From: Anaerolineae bacterium
Lineage (GTDB): Bacteria > Chloroflexota > Anaerolineae > B4-G1 > SLSP01
Reading direction: 5' to 3'
Length of the DNA stretch: 64,000 nt
Assembly (NCBI GenBank): GCA_034437215.1
Contig: DAOTVC010000079.1
Location: 17,845 to 81,844, forward strand
Shown here: in pieces, positions 1 through 64,000 of the stretch
Layout of the letters: every line of letters begins with the position of its first letter
Numbering within the stretch: position 1 is the first letter of the stretch
Made by a program: the position numbers and the translations under genes
Notes under the pieces: model-generated
The model's input: the letters and a program-made list of their open reading frames with translations, nothing else
The model's database searches: none
Told to the model about the DNA's origin: nothing

Positions 1-139
1 GAAATGACTTGAGCCCCAGCAGACTGCAAGCGTTCTCGAAGGACGCTTACAATGTCCAAGTCATTTCGCTTTCAGTCCCTACCTCTCAGCTGACAGAGAC
101 GGCGCACCGTAACCCGGTGCGCCGTCTTCTTGCCCGACC

Positions 140-2569
140 TCACTCCGCGGTGGACGCGTTCTCCTGCTCTGGTTCTTCCTCTTCGGCCAGCAGGACCACA
201 TCGAGTACTTCATCCATGGAGTTGACGAGGACGATCTCCAGGTTCTTGAGGATGTGCTTCGGAATCTCCTGCAGGTCGACCCGGTTGCGCTCGGGCAGGA
301 TGACGACCCTGGCGTCGGCACGGTGAGCCGCCAGGAGCTTCTCCTTGACCCCCCCCACGGGTAGGATGCGACCCCGCAGGGTAACCTCTCCGGTCATCGT
401 GACCTCCCGACGCACGGCGTAGTCGGTAAAGGCGGAGAAGAGGGCCGTCGCCATGGTGATCCCGCCCGAGGGCCCATCCTTGGGAATGGCGCCCTCCGGA
501 AGGTGGATGTGGATATCGACCTTATCGAAGTCTTCGGGGTCGATGTCCCAGGCCTCGGCCTGGGAACGTAGATAGGTGATGGCGGCCTGCGCCGACTCCT
601 GCATGACCTCTCCCATCTGCCCGGTCAGGGTGACGGTGCCCTTCCCCGGCATCAAGGCCACTTCCACAGGGAGCAGATCGCCCCCATTGGGCGTCCACGC
701 CATCCCCATGGCGACCCCGACCTCGTTCTCCTGCTCCAGGCGCTCATGGATGTAACGGGGAGGGCCCAGGTGTCTTTCCACGGTCTTCGGCGTGATCGTC
801 ATCATCTGCCGCTTGTTCTCCGCCAGACGGCGCGTCGCCTTTCTACAGAGCCCGCCGATCTCGCGCTCCAGATTTCGCACGCCGGCCTCGTAGGTGTACT
901 CGCTGATGAGCAGGCGCAGCGTCTTCTCGGAGAAGTGCGGCGCGTGACCGGTCAACCCATTGATCTCCACTTGGCGGGGGATGAGGAAGCGCTTGGCAAT
1001 CTCGATCTTCTCCTCCTCGGTGTAGCCCGGGAACTCGATCACCTCCATGCGATCCTCGAGGGCCGGCGGGATAGGATCGAGCACATTCGCGGTGGCGATG
1101 AAGAGCACGTGGGAGAGGTCATAGGGAATCTCCAGGTAGTGATCCGAGAAGGCGTGATTCTGCTCGGGATCCAGCACCTCCAGGAGAGCCGCGGAGGGAT
1201 CGCCGCGGAAGTCCAGGCCCAGCTTGTCGACCTCGTCGAGCATAAATACGGGATTGATGGTCTCTGCCTGACGCACCGTCTGGATGATGCGCCCCGGCAG
1301 GGCCCCGATATAGGTGCGACGGTGCCCCCGGATCTCAGCCTCGTCCCGCACCCCGCCCAGAGAGATACGCACGAACTCCCGGCCGAGAGCTTCCGCGATG
1401 GAGCGGCCCAAGGAGGTCTTACCCGTGCCCGGAGGCCCTACGAAGCAGAGAATCGTGCTCTGGTTTTTCTCGCGGGCGAACTTTCGCACGGCGATGTACT
1501 CCAGGATGCGTTCCTTGGCCTTGGGTAACCCATAGTGGCGCGATTCGAGAATCTTCTCGGCATGCTGCAGATCGAGGTTGTCCTCACGTCTCTGGGTCCA
1601 AGGGAGGTGGATCAGCCAGTCCAGGTAGGTACGGATGATACCCACCTCGGGGGCCAGGGGCGACATCATCGTCAGGCGGGCCAGCTCCTCCTGTGCCCGC
1701 TGCTGGACGTGCTCGGGGAGCGCCGCTTCCTCGAGCTGCTCGTGGAGACGAGATACGTCCCGGGTGAAGGTGTCGGTCTCCCCCAGCTCCTGCTGGATGG
1801 CTCGAAGCTGCTCGCGCAGGAAGTACTCACGCTGCGTGCGATCTACCTCCCGCTGCACGTCCGTCTGGATCTTGTCCTCGAGCTCGAGGACGTCCAGCTC
1901 GCGTGCCAGCTGGCCGCTGATCTTCTGCAAGCGCTCGACAGTGTCGGCGGTCTCCAGGAGCTCCTGGTGCTCGTCGAGGGTGAGGCTGAGCATCTGGGCC
2001 ACGAGATCGGCCAACGGCCCCGGGGTATCGACGTTCATGGCGTAGATGTAAGCCTCGTCGGGCAGGCTGTTGTTCAGATGGACCACCTGCTCGAACATCT
2101 TCAGCACCGCCCGCATCAGGGCCTCCACGAGCGATCCGCTCTCGTTCTGCTCCTCCACGAGGGGCTCCACGAGCGCCGTCATATAGGGTTCGTCCTCGTA
2201 GACCTCCAGGATTCGCACGCGCTCGACGCCCTGAGAGATGGCGCTCGTCGTGCCGTCGGGTAGGCGGATGGAGCGGAGAATGAGCACTTCGGTGCCCACC
2301 CTGAAGAGGTCTTCGGGCTCCGGATAGTCGAGCTCCTCCTCCCCGGGCCTTTCTGCCACGACAACCAAGGGGCGGTTCTCGTTGATGGCAGTCTCGAGAG
2401 CGCGGATGGAAGGGGGACGTGCCACGTAGAGCGGTGTCACCATCTGCGGGTAGACGACGAGCTCGGGTAGCGGTATCAGAATCGCTTCGAAGGGGCCGTC
2501 GTCGTGGGCCATCCCATACTCGTCACCGTACATATCTTCAGGCATCAGAGGTAGTCTATCCCAATCCAT
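140..2569 (-). CDS. lon: ATP-dependent Lon protease
   Basis: 809 aa; Lon N-domain, Walker [24 protein letters not shown], protease motif PKDGPSGG. Confidence 0.97.
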
Positions 2570-2575
2570 GTCTCT

Positions 2576-3943
2576 TCACTTTTCCCAGGGTTCGTCGTCC
2601 CAATCTCTCTGGGGCAGCGGGAAGGGTTGGCGGCGCGCCCAAACCTCACGGATCTCTGCGACCAGAAAGATAGAGCCCGTGGCTACGATACCCATCTTCG
2701 GTTCCAGGCGCCTGCAAGCCTGTTCCAGCGCCCGTTCGGGATTGACAGCGATCTCGGCGCCGAAGCCCAGATCGGCGCACTGATCGGCCAGAGCGTAGGG
2801 CGCCGCGGCTCGGGGATGGTAGGAGCGGGTCACGATGACGTGCTCGGTGGCCGGCAGCAGGGCCTGGAGCATGCCTTCGATGTCCTTGTCGTTGGAGGCG
2901 CCGTAGATGAGGACCCAGCGGGTCTCGGGGAACCAGCTCCGTAGGGAGTCGACCAGGGTCTGAGCGGAGTAGGGGTTGTGGGCGCTGTCGACGACCAGTA
3001 ACGGCTCGCGATTGAGGACCTCCATGCGTCCGGGCCAGCGGGTCCCATCGAGGCCCTGCGTCACTACCTCCTCCGTAATCCAGGTCTGTCCCTGCTCGCG
3101 CAGCACGTCAAGGGTGGCGATAGCGGTCGCAGCGTTTTCCTGTTGGAAGTCGCCCAAGAGCGGGATGTGATACTGCCCCGCCAGGGGAGAGGCTTCGGAG
3201 GTGGTAGTGAGAGTCAACGTCTGCCCCGCAAAGGAGCGCTCCCCAGACTTCCACGTCCACTCTCGTCCTACCAGGACGAAAGGGGCATCGCGCTGGTCGG
3301 CGATCTGCTCCAGCACGGCGACGGCTGCGGGGCGTTGGGGAGCAGAGACGACGGGGATACCCGCTTTGATGATGCCCCCCTTCTCCCCCGCGATCTCCTC
3401 GAGGGTGTCACCCAGGAGATAGGTGTGATCGAGGCTGAGGGAGGTGATGACGCTGACCAGGGGGGTGATCACGTTGGTGGCATCCAGTCGTCCCCCTAGC
3501 CCCACTTCGATGACCGCCAGATCTACCTCCTGCCGGGCGAAGTAGAGAAAGGCCAACGATGTGGTGACCTCGAAGATGGTCAGACCGGGCACCGTTTCGA
3601 TCGCGGGCTGCAGCTCCTCGACAAGACGGGCCATCACCTCGCGGGGGATGGGCTCTCCGTCGACCTGCAGACGTTCACGATAGGTGTGAAGGTGCGGTGA
3701 GGTGTAGAGCCCCACCTTGAGACCGGCGGCCTGGACCACCGCCGCCAGCATGGCCGATACGGAACCCTTGCCTTTCGTGCCTGCAACGTGAATCTTGGGA
3801 TACTGCTCCTGCGGGTTCCCCAACTGTGCCAGAAAGTCAATGACCCGCTCGAGCCGGAACTCTTCGGGTGTGTACCGTTCGATACGGCGTTTCTCGTAGT
3901 CGACGAGACTGTACAGATAGCGTAAGGCGTCGTGATATTCCAT
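2576..3943 (-). CDS. folC: Folylpolyglutamate synthase/dihydrofolate synthase
   Basis: HVAGTKGKGS, YTSPHL, EVGLGGRLDATN, WPGRME motifs. Confidence 0.95.
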   Translation of the reverse strand: MEYHDALRYLYSLVDYEKRRIERYTPEEFRLERVIDFLAQLGNPQEQYPKIHVAGTKGKGSVSAMLAAVVQAAGLKVGLYTSPHLHTYRERLQVDGEPIPREVMARLVEELQPAIETVPGLTIFEVTTSLAFLYFARQEVDLAVIEVGLGGRLDATNVITPLVSVITSLSLDHTYLLGDTLEEIAGEKGGIIKAGIPVVSAPQRPAAVAVLEQIADQRDAPFVLVGREWTWKSGERSFAGQTLTLTTTSEASPLAGQYHIPLLGDFQQENAATAIATLDVLREQGQTWITEEVVTQGLDGTRWPGRMEVLNREPLLVVDSAHNPYSAQTLVDSLRSWFPETRWVLIYGASNDKDIEGMLQALLPATEHVIVTRSYHPRAAAPYALADQCADLGFGAEIAVNPERALEQACRRLEPKMGIVATGSIFLVAEIREVWARRQPFPLPQRDWDDEPWEK

Positions 3944-4058
3944 CCTGCTCTTCCCATCTCAGCGATAAGTAGCGGAGCCGACCTGCAGCTCCGTCGGAAT
4001 TCTACTCACTTTCCGGTGGTTGACAAGGCCTCTGTGAAAGGTGGGGGCGAAGGTGAGT

Positions 4059-5078
4059 CTACACCAGCTGCAGGTCCGGCTCGATGTCCAGATCCCACGC
4101 GGCGCGCACGCCGGCTTGGTGGCGATAGGTGCCTGCCGCGGCGATCATCGCTCCATTATCCGTGCAGAGTTCCAAGGGCGCGGTGTAGACGGGGAGGGTG
4201 ACCCGCGCCCGAACCGCCATGCGCAGGGCCAGATTGGCGGAGACACCCCCGGAGAGGAGGATGGCCTTGACGCCATACTCGCGGGCCGCCTCGACGCTCT
4301 TCTCTGCCAGAACCTCGGCGACCGAGGCCTGGAAGGAGGCGGACATGTCCGCGACGAGACGGGGAGGGCGGGCTGTACCATAGTGCTTCAAGGCGCGCAG
4401 CACGGCCGTCTTCAGCCCGCTGAAGCTGAAGTCGTAGGTGCCGGGAAGCCAAGCCCGGGGCAGATTGAAAGCCCGGGGGTTACCGTTGCGGGCTGCCTCT
4501 TCGACGGCGGGACCACCGGGATAGCCCAGATCGAGCATGCGCGCGACCTTATCGAAGGCCTCACCGGCGGCGTCGTCCAGGGTTCCTCCGAGATACTCGT
4601 AGTCGGCGTGGGAGCGCATGAGGACGAGCTGCGTGTGCCCGCCGGAGACGATGAGGACGAGGAGCGGGAACTCCAGATTGCCATTGGCGGCCCCCTCGGC
4701 GCCGGTTTCCAGCCAGTGAGCGTAGAGGTGACCTTCGAGGTGATTGACGGGGACGAGGGGAAGAGCGCGTCCTAACGCGGCGCCCTTGGCAAAGTTCAGC
4801 CCTACGAGCAGGGAGCCGGGCAGGCCCGGTCCGTAGGTCACGGCGATGGCATCCAGATCCTGCCATGCGACGTGCGCTCGCTGGAGGGCCTGCTGCACGA
4901 CGGGGACGATGGCCTTGACGTGGGCGCGGGAGGCCATCTCCGGATAGACGCCGCCGTATTGGGCGTGGAGCTCCACCTGCGAGGCAATCACGTTCGAAAG
5001 AATGATGCGGCCGTCTTCCACGACGGCTGCCGCTGTCTCATCACAAGAGGTCTCAATTCCCAGAACGCGCAGACTCAT
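4059..5078 (-). CDS. tsaD: tRNA N6-adenosine threonylcarbamoyltransferase TsaD
   Basis: LGIETSCDETAAA, NHLEGH, SGGHT, DDAAGEAFDK, FSFSGLKT, CTDNGAMIA. Confidence 0.97.
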   Translation of the reverse strand: MSLRVLGIETSCDETAAAVVEDGRIILSNVIASQVELHAQYGGVYPEMASRAHVKAIVPVVQQALQRAHVAWQDLDAIAVTYGPGLPGSLLVGLNFAKGAALGRALPLVPVNHLEGHLYAHWLETGAEGAANGNLEFPLLVLIVSGGHTQLVLMRSHADYEYLGGTLDDAAGEAFDKVARMLDLGYPGGPAVEEAARNGNPRAFNLPRAWLPGTYDFSFSGLKTAVLRALKHYGTARPPRLVADMSASFQASVAEVLAEKSVEAAREYGVKAILLSGGVSANLALRMAVRARVTLPVYTAPLELCTDNGAMIAAAGTYRHQAGVRAAWDLDIEPDLQLV

Positions 5079-5103
5079 GGTCCTTCCTTTTTAACTTCCC
5101 TCA

Positions 5104-6348
5104 CTAGGACACCGGGATGACAAGATCGTAGGGGCAGGCGGTCAGGTTGTGCACCTCACCTTCGTTGTCGATCCAGATAACGTCCTCCAGCCGGCATCCC
5201 ATCCCCGCTTCCGGGTAGTAGAGGCCCGGCTCGAGGGTGAAGACATGTCCGGGCTGCAGTCGGTAGCGGTTATCGGGAGTATCGCGAAAGCTGGGGGCCT
5301 CGTGCAACTTGAGACCCAACCCATGGCCCACGCCGTGCACGTACCCTTCGAGGGTCCTGGGGTCATCACAGATGGTGGGGTGGCCCCGCTGCTCGTAGAA
5401 GGAGCAGGTCCGGCGTTGATAATCTCCCGTCTCCCTACCGGGCATCACCTCAGCGATCAGCATCTGGAGACAGTCGCGGGTCTCGCTGTGGAGACGGACG
5501 ACCTCCTCCGGGGCGTAGCCCAGACAGAAGGTGCGGGTCAGATCGAAGAAGTAGCCTCCCCCCGCTTCGCAGGGGAAGATGTCGAAGACAATGCTCTCAC
5601 CCAGACGCACGGCCTTGGAGAGCGTCCCCTGGCTGTGGGGAATGCCGGCGTCCCGTCCCGTCGCAAAGATGAAGCCTTCGGGTACCTCTAACCCCTGCAG
5701 GGCCACGAGGCGGTGGATGTGAGCGTGGACGTGCCCCACCAGCAGCTCGCTGCCGTCCGCCCGCAGCAGGATCTCGTCCCGGCTGACGTTGTGCCGGCGA
5801 AGATAGATCAGCAGCTCCTGAACAACTTCGACGGTGCGCCGTCCTACCTCCGCGATACGCTCCACCTCCTCCACGGACTTGGTCGCTCGGGCCTCCGTGA
5901 TAAGATCGTCTCCGATCTCACCCACCACCTCGATTCCGGGCGTGGCCTCCTGAAGAGCCCGCAGCAGGACGTAGGCCTGGCCCTGATCCTGCATGCCGTA
6001 AAAGGCTACCCGCCCCGCGACCCCCTCCTCAGCGAGGATCCGTTGGAGGAAGGCCACCTCTGCCTTGAGGACGTCGCCCTCGTAACGTTGCAGAAGTCCT
6101 CTGTAGTCATAATGGGTGTCGAGAACGATAGGGAGACCTGCGGACTGGGCGACCTCTCGTTCCATGGCGCGTACCACGAGCAGAGGCGTGGCTCCGCGAC
6201 GTTTGAGCACGATAGCGTCCATGAGGGACGCCCCGTTGGTCAGATAGTGGAGGGGTGGGTTGCCGTGGACGGCACCGCGGACGAGTAGGGCATCCAGGTT
6301 ACGCCTCTCCATCAGCCGATCTAGATCACGTTGCATGTAACTCCTCAA
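5104..6348 (-). CDS. M24 family (Xaa-Pro) aminopeptidase
   Basis: Pita-bread metal ligand motifs DLTRT, HGVGHGLG..HEAP, TLEPG, RLED. Confidence 0.88.
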   Translation of the reverse strand: MRSYMQRDLDRLMERRNLDALLVRGAVHGNPPLHYLTNGASLMDAIVLKRRGATPLLVVRAMEREVAQSAGLPIVLDTHYDYRGLLQRYEGDVLKAEVAFLQRILAEEGVAGRVAFYGMQDQGQAYVLLRALQEATPGIEVVGEIGDDLITEARATKSVEEVERIAEVGRRTVEVVQELLIYLRRHNVSRDEILLRADGSELLVGHVHAHIHRLVALQGLEVPEGFIFATGRDAGIPHSQGTLSKAVRLGESIVFDIFPCEAGGGYFFDLTRTFCLGYAPEEVVRLHSETRDCLQMLIAEVMPGRETGDYQRRTCSFYEQRGHPTICDDPRTLEGYVHGVGHGLGLKLHEAPSFRDTPDNRYRLQPGHVFTLEPGLYYPEAGMGCRLEDVIWIDNEGEVHNLTACPYDLVIPVS

Positions 6349-6462
6349 GCCTTTGTGGGATAGGTACGCGGAAGATTCTGCCCCGACCGCGCCGAATTGT
6401 CAAATCTCTGAGGTTACCTGCACTGAGGGAGGCGCGGTGGGGCTGCTCCTCGCAGCGCCACA

Positions 6463-8115
6463 TCACGATTGGCGCAGGATGGAGACCAAGACCCACACAC
6501 CGAGGATCAAGGCGACTCCAAAGGAGACATAGAGCACGGCTCGGACCCAGGTGATATCGATGGTAGCCGGGATGACCAGGGCAACGCCGATAGTGATGCC
6601 CGTGACGAGCAGGCTCAGCGCCAGCCGGGAGAAGAGATTGTCGAGACGGTCGAGGACCGACTTCTCGAGGGTCAAGGGGATGGGGTCGCGATTCTGCAGG
6701 CGTTGCAAGAGGAGCATGCCGGTACGAGGTACCTCGTCGAGAAGATCGCCCCACAGCAGACTGCGTCGCAACGTACGTTCCAACCAACGCCGGTTTGGAA
6801 GGACGATCTCGAAGAGCAGTTTGCGGACATAGGGTTTGGAAAAGGCGAAGATGTCGAAGCCGGGGTCGAGCTTGCGCCCGATCCCCTCCATCATCGCCAG
6901 TGTCTTGCCGAGCAGCCAGTAGTTGGAGGGGAGGTGCAGGTGGTGGCGGAAGACGATGGGGCGGATCTCGTTCATGACCCGCGCGGCGCTGACCTCCTTG
7001 AGGGGCAGGCCCTCATACCGCCGGAGAAGGCTGCTTATCTCCTGGGCGAGTTCCGAACGATCGACGTCCGCTGGCGCAGCCCCGATGTGCACGAGCTCGT
7101 CGACGACTCCGTGGGCATCCATCTGTACGCTCACGATATAGAGGCGGGTGAGATTGATGCGATCCTCATCACTCAGATAGCCGACCATGCCGAAGTCCAT
7201 CGCCCCAATGACCTCATCCTCCAGCACGACGAAGTTACCCGGATGGGGGTCGGCGTGGAAGAAGCCGTCTTCGAGGATCTCCTTGACGGTCAGTTGGGCT
7301 GCGTGCTTGGCGATCTGATGGCGGTCGTACCCTGCCGCCTCGAGGGCACCGATATTGTCGATCTTGATGCCCTCAAGTCGTTCCAGCACCAGCACCTTCT
7401 GGGTCGTATACTCCCAGTAGACCCTGGGGATATAGAGGGTGTGTTCCCCGGCGAAGTTCTCACGGAAGCGTTCCGCGTTGGTGGCCTCCTGCCGGTAGTT
7501 CATCTCGGCGTGCAGGGTGTCGGCGAACTCACGCGCGATCCCCTCGAGTTCGTAGACCTTGCCCAAGGCGGTGTGACGCTCCACGTACTGGGCCAGGTCG
7601 TGAAGGATCTCCAGATCCATCTCGATAGTCTTGCGGATATTGGGGCGTTGTACTTTAATGACGACCTCGGTGCCATCGGGGAGGATCGCAGCATGTACCT
7701 GTCCCAAGGAGGCAGCAGCCATCGGCTGTGGGGCGATGTGCCGGAAGAGGGTTCTCGGGGAGGCGTCCAGTTCCTCTTTGATAACACCTTGGATCTTTTC
7801 CCAGGCGACGGGCGGTACCGTGTCCTGCAGGCGACTCAACTCGGCGATATAGGCGGGGGGGAGGAGATCGGGGCGGGTGCTCAACACCTGGCCTAACTTG
7901 ATGAAGGTCGGTCCTAGGTCCTCCAACGCCTGCCGGAAGTGACTCGGCAGCGTCTGAGCCTCCACGCTGGGGCCACCGCGCAGCAGGTGGACCCACTTGC
8001 GCTGCATCGGCAGCTGGGTCAGTGCAAAGCCAAATCCGTGACGCACAAAGACGTTGAGGATGTGCTGGTAGCGGCGCAGGTGACGAATGTGGCGGACTAC
8101 GGCAAAGTTGGACAC
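6463..8115 (-). CDS. AarF/UbiB (ABC1) family atypical protein kinase with C-terminal TM helices
   Basis: LGPTFIKLGQ.LSTRPD, AASLGQVH, VIKVQRP, FFHADPHPGN, DFGMVG. Confidence 0.93.
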   Translation of the reverse strand: MSNFAVVRHIRHLRRYQHILNVFVRHGFGFALTQLPMQRKWVHLLRGGPSVEAQTLPSHFRQALEDLGPTFIKLGQVLSTRPDLLPPAYIAELSRLQDTVPPVAWEKIQGVIKEELDASPRTLFRHIAPQPMAAASLGQVHAAILPDGTEVVIKVQRPNIRKTIEMDLEILHDLAQYVERHTALGKVYELEGIAREFADTLHAEMNYRQEATNAERFRENFAGEHTLYIPRVYWEYTTQKVLVLERLEGIKIDNIGALEAAGYDRHQIAKHAAQLTVKEILEDGFFHADPHPGNFVVLEDEVIGAMDFGMVGYLSDEDRINLTRLYIVSVQMDAHGVVDELVHIGAAPADVDRSELAQEISSLLRRYEGLPLKEVSAARVMNEIRPIVFRHHLHLPSNYWLLGKTLAMMEGIGRKLDPGFDIFAFSKPYVRKLLFEIVLPNRRWLERTLRRSLLWGDLLDEVPRTGMLLLQRLQNRDPIPLTLEKSVLDRLDNLFSRLALSLLVTGITIGVALVIPATIDITWVRAVLYVSFGVALILGVWVLVSILRQS

Positions 8116-8145
8116 GTCTTCATCTACTCGGTTCTGATAAGGATA

Positions 8146-8181
8146 AGCGATCTCCGCCCGTGCAGGCGGGCGGAGATCGCT
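8146..8181. other. Perfect 15-bp stem hairpin between the 41-aa ORF and the UbiB-family gene (no U-tract)
   Basis: AGCGATCTCCGCCCG-TGCAGG-CGGGCGGAGATCGCT. Confidence 0.7.
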
Positions 8182-8205
8182 GGACAGCGTATGAACGTCG
8201 GGGCT

Positions 8206-8331
8206 CTAACCCGGCCAGTGGATCCCGATGTAGAACAATAGGATGAGCAGCGAGACAAAGAGCAAGCCGCGCCAGAGCATGGCGCTCAACGGATAGGATT
8301 CGTTAAAGGCTTCATCGTGGTTCTTTTGCAT
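8206..8331 (-). CDS. Small single-TM membrane protein, 41 aa (not in ORF track)
   Basis: Translated by hand: MQKNHDEAFNESYPLSAMLWRGLLFVSLLILLFYIGIHWPG*; AAGGGAGA SD; starts 11 nt after upstream stop. Confidence 0.65.
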   Translation of the reverse strand: MQKNHDEAFNESYPLSAMLWRGLLFVSLLILLFYIGIHWPG

Positions 8332-8342
8332 AGTTCTCCCTT

Positions 8343-8630
8343 TCACTTACCAGTATACGGTTCACGTAGATCGATGCTTTCCAGGGGAAACTCTTTTAAC
8401 AGCGTGGGACGCAGCGTGCGAACGAGAGCTGCTCGCTCCTCTTGGTTGACGCCCTCTAGGATCTGCGAGAGGTGCTCGCAGATGAGGGACTGAAAGAAGG
8501 ACGCACGTTGTTGGGGGGGCATGGAGCTGATCACGGTAGGGAGGAGGTTGTTCATCCTTTCCAACAGCTCCTCCGGTTCGCTGCTACGGAGATATTGGTT
8601 GATGAGGGTTTCCTTCCACCCTGGTGTCAT
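8343..8630 (-). CDS. Hypothetical protein, 95 aa
   Basis: 4-nt overlap with phasin-like gene stop, GAAGAGA SD, helical composition. Confidence 0.7.
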   Translation of the reverse strand: MTPGWKETLINQYLRSSEPEELLERMNNLLPTVISSMPPQQRASFFQSLICEHLSQILEGVNQEERAALVRTLRPTLLKEFPLESIDLREPYTGK

Positions 8631-8962
8631 GCACTCTCTTCCTCTGCTTCGTCCTTGTAGATTTCGGTCTGAAGTTGGGCCTTCAGGGTGGCGACCTCGG
8701 CTTCCAGACGCTCGACATCCTCAGCCGTGGCCAGATTCATCTCGTGCAGGGCGCGGTTCACTTCCTCGCGGGTCATCTTGCGGAAGGCTTGGCGCTCCTC
8801 TTCTCCACGCTCGACCAATTTCTCCGTCAGCTCCTGAACCTCTTCACGCGCAGCGCTCCCCTGCTTGACCATGTCCTCCACCACGGCATGCGCCTTTTCC
8901 CGGGTGAGGGAGAGGAGTCCGATACCGATGAGAAAGGTGCGTTCCAGTTGTTCCTTAAGCAT
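8627..8962 (-). CDS. Phasin-like (PHA granule-associated/regulator family) protein
   Basis: GIGLLSLTREKA..VEDMVKQG, NLATAEDVERLEAEV coiled-coil pattern; linked to UbiB kinase. Confidence 0.75.
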   Translation of the reverse strand: MLKEQLERTFLIGIGLLSLTREKAHAVVEDMVKQGSAAREEVQELTEKLVERGEEERQAFRKMTREEVNRALHEMNLATAEDVERLEAEVATLKAQLQTEIYKDEAEEESA

Positions 8963-9037
8963 GGTTACTACCTCCTGTGCATACTTGTAGGAATAGCGAT
9001 GGGATACCTTAATTATTATAACACTTTTTATGCCAGG

Positions 9038-9778
9038 TTAGAACCCCTTGATCCGGTATCTCACCAGAGTGCTGAGTACCGTAAAGCCATCGCGCCACGA
9101 GATCTTCTTCCCCTCGTGAAACTCACGTCCGGCATAGGAGATGGGGACCTCGTAGATGCGGTAGCCGCGGAGCAGGATCTGGGCCGTGATCTCGGGATCA
9201 AAGCCCCAACCTTTGGCCTTCAGCCTCAGTTGGTCTGCCACCTCCCGGGTAAAGACCTTGTAGCAGGTTTCCATGTCGGTGAGGATGGTGTTGTAGAGCA
9301 GATTCGTGGTAAAGGTGAGGAAGCGATTGCCCAACATGTGCCAGAAGAACATCGCCCGCGTTGGCCCACCCCGAAAGCGGGAGCCGTAGACCACCTGACT
9401 CTGCTTTTCGAAGATAGGCTGTAGAAGCTGGAGGTAGTCTCGTGGATCGTACTCCAGGTCCGCATCCTGGATCAGGAGCACATCGCCTGTGGCCTGCTGG
9501 AGTCCCGTCCATACCGCCGCGCCCTTACCCTGGTTGATCTCATGGAAGATGACTTCTACGTCCGGTTCATTGCGGAGAGTCTGGAGGTAGTCACGCGTGC
9601 CGTCCGTCGACCCATCATCGACGATGACGACCTCGCGGTCCAGGCTCACCACCTCTTCCTGAGCCTCGCCGGTCCAGATGGTCACCCTGAGGGGCACGGC
9701 GCGCACGCGGGCGACGATCTCCGCGATGGTCTCCATCTCGTTATACACGGGCATAATGATCGACAGTTTCAAGGGCAC
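9038..9778 (-). CDS. Glycosyltransferase family 2 (DPM/polyprenol-phosphate sugar transferase-like)
   Basis: LSIIMPVYNE, VDDGSTDGT, NQGKGAA, QDADLEYDP, DMETCYK. Confidence 0.92.
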   Translation of the reverse strand: MPLKLSIIMPVYNEMETIAEIVARVRAVPLRVTIWTGEAQEEVVSLDREVVIVDDGSTDGTRDYLQTLRNEPDVEVIFHEINQGKGAAVWTGLQQATGDVLLIQDADLEYDPRDYLQLLQPIFEKQSQVVYGSRFRGGPTRAMFFWHMLGNRFLTFTTNLLYNTILTDMETCYKVFTREVADQLRLKAKGWGFDPEITAQILLRGYRIYEVPISYAGREFHEGKKISWRDGFTVLSTLVRYRIKGF

Positions 9779-9798
9779 TCCTACACTTTGCTAGTCAT

Positions 9799-10527
9799 TC
9801 AAGTTGCACCTCGTCCACGAGGCCATATCCACTCCAATAGTATCTGTTGCTCGACATCCGTCAAGTCGCGCCACTCCCCCGGCTGGAGGTCGGCGGGCAG
9901 GCCCAGGGGGCCGACGGCCACCCTTACCAGACGTACGGTTGGGTGCCCAACGGCAGCCGTCATGCGTTTGATCTGCCGATTCATGCCTTCGAAGAGCACG
10001 ATGCGCAGCCAACTCGTCTTCTCCGGAGCAGGTAGCGGGCGCGGGCAGGCAGGCAGCGGAGGATGCGCTGTCAACATCTCCACGTCGGCGGGTCGGGTTA
10101 CTCCCGGTTTGATCTCCACGCCCTTCCGCAAATTCTGGAGGGCCTGCACCTGGGGCTCTCCCAGGACCAGAGCGAGATAGGTTTTGGGGTGATGGTAGCG
10201 AGGGTGGGTCAGGCGGTGGATAAGCTGCCCGTCGTCGGTGCTCAGGACGAGCCCCTCGCTGTCACGATCCAGACGGCCGGCGGACTTCAAGGCGGGAGAG
10301 ATCCCCAGCGTGGTCAGCGTCTCTCTCCCCAGGCGATCGCGTGTGGTGGAGAGCACGCCAAAGGGCTTATAGACAATCACGTACCGGAAGGAGGAGGTCA
10401 GGCCGTTCTTTCGGGTGGTTGCAGATCCCAGGCGGTGAGCTCGTCGAGCAGGGTGTAGGCGGTAAAGTCCAGTTGTACGGCGGCTCAGCGTGAGAACCGC
10501 GCGCGGTACCGACCGCGAGGTCTGCAA
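9799..10527 (-). CDS. rRNA pseudouridine synthase (RsuA/RluE family); start uncertain
   Basis: YKPFGVLS, AGRLDRDSEG catalytic Asp, KTYLA, EGMNRQIKRM. Confidence 0.88.
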   Translation of the reverse strand: MQTSRSVPRAVLTLSRRTTGLYRLHPARRAHRLGSATTRKNGLTSSFRYVIVYKPFGVLSTTRDRLGRETLTTLGISPALKSAGRLDRDSEGLVLSTDDGQLIHRLTHPRYHHPKTYLALVLGEPQVQALQNLRKGVEIKPGVTRPADVEMLTAHPPLPACPRPLPAPEKTSWLRIVLFEGMNRQIKRMTAAVGHPTVRLVRVAVGPLGLPADLQPGEWRDLTDVEQQILLEWIWPRGRGAT

Positions 10528-10619
10528 AGGTTAATAATTAGTTAGTCGCACTTGCATTTACTCAAACTTTCATATATAATCAGGATAGTCACTTATCGAT
10601 GTAGTGGTAGGAGGGACCA

Positions 10620-10928
10620 ATGAACATCATCAAAGTGGCTGCCAGTTCCCGTTCTACCGCCGTCGCAGGCGCGATTGCTGGTATTATTCGGGAGCAGAGG
10701 CACGTCGACGTACAGGCTATCGGTGCGGGCGCAGTTAACCAGGCTGTTAAAGCTGTGGCGATTGCCCGGGGATATCTCGACCTGGATGATATCGATATTG
10801 TTTGCATTCCCACCTTTTCCGAGGTTTTGATCGAGGGAAAGGAACGCACAGCGGTGCGTTTGAAGGTTATCGATGTCAAGAGGCTCGAGTCCTCGGAGGA
10901 GCCAGAGGAGCAAGAGAGGACAGTCTGA
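10620..10928 (+). CDS. spoVS: SpoVS family protein
   Basis: IKVAASS...VAGAIA, VQAIGAGAVNQAVKAVAIARGY signature. Confidence 0.93.
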   Translation: MNIIKVAASSRSTAVAGAIAGIIREQRHVDVQAIGAGAVNQAVKAVAIARGYLDLDDIDIVCIPTFSEVLIEGKERTAVRLKVIDVKRLESSEEPEEQERTV

Positions 10929-10964
10929 GGCTAGGTAGATTGGATGCCTAACCTTCATCAGTAG

Positions 10965-10993
10965 AATGCCCCACGTTGTCGTGGGGCATTTTC
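10965..10993 (+). terminator. Intrinsic terminator after spoVS
   Basis: AATGCCCCACG-TTGT-CGTGGGGCATT followed by TTC. Confidence 0.7.
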
Positions 10994-10999
10994 GTGTTC

Positions 11000-11983
11000 T
11001 TAAAGGTAGGGGAGTTCCAGAAAGAGCGATTCGACGAGCAGCCGGGTGTTGGCGTGGCGCCGCAAGGAGTCCAGGCTCCCCTCGAGAGCGCGTAAGAGGC
11101 GATCGGTTGTGGGAACATCTCCCTGCTCTGCAATGCGTTGCAGAGCCTGCTCCTGTTCCCGGTGAATTATGTGCTGCGCGCTACCGCTTTGCAGCAGGAG
11201 CACGTCGCGCCAGGCGCGACGCCAGTACTCGAGGGTCTGGGCCAGGAGGGTGTCATCCTTGGCCAGTTCCTGGGCAAGAGCAAACCGTGTGGGCAGGTCG
11301 CTACGTAGAACTTCGAAGAGGAGTTCGATCGCTCTCTCCATCTGTTCCATCTGCTGGGGCTGCGTTGTCGCGGTGACGGCCCATCCGAGCCGCCCGCCGG
11401 AAAGCCGCGCCAACTGGCGGGCACGCTCCTCCGGCACGTTCCAGCGCTCTTGGAGTCCTCGAGCGATGGTGTCGATATCCAAAGGGCGCAGGGGTAGGAG
11501 CCGGGTGCGCGAGACGATGGTGGGGAGCAGATTGTCGGCATCGCGAGCGAGGAGAATGAGGTGGGCGTAAGGCGGTGGCTCCTCCAGGGTCTTCAGGAGC
11601 GCATTGGCTGCACCGACAGTTGCCTCGTCGAAATTGAAGATAATGGCGATTTTGTAGCGCGTCTCGGCGGGCGTGAGGCGCAAATAGTGTTCCACCTCTC
11701 GGATCTGATCGATTTTGACCGCTTGCCCCTCTTCCTCAGGTGCTACGACCAGGAGGTCGGGATGGTTGCCCGACGCTACCCGGCGGCAGACCGAGCAGCG
11801 ACCACAGGGTCGTTGCTCGGCATGGGAACAGAGCAGGGCCTGTGCCAGGGTGAGGGCCAGAGTGCTCTTACCCACGTTCTCCGGCCCCGTGATGAGCAGG
11901 GCATGAGGAACCTCAGCCTGCATAACGGCTCTCTCCAGCTGTCGAACGATGGTTGTGTGCCCGATAATAGACCAGTGCTGCAC
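11000..11983 (-). CDS. holB: DNA polymerase III subunit delta'
   Basis: HALLITGP..VGKST, CxxC..CxxC zinc site, HPD, ANALLKTLEEPP, LLPTIVSR. Confidence 0.92.
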   Translation of the reverse strand: MQHWSIIGHTTIVRQLERAVMQAEVPHALLITGPENVGKSTLALTLAQALLCSHAEQRPCGRCSVCRRVASGNHPDLLVVAPEEEGQAVKIDQIREVEHYLRLTPAETRYKIAIIFNFDEATVGAANALLKTLEEPPPYAHLILLARDADNLLPTIVSRTRLLPLRPLDIDTIARGLQERWNVPEERARQLARLSGGRLGWAVTATTQPQQMEQMERAIELLFEVLRSDLPTRFALAQELAKDDTLLAQTLEYWRRAWRDVLLLQSGSAQHIIHREQEQALQRIAEQGDVPTTDRLLRALEGSLDSLRRHANTRLLVESLFLELPYL

Positions 11984-12034
11984 CGCGTTCCTCCTTCTAC
12001 GTTGGTGGCCTATAAAAAGCGAGGGATTCAGCGC

Positions 12035-12574
12035 CTAGGAGCAGAACGCTAGCGCCCTGCTGATCAGTGGTTGGGGCAAGGTGTCTCGATTCTCCTCCGT
12101 AACCTCCACCACGGTATAGATCGAAGCGGGGAGCTGGCGGAGGGCCTCCAGGAGCAGGGTGGGACGAACCACGATGAAGGCCACACAGAAGGTGGGCTCC
12201 TGGAGGAGAGTCAAGATCTTCACCCATCCCTGTCCCAACGTGAGCTCGAGGGGCCCCAATTCATCGAGCACGAAGATCTCTGTGGGAAAGGCGGCTTCGA
12301 GGGCGTGACTGCTCTGCACCATGGCCTCCGGATTCATCCGAAAGTGCGTCAACGGGATGCCCGCCTCGCTGTCAAAGGGGTAGGTCAAGCGATAGAGCCT
12401 ACCGTTGGGCAGCTCCTCAGCCTCGAGGGCATGGGGACCGACCGTTTGGGTGAGCAGCCCCGTAACCTGACGCCCTCGTTCCTGCAGATCCTGAACGAGG
12501 CGGCGACAGAGCGTGCTCTTTCCTCGCTGGCGTTCACCGGTGATGAGTATGATCTCTGATCTCTGCATGGGCAT
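12035..12574 (-). CDS. Small P-loop NTPase (NTPase_1/DUF2478-like)
   Basis: ITGERQRGKST Walker A, FVLDELGPLE Walker B. Confidence 0.75.
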   Translation of the reverse strand: MPMQRSEIILITGERQRGKSTLCRRLVQDLQERGRQVTGLLTQTVGPHALEAEELPNGRLYRLTYPFDSEAGIPLTHFRMNPEAMVQSSHALEAAFPTEIFVLDELGPLELTLGQGWVKILTLLQEPTFCVAFIVVRPTLLLEALRQLPASIYTVVEVTEENRDTLPQPLISRALAFCS

Positions 12575-12613
12575 CCGCTCATCCTGCGCTGGTCTCCCTG
12601 GAAAATAAGTAGG

Positions 12614-12670
12614 TTTGTAGTAGGCGCTTCAGCGCCGTACGTTCACGGCGATAAATCGCCTACTACGAAC
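12614..12670. repeat. REPIN-like inverted doublet of GTAG-type REP units
   Basis: TTTGTAGTAGGCGCTTCAGCGCC and the reverse complement of TTCGTAGTAGGCGATTTATCGCC; each unit has an internal GGCG...CGCC hairpin. Confidence 0.65.
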
Positions 12671-12716
12671 CCCGTTTTCGTCCTACGGTGGTGTCCCGTA
12701 GGAACATGTCGACTCT

Positions 12717-12747
12717 AAAGAAAAGAGGGCCGGTCATGCCGGCCCTC
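12717..12747 (-). terminator. ssrA terminator
   Basis: GAGGGCCGG/CCGGCCCTC stem with T-tract on the minus strand just after the tmRNA 3' end. Confidence 0.8.
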
Positions 12748-12750
12748 GAG

Positions 12751-13144
12751 TGGAGATGGCGGGAATCGAACCCGCGTCCGAAGAATTCCTCTGTGAACAT
12801 CTACGAGCATAGTCGGCACTTTAGGTCTCGTCTGGGAGGTCGTAGCCAACCGCGCCTTTCCAGACCAGCCGAAGGATCTTAATCTATCCTATCGGCGTCG
12901 GATAGACTGCACGCTGACTGTATGTCACCCATCTCCAACACACCAGCGAGATGCCGGAGGGGCGTGACCGGTATCCCGGTCAGGTTCTCAGGCTAGATGG
13001 CGGCTGCTTACGCAGCGACGGCCACCGGGGCCCAAGTGTTTGCCATAGTGTTGGCAGTTAAATGTTTGCTCCTGGGGTCACGGGAACGGAGCATCCCGAC
13101 TCGCAGTTCACAGCCAACCTTCCCCGTCGAAACCGATCATCCCC
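12751..13144 (-). ncRNA. ssrA: tmRNA (one-piece)
   Basis: 5' GGGGATGATCGGTTTCGACGGG; 3' GGGTTCGATTCCCGCCATCTCCA; tag frame 13055..13008 = ANTMANTWAPVAVAA*. Confidence 0.96.
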
Positions 13145-13150
13145 ACACGC

Positions 13151-13178
13151 ATTATACCAGAATCGACTGAATGATCAA
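13151..13178 (-). promoter_or_regulatory. sigmaA-type promoter of ssrA
   Basis: TTGATC-N16-TATAAT with TG extension, 6 nt from the mature 5' end. Confidence 0.7.
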
Positions 13179-13260
13179 GTTGCCCTGGAAGGGTCGAACT
13201 GCGCGCTTTTGTGGAGCGATACTTGCTCTTTTCTTACTCGTCTCGTACAATGGTAGGCAA

Positions 13261-14091
13261 ATGGGCAAGATACTGGTTGCGTCTTCACATCGCGAGATCC
13301 GTAAACATCTGCGCTTGGCCCTCGAGTATGGGTGCGGGCTTGAACTCCAAGCTTTTGCCAATCCCGATCTCCTGGATGAGGGTTGGGAGGAGTTGTTGCG
13401 CGCCTATCGCCCACTGTTACGCGACTTTCCCCATCCTCTGACACTGCACGGTGCCTTCTTCGATCTGACGCCGGCGAGCATGGACCGCCGGGTGGTCGCA
13501 CTCACGGAGCAGCGTTACATGCTCAGCCTCGACATCGCTGCCGAGCTGGGGGCCTCTCTCGTTATCTTTCACACTAACTTCTTCCCGATGATCCGCAGCA
13601 CCGCTTACCGCCGTCACTGGACCGAGAATCAGACGGAGTTCTGGCGAGGGATGGCCGAGGAGGCAGAGGTGCGAGGGCTTTCGATTGCCATCGAGAATAT
13701 GTGGGACCCCGATCCCTACGTGCTACGAGACCTCGTCCTTCGAGTGCAGCATCCGCGCATTGCGGCTTGCTTGGACGTAAGCCACATTTGCCTCTACCAG
13801 AATGGTGAGGCGCTGATGGAGGAGTGGTTCGACGTTCTGGAGCCCTACGTCGTTCACATCCACATCAACAACACCCAGGGTGTCCTGGATCAGCACCTGG
13901 CCCTTGACGTGCCCCAGGGGGCCATCGACTACACCGCTCTAGTGCCCCGCCTGTTGGCCTTTGAACGGGAGCCCGCCCTGGTGGTGGAGATCTCCGATCC
14001 CGACGCTTTGGAGCGCAGCCTCGTCTTCCTGGATCACCTGCTTGGATCGCGGTTTGGCAAGCAGCCGGCACCCGAGGAGACCAAACCCTAA
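13261..14091 (+). CDS. Sugar phosphate isomerase/epimerase (AP endonuclease 2 TIM barrel)
   Basis: LELQ, LHG, FH, IAIEN, CLDVSH, HIHINN metal-binding pattern; ATG 13261 preferred over ORF-track start. Confidence 0.82.
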   Translation: MGKILVASSHREIRKHLRLALEYGCGLELQAFANPDLLDEGWEELLRAYRPLLRDFPHPLTLHGAFFDLTPASMDRRVVALTEQRYMLSLDIAAELGASLVIFHTNFFPMIRSTAYRRHWTENQTEFWRGMAEEAEVRGLSIAIENMWDPDPYVLRDLVLRVQHPRIAACLDVSHICLYQNGEALMEEWFDVLEPYVVHIHINNTQGVLDQHLALDVPQGAIDYTALVPRLLAFEREPALVVEISDPDALERSLVFLDHLLGSRFGKQPAPEETKP

Positions 14092-14515
14092 GCGTCTGTA
14101 AGAAAACAACTTTCCGACGGTGGATGCTTGGGGAGCGTAACGAACTTCTGGAAGTGCTGGAGGCGCACAGCCCTCAAACGAGTCAGGAGGAGTTGTTTCA
14201 TCCTAACTCCAGAGATGTCGGGAAGTTATACTTTTACGAACCCTAAGTCTCCTGAGGGTATCACTTTCCGCCGTCGCCAGGGTCAGGTTTACAGGGAGTA
14301 AACGGTTCGCGTTGGAGATCTGCGAGCCTCAGGCGCTTTCCGAATCTGGGCTCTCCAGGATTTCGCAGGGTACAACAGGGTCATTTGCCACACGTTGCCT
14401 GCCACAACGCAGGAAAGGTCTGGTACGCCCCACCGCAGCAGCCATGTGGGCTAGTTTTAGAGCTTCTCACCCCACCACCCGGCGAAACCCAAAAGACCCC
14501 GAATCTTGACCCCGC

Positions 14516-14992
14516 CTACGTCGATCTCCCTGCTGCAGGGGCAAGCAGCTGGGACACCCTCTCTGCGATTGCCTCCAAAAGGAGGTGGTCGTCCTCGGTA
14601 AAGGGAGCAAGAGCGTGAGAGTCAATGTCCAGCTCCCCTATAACCTTACCCGCCGCGAAGATTGGAACCACAATCTCTGACTGAACCGCGGGGCTGCAGG
14701 AGAGATAGTTGCTCTCCTGGGTTACATCTTGAATGATGAAGGTAGCCTCGTTGGCTGCGGCTTGACCGCAGATCCCCGCTCCGAAGGCGATACGCGTGTG
14801 CTCGGTAGGCTCACCCACGTAAGGGCCCAGGACAAGCTCATGATCTACGGCGGGGTCGACGAGGTAGAAGCCGACCCAATCGTAGTGTTCAACTTCGTCC
14901 ACGAGCAGGCGGCAAATCTCTAGCAGCTTCTGCTCTGTCGTGTGGGGGGTGCTGACGACTCCCTCTACTTTATCCAACAGGTCCCTTCGCAT
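14516..14992 (-). CDS. GAF domain protein, free methionine-(R)-sulfoxide reductase-like
   Basis: YDWVGFY, LGPYVG, I.FG.GICG.AA, Y.SCS...QSEIVVP, GELDIDS; GGAGG SD before 14992. Confidence 0.85.
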   Translation of the reverse strand: MRRDLLDKVEGVVSTPHTTEQKLLEICRLLVDEVEHYDWVGFYLVDPAVDHELVLGPYVGEPTEHTRIAFGAGICGQAAANEATFIIQDVTQESNYLSCSPAVQSEIVVPIFAAGKVIGELDIDSHALAPFTEDDHLLLEAIAERVSQLLAPAAGRST

Positions 14993-15114
14993 CCTTACCT
15001 CCGCAGCGGATCTATCACAAAATCTCAAGGATACCGGTCGTACCCGTGTAAGCGGACAGCCCGTCTTCCTCGGCTCTACAGGAAGACGGGCTGTGAGGGG
15101 GACAGGCCGACGAA

Positions 15115-15279
15115 TTACTCCTCGTAGGGTTCAAACATGTCCTTGGTCACGCCGCACTCGGGGCAGACCCAGTCATCGGGAATATCCTCAAATGAGGTCC
15201 CCGGTTCGACACCGCCATCGGGGTCGCCGACCGCCGGATCGTAGATGTACCCACACACAGTGCACTCCCACTTCTGCAT
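15115..15279 (-). CDS. Rubredoxin
   Basis: [15 protein letters not shown]...[11 protein letters not shown]; AAAGGAG SD. Confidence 0.97.
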
Positions 15280-15402
15280 GTCATAGCTCCTTTCTCTGAG
15301 AACTGTTGAGTTGCCGGGCAACGCCGGGTTGGCCTGGCGAAGATGCCTCACTACCTAGCTCCAGGCAGTGGTTGGTACCTTCACCGTAGACCTTACTCAC
15401 CG

Positions 15403-15430
15403 ATTATAGAAGATCCAGGAGGCTTGTCAA
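15403..15430 (-). promoter_or_regulatory. Consensus sigmaA promoter of rubredoxin
   Basis: TTGACA-N16-TATAAT. Confidence 0.8.
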
Positions 15431-15705
15431 CGCTGTCGGTCTTTACCTGGAGGGCGTCGGGGGGCATGGGCTCGCGGGTGACCTTCCTCATATGACGTCC
15501 TTCAAGGGTGTGTAGTACTGAAGCGTTATATCAAAGCACGAATGTTCTAATTGCGGAAACCGCTCTTTTACTGTAAAATAAAGGTAAGAAAACACGCTGT
15601 GTGGATCAGCACAGCGTGGATTTGTCTTGTCACAAAAAACGAACTCGCATATCCATCCTCTAGAACTTAGTTGTGACGCGGGGGTTCCGTGACAGGCTGA
15701 AAGCG

Positions 15706-16683
15706 ATGAGAGTGAGACGTTCTATCCCACGACTATTCACTTTGCTGCTACTGTGTCTAATAGCAGGGCTTCCTGTCTTTGAGGCTGCAGCTCAAGGAGG
15801 GGGGCCAATATACTTCGAGGAGACGCAACATACACTCGAGGGCATCTTCCTTGAATACTTCGAAGAGCATGGTGGGGTTGAGGTCTTTGGTTACCCTATC
15901 AGCGAGCCCTTTCTGGATGGCGGAATCCGCGTCCAGTATTTCCAGAAGGCGCGTATGGAAGAACACCCCCTCAATCCCGAGCCCTACGTGGTACAGCTGG
16001 GCCTGCTGGGGGATCAACTCAACTACCGCCAGCCTCCTATCCCGCGCCCCACCTTTCCCTCGAGGCGCCGGCACTACTTCCCCGAGACAGGTCACATAGT
16101 CTCCTACGCTTTCCTCGACTACTTCAAACAGCGGGGGGGGGTCGACGTCTTCGGCTTTCCCATCACCGAGATGCACTTCGAAGATGGGCATATCGTCCAG
16201 TACTTCCAGCGCCTGAAGCTGGAGTGGCATCCGGAGGATACCCTCTCCCCCGTCCACGTCGGCAATCTGGGTGAGATCTACGTCAACGCCTATCGCGACC
16301 GCTTCCCCATGGCGGCGTTTGAGCCGGTGCCGCAGGTGGCTCGACCCAATCCTAATCCCGTCTCTGCGGTCACCTCCCTGCGTGTTGTTGTCTCCGTGCG
16401 TTTCTCCGTACTCTTGGTAGGGCGTGAGGAGAGCCAGATTGTCTCGGTCTTGGTAACCGATAACGGTGGGGAGCCGGTGGAGAACGCCCAGGTATTGATT
16501 CAGCTCCAGGAGGATACCGGAGAAGTTCTCAACACGGTGACGACCTTGACCGATGCGCGCGGTTTTGCTCGTGTTGCTGTCCCTGTCGCCGGTGCTCAGA
16601 CCGGGGAGCAGGTGGTGGTGAGGGCGAACGTCTCTTTCAGTGGATTACAAGCGACGGACGAGAGTGTCTTCCTGATCTGGTAA
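15706..16683 (+). CDS. Secreted protein with Chloroflexi-type YF.ETGH repeats and C-terminal Ig-like domain
   Basis: Signal peptide; YFEETQH / FG.PISE / YFQKARME and YFPETGH / FGFPITE / YFQRLKLE repeats; beta-rich C-terminus. Confidence 0.75.
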   Translation: MRVRRSIPRLFTLLLLCLIAGLPVFEAAAQGGGPIYFEETQHTLEGIFLEYFEEHGGVEVFGYPISEPFLDGGIRVQYFQKARMEEHPLNPEPYVVQLGLLGDQLNYRQPPIPRPTFPSRRRHYFPETGHIVSYAFLDYFKQRGGVDVFGFPITEMHFEDGHIVQYFQRLKLEWHPEDTLSPVHVGNLGEIYVNAYRDRFPMAAFEPVPQVARPNPNPVSAVTSLRVVVSVRFSVLLVGREESQIVSVLVTDNGGEPVENAQVLIQLQEDTGEVLNTVTTLTDARGFARVAVPVAGAQTGEQVVVRANVSFSGLQATDESVFLIW

Positions 16684-16767
16684 CCGGGTTGGACAGGGCT
16701 CTCTGGTGGAGTCCGTAGGGAGAGTCCTTCCGAACATTCCCGGCGCACACGACTTCGAGCCCTCTGC

Positions 16768-16941
16768 TTACTCCGCCGATTCCTCGGAGAGGCCGAGGCG
16801 CGCCTTGAGGCGTTCGAGCCAGGACTTGCGCTGTACGCGGGGTTTCTCCCCTCGCAGATTGCGCAGTCGTCCCACTGCACGGCGGAGACGCTGCATACGC
16901 GCAACTTGACTCTCTTTTCCTGATGTCTCTTGCTTGGTCAT
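16768..16941 (-). CDS. Small basic protein, 57 aa (not in ORF track)
   Basis: MTKQETSGKESQVARMQRLRRAVGRLRNLRGEKPRVQRKSWLERLKARLGLSEESAE*; AAGGAG SD. Confidence 0.6.
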   Translation of the reverse strand: MTKQETSGKESQVARMQRLRRAVGRLRNLRGEKPRVQRKSWLERLKARLGLSEESAE

Positions 16942-17086
16942 AGACTGTCTCCTTAAAAATCCGGGTCACCCAGAGATCGTACCTCAACTTCCACACCAGA
17001 ACAAATCGGAGTGGGAGGATGAAATCTGAACTGTGGTCTTGGAGTGCTACCCCTGAGCCTTGAAGGTTCTCTCTCACACCTACGGA

Positions 17087-17890
17087 CTAGGTCTCTTCAG
17101 GTACCTCTGTCGACGCGAAGACGTAGCCCACGCCCCGTACATTGAGGATGTAGCGGGGATGGGAGGGTACGGGTTCCAGTTTGCTGCGCAGGCGCCGGAT
17201 GTGAACCCTGATGATCGAGCGCGCTCCCCAGGGATCGGCCTCGTAACCCTGGGCACAGCGCACTAACTCCTGAGGGGTAGCGACCTCATCAGGCTGCCGC
17301 ATCATGCACTCGAGAAGCCGAAACTCTGTCGGGGTGAGATCGATCCGCTCCTCCCCACGCGCCACGATATGCTTGGCCCTGTCGATTAGAACGCCGGCGA
17401 CCTGGAGGACATCGTCATCTGCGGGACGTTCGGGAGCCAGGGGCGTGTTCTCACTCTCGACCAACTCCCGGACGGTATCCTGCAGTCGCTCCACCAAGGT
17501 CTGGCGATGCCGTTCCTTTTCGACCTCTCCCAGGCCCTGACGGACGGTCTCGAGGATATCTTCCACCGGACAGGGTTTGAGTAAGTAATCGTAGGCCCCG
17601 TGCCGCAGAGCCTGGATGGCCGTCTCGAGGGTGGCGTATCCGGTAATCAAGATGATGATCGTGTGGGGGTGCTCTTCGTGGACGGATTCCAGAACCTGGA
17701 GTCCGTCCATGCCGGGCAAGCGCAGATCGAGGATCAGCATATCGAAGGGATCCTCTTCCTCCATCAGATCCAAAGCCGCCTCTCCCGAGGCTGCCAGGGC
17801 TACCCGATACCCTTCCAGGCGAAGAACCTCCCCCAGCGTGATACGTTCTGCAGCTTCGTCATCGACAACGAGGATACTTGTCTCTGTCAT
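17087..17890 (-). CDS. OmpR/PhoB family response regulator
   Basis: LVVDDE, LILDLRLPGMDG, AYDYLLKP, LTPTEFRLL, HIRRLRSKLE, RGVGY. Confidence 0.94.
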   Translation of the reverse strand: MTETSILVVDDEAAERITLGEVLRLEGYRVALAASGEAALDLMEEEDPFDMLILDLRLPGMDGLQVLESVHEEHPHTIIILITGYATLETAIQALRHGAYDYLLKPCPVEDILETVRQGLGEVEKERHRQTLVERLQDTVRELVESENTPLAPERPADDDVLQVAGVLIDRAKHIVARGEERIDLTPTEFRLLECMMRQPDEVATPQELVRCAQGYEADPWGARSIIRVHIRRLRSKLEPVPSHPRYILNVRGVGYVFASTEVPEET

Positions 17891-19506
17891 GTGCGCTCCT
17901 GATGGTATGCCGGCAGTTGAACGATGAAGGTGGCGCCACCGTTGGGAGGGCTCTCTACTGTAATCGTGCCACCATGACGCTCGATGATTCCGTAACTGAT
18001 CGCCAGTCCCAGTCCCGTACCCGTAGGCTTGGTCGTGTTGAAGGGTTCGAAGAGATGCTCCCGGGCCTCCGGGGCGATGCCCGGCCCGTTGTCGCGGAAA
18101 GCGGCGATGACGCGATCATCTTCGGCGTGGTAGGCGGTCCCTACCCAGAACTGTCCACCCTTCTCCATGGCCTCGATGGCATTGATGATGATGTTGAGAA
18201 AGACCTGAGTTAGCTGGTTCTTGGAGCCCCAGACTGCGGGGATCTCGGCCTCGAAGCGGGTGACGTGGGAGATGTGGGCCTGCTGAAAGCGCTTGTTGGC
18301 GATATTGAGTGCGTCGCGGATGGCTTCGTTGATGGAGAGGGACTTGAGCAGGCCGGAGGCAGGACGGTAGAAGTCGAGCATACGACGAACGATGTGGACG
18401 AGGCGCTCGACCTCCTGTTGAGCCATCTCCAGGTAGTGCTGTCGTCGCTTCTCGTTCACATTCGGATGGGCTGCCAGGTGCATCGTATTCTGGATGGCTT
18501 GGAGCGGGTTGTTGATCTCGTGGGCAATGGAGGCTGCCAAACGCCCCACCGCAGCCATCTTCTCCGCCTGGATGAGCTGGTTCTGGGAGCGTTCCAGTGC
18601 CTCGGCAAAGGCGGTCAACTCCCCGTAAAGCCGGGCGTTCTCCACGGCCGTGGAGAGGTTAGCTGCCACGTTCTCGAGCAGTGGGAGCTGGTCGCCAGAG
18701 AGGGTGTGGGCTTCACCGATGACCACGAGCAACCCGACCGGTTCATCGTAAGTCAGCAGAGGGGTAAAGAGCAGGTCGAGGGGGCTGCTGTCCAGAGCTT
18801 CCGACCAGAAGCTCTCCACCACGGCTCTCTGTAGGACGGGTCGCCGGGTTGCAAGGGCCTCCTTGGCCGCTCCGTCCACGCTGATCACACGCCCTTCCAG
18901 CCAGGAGCCCTCCGGTGAGCGTGCATTGCGCACCATCCAGGTGTCGGTCTCTTCATCATTGAGCACGATGGCCAAAGCTTGGACGGTCAATAGGTCATTC
19001 AGCCCTTCCAGCGCCGCTTTCAGCACGCGGTCGAGTTCCAGACTGGAGGTCATGTGGTTGTTGATACGATTGAGCGCCGCTAGATCCTGATTGCGCCGGC
19101 GTAGCATCCGTTCCGTGTGGCGAATGCGCAGGACGACCTTCACTCGGGCGAGGAGCTCTTGGGCATCGAAGGGCTTGGTGATATAGTCGTCGGCTCCCAG
19201 CTGGAGCCCCCGCGTCTTATCTTGAATGTGCCCTACCGCCGTGAGGAGGATCACGGGAATCTGCTGCAACTCGGCATCGCTCTTCATCTGCTTCAGCACG
19301 TAGAAGCCATCGACCCCCGGAAGTTTCACGTCCAGCAGGACGGCGTCAAAACAACGGGCGGCTTCCGCTTCTCGACGGAGCTCTGCCAGGGCCTCCTCAC
19401 CGCTCTCGGCCACCAGGACCTCACAGGGAACGGTAGCCAGGATATCGCGGACGAGACGGATGACTTCTGGATTGTCATCAACGATCATCACTCGGGGTTG
19501 TGCCAT
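17887..19506 (-). CDS. Cytoplasmic hybrid histidine kinase (REC-GAF-HisKA-HATPase)
   Basis: IVDD, LLDVKLPG, GADDYITKP; SIAHEINNPL; N-box QVFLNIIINA, DNGPGI, GTGLGL; GAGGAG SD before 19506. Confidence 0.93.
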   Translation of the reverse strand: MAQPRVMIVDDNPEVIRLVRDILATVPCEVLVAESGEEALAELRREAEAARCFDAVLLDVKLPGVDGFYVLKQMKSDAELQQIPVILLTAVGHIQDKTRGLQLGADDYITKPFDAQELLARVKVVLRIRHTERMLRRRNQDLAALNRINNHMTSSLELDRVLKAALEGLNDLLTVQALAIVLNDEETDTWMVRNARSPEGSWLEGRVISVDGAAKEALATRRPVLQRAVVESFWSEALDSSPLDLLFTPLLTYDEPVGLLVVIGEAHTLSGDQLPLLENVAANLSTAVENARLYGELTAFAEALERSQNQLIQAEKMAAVGRLAASIAHEINNPLQAIQNTMHLAAHPNVNEKRRQHYLEMAQQEVERLVHIVRRMLDFYRPASGLLKSLSINEAIRDALNIANKRFQQAHISHVTRFEAEIPAVWGSKNQLTQVFLNIIINAIEAMEKGGQFWVGTAYHAEDDRVIAAFRDNGPGIAPEAREHLFEPFNTTKPTGTGLGLAISYGIIERHGGTITVESPPNGGATFIVQLPAYHQERT

Positions 19507-19585
19507 AATTCTCCTCATCTGGAAAAAGTATACAGCGTTTTTTAGAATTGTGAATTTAGGGGAGCTAAAGTGCTCCGGCTTCGGT

Positions 19586-19614
19586 TGAACCCACGATGAC
19601 TTGCCAAGGTATAT
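19586..19614 (+). promoter_or_regulatory. Putative ECF sigma promoter
   Basis: TGAACC-N17-GTATAT; same architecture as the motif upstream of the ECF sigma gene. Confidence 0.55.
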
Positions 19615-19793
19615 ATGTTGTATTACAATAATCTCGTCTGTCTGCAGGCGGGCTATTTTGGTTCGATATATTGGTATCGCCACCTGCGGCGGCTGCGAGG
19701 TCTGGGTACAGTCAGTGAAGAAGGTAGTAGTTTCGGATAGTCAACTGGAAGGTGCTGGTAGAACCACGCAGCTGAGGCGAGATGGAGGTAGCT

Positions 19794-20042
19794 GTGGGCT
19801 CGCAGCAGATATTCTCTCAGGATATGCCTGACGATAGTTTGGAGCTGTTGATTCGCAATGTTCTGCGTGAGGGGACCTCTGCAAGAGGGCCTTCTACACA
19901 TCTATGGAGGCGCATCGTTAGCAAGGTTCGGTCACAACAGCGCGCTCGCCGATACGATTACGCCCGTCCCACATGGCAGCTTCCTTCGCAATCCATCCTG
20001 AGCGGATACTATCTTCTCACCTCACCTCTTCACGTTCTTTGA
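19794..20042 (+). CDS. Small hypothetical protein, anti-sigma N-terminus-like
   Basis: GGAGG SD + GTG; DDSLELLIRNVL...PSTHLWRRI resembles the ORF at 33153-33449. Confidence 0.6.
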   Translation: MGSQQIFSQDMPDDSLELLIRNVLREGTSARGPSTHLWRRIVSKVRSQQRARRYDYARPTWQLPSQSILSGYYLLTSPLHVL

Positions 20043-20188
20043 CTGAGAGCTTTTCAAATGTGGAAATACGTCTCTTACCTGGTATAATAGGCTTCAAGCC
20101 CTTGACAGAAGGAGGTGATGCGTAAGGAGAAGATGATCAAGTGTCCCATTTCGTAACCCTAAAAACCCAACTTTGGAGGAAGAACAAC

Positions 20189-22210
20189 ATGTTGAACAAA
20201 AAACTGTTAGTACTTACCACCCTTCTGCTGGTGGTAGGCATCCTGATCTCGGCCTGCCAGCCGGAGACCATCGTCGAGACGGTGGTCGTCACCCAGGAGG
20301 GTGAGACGGTGGTAGTCACCGCTACCCCCGACCCCGATGCTGAGGAAGGGGAAGGGGAAGAGGGCGAGGAGCCGATGGAGGGTCCCGTCGTTGGTGGTTC
20401 TGGTGATGTCTATCGCATCGCCGCGCTCTCCGACATGACCACGACCAACATCTGGAAGGCCTACGATCCCGATGCCAGCATCTGGAACTACGCCGTCTAC
20501 ATCAGCAAGTACCCCTCGGCCTACGGCCTGACGACTCACCGCTGGCAGTTTGTGCCCGCGTTGGCCGCGGACTTGCCCACCGACCTGGAAGAGGAAGGTG
20601 ATTTCTGGGTCAGCACGGTGCCGCTGAAGCAGGGCGCCATGTGGAGTGACGGTGCCGAGATCACCGCCGAGGACTGGGCCTGGACGGCCAATGTGGCCCT
20701 CACGCTGGGTCTGAGCGGTAACTGGCAGAGCTACGACGGCGCTTACCTCGACCGCATCGAGGCCGTTGATCCCTACACGGCCAAGCTCTACTACCACACC
20801 AAGCCCGGTCTGGCCCGCCACGAGTACGGCGTTCTCCAGTCCCCGATCCTTTCCAAGGCTTTCTGGGAAGGGATGGTCACGCCTCTGTTGGATCAGTACG
20901 CTGAGATCGCCGACATGGACCCCGAGAGTGAAGAGTTCCTGGCTCAGCGCGAGGAGATCATTCAGGCGCTCTACCAGCTCGACGCTGCGGGCGAGCCCTC
21001 CGGTGGTGCGTGGATCCTCGATCAGTGGGAGCCCGGTGCCTTCTCGGAGGTCGTCAAGAACGATAACTACTTCGACGAAGGTGCGACCTACACCGAGTAC
21101 GAGAACGGCGCCCTCAAGATTACCAGCGCCGATGGTGAGGAGTGGGTGGCCTACGGTGAGGCCGACGGTGAGGTAGCCTACGAGTACGTCGAGGGTCCCT
21201 GGTTCGACAGCACTCTCTTCTCCATCTACAACGCGGATGCCGCTCTGCTGGCCCTTGAGGCCGGTGAGGTGGACTTCATCCTGAACCCCAACGGTCTCAG
21301 CCGTGGTCAGGTCGACCAGGTTGCCGGCGCCGAGAATATCGACTTCACCTCCAACCCCGCCAACGGCTTCCGCTACCTGGGCTTCAACTTCGACGTGCCT
21401 CTCATGGCCGATATTGCGGTCCGCCAGGCCATCGCCTGCCAGATCGACAAGGAGTTCCTGACCCAGAACCTGATGCAGGGTGCGGCCCTCCCCGTGAACA
21501 CCATCGTTCCCGAGAGCAACGCCTACTGGTACAACGCCGATGTCCCCCTCTTCTGCGATGGCATGAATTCGCAGGAGCGCCTCGAGGAGGCCGTGCGCCT
21601 TCTCAGCGAAGCCGGCTACACCTGGGACGTAGAGCCCACCTGGATCGAGGATCGCGGTGGTTCCGCGGAGTGGGGCGAGGGCATGAGGATGCCTGACGGC
21701 ACCCCCGTTGCCGCCGTGGAGCTGTTGGCCCCCAGTGCCGGGTACGACCCCCTGCGCGCCACCGCCGGTGTCTACATCGAGCAGTGGATCAACCAGCTGG
21801 GTATTCCCACCGAGGCCAACCTGACTAACTTCAACAACATCCTGGACATCGTCTTTGGTGGCGGTGAGTGGGATATGTACATCCTGGGTTGGGGCGTGAC
21901 GGCTTACCCTGACTACGCCTGCGACTTCTTCTACAGCGGTGCGGGTTTCAACACGGGTAAATTCAACAACCCCGATTTCGACGCCATGTGCGACGAGTTC
22001 TACGCCGAGACCGATCTGGATACCGCTCAGGAACAGAGCTACGCCATTCAGGAGGTCCTGGCGACCGAACTGCCCTACATCTACCTCTTCACCACCCCCA
22101 TCTACGATGCCTGGCGTTCTGACAACGTCCTGTACCCCTTCCTCGACGTTCCCGACGGCATCGGCGCCGGTGCCTACGGCCTGAAGAGCTTCGTGCAGGC
22201 GGTTCAGTAA
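20189..22210 (+). CDS. Peptide/nickel ABC transporter substrate-binding lipoprotein (family 5)
   Basis: Lipobox LISAC, WSDG..ITAED, GAWILDQW, very acidic; GGAGG SD. Confidence 0.92.
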   Translation: MLNKKLLVLTTLLLVVGILISACQPETIVETVVVTQEGETVVVTATPDPDAEEGEGEEGEEPMEGPVVGGSGDVYRIAALSDMTTTNIWKAYDPDASIWNYAVYISKYPSAYGLTTHRWQFVPALAADLPTDLEEEGDFWVSTVPLKQGAMWSDGAEITAEDWAWTANVALTLGLSGNWQSYDGAYLDRIEAVDPYTAKLYYHTKPGLARHEYGVLQSPILSKAFWEGMVTPLLDQYAEIADMDPESEEFLAQREEIIQALYQLDAAGEPSGGAWILDQWEPGAFSEVVKNDNYFDEGATYTEYENGALKITSADGEEWVAYGEADGEVAYEYVEGPWFDSTLFSIYNADAALLALEAGEVDFILNPNGLSRGQVDQVAGAENIDFTSNPANGFRYLGFNFDVPLMADIAVRQAIACQIDKEFLTQNLMQGAALPVNTIVPESNAYWYNADVPLFCDGMNSQERLEEAVRLLSEAGYTWDVEPTWIEDRGGSAEWGEGMRMPDGTPVAAVELLAPSAGYDPLRATAGVYIEQWINQLGIPTEANLTNFNNILDIVFGGGEWDMYILGWGVTAYPDYACDFFYSGAGFNTGKFNNPDFDAMCDEFYAETDLDTAQEQSYAIQEVLATELPYIYLFTTPIYDAWRSDNVLYPFLDVPDGIGAGAYGLKSFVQAVQ

Positions 22211-22248
22211 TAGGTTAACGCGTCAGTTTTGACGCAGTGAGACAATCC

Positions 22249-22291
22249 GTGGGGGGGCTCGGAGGATTTTCCTCTTCCCCCCCACACTTTA
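22249..22291 (+). terminator. Stem-loop/terminator after the substrate-binding gene
   Basis: GTGGGGGGG...CCCCCCCAC stem followed by ACTTT. Confidence 0.6.
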
Positions 22292-22321
22292 TGCAAAAAG
22301 GAAAAAGGTAGGTGTACTAGG

Positions 22322-23497
22322 ATGGGCAAATATATCCTTAAGCGGAGTGCTCAGATCCTGCTCACACTCTTGATCTTTCAAACATTGCTCTTTCTGATTC
22401 TAACGGCGTTACCGGGCGATATTACCAACCGGCTGTTGACCAATCCGGATATCCCCCCTGAGGTGCGGGAGCGCACCCGGCAGGCTTTAGGGCTGGATCA
22501 GCCTCCCCTGGTGCAGTATGCCAGATGGTTAAGAGGACTCTTCACCGGAGATCTGGGTGTCTCTTATTCCCTGTACCCGACTCCGGTCGTGGATGTTCTC
22601 TTGCAGCGGATTCCCCGCACCCTGACACTCTTTTTCACCGCAACGCTGGTCCAGTTCACCCTCGGCTTTGCCATGGGGCGGGTGCTGGCATGGCGGCGTG
22701 GGGGCGCCTTCGAGTACGGGACGACGCTGGTGGGTGTGCTCCTCTACACCGTCTTCACCCCCTGGTTCGGGTTGATGATGATCTTCATCTTCGGGGCGCG
22801 CCTCAGGTGGCTGCCCCTGGGCAAGTTTCTCGACCCGGGCCTGTGGAGTCGCTTTACTATCGTCGGTCTGGCGGACAACGCCTCGAAAGCGAACTTCGTC
22901 TTTGGTCGCATGATCCTGACCGCCTCGATAGTGCTCGTGCTTTGGATCCTGCTGATGATCTTCACGCGCAACTTGAACGCGGTGCGGCGCCGGCAGACGC
23001 AGCTTGTGGGGACGATTCTGCTCCTTGCGGGCGGTATCGGTTACTGGGCGCTCTCTGACCTGGGGGTGTTGGCCGGAAATATTCTTACCCACATGATTCT
23101 CCCCATCGGGACCGTAACGATGGTGGGTTTCGCCGGTACCATGCTGTTGACCCGCCAGACGATGTTGGAGACCCTGCGGGAGGATTATGTCCAGACCGCG
23201 CGAGCCAAGGGTTTGTCCGAGCGGGTGGTACGGGATAAGCACGCTGCGCGCAACGCCGTGCTCCCCGTCTTCACCAGCCTCATCATCAGCCTGCCCTTTA
23301 CGTTGAGCGGGGGTATCATCACCGAGACCATCTTCTCCTGGCCCGGCATGGGTTTGTTGTTATTGGAGGCCACCGTGGCCGAGGATGTCCCGCTGGTCAT
23401 GGGCGCGCTCAGTTTCATCGGTGTACTTTCGTTATCGGCTCACCTGGTGGCCGACGTTGCCTATGCCTTCCTGGATCCCCGGATCCGGTACAGCTAG
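22322..23497 (+). CDS. OppB/DppB-type permease with extra internal TM segment
   Basis: LGLDQP..QY, GDLG.S, EDYVQTARAKGL EAA motif, ETIFSWPGMG. Confidence 0.93.
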   Translation: MGKYILKRSAQILLTLLIFQTLLFLILTALPGDITNRLLTNPDIPPEVRERTRQALGLDQPPLVQYARWLRGLFTGDLGVSYSLYPTPVVDVLLQRIPRTLTLFFTATLVQFTLGFAMGRVLAWRRGGAFEYGTTLVGVLLYTVFTPWFGLMMIFIFGARLRWLPLGKFLDPGLWSRFTIVGLADNASKANFVFGRMILTASIVLVLWILLMIFTRNLNAVRRRQTQLVGTILLLAGGIGYWALSDLGVLAGNILTHMILPIGTVTMVGFAGTMLLTRQTMLETLREDYVQTARAKGLSERVVRDKHAARNAVLPVFTSLIISLPFTLSGGIITETIFSWPGMGLLLLEATVAEDVPLVMGALSFIGVLSLSAHLVADVAYAFLDPRIRYS

Positions 23498-23511
23498 GAC
23501 TGAGGTGAATT

Positions 23512-24504
23512 ATGAGTGAAACGGTTTACTCTGGCCCGGAAGCAACCCCCTCTCTCTGGCAGATACGCTTGAAGCTCGCCTGGCGCTCCTTCAAGCGCGG
23601 GTGGGCCATGTTCAAAGAGAACCCCATTGGTCTCATTGGACTGGGGATTATCGTCTTCTTTGGCCTGATGGCCATTATGCATCCCGTTCTCATGGGGACC
23701 GTCTGGGAGCAGCGTATCTACGATCCCATCATCGGCTATGACTTCGAGATCCTCGTCCATCCCTCACCACCCAGCTGGCTGCCGCAGCCCGATAACCCCA
23801 TGCATACTCCCTCGTTGCGTCACGTTCTAGGAACGGATCCCTTGGGACGGGACGTCTTGAGCCAGCTGATGTTCAGCACCCAATCGGAGTTTGCGCTGGG
23901 TATTATGGCCGCGCTGGTCACGGTGCTCATCGCTACCACCGCCGGAGCCGTGGCTGCCTACTTCGGGGGGGTGGTCGACGTCGTTCTGATGCGCCTGGCC
24001 GACGTTATCCTGATGCTGCCCTTTATCGCCATCTTGATCGTCTTGAGCTCCATGTTCGACTTCCAGATGATCCACCTGGCGGTGGTCTACGGCCTGCTGG
24101 CAGGCTTTGGCGGCAACACCATCGTCATCAAATCCCAGGCGCTCTCCATCAAGGTGAAGACCTACATCGAGGCGGCACGCATCGCGGGGGGGAACGACTG
24201 GCACATCCTCTTCACCCACCTGGTGCCCAATCTGCTGCCCCTCTCCTTCCTGTACATGATGTTCACGGTGACCAATGCTATCTTCTCCGAGGCGGTCCTC
24301 TCCTTCTTCGGCCTGCTCAACATCCGTATGAGCTGGGGCATCATGATTCAGACGGCCCAGGCAGCCGGATACCTGCTCTCCTCGTGGAAGTACTGGTATC
24401 TGATGTTCCCCGCCGGCTTGGCTATCTCGTTGCTCTGTTCGGCCTTCTATCTCGTGGGCCGGGCCATGGATGAGGTGGTCAACCCGCGGCTACGAAAACG
24501 ATGA
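23512..24504 (+). CDS. OppC/DppC-type permease
   Basis: HVLGTDPLGRD, YIEAARIAGG, HLVPN, SWG. Confidence 0.93.
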   Translation: MSETVYSGPEATPSLWQIRLKLAWRSFKRGWAMFKENPIGLIGLGIIVFFGLMAIMHPVLMGTVWEQRIYDPIIGYDFEILVHPSPPSWLPQPDNPMHTPSLRHVLGTDPLGRDVLSQLMFSTQSEFALGIMAALVTVLIATTAGAVAAYFGGVVDVVLMRLADVILMLPFIAILIVLSSMFDFQMIHLAVVYGLLAGFGGNTIVIKSQALSIKVKTYIEAARIAGGNDWHILFTHLVPNLLPLSFLYMMFTVTNAIFSEAVLSFFGLLNIRMSWGIMIQTAQAAGYLLSSWKYWYLMFPAGLAISLLCSAFYLVGRAMDEVVNPRLRKR

Positions 24505-24512
24505 GGAAGACA

Positions 24513-25523
24513 ATGGCAGAAAAAAACATCCTTTCAGTAGAAAATCTAGTGATGCACTACTCGACGCGCAAGGGCGACGTCTCTGCCGTCGACGGCGTGA
24601 GTTTCGCCCTGCAGCAGGGACACTCGCTGGGGTTGGTCGGAGAGTCCGGTTGCGGCAAGACCTCGGTGGCCTTCTCTCTCATGCGATTGTTGCCCGAAAA
24701 CGCCCGTATCAAGGACGGGGCCATCTTCATTGATGGTCAGGATATCGTCTCGATGAACAAGGAGCAGCTACTCAACGTCCGCTGGAACCGCATCGCGATG
24801 GTCTTCCAGGCGGCGATGAACGCCATGAACCCCGTCTACCGGGTCGGGGAGCAGATCATCGAGGCGCTCGACCTGCACGTGGGGGTGATGTCGAAGGCGC
24901 AGGCCCGGGAGCGAGTGGCGCAGCTCTTTGAACTGGTGGGGTTGGACCCGGAGCTCATGGATCGTTATCCGCACGAGTTCAGCGGCGGCATGCGCCAGCG
25001 CGCGATCATCGCCATGGCTCTCTCCTGCAATCCCGACATCATCATCGCCGATGAGCCGACGACGGCGCTGGACGTTATCGTTCAGGATCGGATCCTGAAG
25101 GAGCTGAAGGGGATCCAGAAGCAGCTCGGGATGAGCATGATCTACATTTCCCACGATATCGCGGTGATCGCCGAGGTGAGCGACCACATCGGGGTGATGT
25201 ACGCGGGACGTATGGCGGAGCTGGCTGATGCTGTGGACATCTTCGAGCGTCCGCTGCATCCCTACACCTATGCGCTGATGCGGGCCTTCCCCAGCATCAT
25301 CGGTGAGAAGCACGAGCTGGTCACGCTGCCGGGTGAGCCGCCGGATCTGCTCTATCCCCCTTCCGGCTGCCGTTTCCATCCCCGCTGCCCCAATGCGACG
25401 GAGATCTGTCGCGAGCAGCAGCCCCCCTTCGAGGAGAAAGAGCCGGGTCACTTCGTGGCCTGCTGGAATCCTGTGTCTGCGGGAGCGAAGGGCAGTCTAC
25501 GAGATAAGCCGGAGGTGAAATAA
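24513..25523 (+). CDS. OppD/DppD ABC ATPase
   Basis: [37 protein letters not shown]. Confidence 0.95.
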
Positions 25524-26522
25524 ATGGTGGACAAGAACAAACCCCTGGTGCGCGTTGAGGAGCTACAGAAGTACTTCCCCGTGGGGGGGGGCTTCTTCAA
25601 GCGCAGCACCGACTTCATTCACGCCGTGGATGGTGTCTCTTTTGACATCATGCCCGGTGACTCTTTGGGATTGGTAGGCGAATCGGGCTGTGGGAAGACG
25701 ACGACGGGCAAGTTGCTCGTCCGCCTCTACGAGCCCACCGGTGGTCACATCCTGATTCAGGATGGGTCGGGAGAGCTCGAGGATATCGCGTACCGGCAGG
25801 GCAGCGGACTCAAGGCCTTCCGTAAGCAGGTGCAGATGATCTTCCAGGACCCTTATGAATCCCTTAACCCGCGGCGTACCATCTACGACACGGTAGCGGA
25901 GCCTTTGGCGGTTCAGGGCATGGGCACGGTGCCGGAGCGTGAGGAGCGCGTGGCTTCTCTTTTGGAGCGGGTGGGCCTGACGCCTGCCACGAGCTTCATG
26001 TTCCGCTTTCCCCACGAGCTCTCCGGTGGTCAGCGCCAGCGGGTCGCCATCGCGCGCGCCCTGGTCGTCGATCCCGTCTTCATCGCCGCCGACGAGCCGA
26101 CATCGATGCTCGACGTCTCCATTCGTACCGGTGTGATGAATCTGATGATGGAGTTGGCCGATGAGTTGGGGGTGAGCTATCTCTATATCACCCACGACCT
26201 GGCGGTCGCCCGCTACATGTGCCAGCGTATCGCCGTCATGTACCTGGGCAAGCTCGTGGAGCTGGCCCCGACGGAGGAGCTGCTCTCCCATCCGCTGCAC
26301 CCCTACACGCGGGCGCTCATCTCGGCGGTACCCATTCCCGATCCCCGAACCAAGCGCCAGACCATCGACATCAAGGGCGGGGTCAGTGCACCCATTAACC
26401 CCCCGTCCCTCTGTCGTTTCTACGAACGCTGTCCTTTGGGCGATGAGGTCTGTGCCAATCAGCCTCACCCGCCTCTGGAGGATAAGGGGGGGGGGCACTA
26501 CGTCGCCTGCTATCACGTCTGA
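25524..26522 (+). CDS. OppF/DppF ABC ATPase
   Basis: [36 protein letters not shown]. Confidence 0.95.
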
Positions 26523-26577
26523 TACCTCCCTGGAAGCCGCGAGAGGCACGGCTTGCGACACTTGTGCGTGCTCAAGC

Positions 26578-26614
26578 AGCGGATGGAAACACAGACGTGT
26601 TTCCATCCGCTTTG
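26578..26614 (+). terminator. Perfect 15-bp hairpin after the second ATPase gene
   Basis: AGCGGATGGAAACAC-AGAC-GTGTTTCCATCCGCT then TT. Confidence 0.7.
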
Positions 26615-26675
26615 TATAGAGAGACCCGCCCGGGAAAGGGGTGGGTCATCGTTCAGGTGTAGCCGGGAGTTGAGA

Positions 26676-28445
26676 ATGCGGAACTTATGGGGCGTTAGGT
26701 TGAAGTACGTCTTACTGCTGGCGGCGCTCTTGCTGCTCAGCGGGTGCGACGCTCGCGTGCACACGGACCGGATCTCCGATGTCTGGGGCCGGGGGCGTCT
26801 TCTGGGTAGGGCCTCCGGGGCCACGGCGGTGGGGTTGGGTCCCTTTCCCGACGGCGAGCATGTGGCGGTGGCCTGGATCGAGCGTCTGGAGGAGAGCGCC
26901 GAGGAGGCCCTCCACCTCCTGATTCTCGAGGCAGGGGGCGAGGTCGTGGTGGATGAATTCGTCGCCCCGGTCGCGCTTCCGGGTGCGGATGTCAGCCTGC
27001 TCGTCGGTGACGGGGACACTCTCCACCTGCTTTGGACGTCGGGTAGGAAGGGCGAGCGCGCCCTCTGGCACCTCCAACTGCCCGATGTCCTGGGCCTGGA
27101 TGCGGCAGCTCTGGAGGCGCTACAACCGGTAGAGATCACGCCTGCCGAGCGCTCTGTGGCGGGTTACGAAGCGGCGTGGCATCCCGACCGGGGGCTCGTC
27201 GTGCTCTGGCAGGATGCGCGGGGTGAGCTACTGCTCTGGAGAGGAGACGAGTCCGTGCTGCTCCTCGATCAGGTGCTCGCCCTGGATTTCCAACTGGACG
27301 CTGCCGGGCTGGGGCACGTCGCCTGGTCGACGCGCCTTGAAGGTGCCCGGGGAGCTATCTATCAGGCCTTCCTCGACACCGAGACCGGGTCCCTTTCGGA
27401 GCCCCGCGAGGTGATGGCCCAGGTCTTCGGCGGGCGCAACCCCTCCCTGGAGTCTGTGGGGGGGCCAACACTGATCCTCGAGGAGGGCGAGATCTACGTC
27501 AGCTGGACCCAGCTCGCCATGATGGGGAACCAGTCCCAGCAGCAGCTCTTCACCGTCGTCCTCCCCGCTTGGGGCGAGGCCGGCGAGCCCTCTCCTCCTC
27601 TCTTCGTTGGCCTCTCACCACGTTTTCCGCCCCCGCTGCAGCCCCTTGAGGGCCCCTTTCCTTATCGAGCTCTGGCGAACACCGAGGAGAACGTGATGCG
27701 CTCGACCTCCGTGGGACGTGCACCTCACGCTCTCCGGGGGCAACATGCTGAAGCGGTCGTGGCAGTCTCCGCTCTCTACCGTACCCGCAGCCGCGAGGAG
27801 TTCCAACCCACGCTCATCTATCTCCGGGATGGCGAGGTTCTGGGCTATGAGCCGGCCGTTTGGACCTCCCAACTCTCGCTCAATCCTGTTGTGCGGGCCG
27901 ATGAGGATCAGAACCTCTATCTGGCGTGGGTGGATGCGGTAGGGGGGAGTTATCGCTACCCTCTCTACTTAGCGACGACCAACCCGTCATTACAGGCTAC
28001 GTGGGATCAGCTGGTGGAGCAGGACCTGTTGGTGATCCTGGGGGACTGGCTGAATCGGATCGCGGGAGGTGTCTTTATTGGGACGTTCTTGACGATCTGG
28101 CTGATGGTCCCTCTGCCTTGGTTGATCTTCTCCCTGGCCACGGGCAGCGCCTACGGCAACCGAGCGCGGGTTGCATTTCTTGTGGGCCTCTTGATCTACT
28201 GGAGCTCCAAGTACTACCTGGGGTCGGTAGTGCTGACCTACATACCGGGCCTCTATTGGCTCTCGCCTGGCTGGGCAGGGGCGTTGGTCCATGGTCTGCC
28301 GCTGGCGATCTTGTTTGTGGCGCTGGTGCTGGTGCGACTCCTCTTTATCCGTCGCGATAGGGAGTTTGATCTGGTGCGTGTCTTTGGCACCGTTGTCATC
28401 ATCGACTGGGTGCTCTCCAATCTCGTCTATGCGATTGGTTACTGA
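26676..28445 (+). CDS. Hypothetical lipoprotein with large extracytoplasmic region and about 4-5 C-terminal TM helices
   Basis: Lipobox LLSGC after a hydrophobic stretch; hydrophobic C-terminal ~140 aa. Confidence 0.75.
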   Translation: MRNLWGVRLKYVLLLAALLLLSGCDARVHTDRISDVWGRGRLLGRASGATAVGLGPFPDGEHVAVAWIERLEESAEEALHLLILEAGGEVVVDEFVAPVALPGADVSLLVGDGDTLHLLWTSGRKGERALWHLQLPDVLGLDAAALEALQPVEITPAERSVAGYEAAWHPDRGLVVLWQDARGELLLWRGDESVLLLDQVLALDFQLDAAGLGHVAWSTRLEGARGAIYQAFLDTETGSLSEPREVMAQVFGGRNPSLESVGGPTLILEEGEIYVSWTQLAMMGNQSQQQLFTVVLPAWGEAGEPSPPLFVGLSPRFPPPLQPLEGPFPYRALANTEENVMRSTSVGRAPHALRGQHAEAVVAVSALYRTRSREEFQPTLIYLRDGEVLGYEPAVWTSQLSLNPVVRADEDQNLYLAWVDAVGGSYRYPLYLATTNPSLQATWDQLVEQDLLVILGDWLNRIAGGVFIGTFLTIWLMVPLPWLIFSLATGSAYGNRARVAFLVGLLIYWSSKYYLGSVVLTYIPGLYWLSPGWAGALVHGLPLAILFVALVLVRLLFIRRDREFDLVRVFGTVVIIDWVLSNLVYAIGY

Positions 28446-28693
28446 GGGCACTCCTGTGTGTCGGTGGGTACAGAGGGAAGGAGGTGGCCAACGGAAGCTC
28501 CATTCGAAGGACCATCGGGGAAGGGTGGTGTATCACGAGGATGGGGTCTGCATCTCGGTACTTTTCATCGAGAGAGCTTTGCTTGCGTCGACAATCCTTA
28601 GGGAGCGAGGAGGATGATCCTCGCCGGCCGTCCAGACCAGAGTGCGGCTGGTGCGGGCCATTCTGTGGGGTCCCTTTAGCAGGAGGCTATCTC

Positions 28694-29881
28694 ATGGTAC
28701 GTTATCTGCTTCGCAGAGTGTTCTCAAGCTTGATAGCACTCTTCGTCTTTCTCACCTTCATGTTCTTTGTCGTGCAAGCGATGATTCCCGGCGACTTCAC
28801 CACGCAGTTCTCTCAGGCGTTAACCGCTGAAGAGCGGGAGGAGCTGCGGTCGGAACTGGGTATCGATCAACCTCTTTTCACCCAATATGTGCGCTGGATG
28901 GGGCACCTGGTGCGGGGAGACTTGGGCCGTTCTCTGTACGGCTTTCCGGTCGTTCAACAGCTGAAGAACGTCATCCCCTATACGCTGCTCGTCTTTTTAA
29001 CCGGAACGCTACTCGCCTTTCTCCTGGGTCTGTGGTTGGGTAAGGTGGTCGCCTGGCAGGGCTCGGGAATTTTGACGGGAGCGACGGTTACGACTGCTAT
29101 CTCCCTCTACACCGCTTTCCCTCCCTGGCTGGCTTTTCTGGTGACCTACTTCTTTGCCCGGCGGTTGAATATGGCCCGCGATCCCTTCAGCTACGGCAAG
29201 CGCTTAGGTGGAGCGACGCATTGGGAGTTAGGAGTCTGGTATAATGCGCCCCTCTCACCGCAGCAAGTTGCGCTGCGGGCGGTGGTGAGTTTCATAGCGG
29301 TGGCGGCTCTGCTCTTTTTGATCGACTCCCTGATGCAGCGGCAGTGGAAACGGCGTCTACCCGTGCCGCTGGCCCTGGTGCTCTTCCTTGGAGGGGTGGT
29401 CGGTAGCTGGCACGCTTTTGGGTTTGCGCCTCTCGCTCTGGATATCATGATTGTTGCTGGCATCCCCATCATCACCTACGTCTTGCTCTCCTTCGGTGAG
29501 ACGATGTTGATCATGCGTACGAGCATGATAGACACGTTGAAGGAGGAGTACGTGCTCACCGCCCAGGCGAAGGGGTTGCCGGATCGGGTGGTGCGCAACA
29601 GGCACGCGGCTCGCAATGCGCTCCTGCCCGTTCTGAGTCGCTTTGTGGTCAGTTTCCCCTACATGCTTACCGGTCTGGTGATCATTGAGGATACCCTGGA
29701 TTGGCCCGGGATCAGCAAGGCCCTCTTCGACGCCCTCTATCAGCAGGATATGCCCGTCGTGATGGGGGCTCTGTTGCTGGTGGGGGTGCTCTCTGCCGTA
29801 GCTCGCCTTGCCCTCGACGTGGTCGCTGCGTACCTCGACCCCCGCATCCGCTTCGATGCGGCTCATTCCTGGAGGCTCTGA
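28694..29881 (+). CDS. Second OppB/DppB-type permease
   Basis: LGIDQP..QY, GDLGRS, EEYVLTAQAKGL; AGGAGG SD. Confidence 0.92.
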   Translation: MVRYLLRRVFSSLIALFVFLTFMFFVVQAMIPGDFTTQFSQALTAEEREELRSELGIDQPLFTQYVRWMGHLVRGDLGRSLYGFPVVQQLKNVIPYTLLVFLTGTLLAFLLGLWLGKVVAWQGSGILTGATVTTAISLYTAFPPWLAFLVTYFFARRLNMARDPFSYGKRLGGATHWELGVWYNAPLSPQQVALRAVVSFIAVAALLFLIDSLMQRQWKRRLPVPLALVLFLGGVVGSWHAFGFAPLALDIMIVAGIPIITYVLLSFGETMLIMRTSMIDTLKEEYVLTAQAKGLPDRVVRNRHAARNALLPVLSRFVVSFPYMLTGLVIIEDTLDWPGISKALFDALYQQDMPVVMGALLLVGVLSAVARLALDVVAAYLDPRIRFDAAHSWRL

Positions 29882-30852
29882 TGACAAGCGCAGACTTTGC
29901 AAACGAGGGCACCAGCCTTCAACGGACACCGTGGGAGCGGCGGAAGGAACGTCTGGCGGCCGGCTGGCGACAGCTCAAGGGCAACTGGCGTCTCTATGCC
30001 CAGAATCCTATGGGCATTGTCGGGGTAGCCATCGTGATCTTCTTCGGAATCCTGGCGATGTTGCATCCCCTCCTGATGGCGACCGTCTGGGAGCCGCGGA
30101 TCTTCGATCCCCTCACCGGGTATGACTTCCAGATCCTTAACCATCCGGCACCTCCTTCGGGGCGCCACCTGCTGGGTACCGACTCCCTGGGGCACGACGT
30201 GCTGAGCGTCTTGCTGGCGGCGACCACACCGGCGTTCAAGGTCGGGATTACCGCAGCCCTCACCACGGCGATCCTGGGGATGACCGTTGGAGTGGTGGCG
30301 GCCTTCTACAAGGGCCTCGTTGACATGGTCCTCCTGCACATTGCCGATGCTTTCCTGCTGCTTCCCGCACCGCTGTTCATGGTCATCGTGGGTATGCGCT
30401 TCACGGATCTGGGGCCTGTCCCCCTGGGATTGATCTATGGTGTTATCGCCGGCACCGGTGGTGCTGCTATTGTCCTCCGCTCTCAGGCTCTGGCGGTGAT
30501 AGCCAAACCCTTCATCCAGGCCGCGCGGATAGCAGGCGGGGGCAGCCGTCACATCATGTTCGTACACGTCGTGCCCCACATGCTGCCCTTGACCGCTCTC
30601 TACATGATGCTCGCTGTAACCGGGGCGGTGGTGGCCGACGCCTTCATCGCGTTCTTCGGCTTCTCGCGCACCTATCTCAACTGGGGAACGATGATCTACA
30701 ACAGTTTGGTCTACTCTTCCACGTTGGGTACGGGCGTTCAGTGGCACGTGCTTCTGCCCCCTGCGCTGGCCCTCTCCATCTTCGCCGCGGGATTCTACCT
30801 GATCGCGCGTGCTCTGCACCGGGTGGCCGATCCGCGTCTACGAGCGCGTTAG
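29881..30852 (+). CDS. Second OppC/DppC-type permease
   Basis: TGATG overlap with upstream gene; HLLGTD.LG.D, FIQAARIAGG, HVVPH; paralog of 23512-24504. Confidence 0.92.
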   Translation: MTSADFANEGTSLQRTPWERRKERLAAGWRQLKGNWRLYAQNPMGIVGVAIVIFFGILAMLHPLLMATVWEPRIFDPLTGYDFQILNHPAPPSGRHLLGTDSLGHDVLSVLLAATTPAFKVGITAALTTAILGMTVGVVAAFYKGLVDMVLLHIADAFLLLPAPLFMVIVGMRFTDLGPVPLGLIYGVIAGTGGAAIVLRSQALAVIAKPFIQAARIAGGGSRHIMFVHVVPHMLPLTALYMMLAVTGAVVADAFIAFFGFSRTYLNWGTMIYNSLVYSSTLGTGVQWHVLLPPALALSIFAAGFYLIARALHRVADPRLRAR

Positions 30853-30872
30853 GCGTTATCCTCTCAAGTGCC

Positions 30873-30904
30873 GGAGGCCGGCTGCAATACGCAAGCCGGC
30901 CTCC
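30873..30904. terminator. Hairpin between convergent permease and binding-protein genes
   Basis: GGAGGCCGGCT-N10-AGCCGGCCTCC. Confidence 0.65.
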
Positions 30905-30924
30905 TGTGCGTTGTGGCCTCAGGG

Positions 30925-32877
30925 TCAGCGCTCGAGGTCGAAGGCCTCGATGTTCCACATCTCGGAGGTCTCCGTTGCGTCCATCTCGAAGCCCAGGACG
31001 TTGATCCTCGTGGCCGCCGTCTTGAGCCGCAGGAAGAGCGGCAGTGCGGGCAGCTGCTCGGAGAAGATGCGTTGGGCTTCCAAATGGCGCTGCACGTAGG
31101 ACTCCATACCGGGCAGCGCCTGCAGGGCCGCCGTGCAGATCACGTCGTAGGTCTCGTTGCTGAATCCGGAGAAGTTGGAGCTGGACCAGTCGTTATCCTC
31201 GTCGGGTATCTCGCTCGTGAGATAGAGATCGCAGGGTGGCGGCGTGACGCTCGAGGACCAGGCAAAGGAGGCCACGTCAAAGGCGCGGCCGTAGAGGGGG
31301 CCTTCAGGCCCTTGCGCGAAGAACTCCAGAGAGGGCAGGCTCTGAGGGAAGACCTGGATGCCGCACTCCGCCAGATCCTCCTGGAAGATCTCCATGTAAC
31401 GGACGTGGAGATCTTGGTTGGTCGACTGCCAGGTGAATTCCAGCGGGGTGTTCTCCCGGATACCCTCGACACCGTGGGCCTCGCGTATCCCGTCGCCGTC
31501 CTCGTCCGTCCAGCCCAGCTCCTCCAGCAGGGTCATGCCCGCATCCGGGTCATGTCTGTAACGTCGGACGAGCTCCGCGTCGAAGAGGGGGTGTCCCGGC
31601 GGGAGGTAGCTGTCTAGCACTTGGGAGCGCCCGTAGAGGAGCTGCTCGACTGCTCCCACCCGGTCCAGGCAGTAGGCCACCGCCCGACGCATGCGGACGT
31701 CCCCAAAGAAGTCGGGCCGGTTGTAAGAGCGCGCGGTATTGATGCCGAAGTCCAGATGCTCCCAGAGGGTGTCGGTGGCGAACTCGGCGTGGAGCACACC
31801 GTGCTCGTCGAGCTCAATCAGCAGATCGGTCTGGCTGTCCAACCCCCCGTCCTGGGTGACGATATCGCACTCGCCGGCGAGCAGCTGCGTGAGGGCGACG
31901 TTCGGATCGGCGACGAAGCGGTAGATAACGGCGTCCAGCTTGGGCAAGTCCTCGTCCGAGCGGAAGTAGAGGGGATTGCGCACCACAGTGATGTGATCCC
32001 CGGCGATCCACTCCTTGATGGTGAAGGGGCCCCAGCCCAGGGGCCTGCGGGTGGACTCCTCCGCTGTGACCAAATCCCCCGCTGTGTAGCCCAGCTCCTC
32101 CTCCCAGAGGTGGCGCGGTAAGGGGTGGAAGAAGTTGAGTGCGTAGTTGTGATCCAGATACCCGGGAAGGCCCATCCAGAGGGTGCTCTGCTCATCCAGC
32201 GCCTCGTAGGACGCCGTACGCAGTGTCGTGTACTTGGCAGCCGGGGTGTCGGGATGGCTGTGCATCTCGAAGCCGTAGACGGAATCATCGGCGGTGACAG
32301 GCTCTCCATCGGACCAGCGGATTCCCTCCAGCAGGGTGAAGGTCACCTCCATCTGGTCCATCTCGACAGGTTCACCGGTGAACTCGATGGCGCACTCCGG
32401 TGAGTGGCAGCCGGTGGGGCGGAGGATGACACCCTCGGTGAGTTCCACAGGATTGTTGTTGGCATCGACGATCTCGTCTCCCTCCTGGACGATTACCGTA
32501 TCGACGATAGCGTCCCCGTCGGGAAGGCTCGGCAACTTCTCCAGGATGATGGGCTGGTAGTCGTAACCCCGGTGGTCGATGGGGCCATCATAGATGGCCT
32601 CTTGGATGTGACGGGCTGCCCTATCAGGAGTGCCCAACCAGAAGAGGGTTCGAGGTTCTTCACCCTGGCAGACCACAAGGGTCTTGGGGCCGGCCGGGGT
32701 CGGCCTCGGCGTAGGCTCTGTGGGGGTCGTAGGGGACGTCTCGGGTTCAGCCGTCGCGGTAGGAGGAGGGGAGGTGAGCGGAGGGGCAGTGGGCGGGGGG
32801 GCACAGGCGGCACTGGCCAACAGGCACAGGAACAGGAACAGGATAAGAGCGAGCGCCAATTTTCTTCTTAATACCAT
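30925..32877 (-). CDS. Second peptide ABC transporter substrate-binding lipoprotein (family 5)
   Basis: Lipobox LASAC, Pro/Thr linker, WSDGEPVTADD, GWGPF, WEHLDF, DVRMRRA. Confidence 0.92.
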   Translation of the reverse strand: MVLRRKLALALILFLFLCLLASAACAPPPTAPPLTSPPPTATAEPETSPTTPTEPTPRPTPAGPKTLVVCQGEEPRTLFWLGTPDRAARHIQEAIYDGPIDHRGYDYQPIILEKLPSLPDGDAIVDTVIVQEGDEIVDANNNPVELTEGVILRPTGCHSPECAIEFTGEPVEMDQMEVTFTLLEGIRWSDGEPVTADDSVYGFEMHSHPDTPAAKYTTLRTASYEALDEQSTLWMGLPGYLDHNYALNFFHPLPRHLWEEELGYTAGDLVTAEESTRRPLGWGPFTIKEWIAGDHITVVRNPLYFRSDEDLPKLDAVIYRFVADPNVALTQLLAGECDIVTQDGGLDSQTDLLIELDEHGVLHAEFATDTLWEHLDFGINTARSYNRPDFFGDVRMRRAVAYCLDRVGAVEQLLYGRSQVLDSYLPPGHPLFDAELVRRYRHDPDAGMTLLEELGWTDEDGDGIREAHGVEGIRENTPLEFTWQSTNQDLHVRYMEIFQEDLAECGIQVFPQSLPSLEFFAQGPEGPLYGRAFDVASFAWSSSVTPPPCDLYLTSEIPDEDNDWSSSNFSGFSNETYDVICTAALQALPGMESYVQRHLEAQRIFSEQLPALPLFLRLKTAATRINVLGFEMDATETSEMWNIEAFDLER

Positions 32878-33000
32878 CACTATTCTCTCCACTTCCGTTG
32901 ATGAAGGTTCAGTGCTCTCACCTCCCGAGCTTTCAACGTCACCACAGACGGGGAACGGTGGTTTCACCTGCGAGGTGGGTGAGAGGTTACAACGACGTGT

Positions 33001-33028
33001 ATTGTACGAAGAGGCAGAGGAAAGTCAA
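33001..33028 (-). promoter_or_regulatory. sigmaA-type promoter of the second binding-protein gene
   Basis: TTGACT-N16-TACAAT. Confidence 0.65.
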
Positions 33029-33152
33029 ATGAACTGTGAGTAGGGCACTGCATCGAGTAGGCGATCAAGCAGCAGGGCTGAGGAGCCGGCCCCTCTCCTC
33101 AGCCGGAGCAGCGATAGAATGTGCTTCCTCTGTCGGAGGATGCAGGCTCAGC

Positions 33153-33449
33153 TCAGGCTGTGATCAGCCGCATGGCGAGGATCTGCTGCGGCAGAGGGTT
33201 GATCTGGGGCAGGAGTTCCATCTGCCAGGAGAACTCCTGTTGGCCCTGAACACTGATCGCCCACGAAGCCAAGCGCGGCAGATGGAGAGCCCAGAGCCGT
33301 TCGTAGACCTTCTTCAGCGGAGACGGCGAGGACTCCAACTCTGCAACGATGCGCGGGAAGAGCTCCTCAGAGGACGTGGCGTCCCTGTAGGGCTCCAAGG
33401 CCTCCTGGAAAAGCGTATCTAGCTCGAAATCATTCTTATGTAAACTCAT
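33153..33449 (-). CDS. Small protein, putative soluble anti-sigma factor
   Basis: 14-nt overlap with ECF sigma 3' end; DFELDTLFQEAL...SSEELFPRI N-terminal helix pattern. Confidence 0.65.
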   Translation of the reverse strand: MSLHKNDFELDTLFQEALEPYRDATSSEELFPRIVAELESSPSPLKKVYERLWALHLPRLASWAISVQGQQEFSWQMELLPQINPLPQQILAMRLITA

Positions 33450-34011
33450 AGCTCATCTCGGGAACCGGGCGTTGCCGCTGCGTCAACGCCTTCCGTAAGC
33501 GCTCGCGCGCATAGTAGAGGCGTGACTTCACGGTGCCCACGGGCAGCTCCAATATGCGTCCGATCTCTTCCATCGGGAGATTTTCGAGATAGAAGAGGAC
33601 GACGACAGAACGGTGGGCAGGGGGTAGGGTGTCGATGACCTCGCGGACGAGGCGGGCCGTCTCGCGCTCCTCCGTCTTGCGATCCGGGGAGGTAAAGGGG
33701 GTCGGCAGGCCCGCAAGCCACTCCAGCACATCGTCGACGGGCTGGGTCCAGCGGCGCTGAGAGGACCAATCGTAGGCCAGGTTGAGCGTGACCCGATAGA
33801 GCCAGGGCTTCAGAGGACGCTCGCCGTCGATCGTGGCCGCGTAGGTATTGAGCCGCACGAAACACTCTTGCAGGATGTCCTCGGCGGCGTGTACGTTTCG
33901 CGTGATGGCGAGAGCGGTGCGGTACACTAAGTCCTTATACTGGGTGTAAAGCTCACCAAGAGCCTCCAGATCACCATTCTGGAGCCGCTTAACCAGTAGA
34001 CTGTCCTCCAT
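33436..34011 (-). CDS. ECF (sigma-70 group 4) RNA polymerase sigma factor
   Basis: AAEDILQE.F, WLYRVTLN, VVVLFY, EIGRILELPVGTVKSRLYYAR. Confidence 0.94.
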   Translation of the reverse strand: MEDSLLVKRLQNGDLEALGELYTQYKDLVYRTALAITRNVHAAEDILQECFVRLNTYAATIDGERPLKPWLYRVTLNLAYDWSSQRRWTQPVDDVLEWLAGLPTPFTSPDRKTEERETARLVREVIDTLPPAHRSVVVLFYLENLPMEEIGRILELPVGTVKSRLYYARERLRKALTQRQRPVPEMSYEFT

Positions 34012-34110
34012 AGTTTCATCTTCCTTCCACCTGCGAGCAGACAAGGGCCTAAGGCGTTCCTCGGGGCGGGGCAGGTAGAGGACGCGCAGGCGCCGGACCG
34101 CTCTAACAAT

Positions 34111-34139
34111 AGATACTATTCTACCCGTCGTAAGGTTCA
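34111..34139 (-). promoter_or_regulatory. Putative autoregulatory ECF promoter, overlapping a sigmaA promoter (TTGACG-N17-TAGAAT)
   Basis: TGAACC-N17-GTATCT about 100 nt upstream of the sigma start; -35 lies in the last trmD codons. Confidence 0.6.
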
Positions 34140-34894
34140 TCGTCAAGATTACTTTGTTCCAGAAGCGCCCGTTCGGCCTCTGTCAGTGTCGCTCCATCCA
34201 GCAGGTCTGGGCGACGCTGCCGGGTGCGTTGGAGGGCTTGCCGGCGCTTCCACCGGGCGATGGCGGCGTGATTCCCCGAGCGGAGGACCTCCGGAACCTC
34301 CCAGTCCCGAAAGCCGGCGGGTCGCGTGTATTGGGGCCCCTCGAGCAGGCCCCGCGCGTGAGAGTCTTGACGGGCACTCTCCTCGTCGCCCAACACGCCG
34401 GGCAGCCAGCGGACCACGGCATCGATGACCACCATCGCCGCCAGCTCCCCTCCTGTGAGGACGTAGTCCCCGATGGAGATCTCGTCGGTGACCAGGTGCT
34501 CGCGAATGCGCTCGTCGAAGCCCTCGTAGTGACCGCAGATCAGAATCAGCCGGGGATGGCTACCGATTGCCCGTACCCCCTCTTGATCCAGAGGGCGACC
34601 TTGAGGACTGAGGAGGATGATGGGCGTGGACGCAGCCGGCGACAGCCTCTCAACAGCTCGGAAGACCGGCTCCGGCTTCATCACCATGCCCACACCCCCT
34701 CCATAGGGCACGTCGTCGGTCATCTGGTGGCGGTCAAAGGCGTAATCACGCAGCTGGTGGAGGTAGATGGTGACCAGGCCACGCTGCTGAGCCCGCCCCA
34801 GGATGCTCTCCTGAAGTGGGCTCAGAAACATTTCGGGGAACAGGGTCACGACATCAAAACGCATTATTTCTATCTTAGCTCCTCGGCGCCCCAT
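34121..34894 (-). CDS. trmD: tRNA (guanine-N1)-methyltransferase TrmD
   Basis: [48 protein letters not shown]. Confidence 0.98.
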
Positions 34895-34933
34895 CGCAAG
34901 GGATGAATGGCACCTTTCTGGGCGTACGATCTC

Positions 34934-36271
34934 TTATTCGGCAGCGCGCTGCCAGAGGGCAGCGGCCAGCTCCTGAGAGCGTGCCGTGATCTCCTCCTCA
35001 TCCAGCGTCAGAAGGCGTCGGTCGCGCATCAGCACCCGTCCCGCGCTGATCGTCGTCGTGATCATCGAGGCCTCGTAGCCGAAGATAAGGTGCCAGGGTA
35101 GATTCCCTACGGTCAGTGGGGTGGTGGGGTGGTAGTCGACGAGGATGATGTCGGCCGTGGCGCCCGGTGTGAGGTGTGCCAAGGTCTGGTCGGGCCAGAA
35201 GATGCGGGCGAGGTGGGCGTTGGCGGCGAAGGCCAGCCGGAAGACCCGGTCGGCAGGCATGGTCTGCGGGTCCCTCTGCACGAGCTTGTGGGCCAGATAG
35301 GTCATCTTCATTTCGGCGAACATGTTGTTGCTGAAACCGTCGTTCCCCAGCGCTACCCGTACGTTCCGCTGCAGCATGGCCTCCACGGGGGTAATGCCGA
35401 CGGCGTTGTTCATGTTGGAGCGCGGCTGATGGGTGATCCAGCTCTCCGTCTCCGCCAACACCTCCATCTCGCTCCCATCCACGTGAACGGCGTGGGCGAC
35501 GATGCTCCGGGGGCCCAGAATGCCGGCCTCGTGCAGGCGGTGGATGACCCGTTTCCCCGACTTCTCCAGGCTGTCCTCGACGTCCTCCTGCCCCTCCGCT
35601 GCGTGGATGTGGAAGCCCGTGTCGAAGGGCGCGGCCGCGGCGACGGCTGCCTCGAGGGTCTCGGCGCTGAGGGTGAGGGAGGCGTGGAGGCCAAAAGAGG
35701 CCGCCAGTTGCGGGTGAGGTGCCTCTTGCATCCGCTGCAGAAAGCGCACGTTCTCCTCGATGCCGGCCTGGGCGCGCTCCTCTCCGTCCCTGTCCGTGAC
35801 CTCGTAGCAGAGGGAGGCCCGCAGACCGGCGTTGACGACCTCTTCCGCGATGACGTCCAGCGAGCCCTCGATGGCGTGGGGGCTGGCGTGGTGATCGATC
35901 AGCGTCGTGGTTCCGTGGCGGATGGCGTCGGCCAGACAGACCTTCGTGGAGTAGCGCACGTCCTCCAGGGTGAGGCTCTTGTCCAGCCGCCACCAGAGCC
36001 GTTCGAGGATCTCGCCAAAGCGGGTTGCCGGAGGGCCGGGGTAGCCCCAGCCGCGAGCAAAGGCCCCGTAGAAGTGAGTGTGACCACAGAGGGTGGCGGG
36101 CAGTACCAGCTGTCCCCTTGCGTCCAGGCGCTCTTCGTCAGGATACGCCGTCGTCAGGGCCACCGTCGTCCCGACTTTCACAATCTTGCCATCTCGGATG
36201 AGAAGGGCGCCCTCTTCGATCAGTTGAGCATCGTCCCCCAGTGTGGCGATGCGAGCGTGGGTGATTAACAT
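34934..36271 (-). CDS. ssnA: Putative aminohydrolase SsnA (amidohydrolase superfamily)
   Basis: HTHFYG.FARG, LWWRLD, GTTTLIDHHASP, CYEVTDRDG, GLHAS, HIHAAEG, PRSNMNNAVG. Confidence 0.85.
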   Translation of the reverse strand: MLITHARIATLGDDAQLIEEGALLIRDGKIVKVGTTVALTTAYPDEERLDARGQLVLPATLCGHTHFYGAFARGWGYPGPPATRFGEILERLWWRLDKSLTLEDVRYSTKVCLADAIRHGTTTLIDHHASPHAIEGSLDVIAEEVVNAGLRASLCYEVTDRDGEERAQAGIEENVRFLQRMQEAPHPQLAASFGLHASLTLSAETLEAAVAAAAPFDTGFHIHAAEGQEDVEDSLEKSGKRVIHRLHEAGILGPRSIVAHAVHVDGSEMEVLAETESWITHQPRSNMNNAVGITPVEAMLQRNVRVALGNDGFSNNMFAEMKMTYLAHKLVQRDPQTMPADRVFRLAFAANAHLARIFWPDQTLAHLTPGATADIILVDYHPTTPLTVGNLPWHLIFGYEASMITTTISAGRVLMRDRRLLTLDEEEITARSQELAAALWQRAAE

Positions 36272-36283
36272 GGTAACCTCCAG

Positions 36284-37129
36284 TTATCGGGTAGGGGAGC
36301 CGAAGCGCACCTCTTCGACGTAGGCCTGCACTTCGGCGCCGGTAAGCAGAATACGATAGCTCCAATAAGCCCAGACGATGGGCACCACCAATCCCCAGAG
36401 TGAGCCGTAGACGATGGGATAGCTGAGCACACCCGCCGTAAGCGCCCAGGCGAAAGCCTCCCGGCTGATAACCCAGATCAGGCTGACGCTCAGGGAAATG
36501 CCCACCGCCCATCGCCCATCCACGGGACGGGCGGGAAAGAAGCGATAGAGGGCCAGAGAGAGCAGTACGATGGAGAGAAAAGAGAGCCCGCGCTCCGTCC
36601 ATTTGGGGTAGGTGATCTCTGTAAAGATGGGCAGCCACGCCGGCAGCAATTTCCACATGGTGCGCGCGACGAAGGTGAAGAGCACCCACATGGTGAGGCT
36701 GAGCAGCGAGAGAATGCCGATGAGGCGGCGTTTCCAAAAGCCGCGTGCGTGGGGCTGCCCCCACACGACGTTGATGGCGTGCTCTAGTGCGGTGAACATC
36801 CCCGAGCAGGACCAGAGCGCCCAGAGCCCCGAGACTACTCCCAACGTGCTTCGTAAATTCAGGAGGCTGTCGATGTTGTTCCGTGTGACCTCCGTCGTTA
36901 CCGGCAGCAGGGACTCCAGCGTGTCCAGGGAAAAAGCACGTACTTCCTGGACGTTCACAAAGAGGCTGCCCACGGAGAGAATAAAGAACAGAATGGGGAC
37001 CGTGGAAAGCAGGGTGAAATAGGCCAGGGCTGCGGAGTGGGTGGCGATCCGGTGGCGACCGCTCCGATTCACAATCTGCCACACGAAATGAATGACGGGT
37101 TTCTTCGCAAGATTTCCGAAGGGGGTCAT
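36284..37129 (-). CDS. YihY/BrkB family membrane protein
   Basis: SAALAYFTLLS.VP, LE.AIN.VW, YGSL, W.YWS..ILL.GAE. Confidence 0.9.
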   Translation of the reverse strand: MTPFGNLAKKPVIHFVWQIVNRSGRHRIATHSAALAYFTLLSTVPILFFILSVGSLFVNVQEVRAFSLDTLESLLPVTTEVTRNNIDSLLNLRSTLGVVSGLWALWSCSGMFTALEHAINVVWGQPHARGFWKRRLIGILSLLSLTMWVLFTFVARTMWKLLPAWLPIFTEITYPKWTERGLSFLSIVLLSLALYRFFPARPVDGRWAVGISLSVSLIWVISREAFAWALTAGVLSYPIVYGSLWGLVVPIVWAYWSYRILLTGAEVQAYVEEVRFGSPTR

Positions 37130-38064
37130 CGTGGTTTCTCCCGGACGAAACGGGGGTCGCGGGCCAGAACGCGCTGCAGACCCTCTTGGAGGGCTACTTT
37201 GGGCTGGTAGCCCAGATATCTCTTGGCATGGGTCAGGTCAGCGCACAGCCGGCTTACGCCGCCGGTCTCGACGGGGCTGTAGATGACGTTGCTATCAGAG
37301 CCGGCAATCTTCAAGACAATGCGGGCCAGCTGGTTGATGGAGGTCTCGACGCCGCTGCCGATGTTGAAGGTGTCGCCGCTGACGTTCTCCACCAGCCCCG
37401 CCGCCAGAAGGGCGGAGACCACATCGTCGATGTAGACGAAGTCCCGGGTCTGTGTCCCGTCACCAAAGACGACCAGCGAGCCGCCGCCCGTAGCCTGCTG
37501 TAGCATCTGCGGAACCACGGGGGCGTGAGAGGGGGGGAGGGGCTGGTGTGGACCGTAGGCGTTGAAGATGCGCAGGGCAACCGTTTCGATCTCCCACAGG
37601 GCGCCGATGGTGTGGAGGTAGTACTCGGCGGCGAGCTTGCTCACCGCGTAGGGGGAACGAGGGTGAGGGCGGGCCTGCTCGTTGATGGGTTGTTCACGCT
37701 GCTCTCCGTAGAGGGCCCCGGAGGAAGTCAGAATGAGCCGCCGGATCCCCACGTCGCGCGCCGCTTCCAGGAGAGCGACCGTACCCCCCACGTTGACGGC
37801 ATTGTATTCGGCGGGATAGAGGACGGACTCGGCGACGAGCACGCGTGCAGCTAGGTGATAGACGCAGTCCACCCCCTGTAAGAGGGTCCAGAGCTTGGGC
37901 CGGTCCTCGACCCGACCTCGGTGGAAGAGGACCCCCTTCTCCAGGCGTTGCGGATCACCCGCGCTGAGATCGTCGAGCACGAGTACCTCGTGACCTTGAC
38001 GGTAAAGGTTATTTGCCAGGGTGCTGCCGATAAAACCGGCCCCGCCCGTGATAAGTGTGCGCAA
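37126..38064 (-). CDS. NAD-dependent epimerase/dehydratase (UDP-sugar 4-epimerase-like)
   Basis: GGAGFIGS, YHLAA, YAVSK, R.FNAYGP, RDFVYIDD. Confidence 0.92.
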   Translation of the reverse strand: MRTLITGGAGFIGSTLANNLYRQGHEVLVLDDLSAGDPQRLEKGVLFHRGRVEDRPKLWTLLQGVDCVYHLAARVLVAESVLYPAEYNAVNVGGTVALLEAARDVGIRRLILTSSGALYGEQREQPINEQARPHPRSPYAVSKLAAEYYLHTIGALWEIETVALRIFNAYGPHQPLPPSHAPVVPQMLQQATGGGSLVVFGDGTQTRDFVYIDDVVSALLAAGLVENVSGDTFNIGSGVETSINQLARIVLKIAGSDSNVIYSPVETGGVSRLCADLTHAKRYLGYQPKVALQEGLQRVLARDPRFVREKPR

Positions 38065-38181
38065 TTAGGCCTCCAGCATCAATGGGGGTGCTGCGGAAGC
38101 ACCGCTACATGTTTGATCGTTGGTCTGCAACTGCCGGACACTCTGCCGCTGGATTTGAAGGATAGGGATGTCCCCCTCTCC

Positions 38182-39234
38182 TTACCGCTGTCCCAGCCAG
38201 TAGCGCCGCTCCGCCAGGGCGACGAAGCGGGGTCGGAGGAAGGCATAGAGACGGTAGAGGAGGGGGTGAGGCGGGTAGTCGTAGGCCCCGATATGGGGGA
38301 CGAACTCGGCCCCGAATCCTAACTTGAAGCGGTAGACCCCCCACATCGGATCGCTCTCCTGAAGAATGTCCGGTGCTCCCCAGAGATCGTAGGTGGTACA
38401 TCCCAGTGCCTTCGCTCGGCGAATGGCCTCCCACTGCAGCAGGTGGTTCGGCATGAGGCTGCGGTGTACGTCCCGTGACGCCCCATACATGTACCATGCG
38501 CGTTCGCCGAAATGGAGCAGGATGAGCATGGCCACCATCTCCCCCTCCACCTCCGCCACAAAGGAATCGCCCAGGCCCGCGTCCATGAACTCCAACCAGG
38601 CGTCGAGGTAGTATTTCTCCTCGCGGATGATAAACTCGTCCCGCTCAGCCGTCTCCTGGTAGATGGCGTAGACCTCCGGCAGCTCGTCGCGCCCTGCCTG
38701 CCGGACCTCCACCCCCCGACGTTTGGCGAGGCGGATGTTGTAGCGCCATTTCGATTTCATCTCCGCCAGGATCTCATCCAGGGACGGTCGCAGATCGAGG
38801 AACATGGTGTTGCGGAACTGAATCTGCTCGAAGGAGGGGCGCCAACCACGTCGTTTGAGGATCTTTTGGATGCGCTGTCCCTCGACCGTGTCGGCTCGCA
38901 CGTCAGGGTCGATCTTCAACATCAGCAGCGACTCCTGCCGGGCCACCTGCTCCAGTCCCTCCAGCGCGGACTCGACGAGCAGGGGCTTCGTCCAGTCGAC
39001 CAGCGGCCCCTTGGGTACGTAACCCACGCTGAAGCGACCTCGCTCCTGGGTCAGGACCTGCGCCGCGATTCGAGGGTCAGTCTTCTCCTCCTTCCACAGG
39101 AAGTGCAGCGCACGCCAACCATAGCGCTCCTTGAACGCGCCCCAGGTCCACGTCTGTAGAATGTGGGGCGTGGGAAGTGACAGGAGGGTGCTGTCCCACT
39201 CCGTTGCACTATCGATCTTATATCTCATCTTCAC
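38182..39234 (-). CDS. FemABX family lipid II aminoacyltransferase
   Basis: HILQTWTWG..K, YVPKGP, KWRYNIRLA, YMYGAS, YDLWG, RFKLGFG. Confidence 0.88.
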   Translation of the reverse strand: MKMRYKIDSATEWDSTLLSLPTPHILQTWTWGAFKERYGWRALHFLWKEEKTDPRIAAQVLTQERGRFSVGYVPKGPLVDWTKPLLVESALEGLEQVARQESLLMLKIDPDVRADTVEGQRIQKILKRRGWRPSFEQIQFRNTMFLDLRPSLDEILAEMKSKWRYNIRLAKRRGVEVRQAGRDELPEVYAIYQETAERDEFIIREEKYYLDAWLEFMDAGLGDSFVAEVEGEMVAMLILLHFGERAWYMYGASRDVHRSLMPNHLLQWEAIRRAKALGCTTYDLWGAPDILQESDPMWGVYRFKLGFGAEFVPHIGAYDYPPHPLLYRLYAFLRPRFVALAERRYWLGQR

Positions 39235-39452
39235 ACTAACATTTTAACATAGCTCAACAAATTGACACGATGTTGTGGAGGGAGAGGTGCGGCAGCAGGT
39301 CTGCGGGCGGTTCTGTGGCGGTCCTTCACCCGGTCGGGTGCTAGTGTGAGGAGAGCTCAGAGTCAGCGCCACACTTGCTCCACACCGGTTTCACGATATG
39401 ATGGTATGGATTGAGTGATGAACGGACACGCATCGTTGTGAAGGAAGGTTAA

Positions 39453-40811
39453 ATGACGCGAGATATTCTTAAATCCAACCTCGAGCCGGCCGAGAAGGCT
39501 TTTCTGGTGGGAGTTGACTGGAAGGACACGCCCCAGGGCAACTTCATGCCTGAAGCCTGGGCGGCCGAGGAGTCGTTGCGGGAGTTAGCGCGGCTGGCCG
39601 ATACCGCCGGCCTGGAGGTCGTAGGGCGAGCGATTCAATCCTTGGATCGCCCCCGGGCCGGTACCTTTATCGGACGGGGCAAGGCCGAGGAGATTGCCGA
39701 CGAGGTCCGCCGGTTGGACGCCGACGTCGTGATCTTTGACGATGAGCTCAACCCCCGTCACCAGCGTGATCTGGAAGCCATCTTCGGGGGTCAGACAAAG
39801 GTGATGGATCGCACGGGCTTGATCCTGGATATCTTCGCCCAGCACGCCGAGACCCGGGAGGGCACGCTGCAGGTGGAGCTGGCCCAGTACCAGTACCGCC
39901 TGCCCCGCCTCACGCAGACGTGGACAGACCGGGCCCTGACCCGCCAGGCCGGTGGGCGGGCGGGGGGCGCGACGGGCGGCGTCGGCTTGCGCGGTCCCGG
40001 TGAGACGCGTCTGGAGATGGACCGCCAGATCATCCGCAAGCGCATCGCGCAGATCCGGCGGGAGCTGGAAAACGTCAGCGCCCATCGAGCGCGCCACCGC
40101 GCGCAGCGCCGCCGCAGCGGCCTGCCCACCGTGGCTCTCGTCGGTTACACCAATGCCGGGAAGTCGACGTTGCTCAACGCTCTGAGCGATTCCGACATCT
40201 ACGTGGCCAACCAGCTCTTCGCGACTCTCGATCCCACGACTCGCCGCGTGGAGCTGCCCGGCGGCACGGTCATTCTGGTGACCGATACGGTGGGCTTCAT
40301 TCAGAAGCTGCCCACCGAGCTCGTTGCGGCCTTTCGCGCTACCCTCGAGGAGGTCACCGAGGCCGATCTACTCCTGCACGTCATTGACATCAGCCATCCC
40401 CGCGCTCTGGAGCAGGCCCGAGCGGTCTACGAGGCCCTGCAGGACATCGGCGCCGGGGACCTGCCCATCGTTACCGTGCTGAACAAGATCGATCGCCTCA
40501 ACGACCCCGTCGCGGCTTGTGGCTCTCTCTGTGATCTGCCGGATAGCGTCGCCATCTCGGCCCGGACTCGCAACGGGTTGCCGGAGCTCCTCGCCCAGAT
40601 CGAGGAGGTGTTGGAGGAGGAGATGGTGTCGGTTGAGGTGCTGGTGCCCTTCGAGCGCGGTGATCTGGTCAGCCTCTTCCACGAACGGGGGCTCATCGAC
40701 AGCGAGGAGCACAACGCCCAAGGTACGCAGATTCGGGGGCGGCTGCCCTACGAGCTGGAGCCTCACTTCGCCGAGTTCGAGGTGGCGCGCCCGGGCGCAC
40801 AGCCTGAGTAG
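39453..40811 (+). CDS. hflX: GTPase HflX
   Basis: ILDIFAQHA, QVELAQ, GPGET, GYTNAGKST, LFATLDPT, DTVGFI, NKID. Confidence 0.97.
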   Translation: MTRDILKSNLEPAEKAFLVGVDWKDTPQGNFMPEAWAAEESLRELARLADTAGLEVVGRAIQSLDRPRAGTFIGRGKAEEIADEVRRLDADVVIFDDELNPRHQRDLEAIFGGQTKVMDRTGLILDIFAQHAETREGTLQVELAQYQYRLPRLTQTWTDRALTRQAGGRAGGATGGVGLRGPGETRLEMDRQIIRKRIAQIRRELENVSAHRARHRAQRRRSGLPTVALVGYTNAGKSTLLNALSDSDIYVANQLFATLDPTTRRVELPGGTVILVTDTVGFIQKLPTELVAAFRATLEEVTEADLLLHVIDISHPRALEQARAVYEALQDIGAGDLPIVTVLNKIDRLNDPVAACGSLCDLPDSVAISARTRNGLPELLAQIEEVLEEEMVSVEVLVPFERGDLVSLFHERGLIDSEEHNAQGTQIRGRLPYELEPHFAEFEVARPGAQPE

Positions 40812-40819
40812 GAAGCGGT

Positions 40820-41425
40820 ATGTCACATTGGCGGCAACAGCAGCACCAGGATAAGTATTTCAAACAGGCCAAGGCGGAGGGCTACCGGGCCCGCTCGGCT
40901 TACAAGCTGCTCCAGATCCAGGACAAGTTCAACCTCATCCACAAGGGGGACGTCGTCGTGGACCTCGGCGCGGCACCCGGTTCGTGGTCGCAGGTGGCGG
41001 CCCGTCTCGTGGGGAAGAAGGGGCGGGTGGTCGCCCTCGACCTCCAGCCCCTGGAGCCCATCCCGGGCGTCACCATCCTTCAAGGTGATATGACCGAGCT
41101 CGCGGTGCAGGACGCGATCATCGAAAGTGTCGGCGGGCGGGCCGACGTCGTCCTCAGCGATGCAGCGCCTTTCACCACCGGTGTCAAACTGCGCGATCAT
41201 GTCCTCTCCATGGAGCTGGCGCGTGCCGCGCTGGTCGTGGCACAGGAGCTCCTGCGCCACGGCGGCAGCTTCGTCGTCAAGCTCTTCGAGGGCGAGGATC
41301 TCCCGGGCGTCATCCACGACGTGAAGATGGCCTTCCATCCCGTGAAGGTGCACAAGCCCTCCGCCAGCCGCAAGGAGAGTTGGGAGCAGTTCATCGTCGC
41401 CCGCGGCTACAAGGGAAACAGATAA
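40820..41425 (+). CDS. rlmE: 23S rRNA Um2552 methyltransferase RlmE
   Basis: YRARSAYKL, DLGAAPGSW, VLSDAAP, VKLFEG, SRKES.E. Confidence 0.95.
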   Translation: MSHWRQQQHQDKYFKQAKAEGYRARSAYKLLQIQDKFNLIHKGDVVVDLGAAPGSWSQVAARLVGKKGRVVALDLQPLEPIPGVTILQGDMTELAVQDAIIESVGGRADVVLSDAAPFTTGVKLRDHVLSMELARAALVVAQELLRHGGSFVVKLFEGEDLPGVIHDVKMAFHPVKVHKPSASRKESWEQFIVARGYKGNR

Positions 41426-41501
41426 TTAGCTAGATTGGAGGCGAGCGCATGCTCGCTCATCGCATTCCATCTCTGCCAACAGTCCATGAGACACGCGCGC
41501 C

Positions 41502-44228
41502 GTGATTCCTGAAGCGCTACACCTACGGAACTTTCTTTCGCACGTCTCCACCGATCTCGATCTGCGGGGCGTGCACCTGGCTTGTCTCGTCGGCGCGAAC
41601 GGAGCGGGGAAGTCCTCTCTGCTCGATGCCATCACCTGGGTAGCCTGGGGGCGCTCCCGAGCCTCCTACGGTCACGACGAGGACCTCATCTACCACGGTG
41701 AACGGGAGCTGGAGGTGGAGTACGTCTTCCGCATGCCCTACCAGGGGGGTCAGGAGCGCCGCTTCCGCATTCTGCGACGCCGGGAGCTGCGGGGCCGGCG
41801 TTCTACCACCTCCGTGCTCGACTTCCAGATCCAGGGGGACGGTGGTTGGCGTTCGCTCAACGGCAACACGATGCGCGAGACGCAGAATCGCATCAGCGAG
41901 TACATCGGCCTCGACTACGATACCTTCGTCAACTCTGCCTACCTCCGGCAGGGGCATGCCGACGAATTCACCGTGCAGACGCCCACCGAGCGCAAGCGGG
42001 TGCTCAGCGCCATTCTCGGTCTGGAGCGCTGGGATGAGTACCTCGACCGGGTGAAGCAGCGGCTGGCGGAGACCCAGGGGGAGTTGGACGGCCTGGACCG
42101 CCGGCTGGAGGAGATCGAGGCTGAGTTGGCGCGGCGCGCGGCGTACCAAGCGACCCTGAAGAGTGCCGAGGATGAGTCTGCCGCGGCGGCCCTCGCTCTG
42201 GAGAAGATCCAGGCGCGGGTCAACGACCTGACCCGGCTGCAGGAACAGGCGCGCTCCATCCAACGCCAGATTGAGGACTTCGAGAGGCGGGTGGGTGAGG
42301 AGGAGGAGCGCCTTGCGGCGCTGCAACGCGAGGAGGTGGAGCACCGGCAGCGGCGGGACGACTACCGGGCGCGCATCGGGGCCGCGGAGGAGATCGAGAC
42401 GCGCTACCGGGCCTATCAGCAGGCGCTCCAGGAGGAGCGCAGCTGGGGCGAGAAGCTGGGACAGGCCGCTCGCCTGCAGGAGGAGAAGGCCAAGTGGGAG
42501 CGAACCATCGCTGGGGCCGCCGAGGCTCTCCGGGAGACGCTCCGCAAGCGCGAGCAGGGGGCGCAGCGCCTGGAGCGGGCGCTCGATGGCCTGCGCGCTC
42601 AGATCGAGCAGCAGGTGGGTGATCTGCAGGGGCGTATCCAGACGTTGCAGGAGCGTCTCTTGGGCAAGGAACGCAGCGCCGAGCTGGAGGAGGTCGAGGG
42701 GCGGTTGGCCTACCTGGGACAGATGGAGGAGGTGCTGGAGCAGGCTCGCAGCGACCTGCAGGAGAACAGCGTCGAGCGCAGTCGTCTCCGGGAGCGCAAC
42801 CGGCAGCTGAAGGCGCTCATGGACGACACGAAGAAGAACCTCGACGACTTGGCGGAGTCCGAGGCCAGCTGCCCTCTCTGTCGTCAGCCCCTCTCCCCGG
42901 AGCACCATGAACGTCTTCTGGAGGAGATCGAGAGCGAGGGGCGGGCGATGGGGGACGAATTTCGCGCTAACCAGCTCCGCCTGCGGGATCTGCAGGAGCT
43001 GGACGGCTCCCTCACCGGTCAGATCCGGGAGCAGGAGCGCCTCTTGCTCGAGCGCCCCATCGTCGAGGCCAAGATCGCACGTCTGCGCCAACAGCAGGAG
43101 CAGGCGGAGGAGGCCTCGGAGCGCATCACGGCTCTGCAGGAGGAGGTCGCTGCGCTGCAGGAGCGGTTGGCGCAGGAGACCTACGGTGCCGAAGAGCGAG
43201 CGCAGCTTATCCAATTGCGTAAGGAGCTCGTCGCGTTGCAGGCGCAGCTCGAGAGGCAGGACTTCGCCGCCGACGCGCGAGCTGCCCTGGACGTCGTGTT
43301 GGAGGAGTTGCGGGAGCTGGGTTACGACGCCGCGGCCCACGAGGCTTTGAAGGCGCGGGTGCGGGCGCTGGCCCCGGCGGAGGCCGACTACCGGGAGTTG
43401 GAGAAGGCCCGGGTCGGCGTGCAGGGGGAGATCGAGGCCCTCAAGCGGGTGGCCCTGGAGGTCACGGCCCAGGAGACGCGCATCTCCCAGCTCGCGCGGC
43501 AGCAGGAGGAGCAGGAGGAGGCCCTGGAGGCTCTGCAGCCTCGTCTGGCGGAGGCGGCAGAGCTGGCGCGGTCGCTTCAGGCGGCACGGACCCGGGAGGC
43601 TGAAGCCCGTCACCGGGTGGGAGCTGCGCGCCAGACACTGGCGGCGCTCGACACCCAGGAGCGGCGGCTCAAGCGCTTCCGCGAGGAGCGGAAGGGGCTC
43701 GCCGACAAGATCACTCTCTACGGTGACCTCAAGGAGGCCTTCGGCGTCAACGGTATCCCGGCCATGATCATCGAGCACACGTTGCCCGAGCTGGAGCGGG
43801 AGGCCAACCGCATCCTCGAGCAGCTCACCAACGGGCGGATGCACGTCCGCTTCGAGACCCAGAAGGAGACCAAGGCCGGGGACGTTCGAGAGACGCTGGA
43901 CATCATTATCAGCGACGAACAGGGGACCCGGCCTTACGAGAACTTCTCGGGTGGCGAGCAATTTCGCGTCAACTTCGCCATCCGGGTGGCCCTCTCGCGC
44001 CTTCTGGCCCGGCGAGCAGGGGTGCAGCTGCGCTCCCTCTTCGTCGATGAGGGCTTCGGCACCCTGGACGCTGACGGTCGGCGCCGTCTGGTGGAGGCCG
44101 TGAAGGCCGTGCAGGACGACTTCAACCTGATCCTCGTCATCACTCACATTGAAGAGCTTCAGGACGCCTTCCCTGTGCGCATCCAGGTCACCAAGAACGA
44201 TCTGGGGTCGCAGGTAGCGGTGATCTGA
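41502..44228 (+). CDS. sbcC: SbcC/Rad50-like SMC ATPase
   Basis: [10 protein letters not shown]-loop YLRQG, long coiled coil, zinc hook [19 protein letters not shown]. Confidence 0.9.
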
Positions 44229-44340
44229 GCGTCTTCGGCTGAGGCGCAAAACCGTTCTTGGGTGGTTCACCCTCCCGGCGGGCGAAGATGACTATCCGAC
44301 TAGGCGCCTGATGACCAAGCGATCATTTGAGGAGGTAGCC

Positions 44341-44793
44341 ATGTGGAAGGACTTCAAAGAGTTTGCCATGAAGGGCAACGTCGTCGATCTCGCCGTGGGT
44401 ATCATCATCGGTGCGGCCTTCAACAGCATCGTCAACTCCCTCGTCGAGGACATCATCATGCCGCCCATCGGGCTGCTGCTGCAGGGGGTGGATTTCACCA
44501 ACCTCTTTATCGATCTCTCGGGGGAGGGGTACGGGACGCTGGCGGCGGCGCGCGAGGCAGGCGCGGCAACCATCAACTACGGCATCTTCATCAACAACGT
44601 GCTGAATTTCCTGATCATAGCCTTGGTCGTCTACCTGCTCGTCACCTGGGTCAATCGGGTGCGCCGCGGTGAGGAGGAGGCCCCCGCAGAGCCCACGACG
44701 AAGGAGTGTCCCGTCTGCTTCACCGTCATCCCCATCAAGGCGCATCGCTGCCCCAACTGCACATCGGAGCTGGTGGAGGCGCCCGCCGCGTAG
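44341..44793 (+). CDS. mscL: Large-conductance mechanosensitive channel with C-terminal CxxC/CxxC extension
   Basis: [25 protein letters not shown]; CPVC...CPNC tail. Confidence 0.95.
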
Positions 44794-44814
44794 CGAAGCA
44801 CCTTTTGGTCGACA

Positions 44815-44843
44815 GACGCCCCCGGGAGCCCCCCGGGGGCGTT
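44815..44843. terminator. Hairpin between convergent mscL and PhzF-family genes
   Basis: ACGCCCCCGGG-AGCCC-CCCGGGGGCGT. Confidence 0.6.
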
Positions 44844-44884
44844 CTGCTCTCCATCCTTGACCGGCTACGTTCGGCCTACTCCCT

Positions 44885-45730
44885 TCACTCGGGCAGCTGC
44901 AGCTCACCGCGCACGACGACCACCGCTTTGCCGCCGATGGACACGCGCCCCCCGTCCAGAAGCGCGACGTGGAGCTCTCCGCCCCGTGCCGAGGCCTGGT
45001 AGGCCAACATTTCCTGCCGACCGAGCAGCTGTCCCCAGTACGGACCGAGGACGGTGTGGGCGGAGCCCGTGACGGGGTCCTCCTCGATGCCCACCCAAGG
45101 GGCGAAGTAGCGGGAGATGAAGTCGTAGGGTGGCTCGCTGCGAGCGGTGACGATGGCGCCGTGGATCTCGGTCTGGTCGGTCAGCGCCAGAACGCGAGCG
45201 AAGTCGGGCTCCAAGGCTTGTACATCGTCGGCGCTCTCCAGGTGGATGAGGAGATTGTTCGTCTGCGGCGCGTAGTACACCGCCTCCACCTCGTAGTCCT
45301 GCAGCAGGTCCCGAATGCGATCGGGCGACTTGTAGGGGTGGGGTGGATCGGCGGGAAAGTTCAGAGCGATCCCCGTCTCACTGCGGCGGGCGGTGAGGGT
45401 GCCGCTCAACGTCTCGAAGTGGAGGGTGTCCGTCGCCACACCCACCTCGCGGAAAAGGACCGCCGCCGTCGCCAAGGTGCCGTGGCCGCAGAGGCGCACC
45501 TCGACCTGGGGGGTGAACCAGCGGAGGGCGAAGGTGTTCGCGTCCTGCCACGTCTCTTGCTGGAGGGGGTGGACGAAGGCCGTCTCGGAGAGATTCATCT
45601 CCGCGGCGATGGCCCGCAGCGTCTCCCCGGGGAGGGGGCTCTCCAGGAGGCAGACGGCCGCCGGATTGCCCCTGAAGGGCTCGCTGGTGAAAGCGTCTAC
45701 TTGGTATAGGGGAAGGGTTCGATGGCTCAT
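44885..45730 (-). CDS. PhzF family epimerase/isomerase-like protein
   Basis: VDAFT..PF.GNPA, EMNLSET, RWFTP, LCGHGTLA, EDPVTGSAH. Confidence 0.93.
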   Translation of the reverse strand: MSHRTLPLYQVDAFTSEPFRGNPAAVCLLESPLPGETLRAIAAEMNLSETAFVHPLQQETWQDANTFALRWFTPQVEVRLCGHGTLATAAVLFREVGVATDTLHFETLSGTLTARRSETGIALNFPADPPHPYKSPDRIRDLLQDYEVEAVYYAPQTNNLLIHLESADDVQALEPDFARVLALTDQTEIHGAIVTARSEPPYDFISRYFAPWVGIEEDPVTGSAHTVLGPYWGQLLGRQEMLAYQASARGGELHVALLDGGRVSIGGKAVVVVRGELQLPE

Positions 45731-45827
45731 ATTCCTCCTCTAAAGGCAAGTTAAAGGTTTGAACGTTGAAAGGGGAAAGTTAGTTTTAGCTTTCGGGCTG
45801 GATTATGGGCACAAGCAGCACAACTTT

Positions 45828-45877
45828 CCCTGATTCCTGATTCGTGATTCCTGATTCGTAATTCCTGATTCGTGATT
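45828..45877. repeat. Heptamer tandem repeat (ATTCCTG/ATTCGTG)
   Basis: ATTCCTG ATTCGTG ATTCCTG ATTCGTA ATTCCTG ATTCGTG. Confidence 0.85.
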
Positions 45878-45893
45878 AATGCCCCTCCTCTTC

Positions 45894-47132
45894 TCAACGA
45901 CTGAAGAGTGCCACGTTCTCGATGTGGTAGGTCTGGGGGAACATGTCCACCGGTTGGACCCACTCCAGTGTGTAGCCGTAGCGCACCAATCGGCGGGCGT
46001 CGCGGGCCAGGGTCGCCGGGTCGCAGGAGACGTAGGCGATGCGCCTGGGCTTCATGGCGGCGAGAGCGTCCAGGGCCTCCTTCTCCAGCCCTCCGCGTGG
46101 GGGATCGAGGACGGCGGCGTCCACGTCGTGTTCGACCTCGTCGAGCGCCTCTTCGACGAGGTCGGCGATGAAGGTGACGTTGTCGGCCTCCGCCAGATTG
46201 TGTTCCGCGTCGTCGACGGCGTCGGGGTTGAGTTCGATGCCGGTGACGTAACCTGCCTCCTCGGCGAGGAAGGCGGTGAAGAGGCCGATGCCGCTGTAAA
46301 GATCCACCACCTTCTCGTAGCCCTTCAGATCCAGCGCCTCCAGGACGACGTCGACGAGGACTTCGGCCTGGGCCGTGTTCACCTGGTAGAAGCTCGTCGC
46401 GGAGATGCGGAAGCTCCGCTCCTTGAAGACCTCCTGGATGTAGTCGAGCCCGATGAGGGGGGAGCTGGCGGTATCGTGCGTGACCTGGACCACCGAGAGG
46501 GGGAAGTCCGCCTCGAGGGAGGACGGCTCTTCGTCGTAGGTCTGCATCACGACCATCATGTCGCCGGTACGCGTGCCCACCCGGAGCTCCATCTGTTCCA
46601 CGTCGGGTTGGTGCATGTCGAGGGCTTGGTAGAGTTGGCTCTGTAGAGGATGGCTGATGAGGCAGAAGTCGATGGGGACGACCCGGTGGCTGTTGGCCGC
46701 GAGGAAGCCCGGATGGCCTTCGTCGGTGGTGCGGTAGCGGGAGTGGTTGCGGTACTCCCAGCCCGTCTCGTCGGGCAGGGGCTCCAGGACCGGAGGTTCC
46801 TCAAACTTGCCGATACGCTGAAACTGATCTACGACGACGAGCCCCTTCAGCCGGGCCTGCACGCCGTAGGCGATATGCTGTAATTGGCAGCCCCCGCACT
46901 TATCGGGTCCGAAGTAGGGGCAGGGTGGGTCTACGCGTGAGGGCGAGGGCTCCACCACCTCCAGGAGGCGGGCGCGAGCGTAGCGCTTCTCGTCCTCCAC
47001 CACCTCGACACGAATTCTCTCTCCGGGAATGGCGTAAGGTACGAAGACCACCTTCCCTGCGTGACGTCCGATAGCCTCCCCCCCGTGGGAGAGGGCGAAG
47101 GGCTGCAGTTCAAAGGTTTCCCCCATGGTCAT
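45894..47132 (-). CDS. RlmD/TrmA family RNA (uracil-5)-methyltransferase with TRAM domain
   Basis: TRAM N-terminus, CxxxxxxxCGGC cluster site, SFYQVN, DLYSG.G, DPPR.G, YVSCDP.TLARD, DMFPQT. Confidence 0.92.
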   Translation of the reverse strand: MTMGETFELQPFALSHGGEAIGRHAGKVVFVPYAIPGERIRVEVVEDEKRYARARLLEVVEPSPSRVDPPCPYFGPDKCGGCQLQHIAYGVQARLKGLVVVDQFQRIGKFEEPPVLEPLPDETGWEYRNHSRYRTTDEGHPGFLAANSHRVVPIDFCLISHPLQSQLYQALDMHQPDVEQMELRVGTRTGDMMVVMQTYDEEPSSLEADFPLSVVQVTHDTASSPLIGLDYIQEVFKERSFRISATSFYQVNTAQAEVLVDVVLEALDLKGYEKVVDLYSGIGLFTAFLAEEAGYVTGIELNPDAVDDAEHNLAEADNVTFIADLVEEALDEVEHDVDAAVLDPPRGGLEKEALDALAAMKPRRIAYVSCDPATLARDARRLVRYGYTLEWVQPVDMFPQTYHIENVALFSR

Positions 47133-47207
47133 AGTTCTCCTTTCATGCGGCTGTCATATACTGAGAAGTGGGAGTTCCCCCTCCATTATAGCCCGGGTGA
47201 GAAAAAC

Positions 47208-47235
47208 TTGCGAAAATAGCCCTGTGTGGTATACT
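47208..47235 (+). promoter_or_regulatory. sigmaA-type promoter of rpsO
   Basis: TTGCGA-N16-TATACT with TG extension. Confidence 0.65.
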
Positions 47236-47301
47236 CGCCTCGTTAGAGATGGTATTTTGGTTTCTGACGAATTCGGCAGTCTTTGAAAGGAGTTTCTGGC
47301 G

Positions 47302-47568
47302 GTGCTGACTAAGGAAGAAAAGGCTACAATCGTTGAAGAGTACGGTCGCACGCCGGACGACACCGGTTCGCCGGAAGTTCAGGTGGCGATACTGACCAAC
47401 CGTATCAAGATGTTAACGGAACACCTGAAGGTCCACAAGCATGATGAACACTCTCGGCGTGGTCTGCTCAAGTTAGTAGGCCAGCGTCGTCGTCATCTGG
47501 CTTACCTGCAGAAGGTAAGCCCCGAGCGATACCGGCGGTTGATCCAGCGACTTGGCCTACGTAGATAG
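47302..47568 (+). CDS. rpsO: 30S ribosomal protein S15
   Basis: [31 protein letters not shown]. Confidence 0.98.
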
Positions 47569-47589
47569 CAACATTTTGAGCGTTCTCGT

Positions 47590-47630
47590 ACAGACGAGTG
47601 GGTGCGGACTTGTCCCATCCACTCGTTTGT
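47590..47630 (+). terminator. rpsO-pnp intercistronic stem-loop (terminator or processing site)
   Basis: ACAGACGAGTGGG ... TCCACTCGTTTGT inverted repeat. Confidence 0.6.
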
Positions 47631-47777
47631 GCTATATTTATAATAGAAACGTTATTTAGTTAGGTCGGTCTGACGCCTGACGGAAGTGGGAATTGGGGAG
47701 TGGGGTGCACCTGCTGCACAGCAGTTCCCAGTTTCTATCTTCTGGCACGGTAGAACCGACACAGGAGGAAAGTGTAC

Positions 47778-49955
<2,178 letters not shown>

Positions 49956-50045
49956 CCCCTCCCTTTCTCATAAATTCGGAAGCGTGGTGGCCGAGCCGCT
50001 GCGCTTCCGCTCACAATCCATAGACATCAGATATAGGAGGGCAAC

Positions 50046-50219
50046 ATGGCCGAACCGAAGGTCGAGACTTTGGCCGAAACCGACGTGTATGAGGTGTTGA
50101 AGATCCGTGGCGAGGAGGGTGAGACTACTTACCACCTCGAGCTGGGGAACGTCACCCTCCACTTCTTTCCGGAGGAGTGGGAGGAGTTCACGGATCTCAT
50201 GACGCAGGTGATCCGCTAA
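50046..50219 (+). CDS. Small acidic protein, 57 aa (not in ORF track)
   Basis: MAEPKVETLAETDVYEVLKIRGEEGETTYHLELGNVTLHFFPEEWEEFTDLMTQVIR*; AGGAGG SD; terminator follows. Confidence 0.8.
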   Translation: MAEPKVETLAETDVYEVLKIRGEEGETTYHLELGNVTLHFFPEEWEEFTDLMTQVIR

Positions 50220-50247
50220 GAGAATCCGACACCGTATCTGGGGAACG

Positions 50248-50277
50248 AAGCGCGGGAGGGTACCCTTCCGCGCTTTT
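50248..50277 (+). terminator. Terminator after pnp and the small ORF
   Basis: AAGCGCGGGAGGG/CCCTTCCGCGCTT stem followed by TT. Confidence 0.65.
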
Positions 50278-50536
50278 CCCTAATTGGGTGGGAAATGTGC
50301 TATAATAGGGATATTCGGGGGCCAAGGTAAAGTAACGGTGTTGCCGGCGACTTTGTTCTGTTTGAGAAGCTTGGATTTGACAACCCGAGATCGGAAAATA
50401 TGTAGTCTGTTTGAAAACTAATTGGAGGGTAAACGCTGTAGTTTGAGGTCCGGTTCCGATGGAATAGTGGAGAGGTTGGAACCTGAAGATTTGGAAAGGT
50501 CCCCGGACTATTGTGGGAATTAAGAAGGAACCTAAT

Positions 50537-53020
50537 ATGGCAGACAACTTAGAACGATTTACATCAGGATCACGAGAGGTGCTGCACTTCGCTCAGGCGG
50601 AGGCGATTCGCATGCGGCACGCTACGATCGGCCCAGAACACATCCTCTTGGGTCTGCTTCTGGAGAGTGAGGGGATTGCGGGGCGCGTGCTGCGGGACAT
50701 GGGATTGCGTCCGCAGCAGGTACAACGCACCGTCGAACGGCTTTCAGGAGCGACGCCGCTGCGGGGCGACACGCCGAACCTGCGTCACAGCACTGAAGTG
50801 CTCCTTACGATTGCTATCGATGAGGCGAAACGCCGTAATGCCCCCATCGTCGACACTCAGCACCTCCTGTTGGCCCTCCTGAGGCAGCAGGAAGGGCTCA
50901 TTCTGGCGGTCCTGGCCCAGTTTGGCCTGACCGTCGATCTGGTTCGTCGACGGGTCACCCAGGTGATGCCTGTCCATCCAACGGAGATGCAGGCTTCCAC
51001 GAGTGCATCGCGCCCGAGTCGCCGCCGTAAACAGCGCGGACCTGATGATTCGCTGTTGGAGCAGATGGCTATCGACCTGACGGCACGCGCCGAAGAGGGC
51101 ATCCTCGATCCTGTGATCGGCCGTCAGAAGGAGATCGAACGGGTCATCCAGATTCTCGCCCGCCGCACCAAGAACAATCCGGCTCTTATCGGGGAGCCCG
51201 GCGTGGGCAAGACGGCGATTGTCGAGGGTCTGGCCCAGCGTGTGGTCGCCGGTGGGGTTCCCGGTCCCATTCTGGGGAAGCGGGTCATCCAGCTGGACAT
51301 CGGCTCTTTGGTTGCCGGCACGATGTACCGCGGCCAGTTCGAGGAGCGCCTGAAGAAGGTCTTGGAAGAGCTGCAGGGCTCCAACACTATCGTCTTTATC
51401 GACGAGGTGCACATGCTGGTCGGCGCCGGCTCGGCAGGCTCCTCCATCGATGCTGCAAACATCCTCAAGCCTGCCCTGGCACGTGGCGAACTTCAGTGCA
51501 TCGGCGCGACGACGTTGGACGAGTATCGTAAGCACGTGGAGTCTGACGCGGCCCTCGAACGCCGCTTCCAGCCGGTGATGGTGGAAGAGCCGACGGGGGA
51601 GGAGACGCTGGAGATTCTACGGGGGATCAAGCACGCCTACGAGCAGCACCATGGGCTGCGCATCAGCGACGAGGCGTTACAGGAGTCGGTGCGGCTCTCC
51701 GCACGTTACGTCACCGAGCGTCATCTGCCTGACAAGGCCATCGATCTCATGGATGAAGCGGCTTCCCGGGTGCGCATGTACAAATCGCCCAGCTCCTTGC
51801 AGCTGCGCGACATCTTCGAGGAGCTGCAGGCGGTGCGCATCAAGCGGGCGCGTTTGACCCTGGAGACCGGGATTGTGGAGCGCAACGCGCTCGATGCCCA
51901 GGTCGATTCCCTCGAAGAGCGGATGGAGAACCTGCGCGTAGAGCAGTCTCAGGACGAGGATCTGCTCGTGGAGCCCGAGGACATCGAGGAGATCGTCGCC
52001 ATGTGGACGGGTATCCCCGTCAGCCAGCTGGCGCAGGAAGAGAGCCAGCGTCTTATGGACATGGAACTGGAGATCGGCAAGCGGGTCGTCGGTCAGGATG
52101 AGGCCATCGTCCGCATCGCGAAGGCGGTGCGCCGCGCCCGGGCCGGGCTCAAGGATCCCCAACGTCCCATCGGCTCCTTCATCTTCTTGGGCCCGACGGG
52201 GGTGGGCAAGACGGAGCTCTCCAAGGCACTGGCGGAGTTTCTCTTCGGCAGCGAGGAGGCGCTCGTCCAACTCGATATGTCGGAGTTCATGGAGCGCCAC
52301 TCGGTAGCCCGTCTGGTCGGTGCGCCTCCGGGGTACGTCGGGTATGATGACGCCGGGCAGCTGACCGAAGCCATTCGGCGCCGCCCCTACTCCATTATCG
52401 TCTTTGACGAGATCGAAAAGGCCCATCCGGATGCCTTCAACATGCTCTTGCAGATCATGGAAGAGGGTGTGCTCTCCGACGCCCGCGGGCGCAAGGTCGA
52501 CTTCCGCAACGCCATCATCATCATGACCTCGAACGTCGGCGCTCAGGAGATCCGGCGTCAGAGCGGGCTCGGCTTCCAGATCGAGGCTCAGAGCGCCGAG
52601 GACGGACAGCACGAGTACGACGATATGAGCCGCAAGCTCCAGGCAGAGCTGCGCCGTCTCTTCCGGCCCGAGTTCTTGAACCGGGTCGACTCCATCGTGA
52701 TCTTCCGCGCTCTGAATATGGAGGCCATCCGGCAGATTGTGGAACTGGAGATTGACAAGGTGCGGGTGCGGTTGCGGGAGAACGGGCTGGATTTGGAGCT
52801 CACCGATGCAGGTCGGGACTGGCTTGCCGAGGAGGGCTATAACGAGGAGTATGGCGCGCGACCGCTGCGCCGTCTCATTCAGGAGGAGGTGGAGACGCCC
52901 CTCTCCGACGCCCTGCTTACCGGCGACTTTACCTCGGGCGATCTGGTGGTCGTGGACGCCGACGAGAGCGGTCTGGTCATCCGCCAGGCCGAGGAAGAAC
53001 CCGAACCCATCGCTTCGTAG
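50537..53020 (+). CDS. clpC: ATP-dependent Clp protease ATPase subunit ClpC
   Basis: Twin Clp-N repeats, [15 protein letters not shown], second Walker [15 protein letters not shown]-like [15 protein letters not shown]. Confidence 0.95.
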
Positions 53021-53085
53021 TTGTTCTGGCGGTACATTTCAGAGGGCGGTGCAAGCGCACCGTCCTCTTTGCTTTTCAAGCGGGT

Positions 53086-53907
53086 CTACAATGCCCGGCC
53101 GGCTTCTGCTATCAGGGCGGCAACGACCTCGTGGGCCGGCAGTCCACCGGGATTGCGAAAGATCTGGGTACCACAGACGAGGAAGTCAGCGCCCAACTCT
53201 ACCATCTTCCCCACGGTAGCGGTGGTGATCCCCCCCTGGATCTGCAACGTTCCCTCGAAGTTGGAGCGGATCCACGTTGCATAGCTCCGGAGACGGGCCT
53301 GCCCTGCTTCCGGGCTGGACCAACTGGAGCGCGCTCCTGTGCCTACCGCTTGGAGGGTGAGCATGCCCACCCTTCGAAGGACGGGCTCCAACTTCGCCAG
53401 CACAGCGTCCACCGGCTCGGCCGGGCGATTCACGCTGCCCACGGTCTCGATGACGGGGCTGGCGACGGCGCCTGTGGCTCGGATCTCCTCAACGAGGGCC
53501 TCGAGAGCCGGAGCCGCTACCGCCTCCAGCTGGAAGCAGACGGCACCGGCTCCCACCCCCGCGTAGTCCCGGAGGCGCGCCCGTGGGGCGTCGGTCAGCA
53601 GGTGGAGATTGAGAAAGGCATCGCGCTCGCGCACGAAGGTGTTGAGGCGCTCGAGAAAGGCGGGGGTGAAGAGGGACACGTTGAGATCCGGTCGCCGGTG
53701 TACGAAGCCGCCGTAGTCGGGGAAGTTCACGTCGACGTGGAAGGTTCGCACGCCGTGTTCCAGCAGCTCGGCGACCTCCTGCCAGACCCGCTCCTGGAGC
53801 ACCTGAGCGGGTCGGTGGGCGACGAGCCCATCGGTGATGGTGATCAGTGCCGGGTTGATGCGCGCGGCGTCGCCTGAGACGCCGTAGAAGCGTTGGGCAG
53901 GGGTCAT
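53086..53907 (-). CDS. Divergent ribulose-phosphate 3-epimerase-like protein
   Basis: FHVDV, NLHL, QIQGGIT (vs VDGGI), GADFLVCGT; 4-nt overlap with xerC. Confidence 0.7.
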   Translation of the reverse strand: MTPAQRFYGVSGDAARINPALITITDGLVAHRPAQVLQERVWQEVAELLEHGVRTFHVDVNFPDYGGFVHRRPDLNVSLFTPAFLERLNTFVRERDAFLNLHLLTDAPRARLRDYAGVGAGAVCFQLEAVAAPALEALVEEIRATGAVASPVIETVGSVNRPAEPVDAVLAKLEPVLRRVGMLTLQAVGTGARSSWSSPEAGQARLRSYATWIRSNFEGTLQIQGGITTATVGKMVELGADFLVCGTQIFRNPGGLPAHEVVAALIAEAGRAL

Positions 53908-54818
53908 CCCTCTTCTTCCCCCAGGCGCGCCCGCGGATGCGTCTGGTGATAGATCTCCTGTGCCCGGCGCTGGGTGACGTGGGCGTAGATCTGGGTCGTC
54001 TGGAGGTTCGTGTGTCCCAGAAGCTCCTGGACCACGCGCAGATCAGCACCGCCCTCGAGGAGGTGGGTGGCGAAGGTGTGGCGCAGCAGGTGGGGGGTGA
54101 CCGTCTCCTCGATCCCTGCTGCGATGCCCGCCTTGCGGACTCTGGTGCTGATGGAGCGCACCGACAGGCGTCCTCCGAAGCGGTTGAGAAAGAGAGCGCG
54201 GGTCGTTTTCGTGCTCGCCAGTTCCGGACGTCCCACCTGCAGGTAAGCCCGTAGGGCTCCTACGGCAGGGCGCCCGATCATCACCAAGCGCTCCTTGTCA
54301 CCCTTGCCGAGCACCCGCATCTCACCATGATCGAGATCTAGATCGCGAAGATCGAGGCCACCGAGCTCACTCACGCGCACACCCGAAGCGTAGAGGGTCT
54401 CGAGGATGGCCCGATCCCTGAGGCCCTGGGCTGTGCTCGTGTCCGGGGCCGCCAAGAGGCGATCGACCTCCTCGTGGGTCAGGTAGCGGGGCAGCTTGCG
54501 AGGGATGCGGGGTGCGTAGATCCGGCGAAAGAGATTTTGCTCCCACGCTCTAGCGCGGACCAGAAAGTCGCCGAAAGCACGCAGCTCAAAGACACGCCGG
54601 GCAACGCTGGCCCGTACGTACCCCTCATCGTCGAGGGCCGCGAGGTGCTCACGGACCAGGCCCCGTTCCAATTCGTGGAGGTGGGTGATTCCCTGCTCTG
54701 CGCAGTAGTCGAGGAACTGCTCGATGTCGGTGTTGTAGTTCTTGACGGTGTAGTAGGAGGCGTTTTCGCGTTCGAGGTGCTCCAGGTAGCGCTGCAACCA
54801 TCCTCTGAGCGTGGTCAT
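53904..54818 (-). CDS. xerC: Tyrosine recombinase XerC/XerD
   Basis: LRDRAILE.LYASG.R.SEL, GKGDKER, HLLRHTFATHLLEGGADLRVVQELLGH, TTQIY. Confidence 0.9.
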   Translation of the reverse strand: MTTLRGWLQRYLEHLERENASYYTVKNYNTDIEQFLDYCAEQGITHLHELERGLVREHLAALDDEGYVRASVARRVFELRAFGDFLVRARAWEQNLFRRIYAPRIPRKLPRYLTHEEVDRLLAAPDTSTAQGLRDRAILETLYASGVRVSELGGLDLRDLDLDHGEMRVLGKGDKERLVMIGRPAVGALRAYLQVGRPELASTKTTRALFLNRFGGRLSVRSISTRVRKAGIAAGIEETVTPHLLRHTFATHLLEGGADLRVVQELLGHTNLQTTQIYAHVTQRRAQEIYHQTHPRARLGEEEG

Positions 54819-54852
54819 CTTTCTTGACAGACCCTAAGTAGGAGGGTAGAGG

Positions 54853-55695
54853 TCAGGCCTCCATCTCCTCCTGGAGTTGGTCGTAGACCCGCATGATGTT
54901 GGCAACGTGGAGTTGGTGGCTGGCCACACCCAGCGGGACGCGCTGCAGGCCGCAGGTCTCCAGGGGAATGTCCCAGATGAGATCCCGCGGGTCGCCCGCT
55001 TTGAGAACCTGGCGGGCTTGTTCCTCGACACAGGTGATGTACTCAATGTAGAGATCCATGACCGTGTCCACCTCTCCCCGCAGGATGACCTCTCCGTGTC
55101 CTTGTACGATGGTCTCCGGCTCCAGATCCTTGATCTTCTCGAGGGTCTGGATCTGGGTGCGCCAATCACCGCCGGCGATGATCGGGATAGCCATGGTGGC
55201 ATCTCCACTGAAGAGCACCCCTTCCTCCTCGAGGAGGACACCGGTGTTGTCGGCGCTGTGTCCGGGGAGGTGGACGAAGCGGAAGGTCCGATTACCCGCG
55301 CTCACGAAGAGGTTCTCTTCCGCAAAGGTGATGGTTGGATAGCGCAGAACGACCTCGTCAAAGGTCGGGTCACTCTCCCGGGCCTCGGCGAGGGAGGCCT
55401 CGCCTACCTCCAGGAGCTGCTGGCGCGTCATCTCGTTGGCAATCACATCGAGGTGCTCGGGGAAGGCGGAAAGACCGTAGACGTGATCCATGTGGTAGTG
55501 GGTAAGCATGAGAGAGTGGAAGCGCCCATGCCCCCGGGTATCAAGAAAGCGGGCAATCTGGCGGGCCTCATCGGGGAAGGGTAGGGCGTCGATCACGACG
55601 GTGCCCTCTTTGGTCAAGACTGCCGAGGAGTTGACGAGTGCGTAGCGCTCACTCGTAAAGACGAAGATCTCTTCGGTAACGCGTTCCCAATACAT
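54853..55695 (-). CDS. MBL-fold metallo-hydrolase
   Basis: THYHMDH, PGHS, FSGD, GHG; AGAGGA SD before 55695. Confidence 0.88.
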   Translation of the reverse strand: MYWERVTEEIFVFTSERYALVNSSAVLTKEGTVVIDALPFPDEARQIARFLDTRGHGRFHSLMLTHYHMDHVYGLSAFPEHLDVIANEMTRQQLLEVGEASLAEARESDPTFDEVVLRYPTITFAEENLFVSAGNRTFRFVHLPGHSADNTGVLLEEEGVLFSGDATMAIPIIAGGDWRTQIQTLEKIKDLEPETIVQGHGEVILRGEVDTVMDLYIEYITCVEEQARQVLKAGDPRDLIWDIPLETCGLQRVPLGVASHQLHVANIMRVYDQLQEEMEA

Positions 55696-55821
55696 TCGGT
55701 GTCCTCTGCGCATGACGCGCACGCCCGCAGGCGTGCGCATTTTAGTTTGTACCACCTGCAGAATAACATACCCGAGAGGGAAAGTCAAGGCGGCTTGACA
55801 TAACCACAGCGGTTCAGGGGA

Positions 55822-55857
55822 ACAAAAAAGCCGCCACCCCGAAGGTTGCGGCTAAAA
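55822..55857 (-). terminator. 6S RNA terminator
   Basis: Minus strand: AGCCGCAACC-TTCG-GGGTGGCGGCT-TTTTTGTT. Confidence 0.8.
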
Positions 55858-55859
55858 AT

Positions 55860-56037
55860 GAGACATCCCCACTGTGCCGTGCGCCGTTGGTTTTGACCCT
55901 GCAATCGCAGGTGGGTAGCCTACCTATGGATTGGCCTTGCCCGAAGGCTATCGCCTCACCACCAGGACGCGGCTCCCTTATATCAAGGTGTTGGCTCAAA
56001 ACCCCATCTCGGCATCACGCACACAGTAGGGTGTCAC
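55860..56037 (-). ncRNA. ssrS: 6S RNA
   Basis: About 178-nt rod: GACACCCTACTGTG pairs with CACAGTGGGGATGTC, GGTTTTGA with TCAAAACC; AAGGGAG, CACCTG and ACGGCAC motifs; own promoter and terminator. Confidence 0.85.
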
Positions 56038-56043
56038 GTCAGT

Positions 56044-56071
56044 ATGATACCATATCTGTAGCAGATGACAA
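56044..56071 (-). promoter_or_regulatory. sigmaA-type promoter of 6S RNA
   Basis: TTGTCA-N16-TATCAT with TG extension. Confidence 0.65.
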
Positions 56072-56079
56072 ATGCAGCT

Positions 56080-57141
56080 TCAAAAGACCGTCAAGGCTTC
56101 CCGCATCAGGCGGAGCCAGTTTCTGTTCAGGATCGCCTCGATATCCTCGGCGGCGTATCCGCGCTCCTTCAGGAGCCCTGCTATTTTACCCAGGTCGGCA
56201 CTACTGTCAAGGGAAGCGGGGACGGATTCGACACCCAATCCTCCATCGAAGTCCGAGCCCAGGCCCACATGGGCCGCACTTCCCACCAGCTGGCAGACGT
56301 AGTCGATGGCTTCGACGACCCGGTTCAGGGGCAGACGGGGCTCACTCTTCTTCCAGCCCGGTTCCAGCATCGGATTGAAGGGGACGATGCCGACGAGCCC
56401 GCCGCGCTCGGCCAGGACGCGGATGAGCGGGTCGGGCAGCTGCCGGGGAGTGTCGACGAAGGCCCGGGGATTCGCGTGGGAGGCTACGACGGGACCCGGA
56501 TAGCGGTCGAGGGCCTCGTAGGCAGCCTCCTCCCACATGTGGCTGAGGTCCAGCAGCAGGTTCAGATCCGCCATCGCGTGCAGCAGCGTCCGTCCTGCGT
56601 CGGTGAGGGGACCGGGGTTGGCATTCCCTCCGGCGTAGATGGTTCCGGCAGCCCAGGTGGGGCCCACACCGCGCAACCCCATCTCGGCCCAGGTGCCAAC
56701 TTCATCGGGCTGGCGGAGGGGAGCCGCACCCTCCATCACGATGAAGATGCCCAAGATCGGGGAGTCCGTCTCCCAGGAGCGAAGGACCGCATCGAGGTCC
56801 GAGAGAGCTCGGACGATCCGTACCCGTTCATCTTCGTCCTCCAGGCGACGGTAGAAGTCTATCTGGGCCTGTGCTTGCTCGTGAGCTTGCTCACGGTTGT
56901 GATAGACCTGGGGTTCGCTCTTCCAGCTCTTCCAGGCGGGTGCCACGAAGAGGGTGCCACCGATGACGGCAACCTCCCCTTCGAGCAGGGTAGGGATGCT
57001 GGCGAGACAGGTGCCCGTGTAGTTGCCGGGGGGCGGATTACGGCGTTCGGCGGCTCGGATCTCCGCCACAGGACGGCGTACATCTCTCCCTAATACGACG
57101 GCGTTGTAAGCCAGATCCAGATGCCCATCTACAATGATCAT
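56080..57141 (-). CDS. Membrane dipeptidase family (M19) protein
   Basis: VDGHLD, MEGA, LDLSH, SHAN, HVGLGSDFDG, NWLR. Confidence 0.9.
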   Translation of the reverse strand: MIIVDGHLDLAYNAVVLGRDVRRPVAEIRAAERRNPPPGNYTGTCLASIPTLLEGEVAVIGGTLFVAPAWKSWKSEPQVYHNREQAHEQAQAQIDFYRRLEDEDERVRIVRALSDLDAVLRSWETDSPILGIFIVMEGAAPLRQPDEVGTWAEMGLRGVGPTWAAGTIYAGGNANPGPLTDAGRTLLHAMADLNLLLDLSHMWEEAAYEALDRYPGPVVASHANPRAFVDTPRQLPDPLIRVLAERGGLVGIVPFNPMLEPGWKKSEPRLPLNRVVEAIDYVCQLVGSAAHVGLGSDFDGGLGVESVPASLDSSADLGKIAGLLKERGYAAEDIEAILNRNWLRLMREALTVF

Positions 57142-57251
57142 CTCTGCGTTGCCTCCCTTACGGTGTAGGGCGGAGTATAGCCCTTAGGGGGCGGTTGACA
57201 AGCTCCGCGGCTAGCGGGTATACTCTGCATAGTCTGAGATGGAGGTGGGGC

Positions 57252-57806
57252 GTGGCGGAACAAGGACGCAGGCTGATGCTGCTGATGGAGGCGGGGCCCG
57301 ACGCGGGCGCCCTCCTCGATTTGGAAGCGGGGACGATCACCCTGGGGCGCGGGGTGGACAACGACGTCGTTCTCGACCACGCCGAGATCTCCCGCCACCA
57401 TGCGGAGGTCGGGGTCTCTCCCCTGGGTACCGTCGTCTTGAAGGACCTCAACAGTACGAACGGTACCTTCATCGAGGGCGAGCCGGTCAGCGGGACTGTG
57501 CGTCTCTACCCTGACCAATCCTTCTCGCTGGCGGACGTGGCGCGCTTCCGGCTCATTGCTCCCCAGACGGTGTCCCCTTCACCGCAACCACCTCCGGCCT
57601 CCGCTCTTCCGGAAGTGGAAGAGCCCTTGGAGGAGGACACATCTACGCCGGTACCGCAGACCAAGTCGCCGCGCTGGCTCTACGTCCTCATCATTGGTAT
57701 GGCCCTGCTTATCTGCCTCTTTCTCCTGCTGGGTGTCTACCTGTGGTTCGCTCCCATCGCCTTTTGGGAGACCTTGCTCGATCCACTGGGTATTCAATTG
57801 CCCTAG
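57252..57806 (+). CDS. FHA domain protein with C-terminal TM helix
   Basis: LGR...ND, SRHHA, DLNSTNGT; Pro-rich linker; TM; GGAGGT SD + GTG. Confidence 0.88.
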   Translation: MAEQGRRLMLLMEAGPDAGALLDLEAGTITLGRGVDNDVVLDHAEISRHHAEVGVSPLGTVVLKDLNSTNGTFIEGEPVSGTVRLYPDQSFSLADVARFRLIAPQTVSPSPQPPPASALPEVEEPLEEDTSTPVPQTKSPRWLYVLIIGMALLICLFLLLGVYLWFAPIAFWETLLDPLGIQLP

Positions 57807-57876
57807 CCTGGCCGATTTGGGGTGTTGCTAACCCTCCGGCCGTAAATGAGCACCTCACTTGACGTGTGAAGGAACA

Positions 57877-58308
57877 CTAGATCTCGATGATCTTGAGGGC
57901 CAGATCAGCCGTAGTGACGGGCTTTACACCCCGTTCCGCTTCAATGATCTGCCCCTCGGCGTCAACGGCAAAGTGGCTGCGGATGATCCCTTCGTCCGCC
58001 ACTCCGTAGGCCTCTGCGACCTCGTGGTCCGGGTCGGAGAGGAGGATGAAGGGGAGATCGTACTTCTCACGAAACCTGCGCAGATCTTCAGGTTCGTCAG
58101 GGCTGATGCCGATCACAACGGCGTCCTGAGCGGTGATGGTTGCGTAGTTGTCGCGGACACTGCAGGCCTGTTGGGTGCAGCCTGGAGTGTCGGCTTTGGG
58201 ATAGAAGTAGATAATGACCTTCTGACCCCGGAAGTCGGAGAGGGAGACCTCCTCCCCCCGATCCGAGGTGAGGGTGAACTCAGGTGCGGGATTGCGCTGT
58301 TCAATCAT
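57877..58308 (-). CDS. bcp: Peroxiredoxin Bcp/PrxQ
   Basis: YFYPKADTPGCTQQAC, GISPD, LLSD. Confidence 0.92.
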   Translation of the reverse strand: MIEQRNPAPEFTLTSDRGEEVSLSDFRGQKVIIYFYPKADTPGCTQQACSVRDNYATITAQDAVVIGISPDEPEDLRRFREKYDLPFILLSDPDHEVAEAYGVADEGIIRSHFAVDAEGQIIEAERGVKPVTTADLALKIIEI

Positions 58309-58358
58309 GAGTAGCTCCTTCGGATAGTAAGTTTGACTCTACTGAAGCAAGGCTAGCT

Positions 58359-58469
58359 AACCGCAGAGAGCGCCAAGAACGCAAAATTGAGATACAGATT
58401 ATTAACTCATCGAGGCGTAAACTTTAGAAATATTAAGTTGTCTTTGCGACATCTGCGTCCTTTGCGGTT
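58359..58469. repeat. Inverted-repeat element with 9-nt periodic arms and AT-rich core
   Basis: Left AACCGCAGAGAGCGCCAAGAACGCAAA; right arm reverse complement AACCGCAAAGGACGCAGATGTCGCAAAGA. Confidence 0.65.
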
Positions 58470-58722
58470 CATCCCCCTTCTTTCAGGGAAGTCACGTTTC
58501 CAAAAAGAGAAAGATTGCTGTACTCGGCGGGTTCGGACGGTCATGATCCAGATATATTATAATATACCCATCTTATAAAATCAAGCTTTACGCCTGGTTT
58601 GCCTGTGGTACAATGCTCTGGGGTATTGAGCGTTGTACAACCTTCTAGAGGATCGCAACGCCGCAAAGAGGTGAACTCCCATTCACCTGTACGCCGACCC
58701 GAAGACGAAGGAGGCAGCGTCG

Positions 58723-58932
58723 ATGATTGAGTGGCTCAAGCGTGCGAGCGAGTTCCTGGCAAGACACAAGGGGCTCCCTGTGCTGGTTGGCGTGGGGATG
58801 GTAGTGCTCAGTCTGTTCTTTCAGCTGCTGCCGTCCTGGCCTCTCATCGGTTGGTTGGCGGATACGGACCTTTTCCTACACCTGGGGGTCATCGTCGGCT
58901 TGGTGGGCATCCTCATCGGCGATGCACTCTAG
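58723..58932 (+). CDS. Small two-TM membrane protein, 69 aa
   Basis: GGAGG SD, two hydrophobic helices, strong terminator after. Confidence 0.78.
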   Translation: MIEWLKRASEFLARHKGLPVLVGVGMVVLSLFFQLLPSWPLIGWLADTDLFLHLGVIVGLVGILIGDAL

Positions 58933-58947
58933 CTAGAATCGATTTGC

Positions 58948-58987
58948 AGGGCTCACGACAGTCAACGAGACTGTCGTGAGCCCTTTT
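58948..58987 (+). terminator. Intrinsic terminator
   Basis: Perfect 16-bp stem AGGGCTCACGACAGTC / GACTGTCGTGAGCCCT then TTT. Confidence 0.8.
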
Positions 58988-59134
58988 CTGTCTCTCTTAT
59001 GCCTCCTTGGGTGGGTTGCCTCTGCCCATAGTTTGCACTACACCCCCTGCTCCTCCAAAAGTTGTCATTTTTGTAAAATAGCTGTATCCTAAATAGGAAG
59101 CCCCCTTCACCCCGTGGTCGTATGAGAGGAGGTC

Positions 59135-59635
59135 ATGATGAAACGGGTGTTTTTAGTCGTAGTGGTATCCCTGCTGTTGTTAGCTCTAGCGCCTGTAAGC
59201 ACAGCCCAAACTCGCGCTCCTTCCCAAGGGATCTTGTGTGCGCACATCGTGCGCCCAGGCGAGACCGTCTTCTGTATCGCGCGCGCTTATGGTGTCGCTC
59301 CCTACGCTATCGTCCAGGAAAATGCTCTACTCTCGCCCAATCTCATCTATCCGGGCTTGACCTTGCGCATCCCCAACATGCCGGCACAGTTGCCGCCGGG
59401 TCCCATCTGCGTCCGTCAGTGTGAGGGAACCGTAACGCCCACTCCTATCCCGGATGCGCTGCAATGTGGTGGCTGTGCGTGCGCCGCCGAGCACAACGTG
59501 CTCTATGGAGAGACTCTCACGTCCATTGCCGTCTCCTACGGGGTCAATCTGTGGACGTTGGCGCGTTGCAACTGCATTCGCAACCTCAATTTTATCGCTG
59601 CGGGCGAAGAGCTCTGTGTTCCTTCTGGGGATTAA
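59135..59635 (+). CDS. Secreted Cys-rich protein with two LysM domains
   Basis: Signal peptide; HIVRPGETVFCIA..YGV...N.IYPG..L.IP and HNVLYGETLTSIA..YGV...N.I..G..L.VP; 10 Cys. Confidence 0.85.
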   Translation: MMKRVFLVVVVSLLLLALAPVSTAQTRAPSQGILCAHIVRPGETVFCIARAYGVAPYAIVQENALLSPNLIYPGLTLRIPNMPAQLPPGPICVRQCEGTVTPTPIPDALQCGGCACAAEHNVLYGETLTSIAVSYGVNLWTLARCNCIRNLNFIAAGEELCVPSGD

Positions 59636-59684
59636 GAGCTTCTCCATTCTGTCTACCCAACATACCATTGTATAGAGGAGGTAA

Positions 59685-60080
59685 TTGATGAGTTTCGCTG
59701 ACAACATCCAACATGATGACTGGAAGAACGAGAAGCACGTACCGGTGATCGAGCTGCCCGAACAGATCAGGGCCGGAGAGCCCTTCAAGGTTACGGTGGT
59801 AGTAGGGAAGGAGATCCCTCATCCCAACACTACGGAACACCACATCGAGTGGATCGACGTCTACTTCAAGCCCGAGAGTGGCAAATTCATCCACCAGGTA
59901 GGGCACTTCGATTTCGTCGCCCACGCCGCCTCGGTTCAGGGGCCAAACGAGGGACCGGTGCTCTGCAATCCCCACGTGGTCCTGGATATGACCATCAAGG
60001 AGCCCGGTACGCTCATTGCCCTGGAGTTCTGCAACATTCACGGTGTTTGGGAGAGCACGACAGAGGTTCGGCTGAGCTGA
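59685..60080 (+). CDS. Superoxide reductase (neelaredoxin-type, single iron site)
   Basis: EKHVP, HP...EHHIEWI, FCNIHG ligands; no desulforedoxin domain. Confidence 0.93.
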   Translation: MMSFADNIQHDDWKNEKHVPVIELPEQIRAGEPFKVTVVVGKEIPHPNTTEHHIEWIDVYFKPESGKFIHQVGHFDFVAHAASVQGPNEGPVLCNPHVVLDMTIKEPGTLIALEFCNIHGVWESTTEVRLS

Positions 60081-60204
60081 CGGATCTACGTCTATGTCTA
60101 TGTCTATCCGAGGAGAGGGGGGGGAGGGGACGGAGCGCTGTCCGCCTCCCCTCCTTTGGCACTGTTGCGACGCAGTTCACCCCTTACAGTAAAGGAGCGA
60201 AAAG

Positions 60205-60567
60205 ATGCCCGAATTTGCTAACCCTTTTAGTGGCAAGATACCCGAGCGCAAACTGACTAAATCCGAATTGATCCGCGCCATTCGCCTGAACATTGCTGCA
60301 GAACACGAGGCAGTTCACCTGTATATGGCCCACGCCGATGCTACCGATAACGCGGTCGCGAGGAAGATCCTCATCGACATCGCCAACGAGGAGCGGGAGC
60401 ACATCGGCGAGTTCATGGTGCTGCTGGATATCCTGACCGACGGTGAGGAAGCCGAGTGGTTAGCCAGCGGTCGTGAGGAGGTCCACGAGATGCTTGCGGG
60501 TGAGGGGGAGAGCTCCCCTGAAGGTGGCGCTGGAGAAGAGCCCACGATCGGTTCACTGCGCTCTTAA
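60205..60567 (+). CDS. Ferritin-like encapsulin cargo protein with C-terminal targeting peptide
   Basis: EHEAVHLY and NEEREH di-iron half-motifs; flexible G/E linker ending PTIGSLRS. Confidence 0.87.
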   Translation: MPEFANPFSGKIPERKLTKSELIRAIRLNIAAEHEAVHLYMAHADATDNAVARKILIDIANEEREHIGEFMVLLDILTDGEEAEWLASGREEVHEMLAGEGESSPEGGAGEEPTIGSLRS

Positions 60568-60598
60568 CGGACTGTAACTTCTGGAAAGGAGATAATCC

Positions 60599-61393
60599 AT
60601 GCCAAACAAGTACTTGGCGCGCGAGGATGCGCCTTTTGGATCGGAACTGTGGAATCAGCTGGATAAGGTGATGAAGGATGCGGCCAAGGCGCAGCTCGTA
60701 GGCCGCCGGCTGCTGGATGTGGAAGGGCCTTATGGCTTGGGGTTGAAGGCCATACCGCTGCCCGACCCTGAGATTGAAGGCGACTCAGGTATCACCATTG
60801 GGGGGATGTTGCCCCTGGCCTGGATCGAGAGGGTTTTCACGTTGGGGGTGCGGGACCTGGCCGCCTACGAACGGGATCAGGTCGTTCTGAGCACCAGCCG
60901 CGTCGCTGAGGCCGCCGTCGAGGTAGCACGCCTGGAGGATGAGCTGATCTTCCGGGGAGCGCAGGGGATGGATGGGCTGATGACGGTTGAGGGTGCGAAC
61001 CACGTCAACCTCTCGGGCTGGGAGGAGGTGGGTACCGCTGCCGATGACATCATCGGGGCCATTACCACCCTGGACGAAGCCGGTTTCCACGGCCCGTACA
61101 CTCTGGCGCTGGCGCCCGGACGCTACAACGCGCTCTTCCGCCTCTACGGGCAGCAGAATCGGAGTGAGTTGGAGCACATTCGGATGATGGTGACGGATGG
61201 CGTCTATAAGGCTCCCATCCTCGACGACGGGGGTGTCCTGGTCGCTACCGATCGCCTCTCTGCGACGATTATCCTGGGGCAGGATATGACGGTAGGCTTC
61301 ATCGGTCCCGTCGGTCCGCGAATCGAGATGACGATCTCCGAAAGCCTCACCCTGCGTATTCGGCGTCCGAACGCCATCTGCGTCCTAGGGTAG
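60599..61393 (+). CDS. Family 1 encapsulin shell protein (linocin M18-like)
   Basis: L.RE.APF...W, L.GRR..DVEGPYGLG, ARLED.LIF.G, G..GPY.L, IGQD-like LGQD...G, SE..TLRI..P.AI. Confidence 0.92.
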   Translation: MPNKYLAREDAPFGSELWNQLDKVMKDAAKAQLVGRRLLDVEGPYGLGLKAIPLPDPEIEGDSGITIGGMLPLAWIERVFTLGVRDLAAYERDQVVLSTSRVAEAAVEVARLEDELIFRGAQGMDGLMTVEGANHVNLSGWEEVGTAADDIIGAITTLDEAGFHGPYTLALAPGRYNALFRLYGQQNRSELEHIRMMVTDGVYKAPILDDGGVLVATDRLSATIILGQDMTVGFIGPVGPRIEMTISESLTLRIRRPNAICVLG

Positions 61394-61404
61394 TTGTGGA
61401 TGGG

Positions 61405-61438
61405 AACACGTGGGTCGGCGCGCTCCGGCCCACGTGTT
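61405..61438 (+). terminator. Terminator after encapsulin
   Basis: AACACGTGGGTCGG-CGCGCT-CCGGCCCACGTGTT. Confidence 0.7.
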
Positions 61439-61462
61439 TGTTCCCGGGTCCATGCGCCACGA

Positions 61463-61490
61463 TTGACAAGCCGGTCACCTTGATTATAAT
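61463..61490 (+). promoter_or_regulatory. Consensus sigmaA promoter of the rubrerythrin-like gene
   Basis: TTGACA-N16-TATAAT. Confidence 0.75.
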
Positions 61491-61637
61491 GTAGATAAAC
61501 ATATATTTAATAGGGTGATCGTTGCACGGTCGGCTGAGGTTCTAGGCCATCTTGTCCTCTCCCGAATCTTGGAGTGATTTGACAGAGGACGAGTCCTGCG
61601 CACCACATACAATCACTATTCACAAGGAGGTACGTTC

Positions 61638-62114
61638 ATGGATTGGCTGGACACACTTAACAAGGCGATGAAGTTAGAGCAGGACGGACGGAGATTTTAC
61701 CTTCAGGCTGCACAGATGAGCGATGATGCGGAGGCGCAGGAGATGTTCCGCCGTTTAGCCGACGACGAGCTCAATCACTATAACTACCTGCAGCGTGAGT
61801 ATGCCTCGCTCCTCTGCGATGAGCGTTGGTGTGTTATCCCTGAGTTGGAGGGTGTAGAGCCCGTGGACGTCGAGCAGCCCATCTTTCCTGAGAAGGATCT
61901 CTCCGAAGCGCTGGGGGAGGACGCCACGCTAGAAAATGTTCTCATCTTTGCTCTCGACGCGGAGGACAAGAGTATCAAGCTCTACCAGGAGAGTGCCGAT
62001 AAGGTCCAGGACCCGCAGGCCAAGGAGCTTTTCAGAAAGCTCTCTGCTGCGGAGATGGGACACTTTTCCACGGTTATGCAGCGCTATGAATCATTCTTCG
62101 GTTATCCTCGTTAG
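61638..62114 (+). CDS. Rubrerythrin-like/ferritin-family di-iron protein without rubredoxin domain
   Basis: A...EQDG..FY, LADDE..H, AL.AE..S..LY, L..AEMGH four-helix pattern. Confidence 0.87.
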   Translation: MDWLDTLNKAMKLEQDGRRFYLQAAQMSDDAEAQEMFRRLADDELNHYNYLQREYASLLCDERWCVIPELEGVEPVDVEQPIFPEKDLSEALGEDATLENVLIFALDAEDKSIKLYQESADKVQDPQAKELFRKLSAAEMGHFSTVMQRYESFFGYPR

Positions 62115-62167
62115 GATAAACCTCGATTCAGACTGTTCGAACGCCATTCCAAGTAAAGGAGGAAAGC

Positions 62168-62776
62168 ATGGAGAACGAGTTCTACTATGCACAGGTAGGA
62201 CAGCCGGCCCCCAACTTCACCGTCAAGGGCCTCGTCGGTGAAAAGATCCAGGACGTCAGCCTCGATGACTACGAGGGCAAGTGGGTCGTGCTCTTCTTCT
62301 ATCCGGGCGACTTCACCTTTGTCTGCCCCACCGAGCTGGTCGCCCTCGCCGAGCGGTATCAGGAGTTCCAGAATGTGGGTGTCGAGGTCTTGGGCTTCAG
62401 CGTCGACTCCCCGCACGTTCACAAGGCCTGGCAGGAGCACGAGCTCTCGAAGATGGTCGAGGGTGGAATTCCCTATCCGATGCTCTCCGATAAGGGGGGC
62501 GAGGTGGGGGAGATGTACCTGGTGTACGATCCTGAGGCGGGTATTGATCTGCGCGGGTTCTTCATTATTGATCCCGATGGAATTCTGCAGGTCGCCGAGG
62601 TGCTGAACGAGTCCATGGGGCGGGATGTGAGCGAGATGTTACGGTTGATTCGGGGCGCGCAGTACGTCTATTCGCGCCGCGATGAGGCTCTGCCCGCTTG
62701 CTGGCAGCCGGGTCAGCAGACTCTCAAGCCGGGTGAGGAGCTCGTCGGTAAGGTCTGGACGACCTGGAAGACCTAG
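62168..62776 (+). CDS. Peroxiredoxin (AhpC/Prx1 type)
   Basis: FFYPGDFTFVCPTE, SVDS, YPMLSD, R..FIIDPDG. Confidence 0.93.
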   Translation: MENEFYYAQVGQPAPNFTVKGLVGEKIQDVSLDDYEGKWVVLFFYPGDFTFVCPTELVALAERYQEFQNVGVEVLGFSVDSPHVHKAWQEHELSKMVEGGIPYPMLSDKGGEVGEMYLVYDPEAGIDLRGFFIIDPDGILQVAEVLNESMGRDVSEMLRLIRGAQYVYSRRDEALPACWQPGQQTLKPGEELVGKVWTTWKT

Positions 62777-62802
62777 TTTTAGGCCTAGCTACCGGTGCAT
62801 AA

Positions 62803-62840
62803 GAGGCTGAGCTAGCCCCCCGGGGGGCTAGCTCAGCCTC
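62803..62840. repeat. Perfect 38-bp loopless palindrome
   Basis: GAGGCTGAGCTAGCCCCCC|GGGGGGCTAGCTCAGCCTC. Confidence 0.9.
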
Positions 62841-62860
62841 CCGTCAGGAGAGGAGAGATC

Positions 62861-63460
62861 GTGAGCAAGCTGAAGGAGATGCATACGCCGATTTTTTGGG
62901 CAGAGGGTCATCCGGGACCCCTCTCCCGGGAGGGATGGCAGGTTCAGATCACCGGCCTGGTGGAGGAACCTACTACCTTTACCTTTGACGAGCTTCTCTC
63001 CTTGTCCAGGTCGGTCGCCGACGCACGTTTGACCTCGGTCACCCGTTGGTCGGTGCGGGGGAACTGGGGCGGTGTCCACCTGCGAGAGATCTTCGACCGC
63101 GTGGGGCTGAAGCCGGAGGCCTCCCACGTCAACTTCATCTCCTATCGCCAGATCTACACGACCGCCATCCCGCTGGAGGTCGCGCTGCGAGAGCGAACGT
63201 TGCTGGCCTACGAGTTCGACGGCGAGCCTCTATCCTCCGACTACGGCGGGCCTATCCGGGCCTTCGTCCCCTATCTCTGGGGGTACAAGTCTGCCAAGAG
63301 CGTCGTCGGTGTGGAGCTCTTGGATCGTGCGCTGCCCGGATATTGGGAGGTGAGGGGCTATCCCGACGACGCGCAGATCCAACCGGGGCGGGTCCACGAC
63401 GTCAACACCCATCGTTGGCGCCAGATGCCCGGAGGTGAAGTGCGGGAGTTTCTGGACTGA
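62861..63460 (+). CDS. Sulfite oxidase-family molybdopterin-binding domain protein (Cys ligand position is Ser)
   Basis: W...I.GLVE, W.GV.L, LLAYE.DGEPL...YGGPIR, GYKSAK, GYWEVRGY; LTSVTRWS at the HCVT.WS position. Confidence 0.85.
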   Translation: MSKLKEMHTPIFWAEGHPGPLSREGWQVQITGLVEEPTTFTFDELLSLSRSVADARLTSVTRWSVRGNWGGVHLREIFDRVGLKPEASHVNFISYRQIYTTAIPLEVALRERTLLAYEFDGEPLSSDYGGPIRAFVPYLWGYKSAKSVVGVELLDRALPGYWEVRGYPDDAQIQPGRVHDVNTHRWRQMPGGEVREFLD

Positions 63461-63462
63461 GC

Positions 63463-64000
63463 ATGCCCGAGCTACCCGAAGTCGAAACGATTGTGCGCAA
63501 ACTGCGACCTCACCTGGAGGGGCGCGTCTTCACGGAGGTCGAGCTGCTCTGGGAGGGCGTGGTGGATCGCCCCGACGCTGTGTCCTTGTGCGAGCAGACG
63601 GTGGGGGCCAAGATCGTAGCACTCGGGCGGCGGGGCAAGTTCTTGATCTTCACTCTGGAGAGCGGAGCGCATCTGCTCATTCACCTGCGGATGACGGGCA
63701 AGTTTCTGGTCCACCCACCCGGTGAGGAGCCCGAAGATGACGTCCACACTCGCGCCCTCTTCAGAATGGACGACGGCACCGGGTTGGTCTACGTCGATAC
63801 CCGTAAGTTCGGGCGTTTCTACCTCGTGGATGATCCGGAGGAGGTGGTGGGCGCGCTGGGCCCCGAGCCGTTGGGGGAGAGTTTCACGGCGGAGACCTTT
63901 GCGGAACGTCTGGTGGGCAGGCGGGGCGAGATCAAACGGCTGTTACTCAACCAGCACTTTATCGCCGGATTGGGGAACATCTATGTCAGCGAGGCGCTTT
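63463..64000 (+). CDS. mutM: Formamidopyrimidine-DNA glycosylase (runs off window end; not in ORF track)
   Basis: MPELPEVET N-terminus, RRGKFL, HLRMTG, D.RKFG, LGPEPL, LLNQ..IAGLGNIY. Confidence 0.96.
   Translation, partial: MPELPEVETIVRKLRPHLEGRVFTEVELLWEGVVDRPDAVSLCEQTVGAKIVALGRRGKFLIFTLESGAHLLIHLRMTGKFLVHPPGEEPEDDVHTRALFRMDDGTGLVYVDTRKFGRFYLVDDPEEVVGALGPEPLGESFTAETFAERLVGRRGEIKRLLLNQHFIAGLGNIYVSEAL

Follow-up and report, generated by a model that had tools for sequence, protein, structure and literature searches.

A conserved two-box promoter element and a small-protein family point to an autoregulated ECF sigma factor module with coupled and orphan putative anti-sigma partners in an uncultured Chloroflexota bacterium

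Does one ECF sigma factor transcribe two separate small-protein genes from the same type of promoter, and could the two products be its inhibitors? The question is raised by a locus of an uncultured Chloroflexota (Anaerolineae-type) bacterium, analysed here in a window of 64 kb (the whole stretch of DNA under study). The answer that we favour, with moderate confidence and on sequence comparison, is an autoregulated ECF sigma module with two copies of a putative anti-sigma partner, one translationally coupled to the sigma gene and one encoded apart from it (the orphan). The features are listed in Table 1; the gene, small-ORF and motif coordinates given by an earlier reading of the letters (the sequence-only reading) are all present in the window sequence.

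Table 1 Features of the sigma factor locus and the orphan locus, with positions and strands in the 64-kb window
Feature	Position	Strand	Remarks
ECF-type motif, second copy, before orphan	19586..19614	(+)	-35 TGAACC 19586-19591; -10 GTAT 19609-19612
SigmaA-like hexamers TTGCCA-17-TACAAT	19601..19629	(+)	Overlap the orphan's ECF motif
Orphan small ORF	19782..20042	(+)	86 aa from ATG 19782, or 82 aa from GTG 19794
SigmaA-like site with extended -10, before SBP1	20061-20088	(+)	
SBP1, SBP_bac_5 lipoprotein	20189..22210	(+)	Pfam; downstream of orphan
SBP1 with oppB, oppC, oppD, oppF-type genes	20189..26522	(+)	Pfam, public gene calls
Second ABC permease pair (oppB/oppC-like)	28694..30852	(+)	Pfam BPD_transp_1; convergent with SBP2
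SBP2, SBP_bac_5 solute-binding lipoprotein	30925..32877	(-)	Pfam; downstream of sigma operon
SigmaA-like site before SBP2	33028-33001	(-)	
Sigma-coupled 98-aa small protein gene	33153..33449	(-)	ATG 13 nt before end of sigma stop codon
ECF sigma gene	33436..34011	(-)	191 aa; Pfam Sigma70_r2 and Sigma70_r4
ECF-type motif before sigma operon	34111..34139	(-)	-35 TGAACC 34139-34134; -10 GTAT 34116-34113; spacer 17 nt
SigmaA-like hexamers TTGACG-17-TAGAAT	34118..34146	(-)	Overlap the sigma-operon ECF motif

The sigma factor was assigned to the ECF sigma factors (group 4) as SigW-like; its best curated matches are SigW models, and NCBIfam SigW scores it at 123 bits, under the equivalog cut-off of 209. 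The gene trmD lies directly upstream of sigma in 39 of 55 loci, and in the window, as had been noted before, the -35 box of the sigma-proximal motif falls within the last trmD codons. That motif, TGAACC-N17-GTATMT, has exactly two matches in the window, at 19586-19614 (+) and 34139-34111 (-), where 0.01 would be expected by chance; this agrees with the earlier reading, which had seen no third copy in the intergenic regions, and a scan of the window with one mismatch gave extra matches at chance level only.

Conservation of the motif upstream of orthologous sigma genes, named in the sequence-only reading as a test, was followed across 80 metagenome loci that carry a sigma orthologue (502 kb, both strands scanned). 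Sequence reaching 120 nt or more ahead of sigma is available in 69 of the metagenome loci; of these, 52 carry TGAACC-N17-GTAT at 10/10 positions, with a spacer of 17, placed 50-100 nt before the sigma gene. The 52 loci span 46-96% sigma identity, so that the element is kept down to 46%; beyond them, L001-L004 carry both boxes with the same spacing, likewise 50-100 nt upstream of sigma orthologues. In the alignment TGAACC and GTAT are invariant, and the spacer and flanks vary and carry little information. These comparisons establish TGAACC-N17-GTAT as a conserved two-box element before the orthologues of this sigma factor. The 502 kb contain 60 exact matches, 57 of them ahead of sigma orthologues and the other 3 ahead of orphan small ORFs, with none elsewhere, and the element is therefore very likely the sigma factor's own ECF-type promoter. 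Its sequence resembles promoters of the SigW type (consensus -35 TGAAAC, -10 CGTA; PMC5758882). Transcription is expected to start near 34106 for the sigma operon and near 19619 for the orphan.

A small ORF of one family adjoins sigma in 66 of 69 loci, with an offset of -13 (start 13 nt before the end of the sigma stop codon) in 46; sequence comparison shows it translationally coupled to sigma in nearly all orthologous loci. The 98-aa protein of the window belongs to this family (profile E = 1e-15) and has a GC3 of 0.77, typical of coding sequence; its family has no match in Pfam, PDB or Foldseek and no detectable similarity to any described anti-sigma family, and public records label the members 'hypothetical'. 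AF2 predicts helices at residues 3-21 and 30-40 of the 98-aa protein (pLDDT 86-95) and a confident two-helix N-terminus in both window proteins. Across the family, Asp and Leu are nearly invariant in helix 1, and helix 2 usually has an aromatic residue (W/F); both traits are part of the dual sigma-4/sigma-2 interface known from anti-sigma domains of classes I and II (PMC7406223). As the sequence-only reading had it ('TM-less', 'non-ZAS'), neither window protein has a TM segment or a Cys. In 7 of 89 family members the N-terminal module is followed by an unambiguous TM helix whose N-side is positively charged, and this minority has the usual single-pass anti-sigma layout. The 98-aa protein is probably the cognate anti-sigma factor of the sigma at 34011-33436. 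The C-terminal tail is also conserved in the family (..LRLAS, ..RLITA); it would be extracellular in TM-type members and is intracellular in soluble ones, and no single simple role fits.

The orphan has three candidate starts, ATG 19782, GTG 19794 (with the best Shine-Dalgarno sequence, GGAGG) and ATG 19824, and ends at 20042 (+); a word-seeded database search found no homologue of it. Similarity between the two small ORFs had been claimed, with profile-level similarity as its test. Compared directly, the two proteins give weak values (BLASTP E = 0.013, hhalign probability 12%), which are insufficient in themselves; homology is established only by a profile built from sigma-adjacent small ORFs of other loci only, with the window proteins and the orphans excluded, which matches the window orphan at E = 4.4e-5 and the orphans of L008 and L009 at 2.6e-9 and 8.9e-8 (noise from 0.72). 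The similarity thus stands at the level of the family and not of the pair. Positional homologues of the orphan lie upstream of the SBP1 orthologues of L008, L009 and L010; the motif stands before the orphan homologue of L008, at 3091-3117, and before that of L016, at 7122-7096 on the minus strand, and no motif was found upstream of the orphans of L009 and L010. Sequence comparison thus shows the orphan as a diverged family member behind the same element, with orphan members likewise placed in two other genomes.

It is rather unlikely that the orphan is a decaying relic or untranslated, its ECF-type promoter serving mainly the SBP1-opp operon, or nothing. This would fit its GC3 of 0.53, against 0.73-0.84 for all neighbouring genes (local GC about 0.51-0.53), its profile score, the weakest among motif-bearing orphans, its absence as a called gene from all public assemblies examined, and the lack of a terminator-like site between 20042 and 20189, that is, between orphan and SBP1. 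Against it, the ORF is intact, with the N-terminal motif and a C-terminal LSGYYL motif that it shares with TM-type family members; AF2 gives it a confident module of two N-terminal helices (pLDDT about 83-88); and GC3 is normal in the orphans of L008 and L016, which stand behind the same promoter. Moreover, the SBP1 orthologues without an orphan (L007, L012, L013) are also without the motif, and the motif therefore tracks the small ORF and not the transporter.

The small proteins might instead be sigma-dependent without being inhibitors (a co-factor, an activator or a stress effector), in which case the promoter and family relations would hold and there would be no anti-sigma feedback. We consider this unlikely. 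The family is unlike any known anti-sigma family, most members are soluble with no obvious sensory module, and the authors of the ECF classification caution that conserved neighbours are not guaranteed to be anti-sigma factors (PMC7826278). On the other side stand the single-pass layout of the TM-type members and the two-helix N-terminus with its conserved Asp and aromatic residue. A start that overlaps the sigma stop codon is a hallmark arrangement of sigma/anti-sigma pairs, and the small ORF has it in most loci. Loci without a coupled ORF also lack the autoregulatory motif: the sigmas of L016, L050 and L081 have neither a coupled small ORF nor the motif upstream (motif against coupled ORF, counts 40/14/0/3, Fisher p = 0.023 with the relatedness of the loci ignored).

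The sequence-only reading had also called the two small proteins twins. This pairing did not hold: the orphan groups with other orphans and with the partners of more distant sigma subgroups, not with the cognate 98-aa protein, and might therefore serve another sigma. A paralogous ECF sigma elsewhere in the genome that reads the same element could be the one whose circuit includes the orphan and its promoter, in place of the sigma at 34011-33436. In our view this is quite unlikely, even though the partners closest to the orphan come from sigma subgroups that share only 47-51% identity with the window sigma and have the same boxes in their promoters. The 64-kb window holds no second sigma of this kind; in L016, whose sigma is 71% identical to that of the window, the sole nearby family member is an orphan-type protein, whose gene stands apart, in convergent orientation, 23 nt downstream of a perfect motif; and the window sigma would in any case read a promoter identical to its own.

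Each ECF-type motif is overlapped by a sigmaA-like hexamer pair matching 10/12 consensus positions, and these pairs could be the true promoters, with the common TGAACC...GTAT a coincidence. This is very improbable: chance would yield 0.01 copies of the shared motif per window, and the sigmaA-like boxes vary among orthologous loci where TGAACC and GTAT are invariant (TTGACG/TAGAAT, alignment positions -7 to -2 and +16 to +21, carry little information there, and TTGCCA-17-TACAAT is absent from the aligned L008 region). The alternative offered earlier, that the small ORFs encode precursors of secreted signal peptides, is hardly credible: they are small and adjoin peptide-binding protein genes, but both lack a hydrophobic segment at the N-terminus and any leader-type motif (maximum 19-residue hydropathy 0.64 and 0.57), and what is conserved in them is an N-terminal module of helices, coupled to a sigma gene.

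A tie of the small proteins to peptide import may exist, with gene order as its sole basis. SBP1 and SBP2 both have a lipoprotein-type signal peptide; each small ORF lies upstream of, and in the same orientation as, one SBP_bac_5 gene, and the space between SBP1 and SBP2 is taken up by the oppB/C/D/F-type genes and the second permease pair. The mirror-image layout described before is thus borne out in order and orientation; SBP1 and SBP2 are only 20% identical, and it is therefore not a duplicated module. An SBP5 gene, orthologous to SBP2, lies downstream of sigma in 13 of 40 loci, and 3 of 6 SBP1 orthologues have an orphan upstream. Both binding-protein genes have sigmaA-like hexamer pairs of their own, as had been stated; no terminator-like site was found in 32800-34250, and read-through from the sigma promoter into SBP2 is possible.

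Among known systems, SigW-RsiW of Bacillus subtilis is alike in its SigW models, in an autoregulated sigma gene followed by a partner gene, and in its promoter boxes (TGAAAC/CGTA, in the same register as TGAACC/(N)GTAT; PMC5758882); it differs in that the window sigma stays under the SigW equivalog cut-off and in the partner, RsiW being a zinc-binding single-pass membrane class I anti-sigma factor freed by regulated intramembrane proteolysis, whereas the window partner is without Cys and without a Pfam match, and in this genome it also lacks a TM segment. In CnrH-CnrY (class II) a short two-helix N-terminal module of CnrY contacts sigma-4 and sigma-2 (PMC7406223); both window proteins have such a module in the AF2 predictions, and the membrane-bound family minority is single-pass like CnrY, but sequence similarity to CnrY was not demonstrated, most family members are soluble with a conserved C-terminal tail, and no counterpart of the periplasmic sensor CnrX, with which CnrY works, was seen here. 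The EcfG-NepR-PhyR system has small soluble helical anti-sigma factors without a zinc motif, of which the window proteins would be putative counterparts, and RpoE2 of S. meliloti is likewise one sigma with a linked and an unlinked soluble anti-sigma paralogue (cognate RsiA1, orphan RsiA2; PMC6180224); phylum, ECF group and promoter motif differ, no sequence similarity was detected, and no PhyR-like anti-anti-sigma factor is evident in the window. Soluble ZAS proteins (RsrA, RshA, ChrR type) are also cytoplasmic and encoded beside an autoregulated ECF sigma gene, but sense via an HxxxCxxC zinc site, and the window proteins lack any cysteine.

In the autoregulated module that we favour, the sigma factor would transcribe its own operon and the orphan gene from TGAACC-N17-GTAT promoters, and both small proteins would act as anti-sigma factors, their two N-terminal helices clamping sigma-4 and sigma-2 much as anti-sigma domains of the two-helix (class II, CnrY-like) or NepR-like kind do. 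Given sigma-driven promoters and anti-sigma products, sigma activity would induce two inhibitors, one in step with sigma via coupled translation and one separately. Lacking a TM segment and any zinc or redox motif, the small proteins would have to let go of sigma through proteolysis or a partner switch, with the conserved C-terminal tail as a candidate degron. The weakest step of the model is possible read-through into the binding-protein and transporter genes downstream of each small ORF. The small proteins are, by sequence, an undescribed protein family in what looks like a familiar kind of circuit, to which the locus is a sound lead; if the model is true, the two induced inhibitors would provide negative feedback and a buffer against noise.

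The product of the ECF sigma gene is an ECF (group 4) member of the sigma-70 family: Pfam Sigma70_r2 (2.4e-13) and Sigma70_r4/r4_2 (1e-13) were matched, r3 was not found, and NCBIfam TIGR02937 (sigma70-ECF) scored 108 bits against a cut-off of 42.9. The best-fitting models are those of SigW, though the scores lie well under the cut-offs (NF007223, 123 bits vs 209; TIGR02948, 119 bits vs 243); the protein is SigW-like and not a SigW orthologue. A C-terminal tail beyond region 4, RQRPVPEM.YEFT, is common to the sigma orthologues (window 33436-33475 (-); related loci L014-L093). Chloroflexi are not mentioned in the main text of the ECF classification (PMC7826278).

Features of the window. SBP1 and SBP2, first and second peptide-binding lipoprotein genes; orphan, small ORF distant from the sigma gene.
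Feature	Position	Strand	Remarks
tmRNA gene	12748-13144	(-)	Rfam, 155 bits
Hybrid response-regulator/GAF/histidine-kinase gene	17887-19506	(-)	Real start 19506; 539 aa in public calls; receiver N-terminal, then GAF, HisKA, HATPase
Orphan ORF	19782/19794..20042	(+)	Inside 682-nt gap
SBP_bac_5 lipoprotein gene (SBP1)	20189..22210	(+)	Pfam
oppB, oppC, oppD, oppF-type genes	22322..26522	(+)	Pfam, public calls
630-aa ORF	26553-28445	(+)	589 aa in public calls; between oppF and second oppB/oppC pair
Second permease pair (oppB/oppC)	28694..30852	(+)	
Second SBP_bac_5 gene (SBP2)	32877..30925	(-)	
98-aa ORF	33449..33153	(-)	ATG start 13 nt before end of sigma stop codon
ECF sigma gene	34011..33436	(-)	191 aa
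trmD	34894..34121	(-)	
Amidohydrolase gene	beside trmD	(-)	
6S RNA gene	55862-56035	(-)	Rfam, 66 bits

The uncultured bacterium of the window is also represented by GCA_046541445.1, and the related loci belong to Chloroflexota MAGs, those of Anaerolineae and Thermoflexales among them. With the sigma factor as query, a scan of metagenomes yielded 80 loci (46-96% identity).

The motif TGAACC-N17-GTAT[A/C]T, noted by the sequence-only reading upstream of the sigma gene and of the orphan, occurs exactly twice in the 64 kb, at 19586-19614 (+) and 34139-34111 (-) (0.01 expected by chance); with one mismatch allowed, extra matches in the window were at chance level only. Its conservation upstream of orthologous sigma genes, as that reading implied, is borne out: in 52 of the 80 metagenome loci the motif is present at 10/10 with a spacer of 17, at a distance of 50-100 nt before the sigma start; it is exact also in four other related loci (L001-L004) and in the window, and matched 9/10 in several further metagenome loci; it is absent upstream of sigma in a small subgroup (L061, L067, L077, L083, L091) and in L062. 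On both strands of 502 kb of fetched sequence and the window, 60 exact matches were found, 57 upstream of sigma orthologues; the remaining three precede orphan small ORFs (window, L008, L016). When 50 distinct promoter regions are aligned, the spacer and flanks are low in information, so the two boxes are under their own constraint and their conservation is more than a by-product of the overlap with the end of trmD; the motif is found too where no trmD precedes sigma. Boxes and register resemble SigW-type ECF promoters (-35 TGAAAC, -10 CGTA; PMC5758882). SigmaA promoters as the explanation of the shared elements were rejected: sigmaA-like hexamers overlap both window motifs and are not conserved in the orthologues. 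The comparative evidence marks the motif as the predicted promoter of the sigma factor itself, of the autoregulated ECF type, with transcription starts expected from motif position near 34106 and 19619.

Three variant loci link the motif with the small ORF. The sigma gene of L016 (71% identical) is without a coupled small ORF and is preceded by a degenerate motif only; a family member of 84 aa is encoded 2.5 kb off on the opposite strand, 23 nt downstream of a perfect motif. Neither coupled small ORF nor motif is present in L050 and L081. The motif thus follows the small ORF, whichever transcription unit holds it. The relocated small ORF of L016 is a convergent gene with its own motif (L016 3880-7125), and in L050 (3990-4620) the sigma gene, lacking both elements, abuts trmD (TAA-N3-ATG).

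An ORF of the small-protein family adjoins sigma in 66/69 metagenome loci with enough downstream sequence. Its start overlaps the sigma stop in 56/65 loci (offset -13, -16 or -3), lying 13 nt before the end of the stop in 46 and 16 or 3 nt in 10 more; the family thus appears, from gene arrangement, to have the anti-sigma trait of being encoded and co-expressed with the cognate sigma. The N-terminus is conserved (M-[SN]-S-x3-D-x2-L-D-x-L-[FIL]-R-x-A-L...P-[PS]-x3-W-x-R-[IV]), and the M-[SN]-S-[RH] start can be attributed to the overlap of the last codons of the sigma tail with the small-ORF start. The middle is variable; the C-terminal tail is again conserved, commonly ..PSPF.GVMVKQMLDLRLAS, with variants ..QMLDLRLAS, ..IFDPRLAP and ..ILAMRLITA (window 33153-33215 (-), 19980-20042 (+)). 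After the N-terminal module a TM helix is unmistakable in 7/89 distinct members and borderline in ~7 more; the remaining members, both window proteins included, have none. The tail is common to TM-helix members (predicted outside the cell) and to the soluble majority (inside). For the 98-aa protein, helices 3-21 and 30-40 were predicted by AF2 at pLDDT 86-95, with less confidence beyond. In the NCBI record this ORF begins at a downstream TTG and has 81 aa, losing the conserved N-terminal helix; the Logan assembly gives 98 aa.

The family appears to be undescribed. One close database homologue of the 98-aa protein was found (68% identity), at a locus with the same gene order: amidohydrolase, trmD, sigma, small ORF, SBP5. 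Pfam was not matched by either window protein or by 60 family members, NCBIfam models yielded nothing meaningful for the small proteins, the best E in a PDB sequence search with the family was 0.4 (listed matches chance-like), and Foldseek against PDB matched no structure. With the 60-member alignment as query, a word-seeded search gave only 6 matches (database-wide E ≤ 1e-3), each without a name or labelled 'hypothetical'; among 1.84 billion representatives searched by profile, 33 proteins reached E ≤ 1e-3, the short length of the proteins limiting this count. Members named by their sources are all 'hypothetical protein'.

The orphan is not called as a gene in public assemblies, and a word-seeded homologue search gave no database match. 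Its sequence is identical in the other public assemblies, leaving no variation for a polymorphism analysis. Direct pairwise and small profile-profile comparisons with the 98-aa protein were weak and indecisive alone, and were replaced by a profile of 40 sigma-adjacent ORFs, from metagenome loci only; the 2731 six-frame segments searched with it came from the window and from seven loci with SBP1 orthologues. The window 98-aa ORF was matched at E 1e-15; small ORFs directly upstream of SBP1 orthologues at 2.6e-9 (L008), 8.9e-8 (L009, same position) and 0.28 (L010, same position); and the window orphan at 4.4e-5, noise starting from 0.72, the best unrelated segment. The orphan has LSGYYL, a motif of the C-terminal tail in TM-type members, and its N-terminus was predicted as two helices, as in the 98-aa protein (AF2, pLDDT ~83-88). 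Profile, motif and model together identify the orphan as a diverged family member. It did not arise by recent duplication of the cognate gene: closest to it are the other orphans and the partners of more distant sigma subgroups. The small proteins of the sequence-only reading are thus related at profile level, and TM-less and non-ZAS as it had described them (neither contains Cys); its 'twins' share a family without being close. The promoter and family relationships are very likely to hold. What that reading observed is confirmed, and the core of its interpretation withstood two of its own refuting conditions, lack of similarity at profile level and lack of the motif before orthologous sigma genes.

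In L008, TGAACC-N17-GTATAT lies ~160 nt upstream of the orphan, as in the window; the motif is absent upstream of the L009 and L010 orphans. As a caution, the GC3 of the window orphan is 0.53; the 98-aa ORF has 0.77, and the neighbouring genes all lie at 0.73-0.84. That of the L008 and L016 orphans is normal. The hybrid sensor gene diverges from the promoter region of the window orphan. Different genes stand upstream of other orphans, judged by eye from sequence: a GAF-domain-like protein in L008, the C-terminal part of a histidine kinase in L009. The predicted leader (~165 nt) has a terminator-like hairpin at 19633-19652 (+), followed by TATTTTGG, ~15-35 nt downstream of the predicted start; only the promoter boxes are conserved between this leader and L008. 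A riboswitch or known RNA in the leader was rejected, tmRNA and 6S RNA being the sole Rfam matches at gathering thresholds in the whole window.

We infer that the small proteins probably act as anti-sigma factors, which would bind sigma. Four features speak for this: translational coupling to sigma; the layout of the TM-type members, which is that of a classic single-pass anti-sigma protein; the joint loss of motif and coupled ORF; and a short two-helix N-terminal module, whose helix 1 carries a nearly invariant Asp/Leu and whose helix 2 carries an aromatic residue. The module recalls the contacts of class I and class II anti-sigma domains with sigma-4 and sigma-2 (PMC7406223). A class II (CnrY-like) domain, short, cytosolic and of two helices, may be present: AF2 gave two confident N-terminal helices with a conserved Asp/Leu and an aromatic residue, and Foldseek gave no PDB match. 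A class I domain or ZAS (zf-HC2) was rejected, as Pfam gave no match and the HxxxCxxC Cys are lacking in the window proteins. NepR was likewise rejected: no Pfam match was obtained, a PhyR-like gene is absent from the region, and PhyR_sigma2 matched the sigma factor only, weakly (E = 0.039). As means of sigma release, no TM segment, Cys or PhyR-like partner was seen in the window system. A precedent for a cognate and orphan pair is RsiA1/RsiA2 of S. meliloti, soluble anti-sigma factors for one ECF sigma (PMC6180224). In the best-supported mechanism, sigma would act at the TGAACC-N17-GTAT promoters to transcribe the orphan gene as well as its own operon, with the small proteins as inhibitors of sigma; the C-terminal tail is a candidate degron.

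The double peptide-uptake system had been annotated correctly: an Opp/Dpp-type peptide ABC transporter (SBP_bac_5, two BPD_transp_1 permeases, two ABC_tran ATPases with oligo_HPY C-terminus) is accompanied by a further SBP_bac_5 gene and permease pair. The 630-aa ORF within it, hydrophobic in its C-terminal third, was without match in Pfam and NCBIfam. An SBP2 orthologue follows sigma in 13/40 loci, often behind an ABC-ATPase-like gene, and an orphan small ORF is upstream of 3/6 SBP1 orthologues. In loci of the L040 type (L040 4857-5564), a 235-aa ABC-ATPase-like gene lies between small ORF and SBP5 gene. Read-through regulation of the binding-protein genes is possible, with no terminator-like site between either small ORF and its binding-protein gene; each of these genes has its own sigmaA-like site upstream, as previously noted. 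An origin of the mirror layout from a duplicated small-ORF-plus-SBP module was rejected, since SBP1 shares 20% identity with SBP2 and the orphan is no close relative of the cognate. The tie to peptide import is positional, and a functional link is doubtful.

An improbable, further-reaching proposal is that the family would be a new class of mostly soluble ECF anti-sigma factors, its tail a regulated degron or sensor inherited from membrane-anchored ancestors, where it faced outward; the orphan would be a sigma-induced, separately tunable sponge setting the response threshold, and the circuit would control or answer peptide import in Anaerolineae.

Among the main routes of signal transduction in bacteria are ECF sigma factors; what is known of their regulators mostly concerns those similar to anti-sigma domains already described. 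According to the authors of the ECF classification, further soluble anti-sigma variants probably exist that are not findable by similarity (PMC7826278). No new principle is involved here, as autoregulated ECF modules, two-helix anti-sigma domains and orphan anti-sigma paralogues are all precedented; the outcome is an undescribed small-protein family, together with a promoter motif defined for one ECF group of Chloroflexota, in a familiar circuit arrangement. Sigma/anti-sigma/promoter sets without cross-reaction with host systems are useful parts for synthetic circuits. The locus is a candidate for such a soluble anti-sigma variant from a poorly studied phylum; a sequence family and a promoter motif for regulon prediction in Chloroflexota genomes are gained, and through its natural variants (coupled, orphan, membrane-anchored, absent) the logic of the circuit can be tested.
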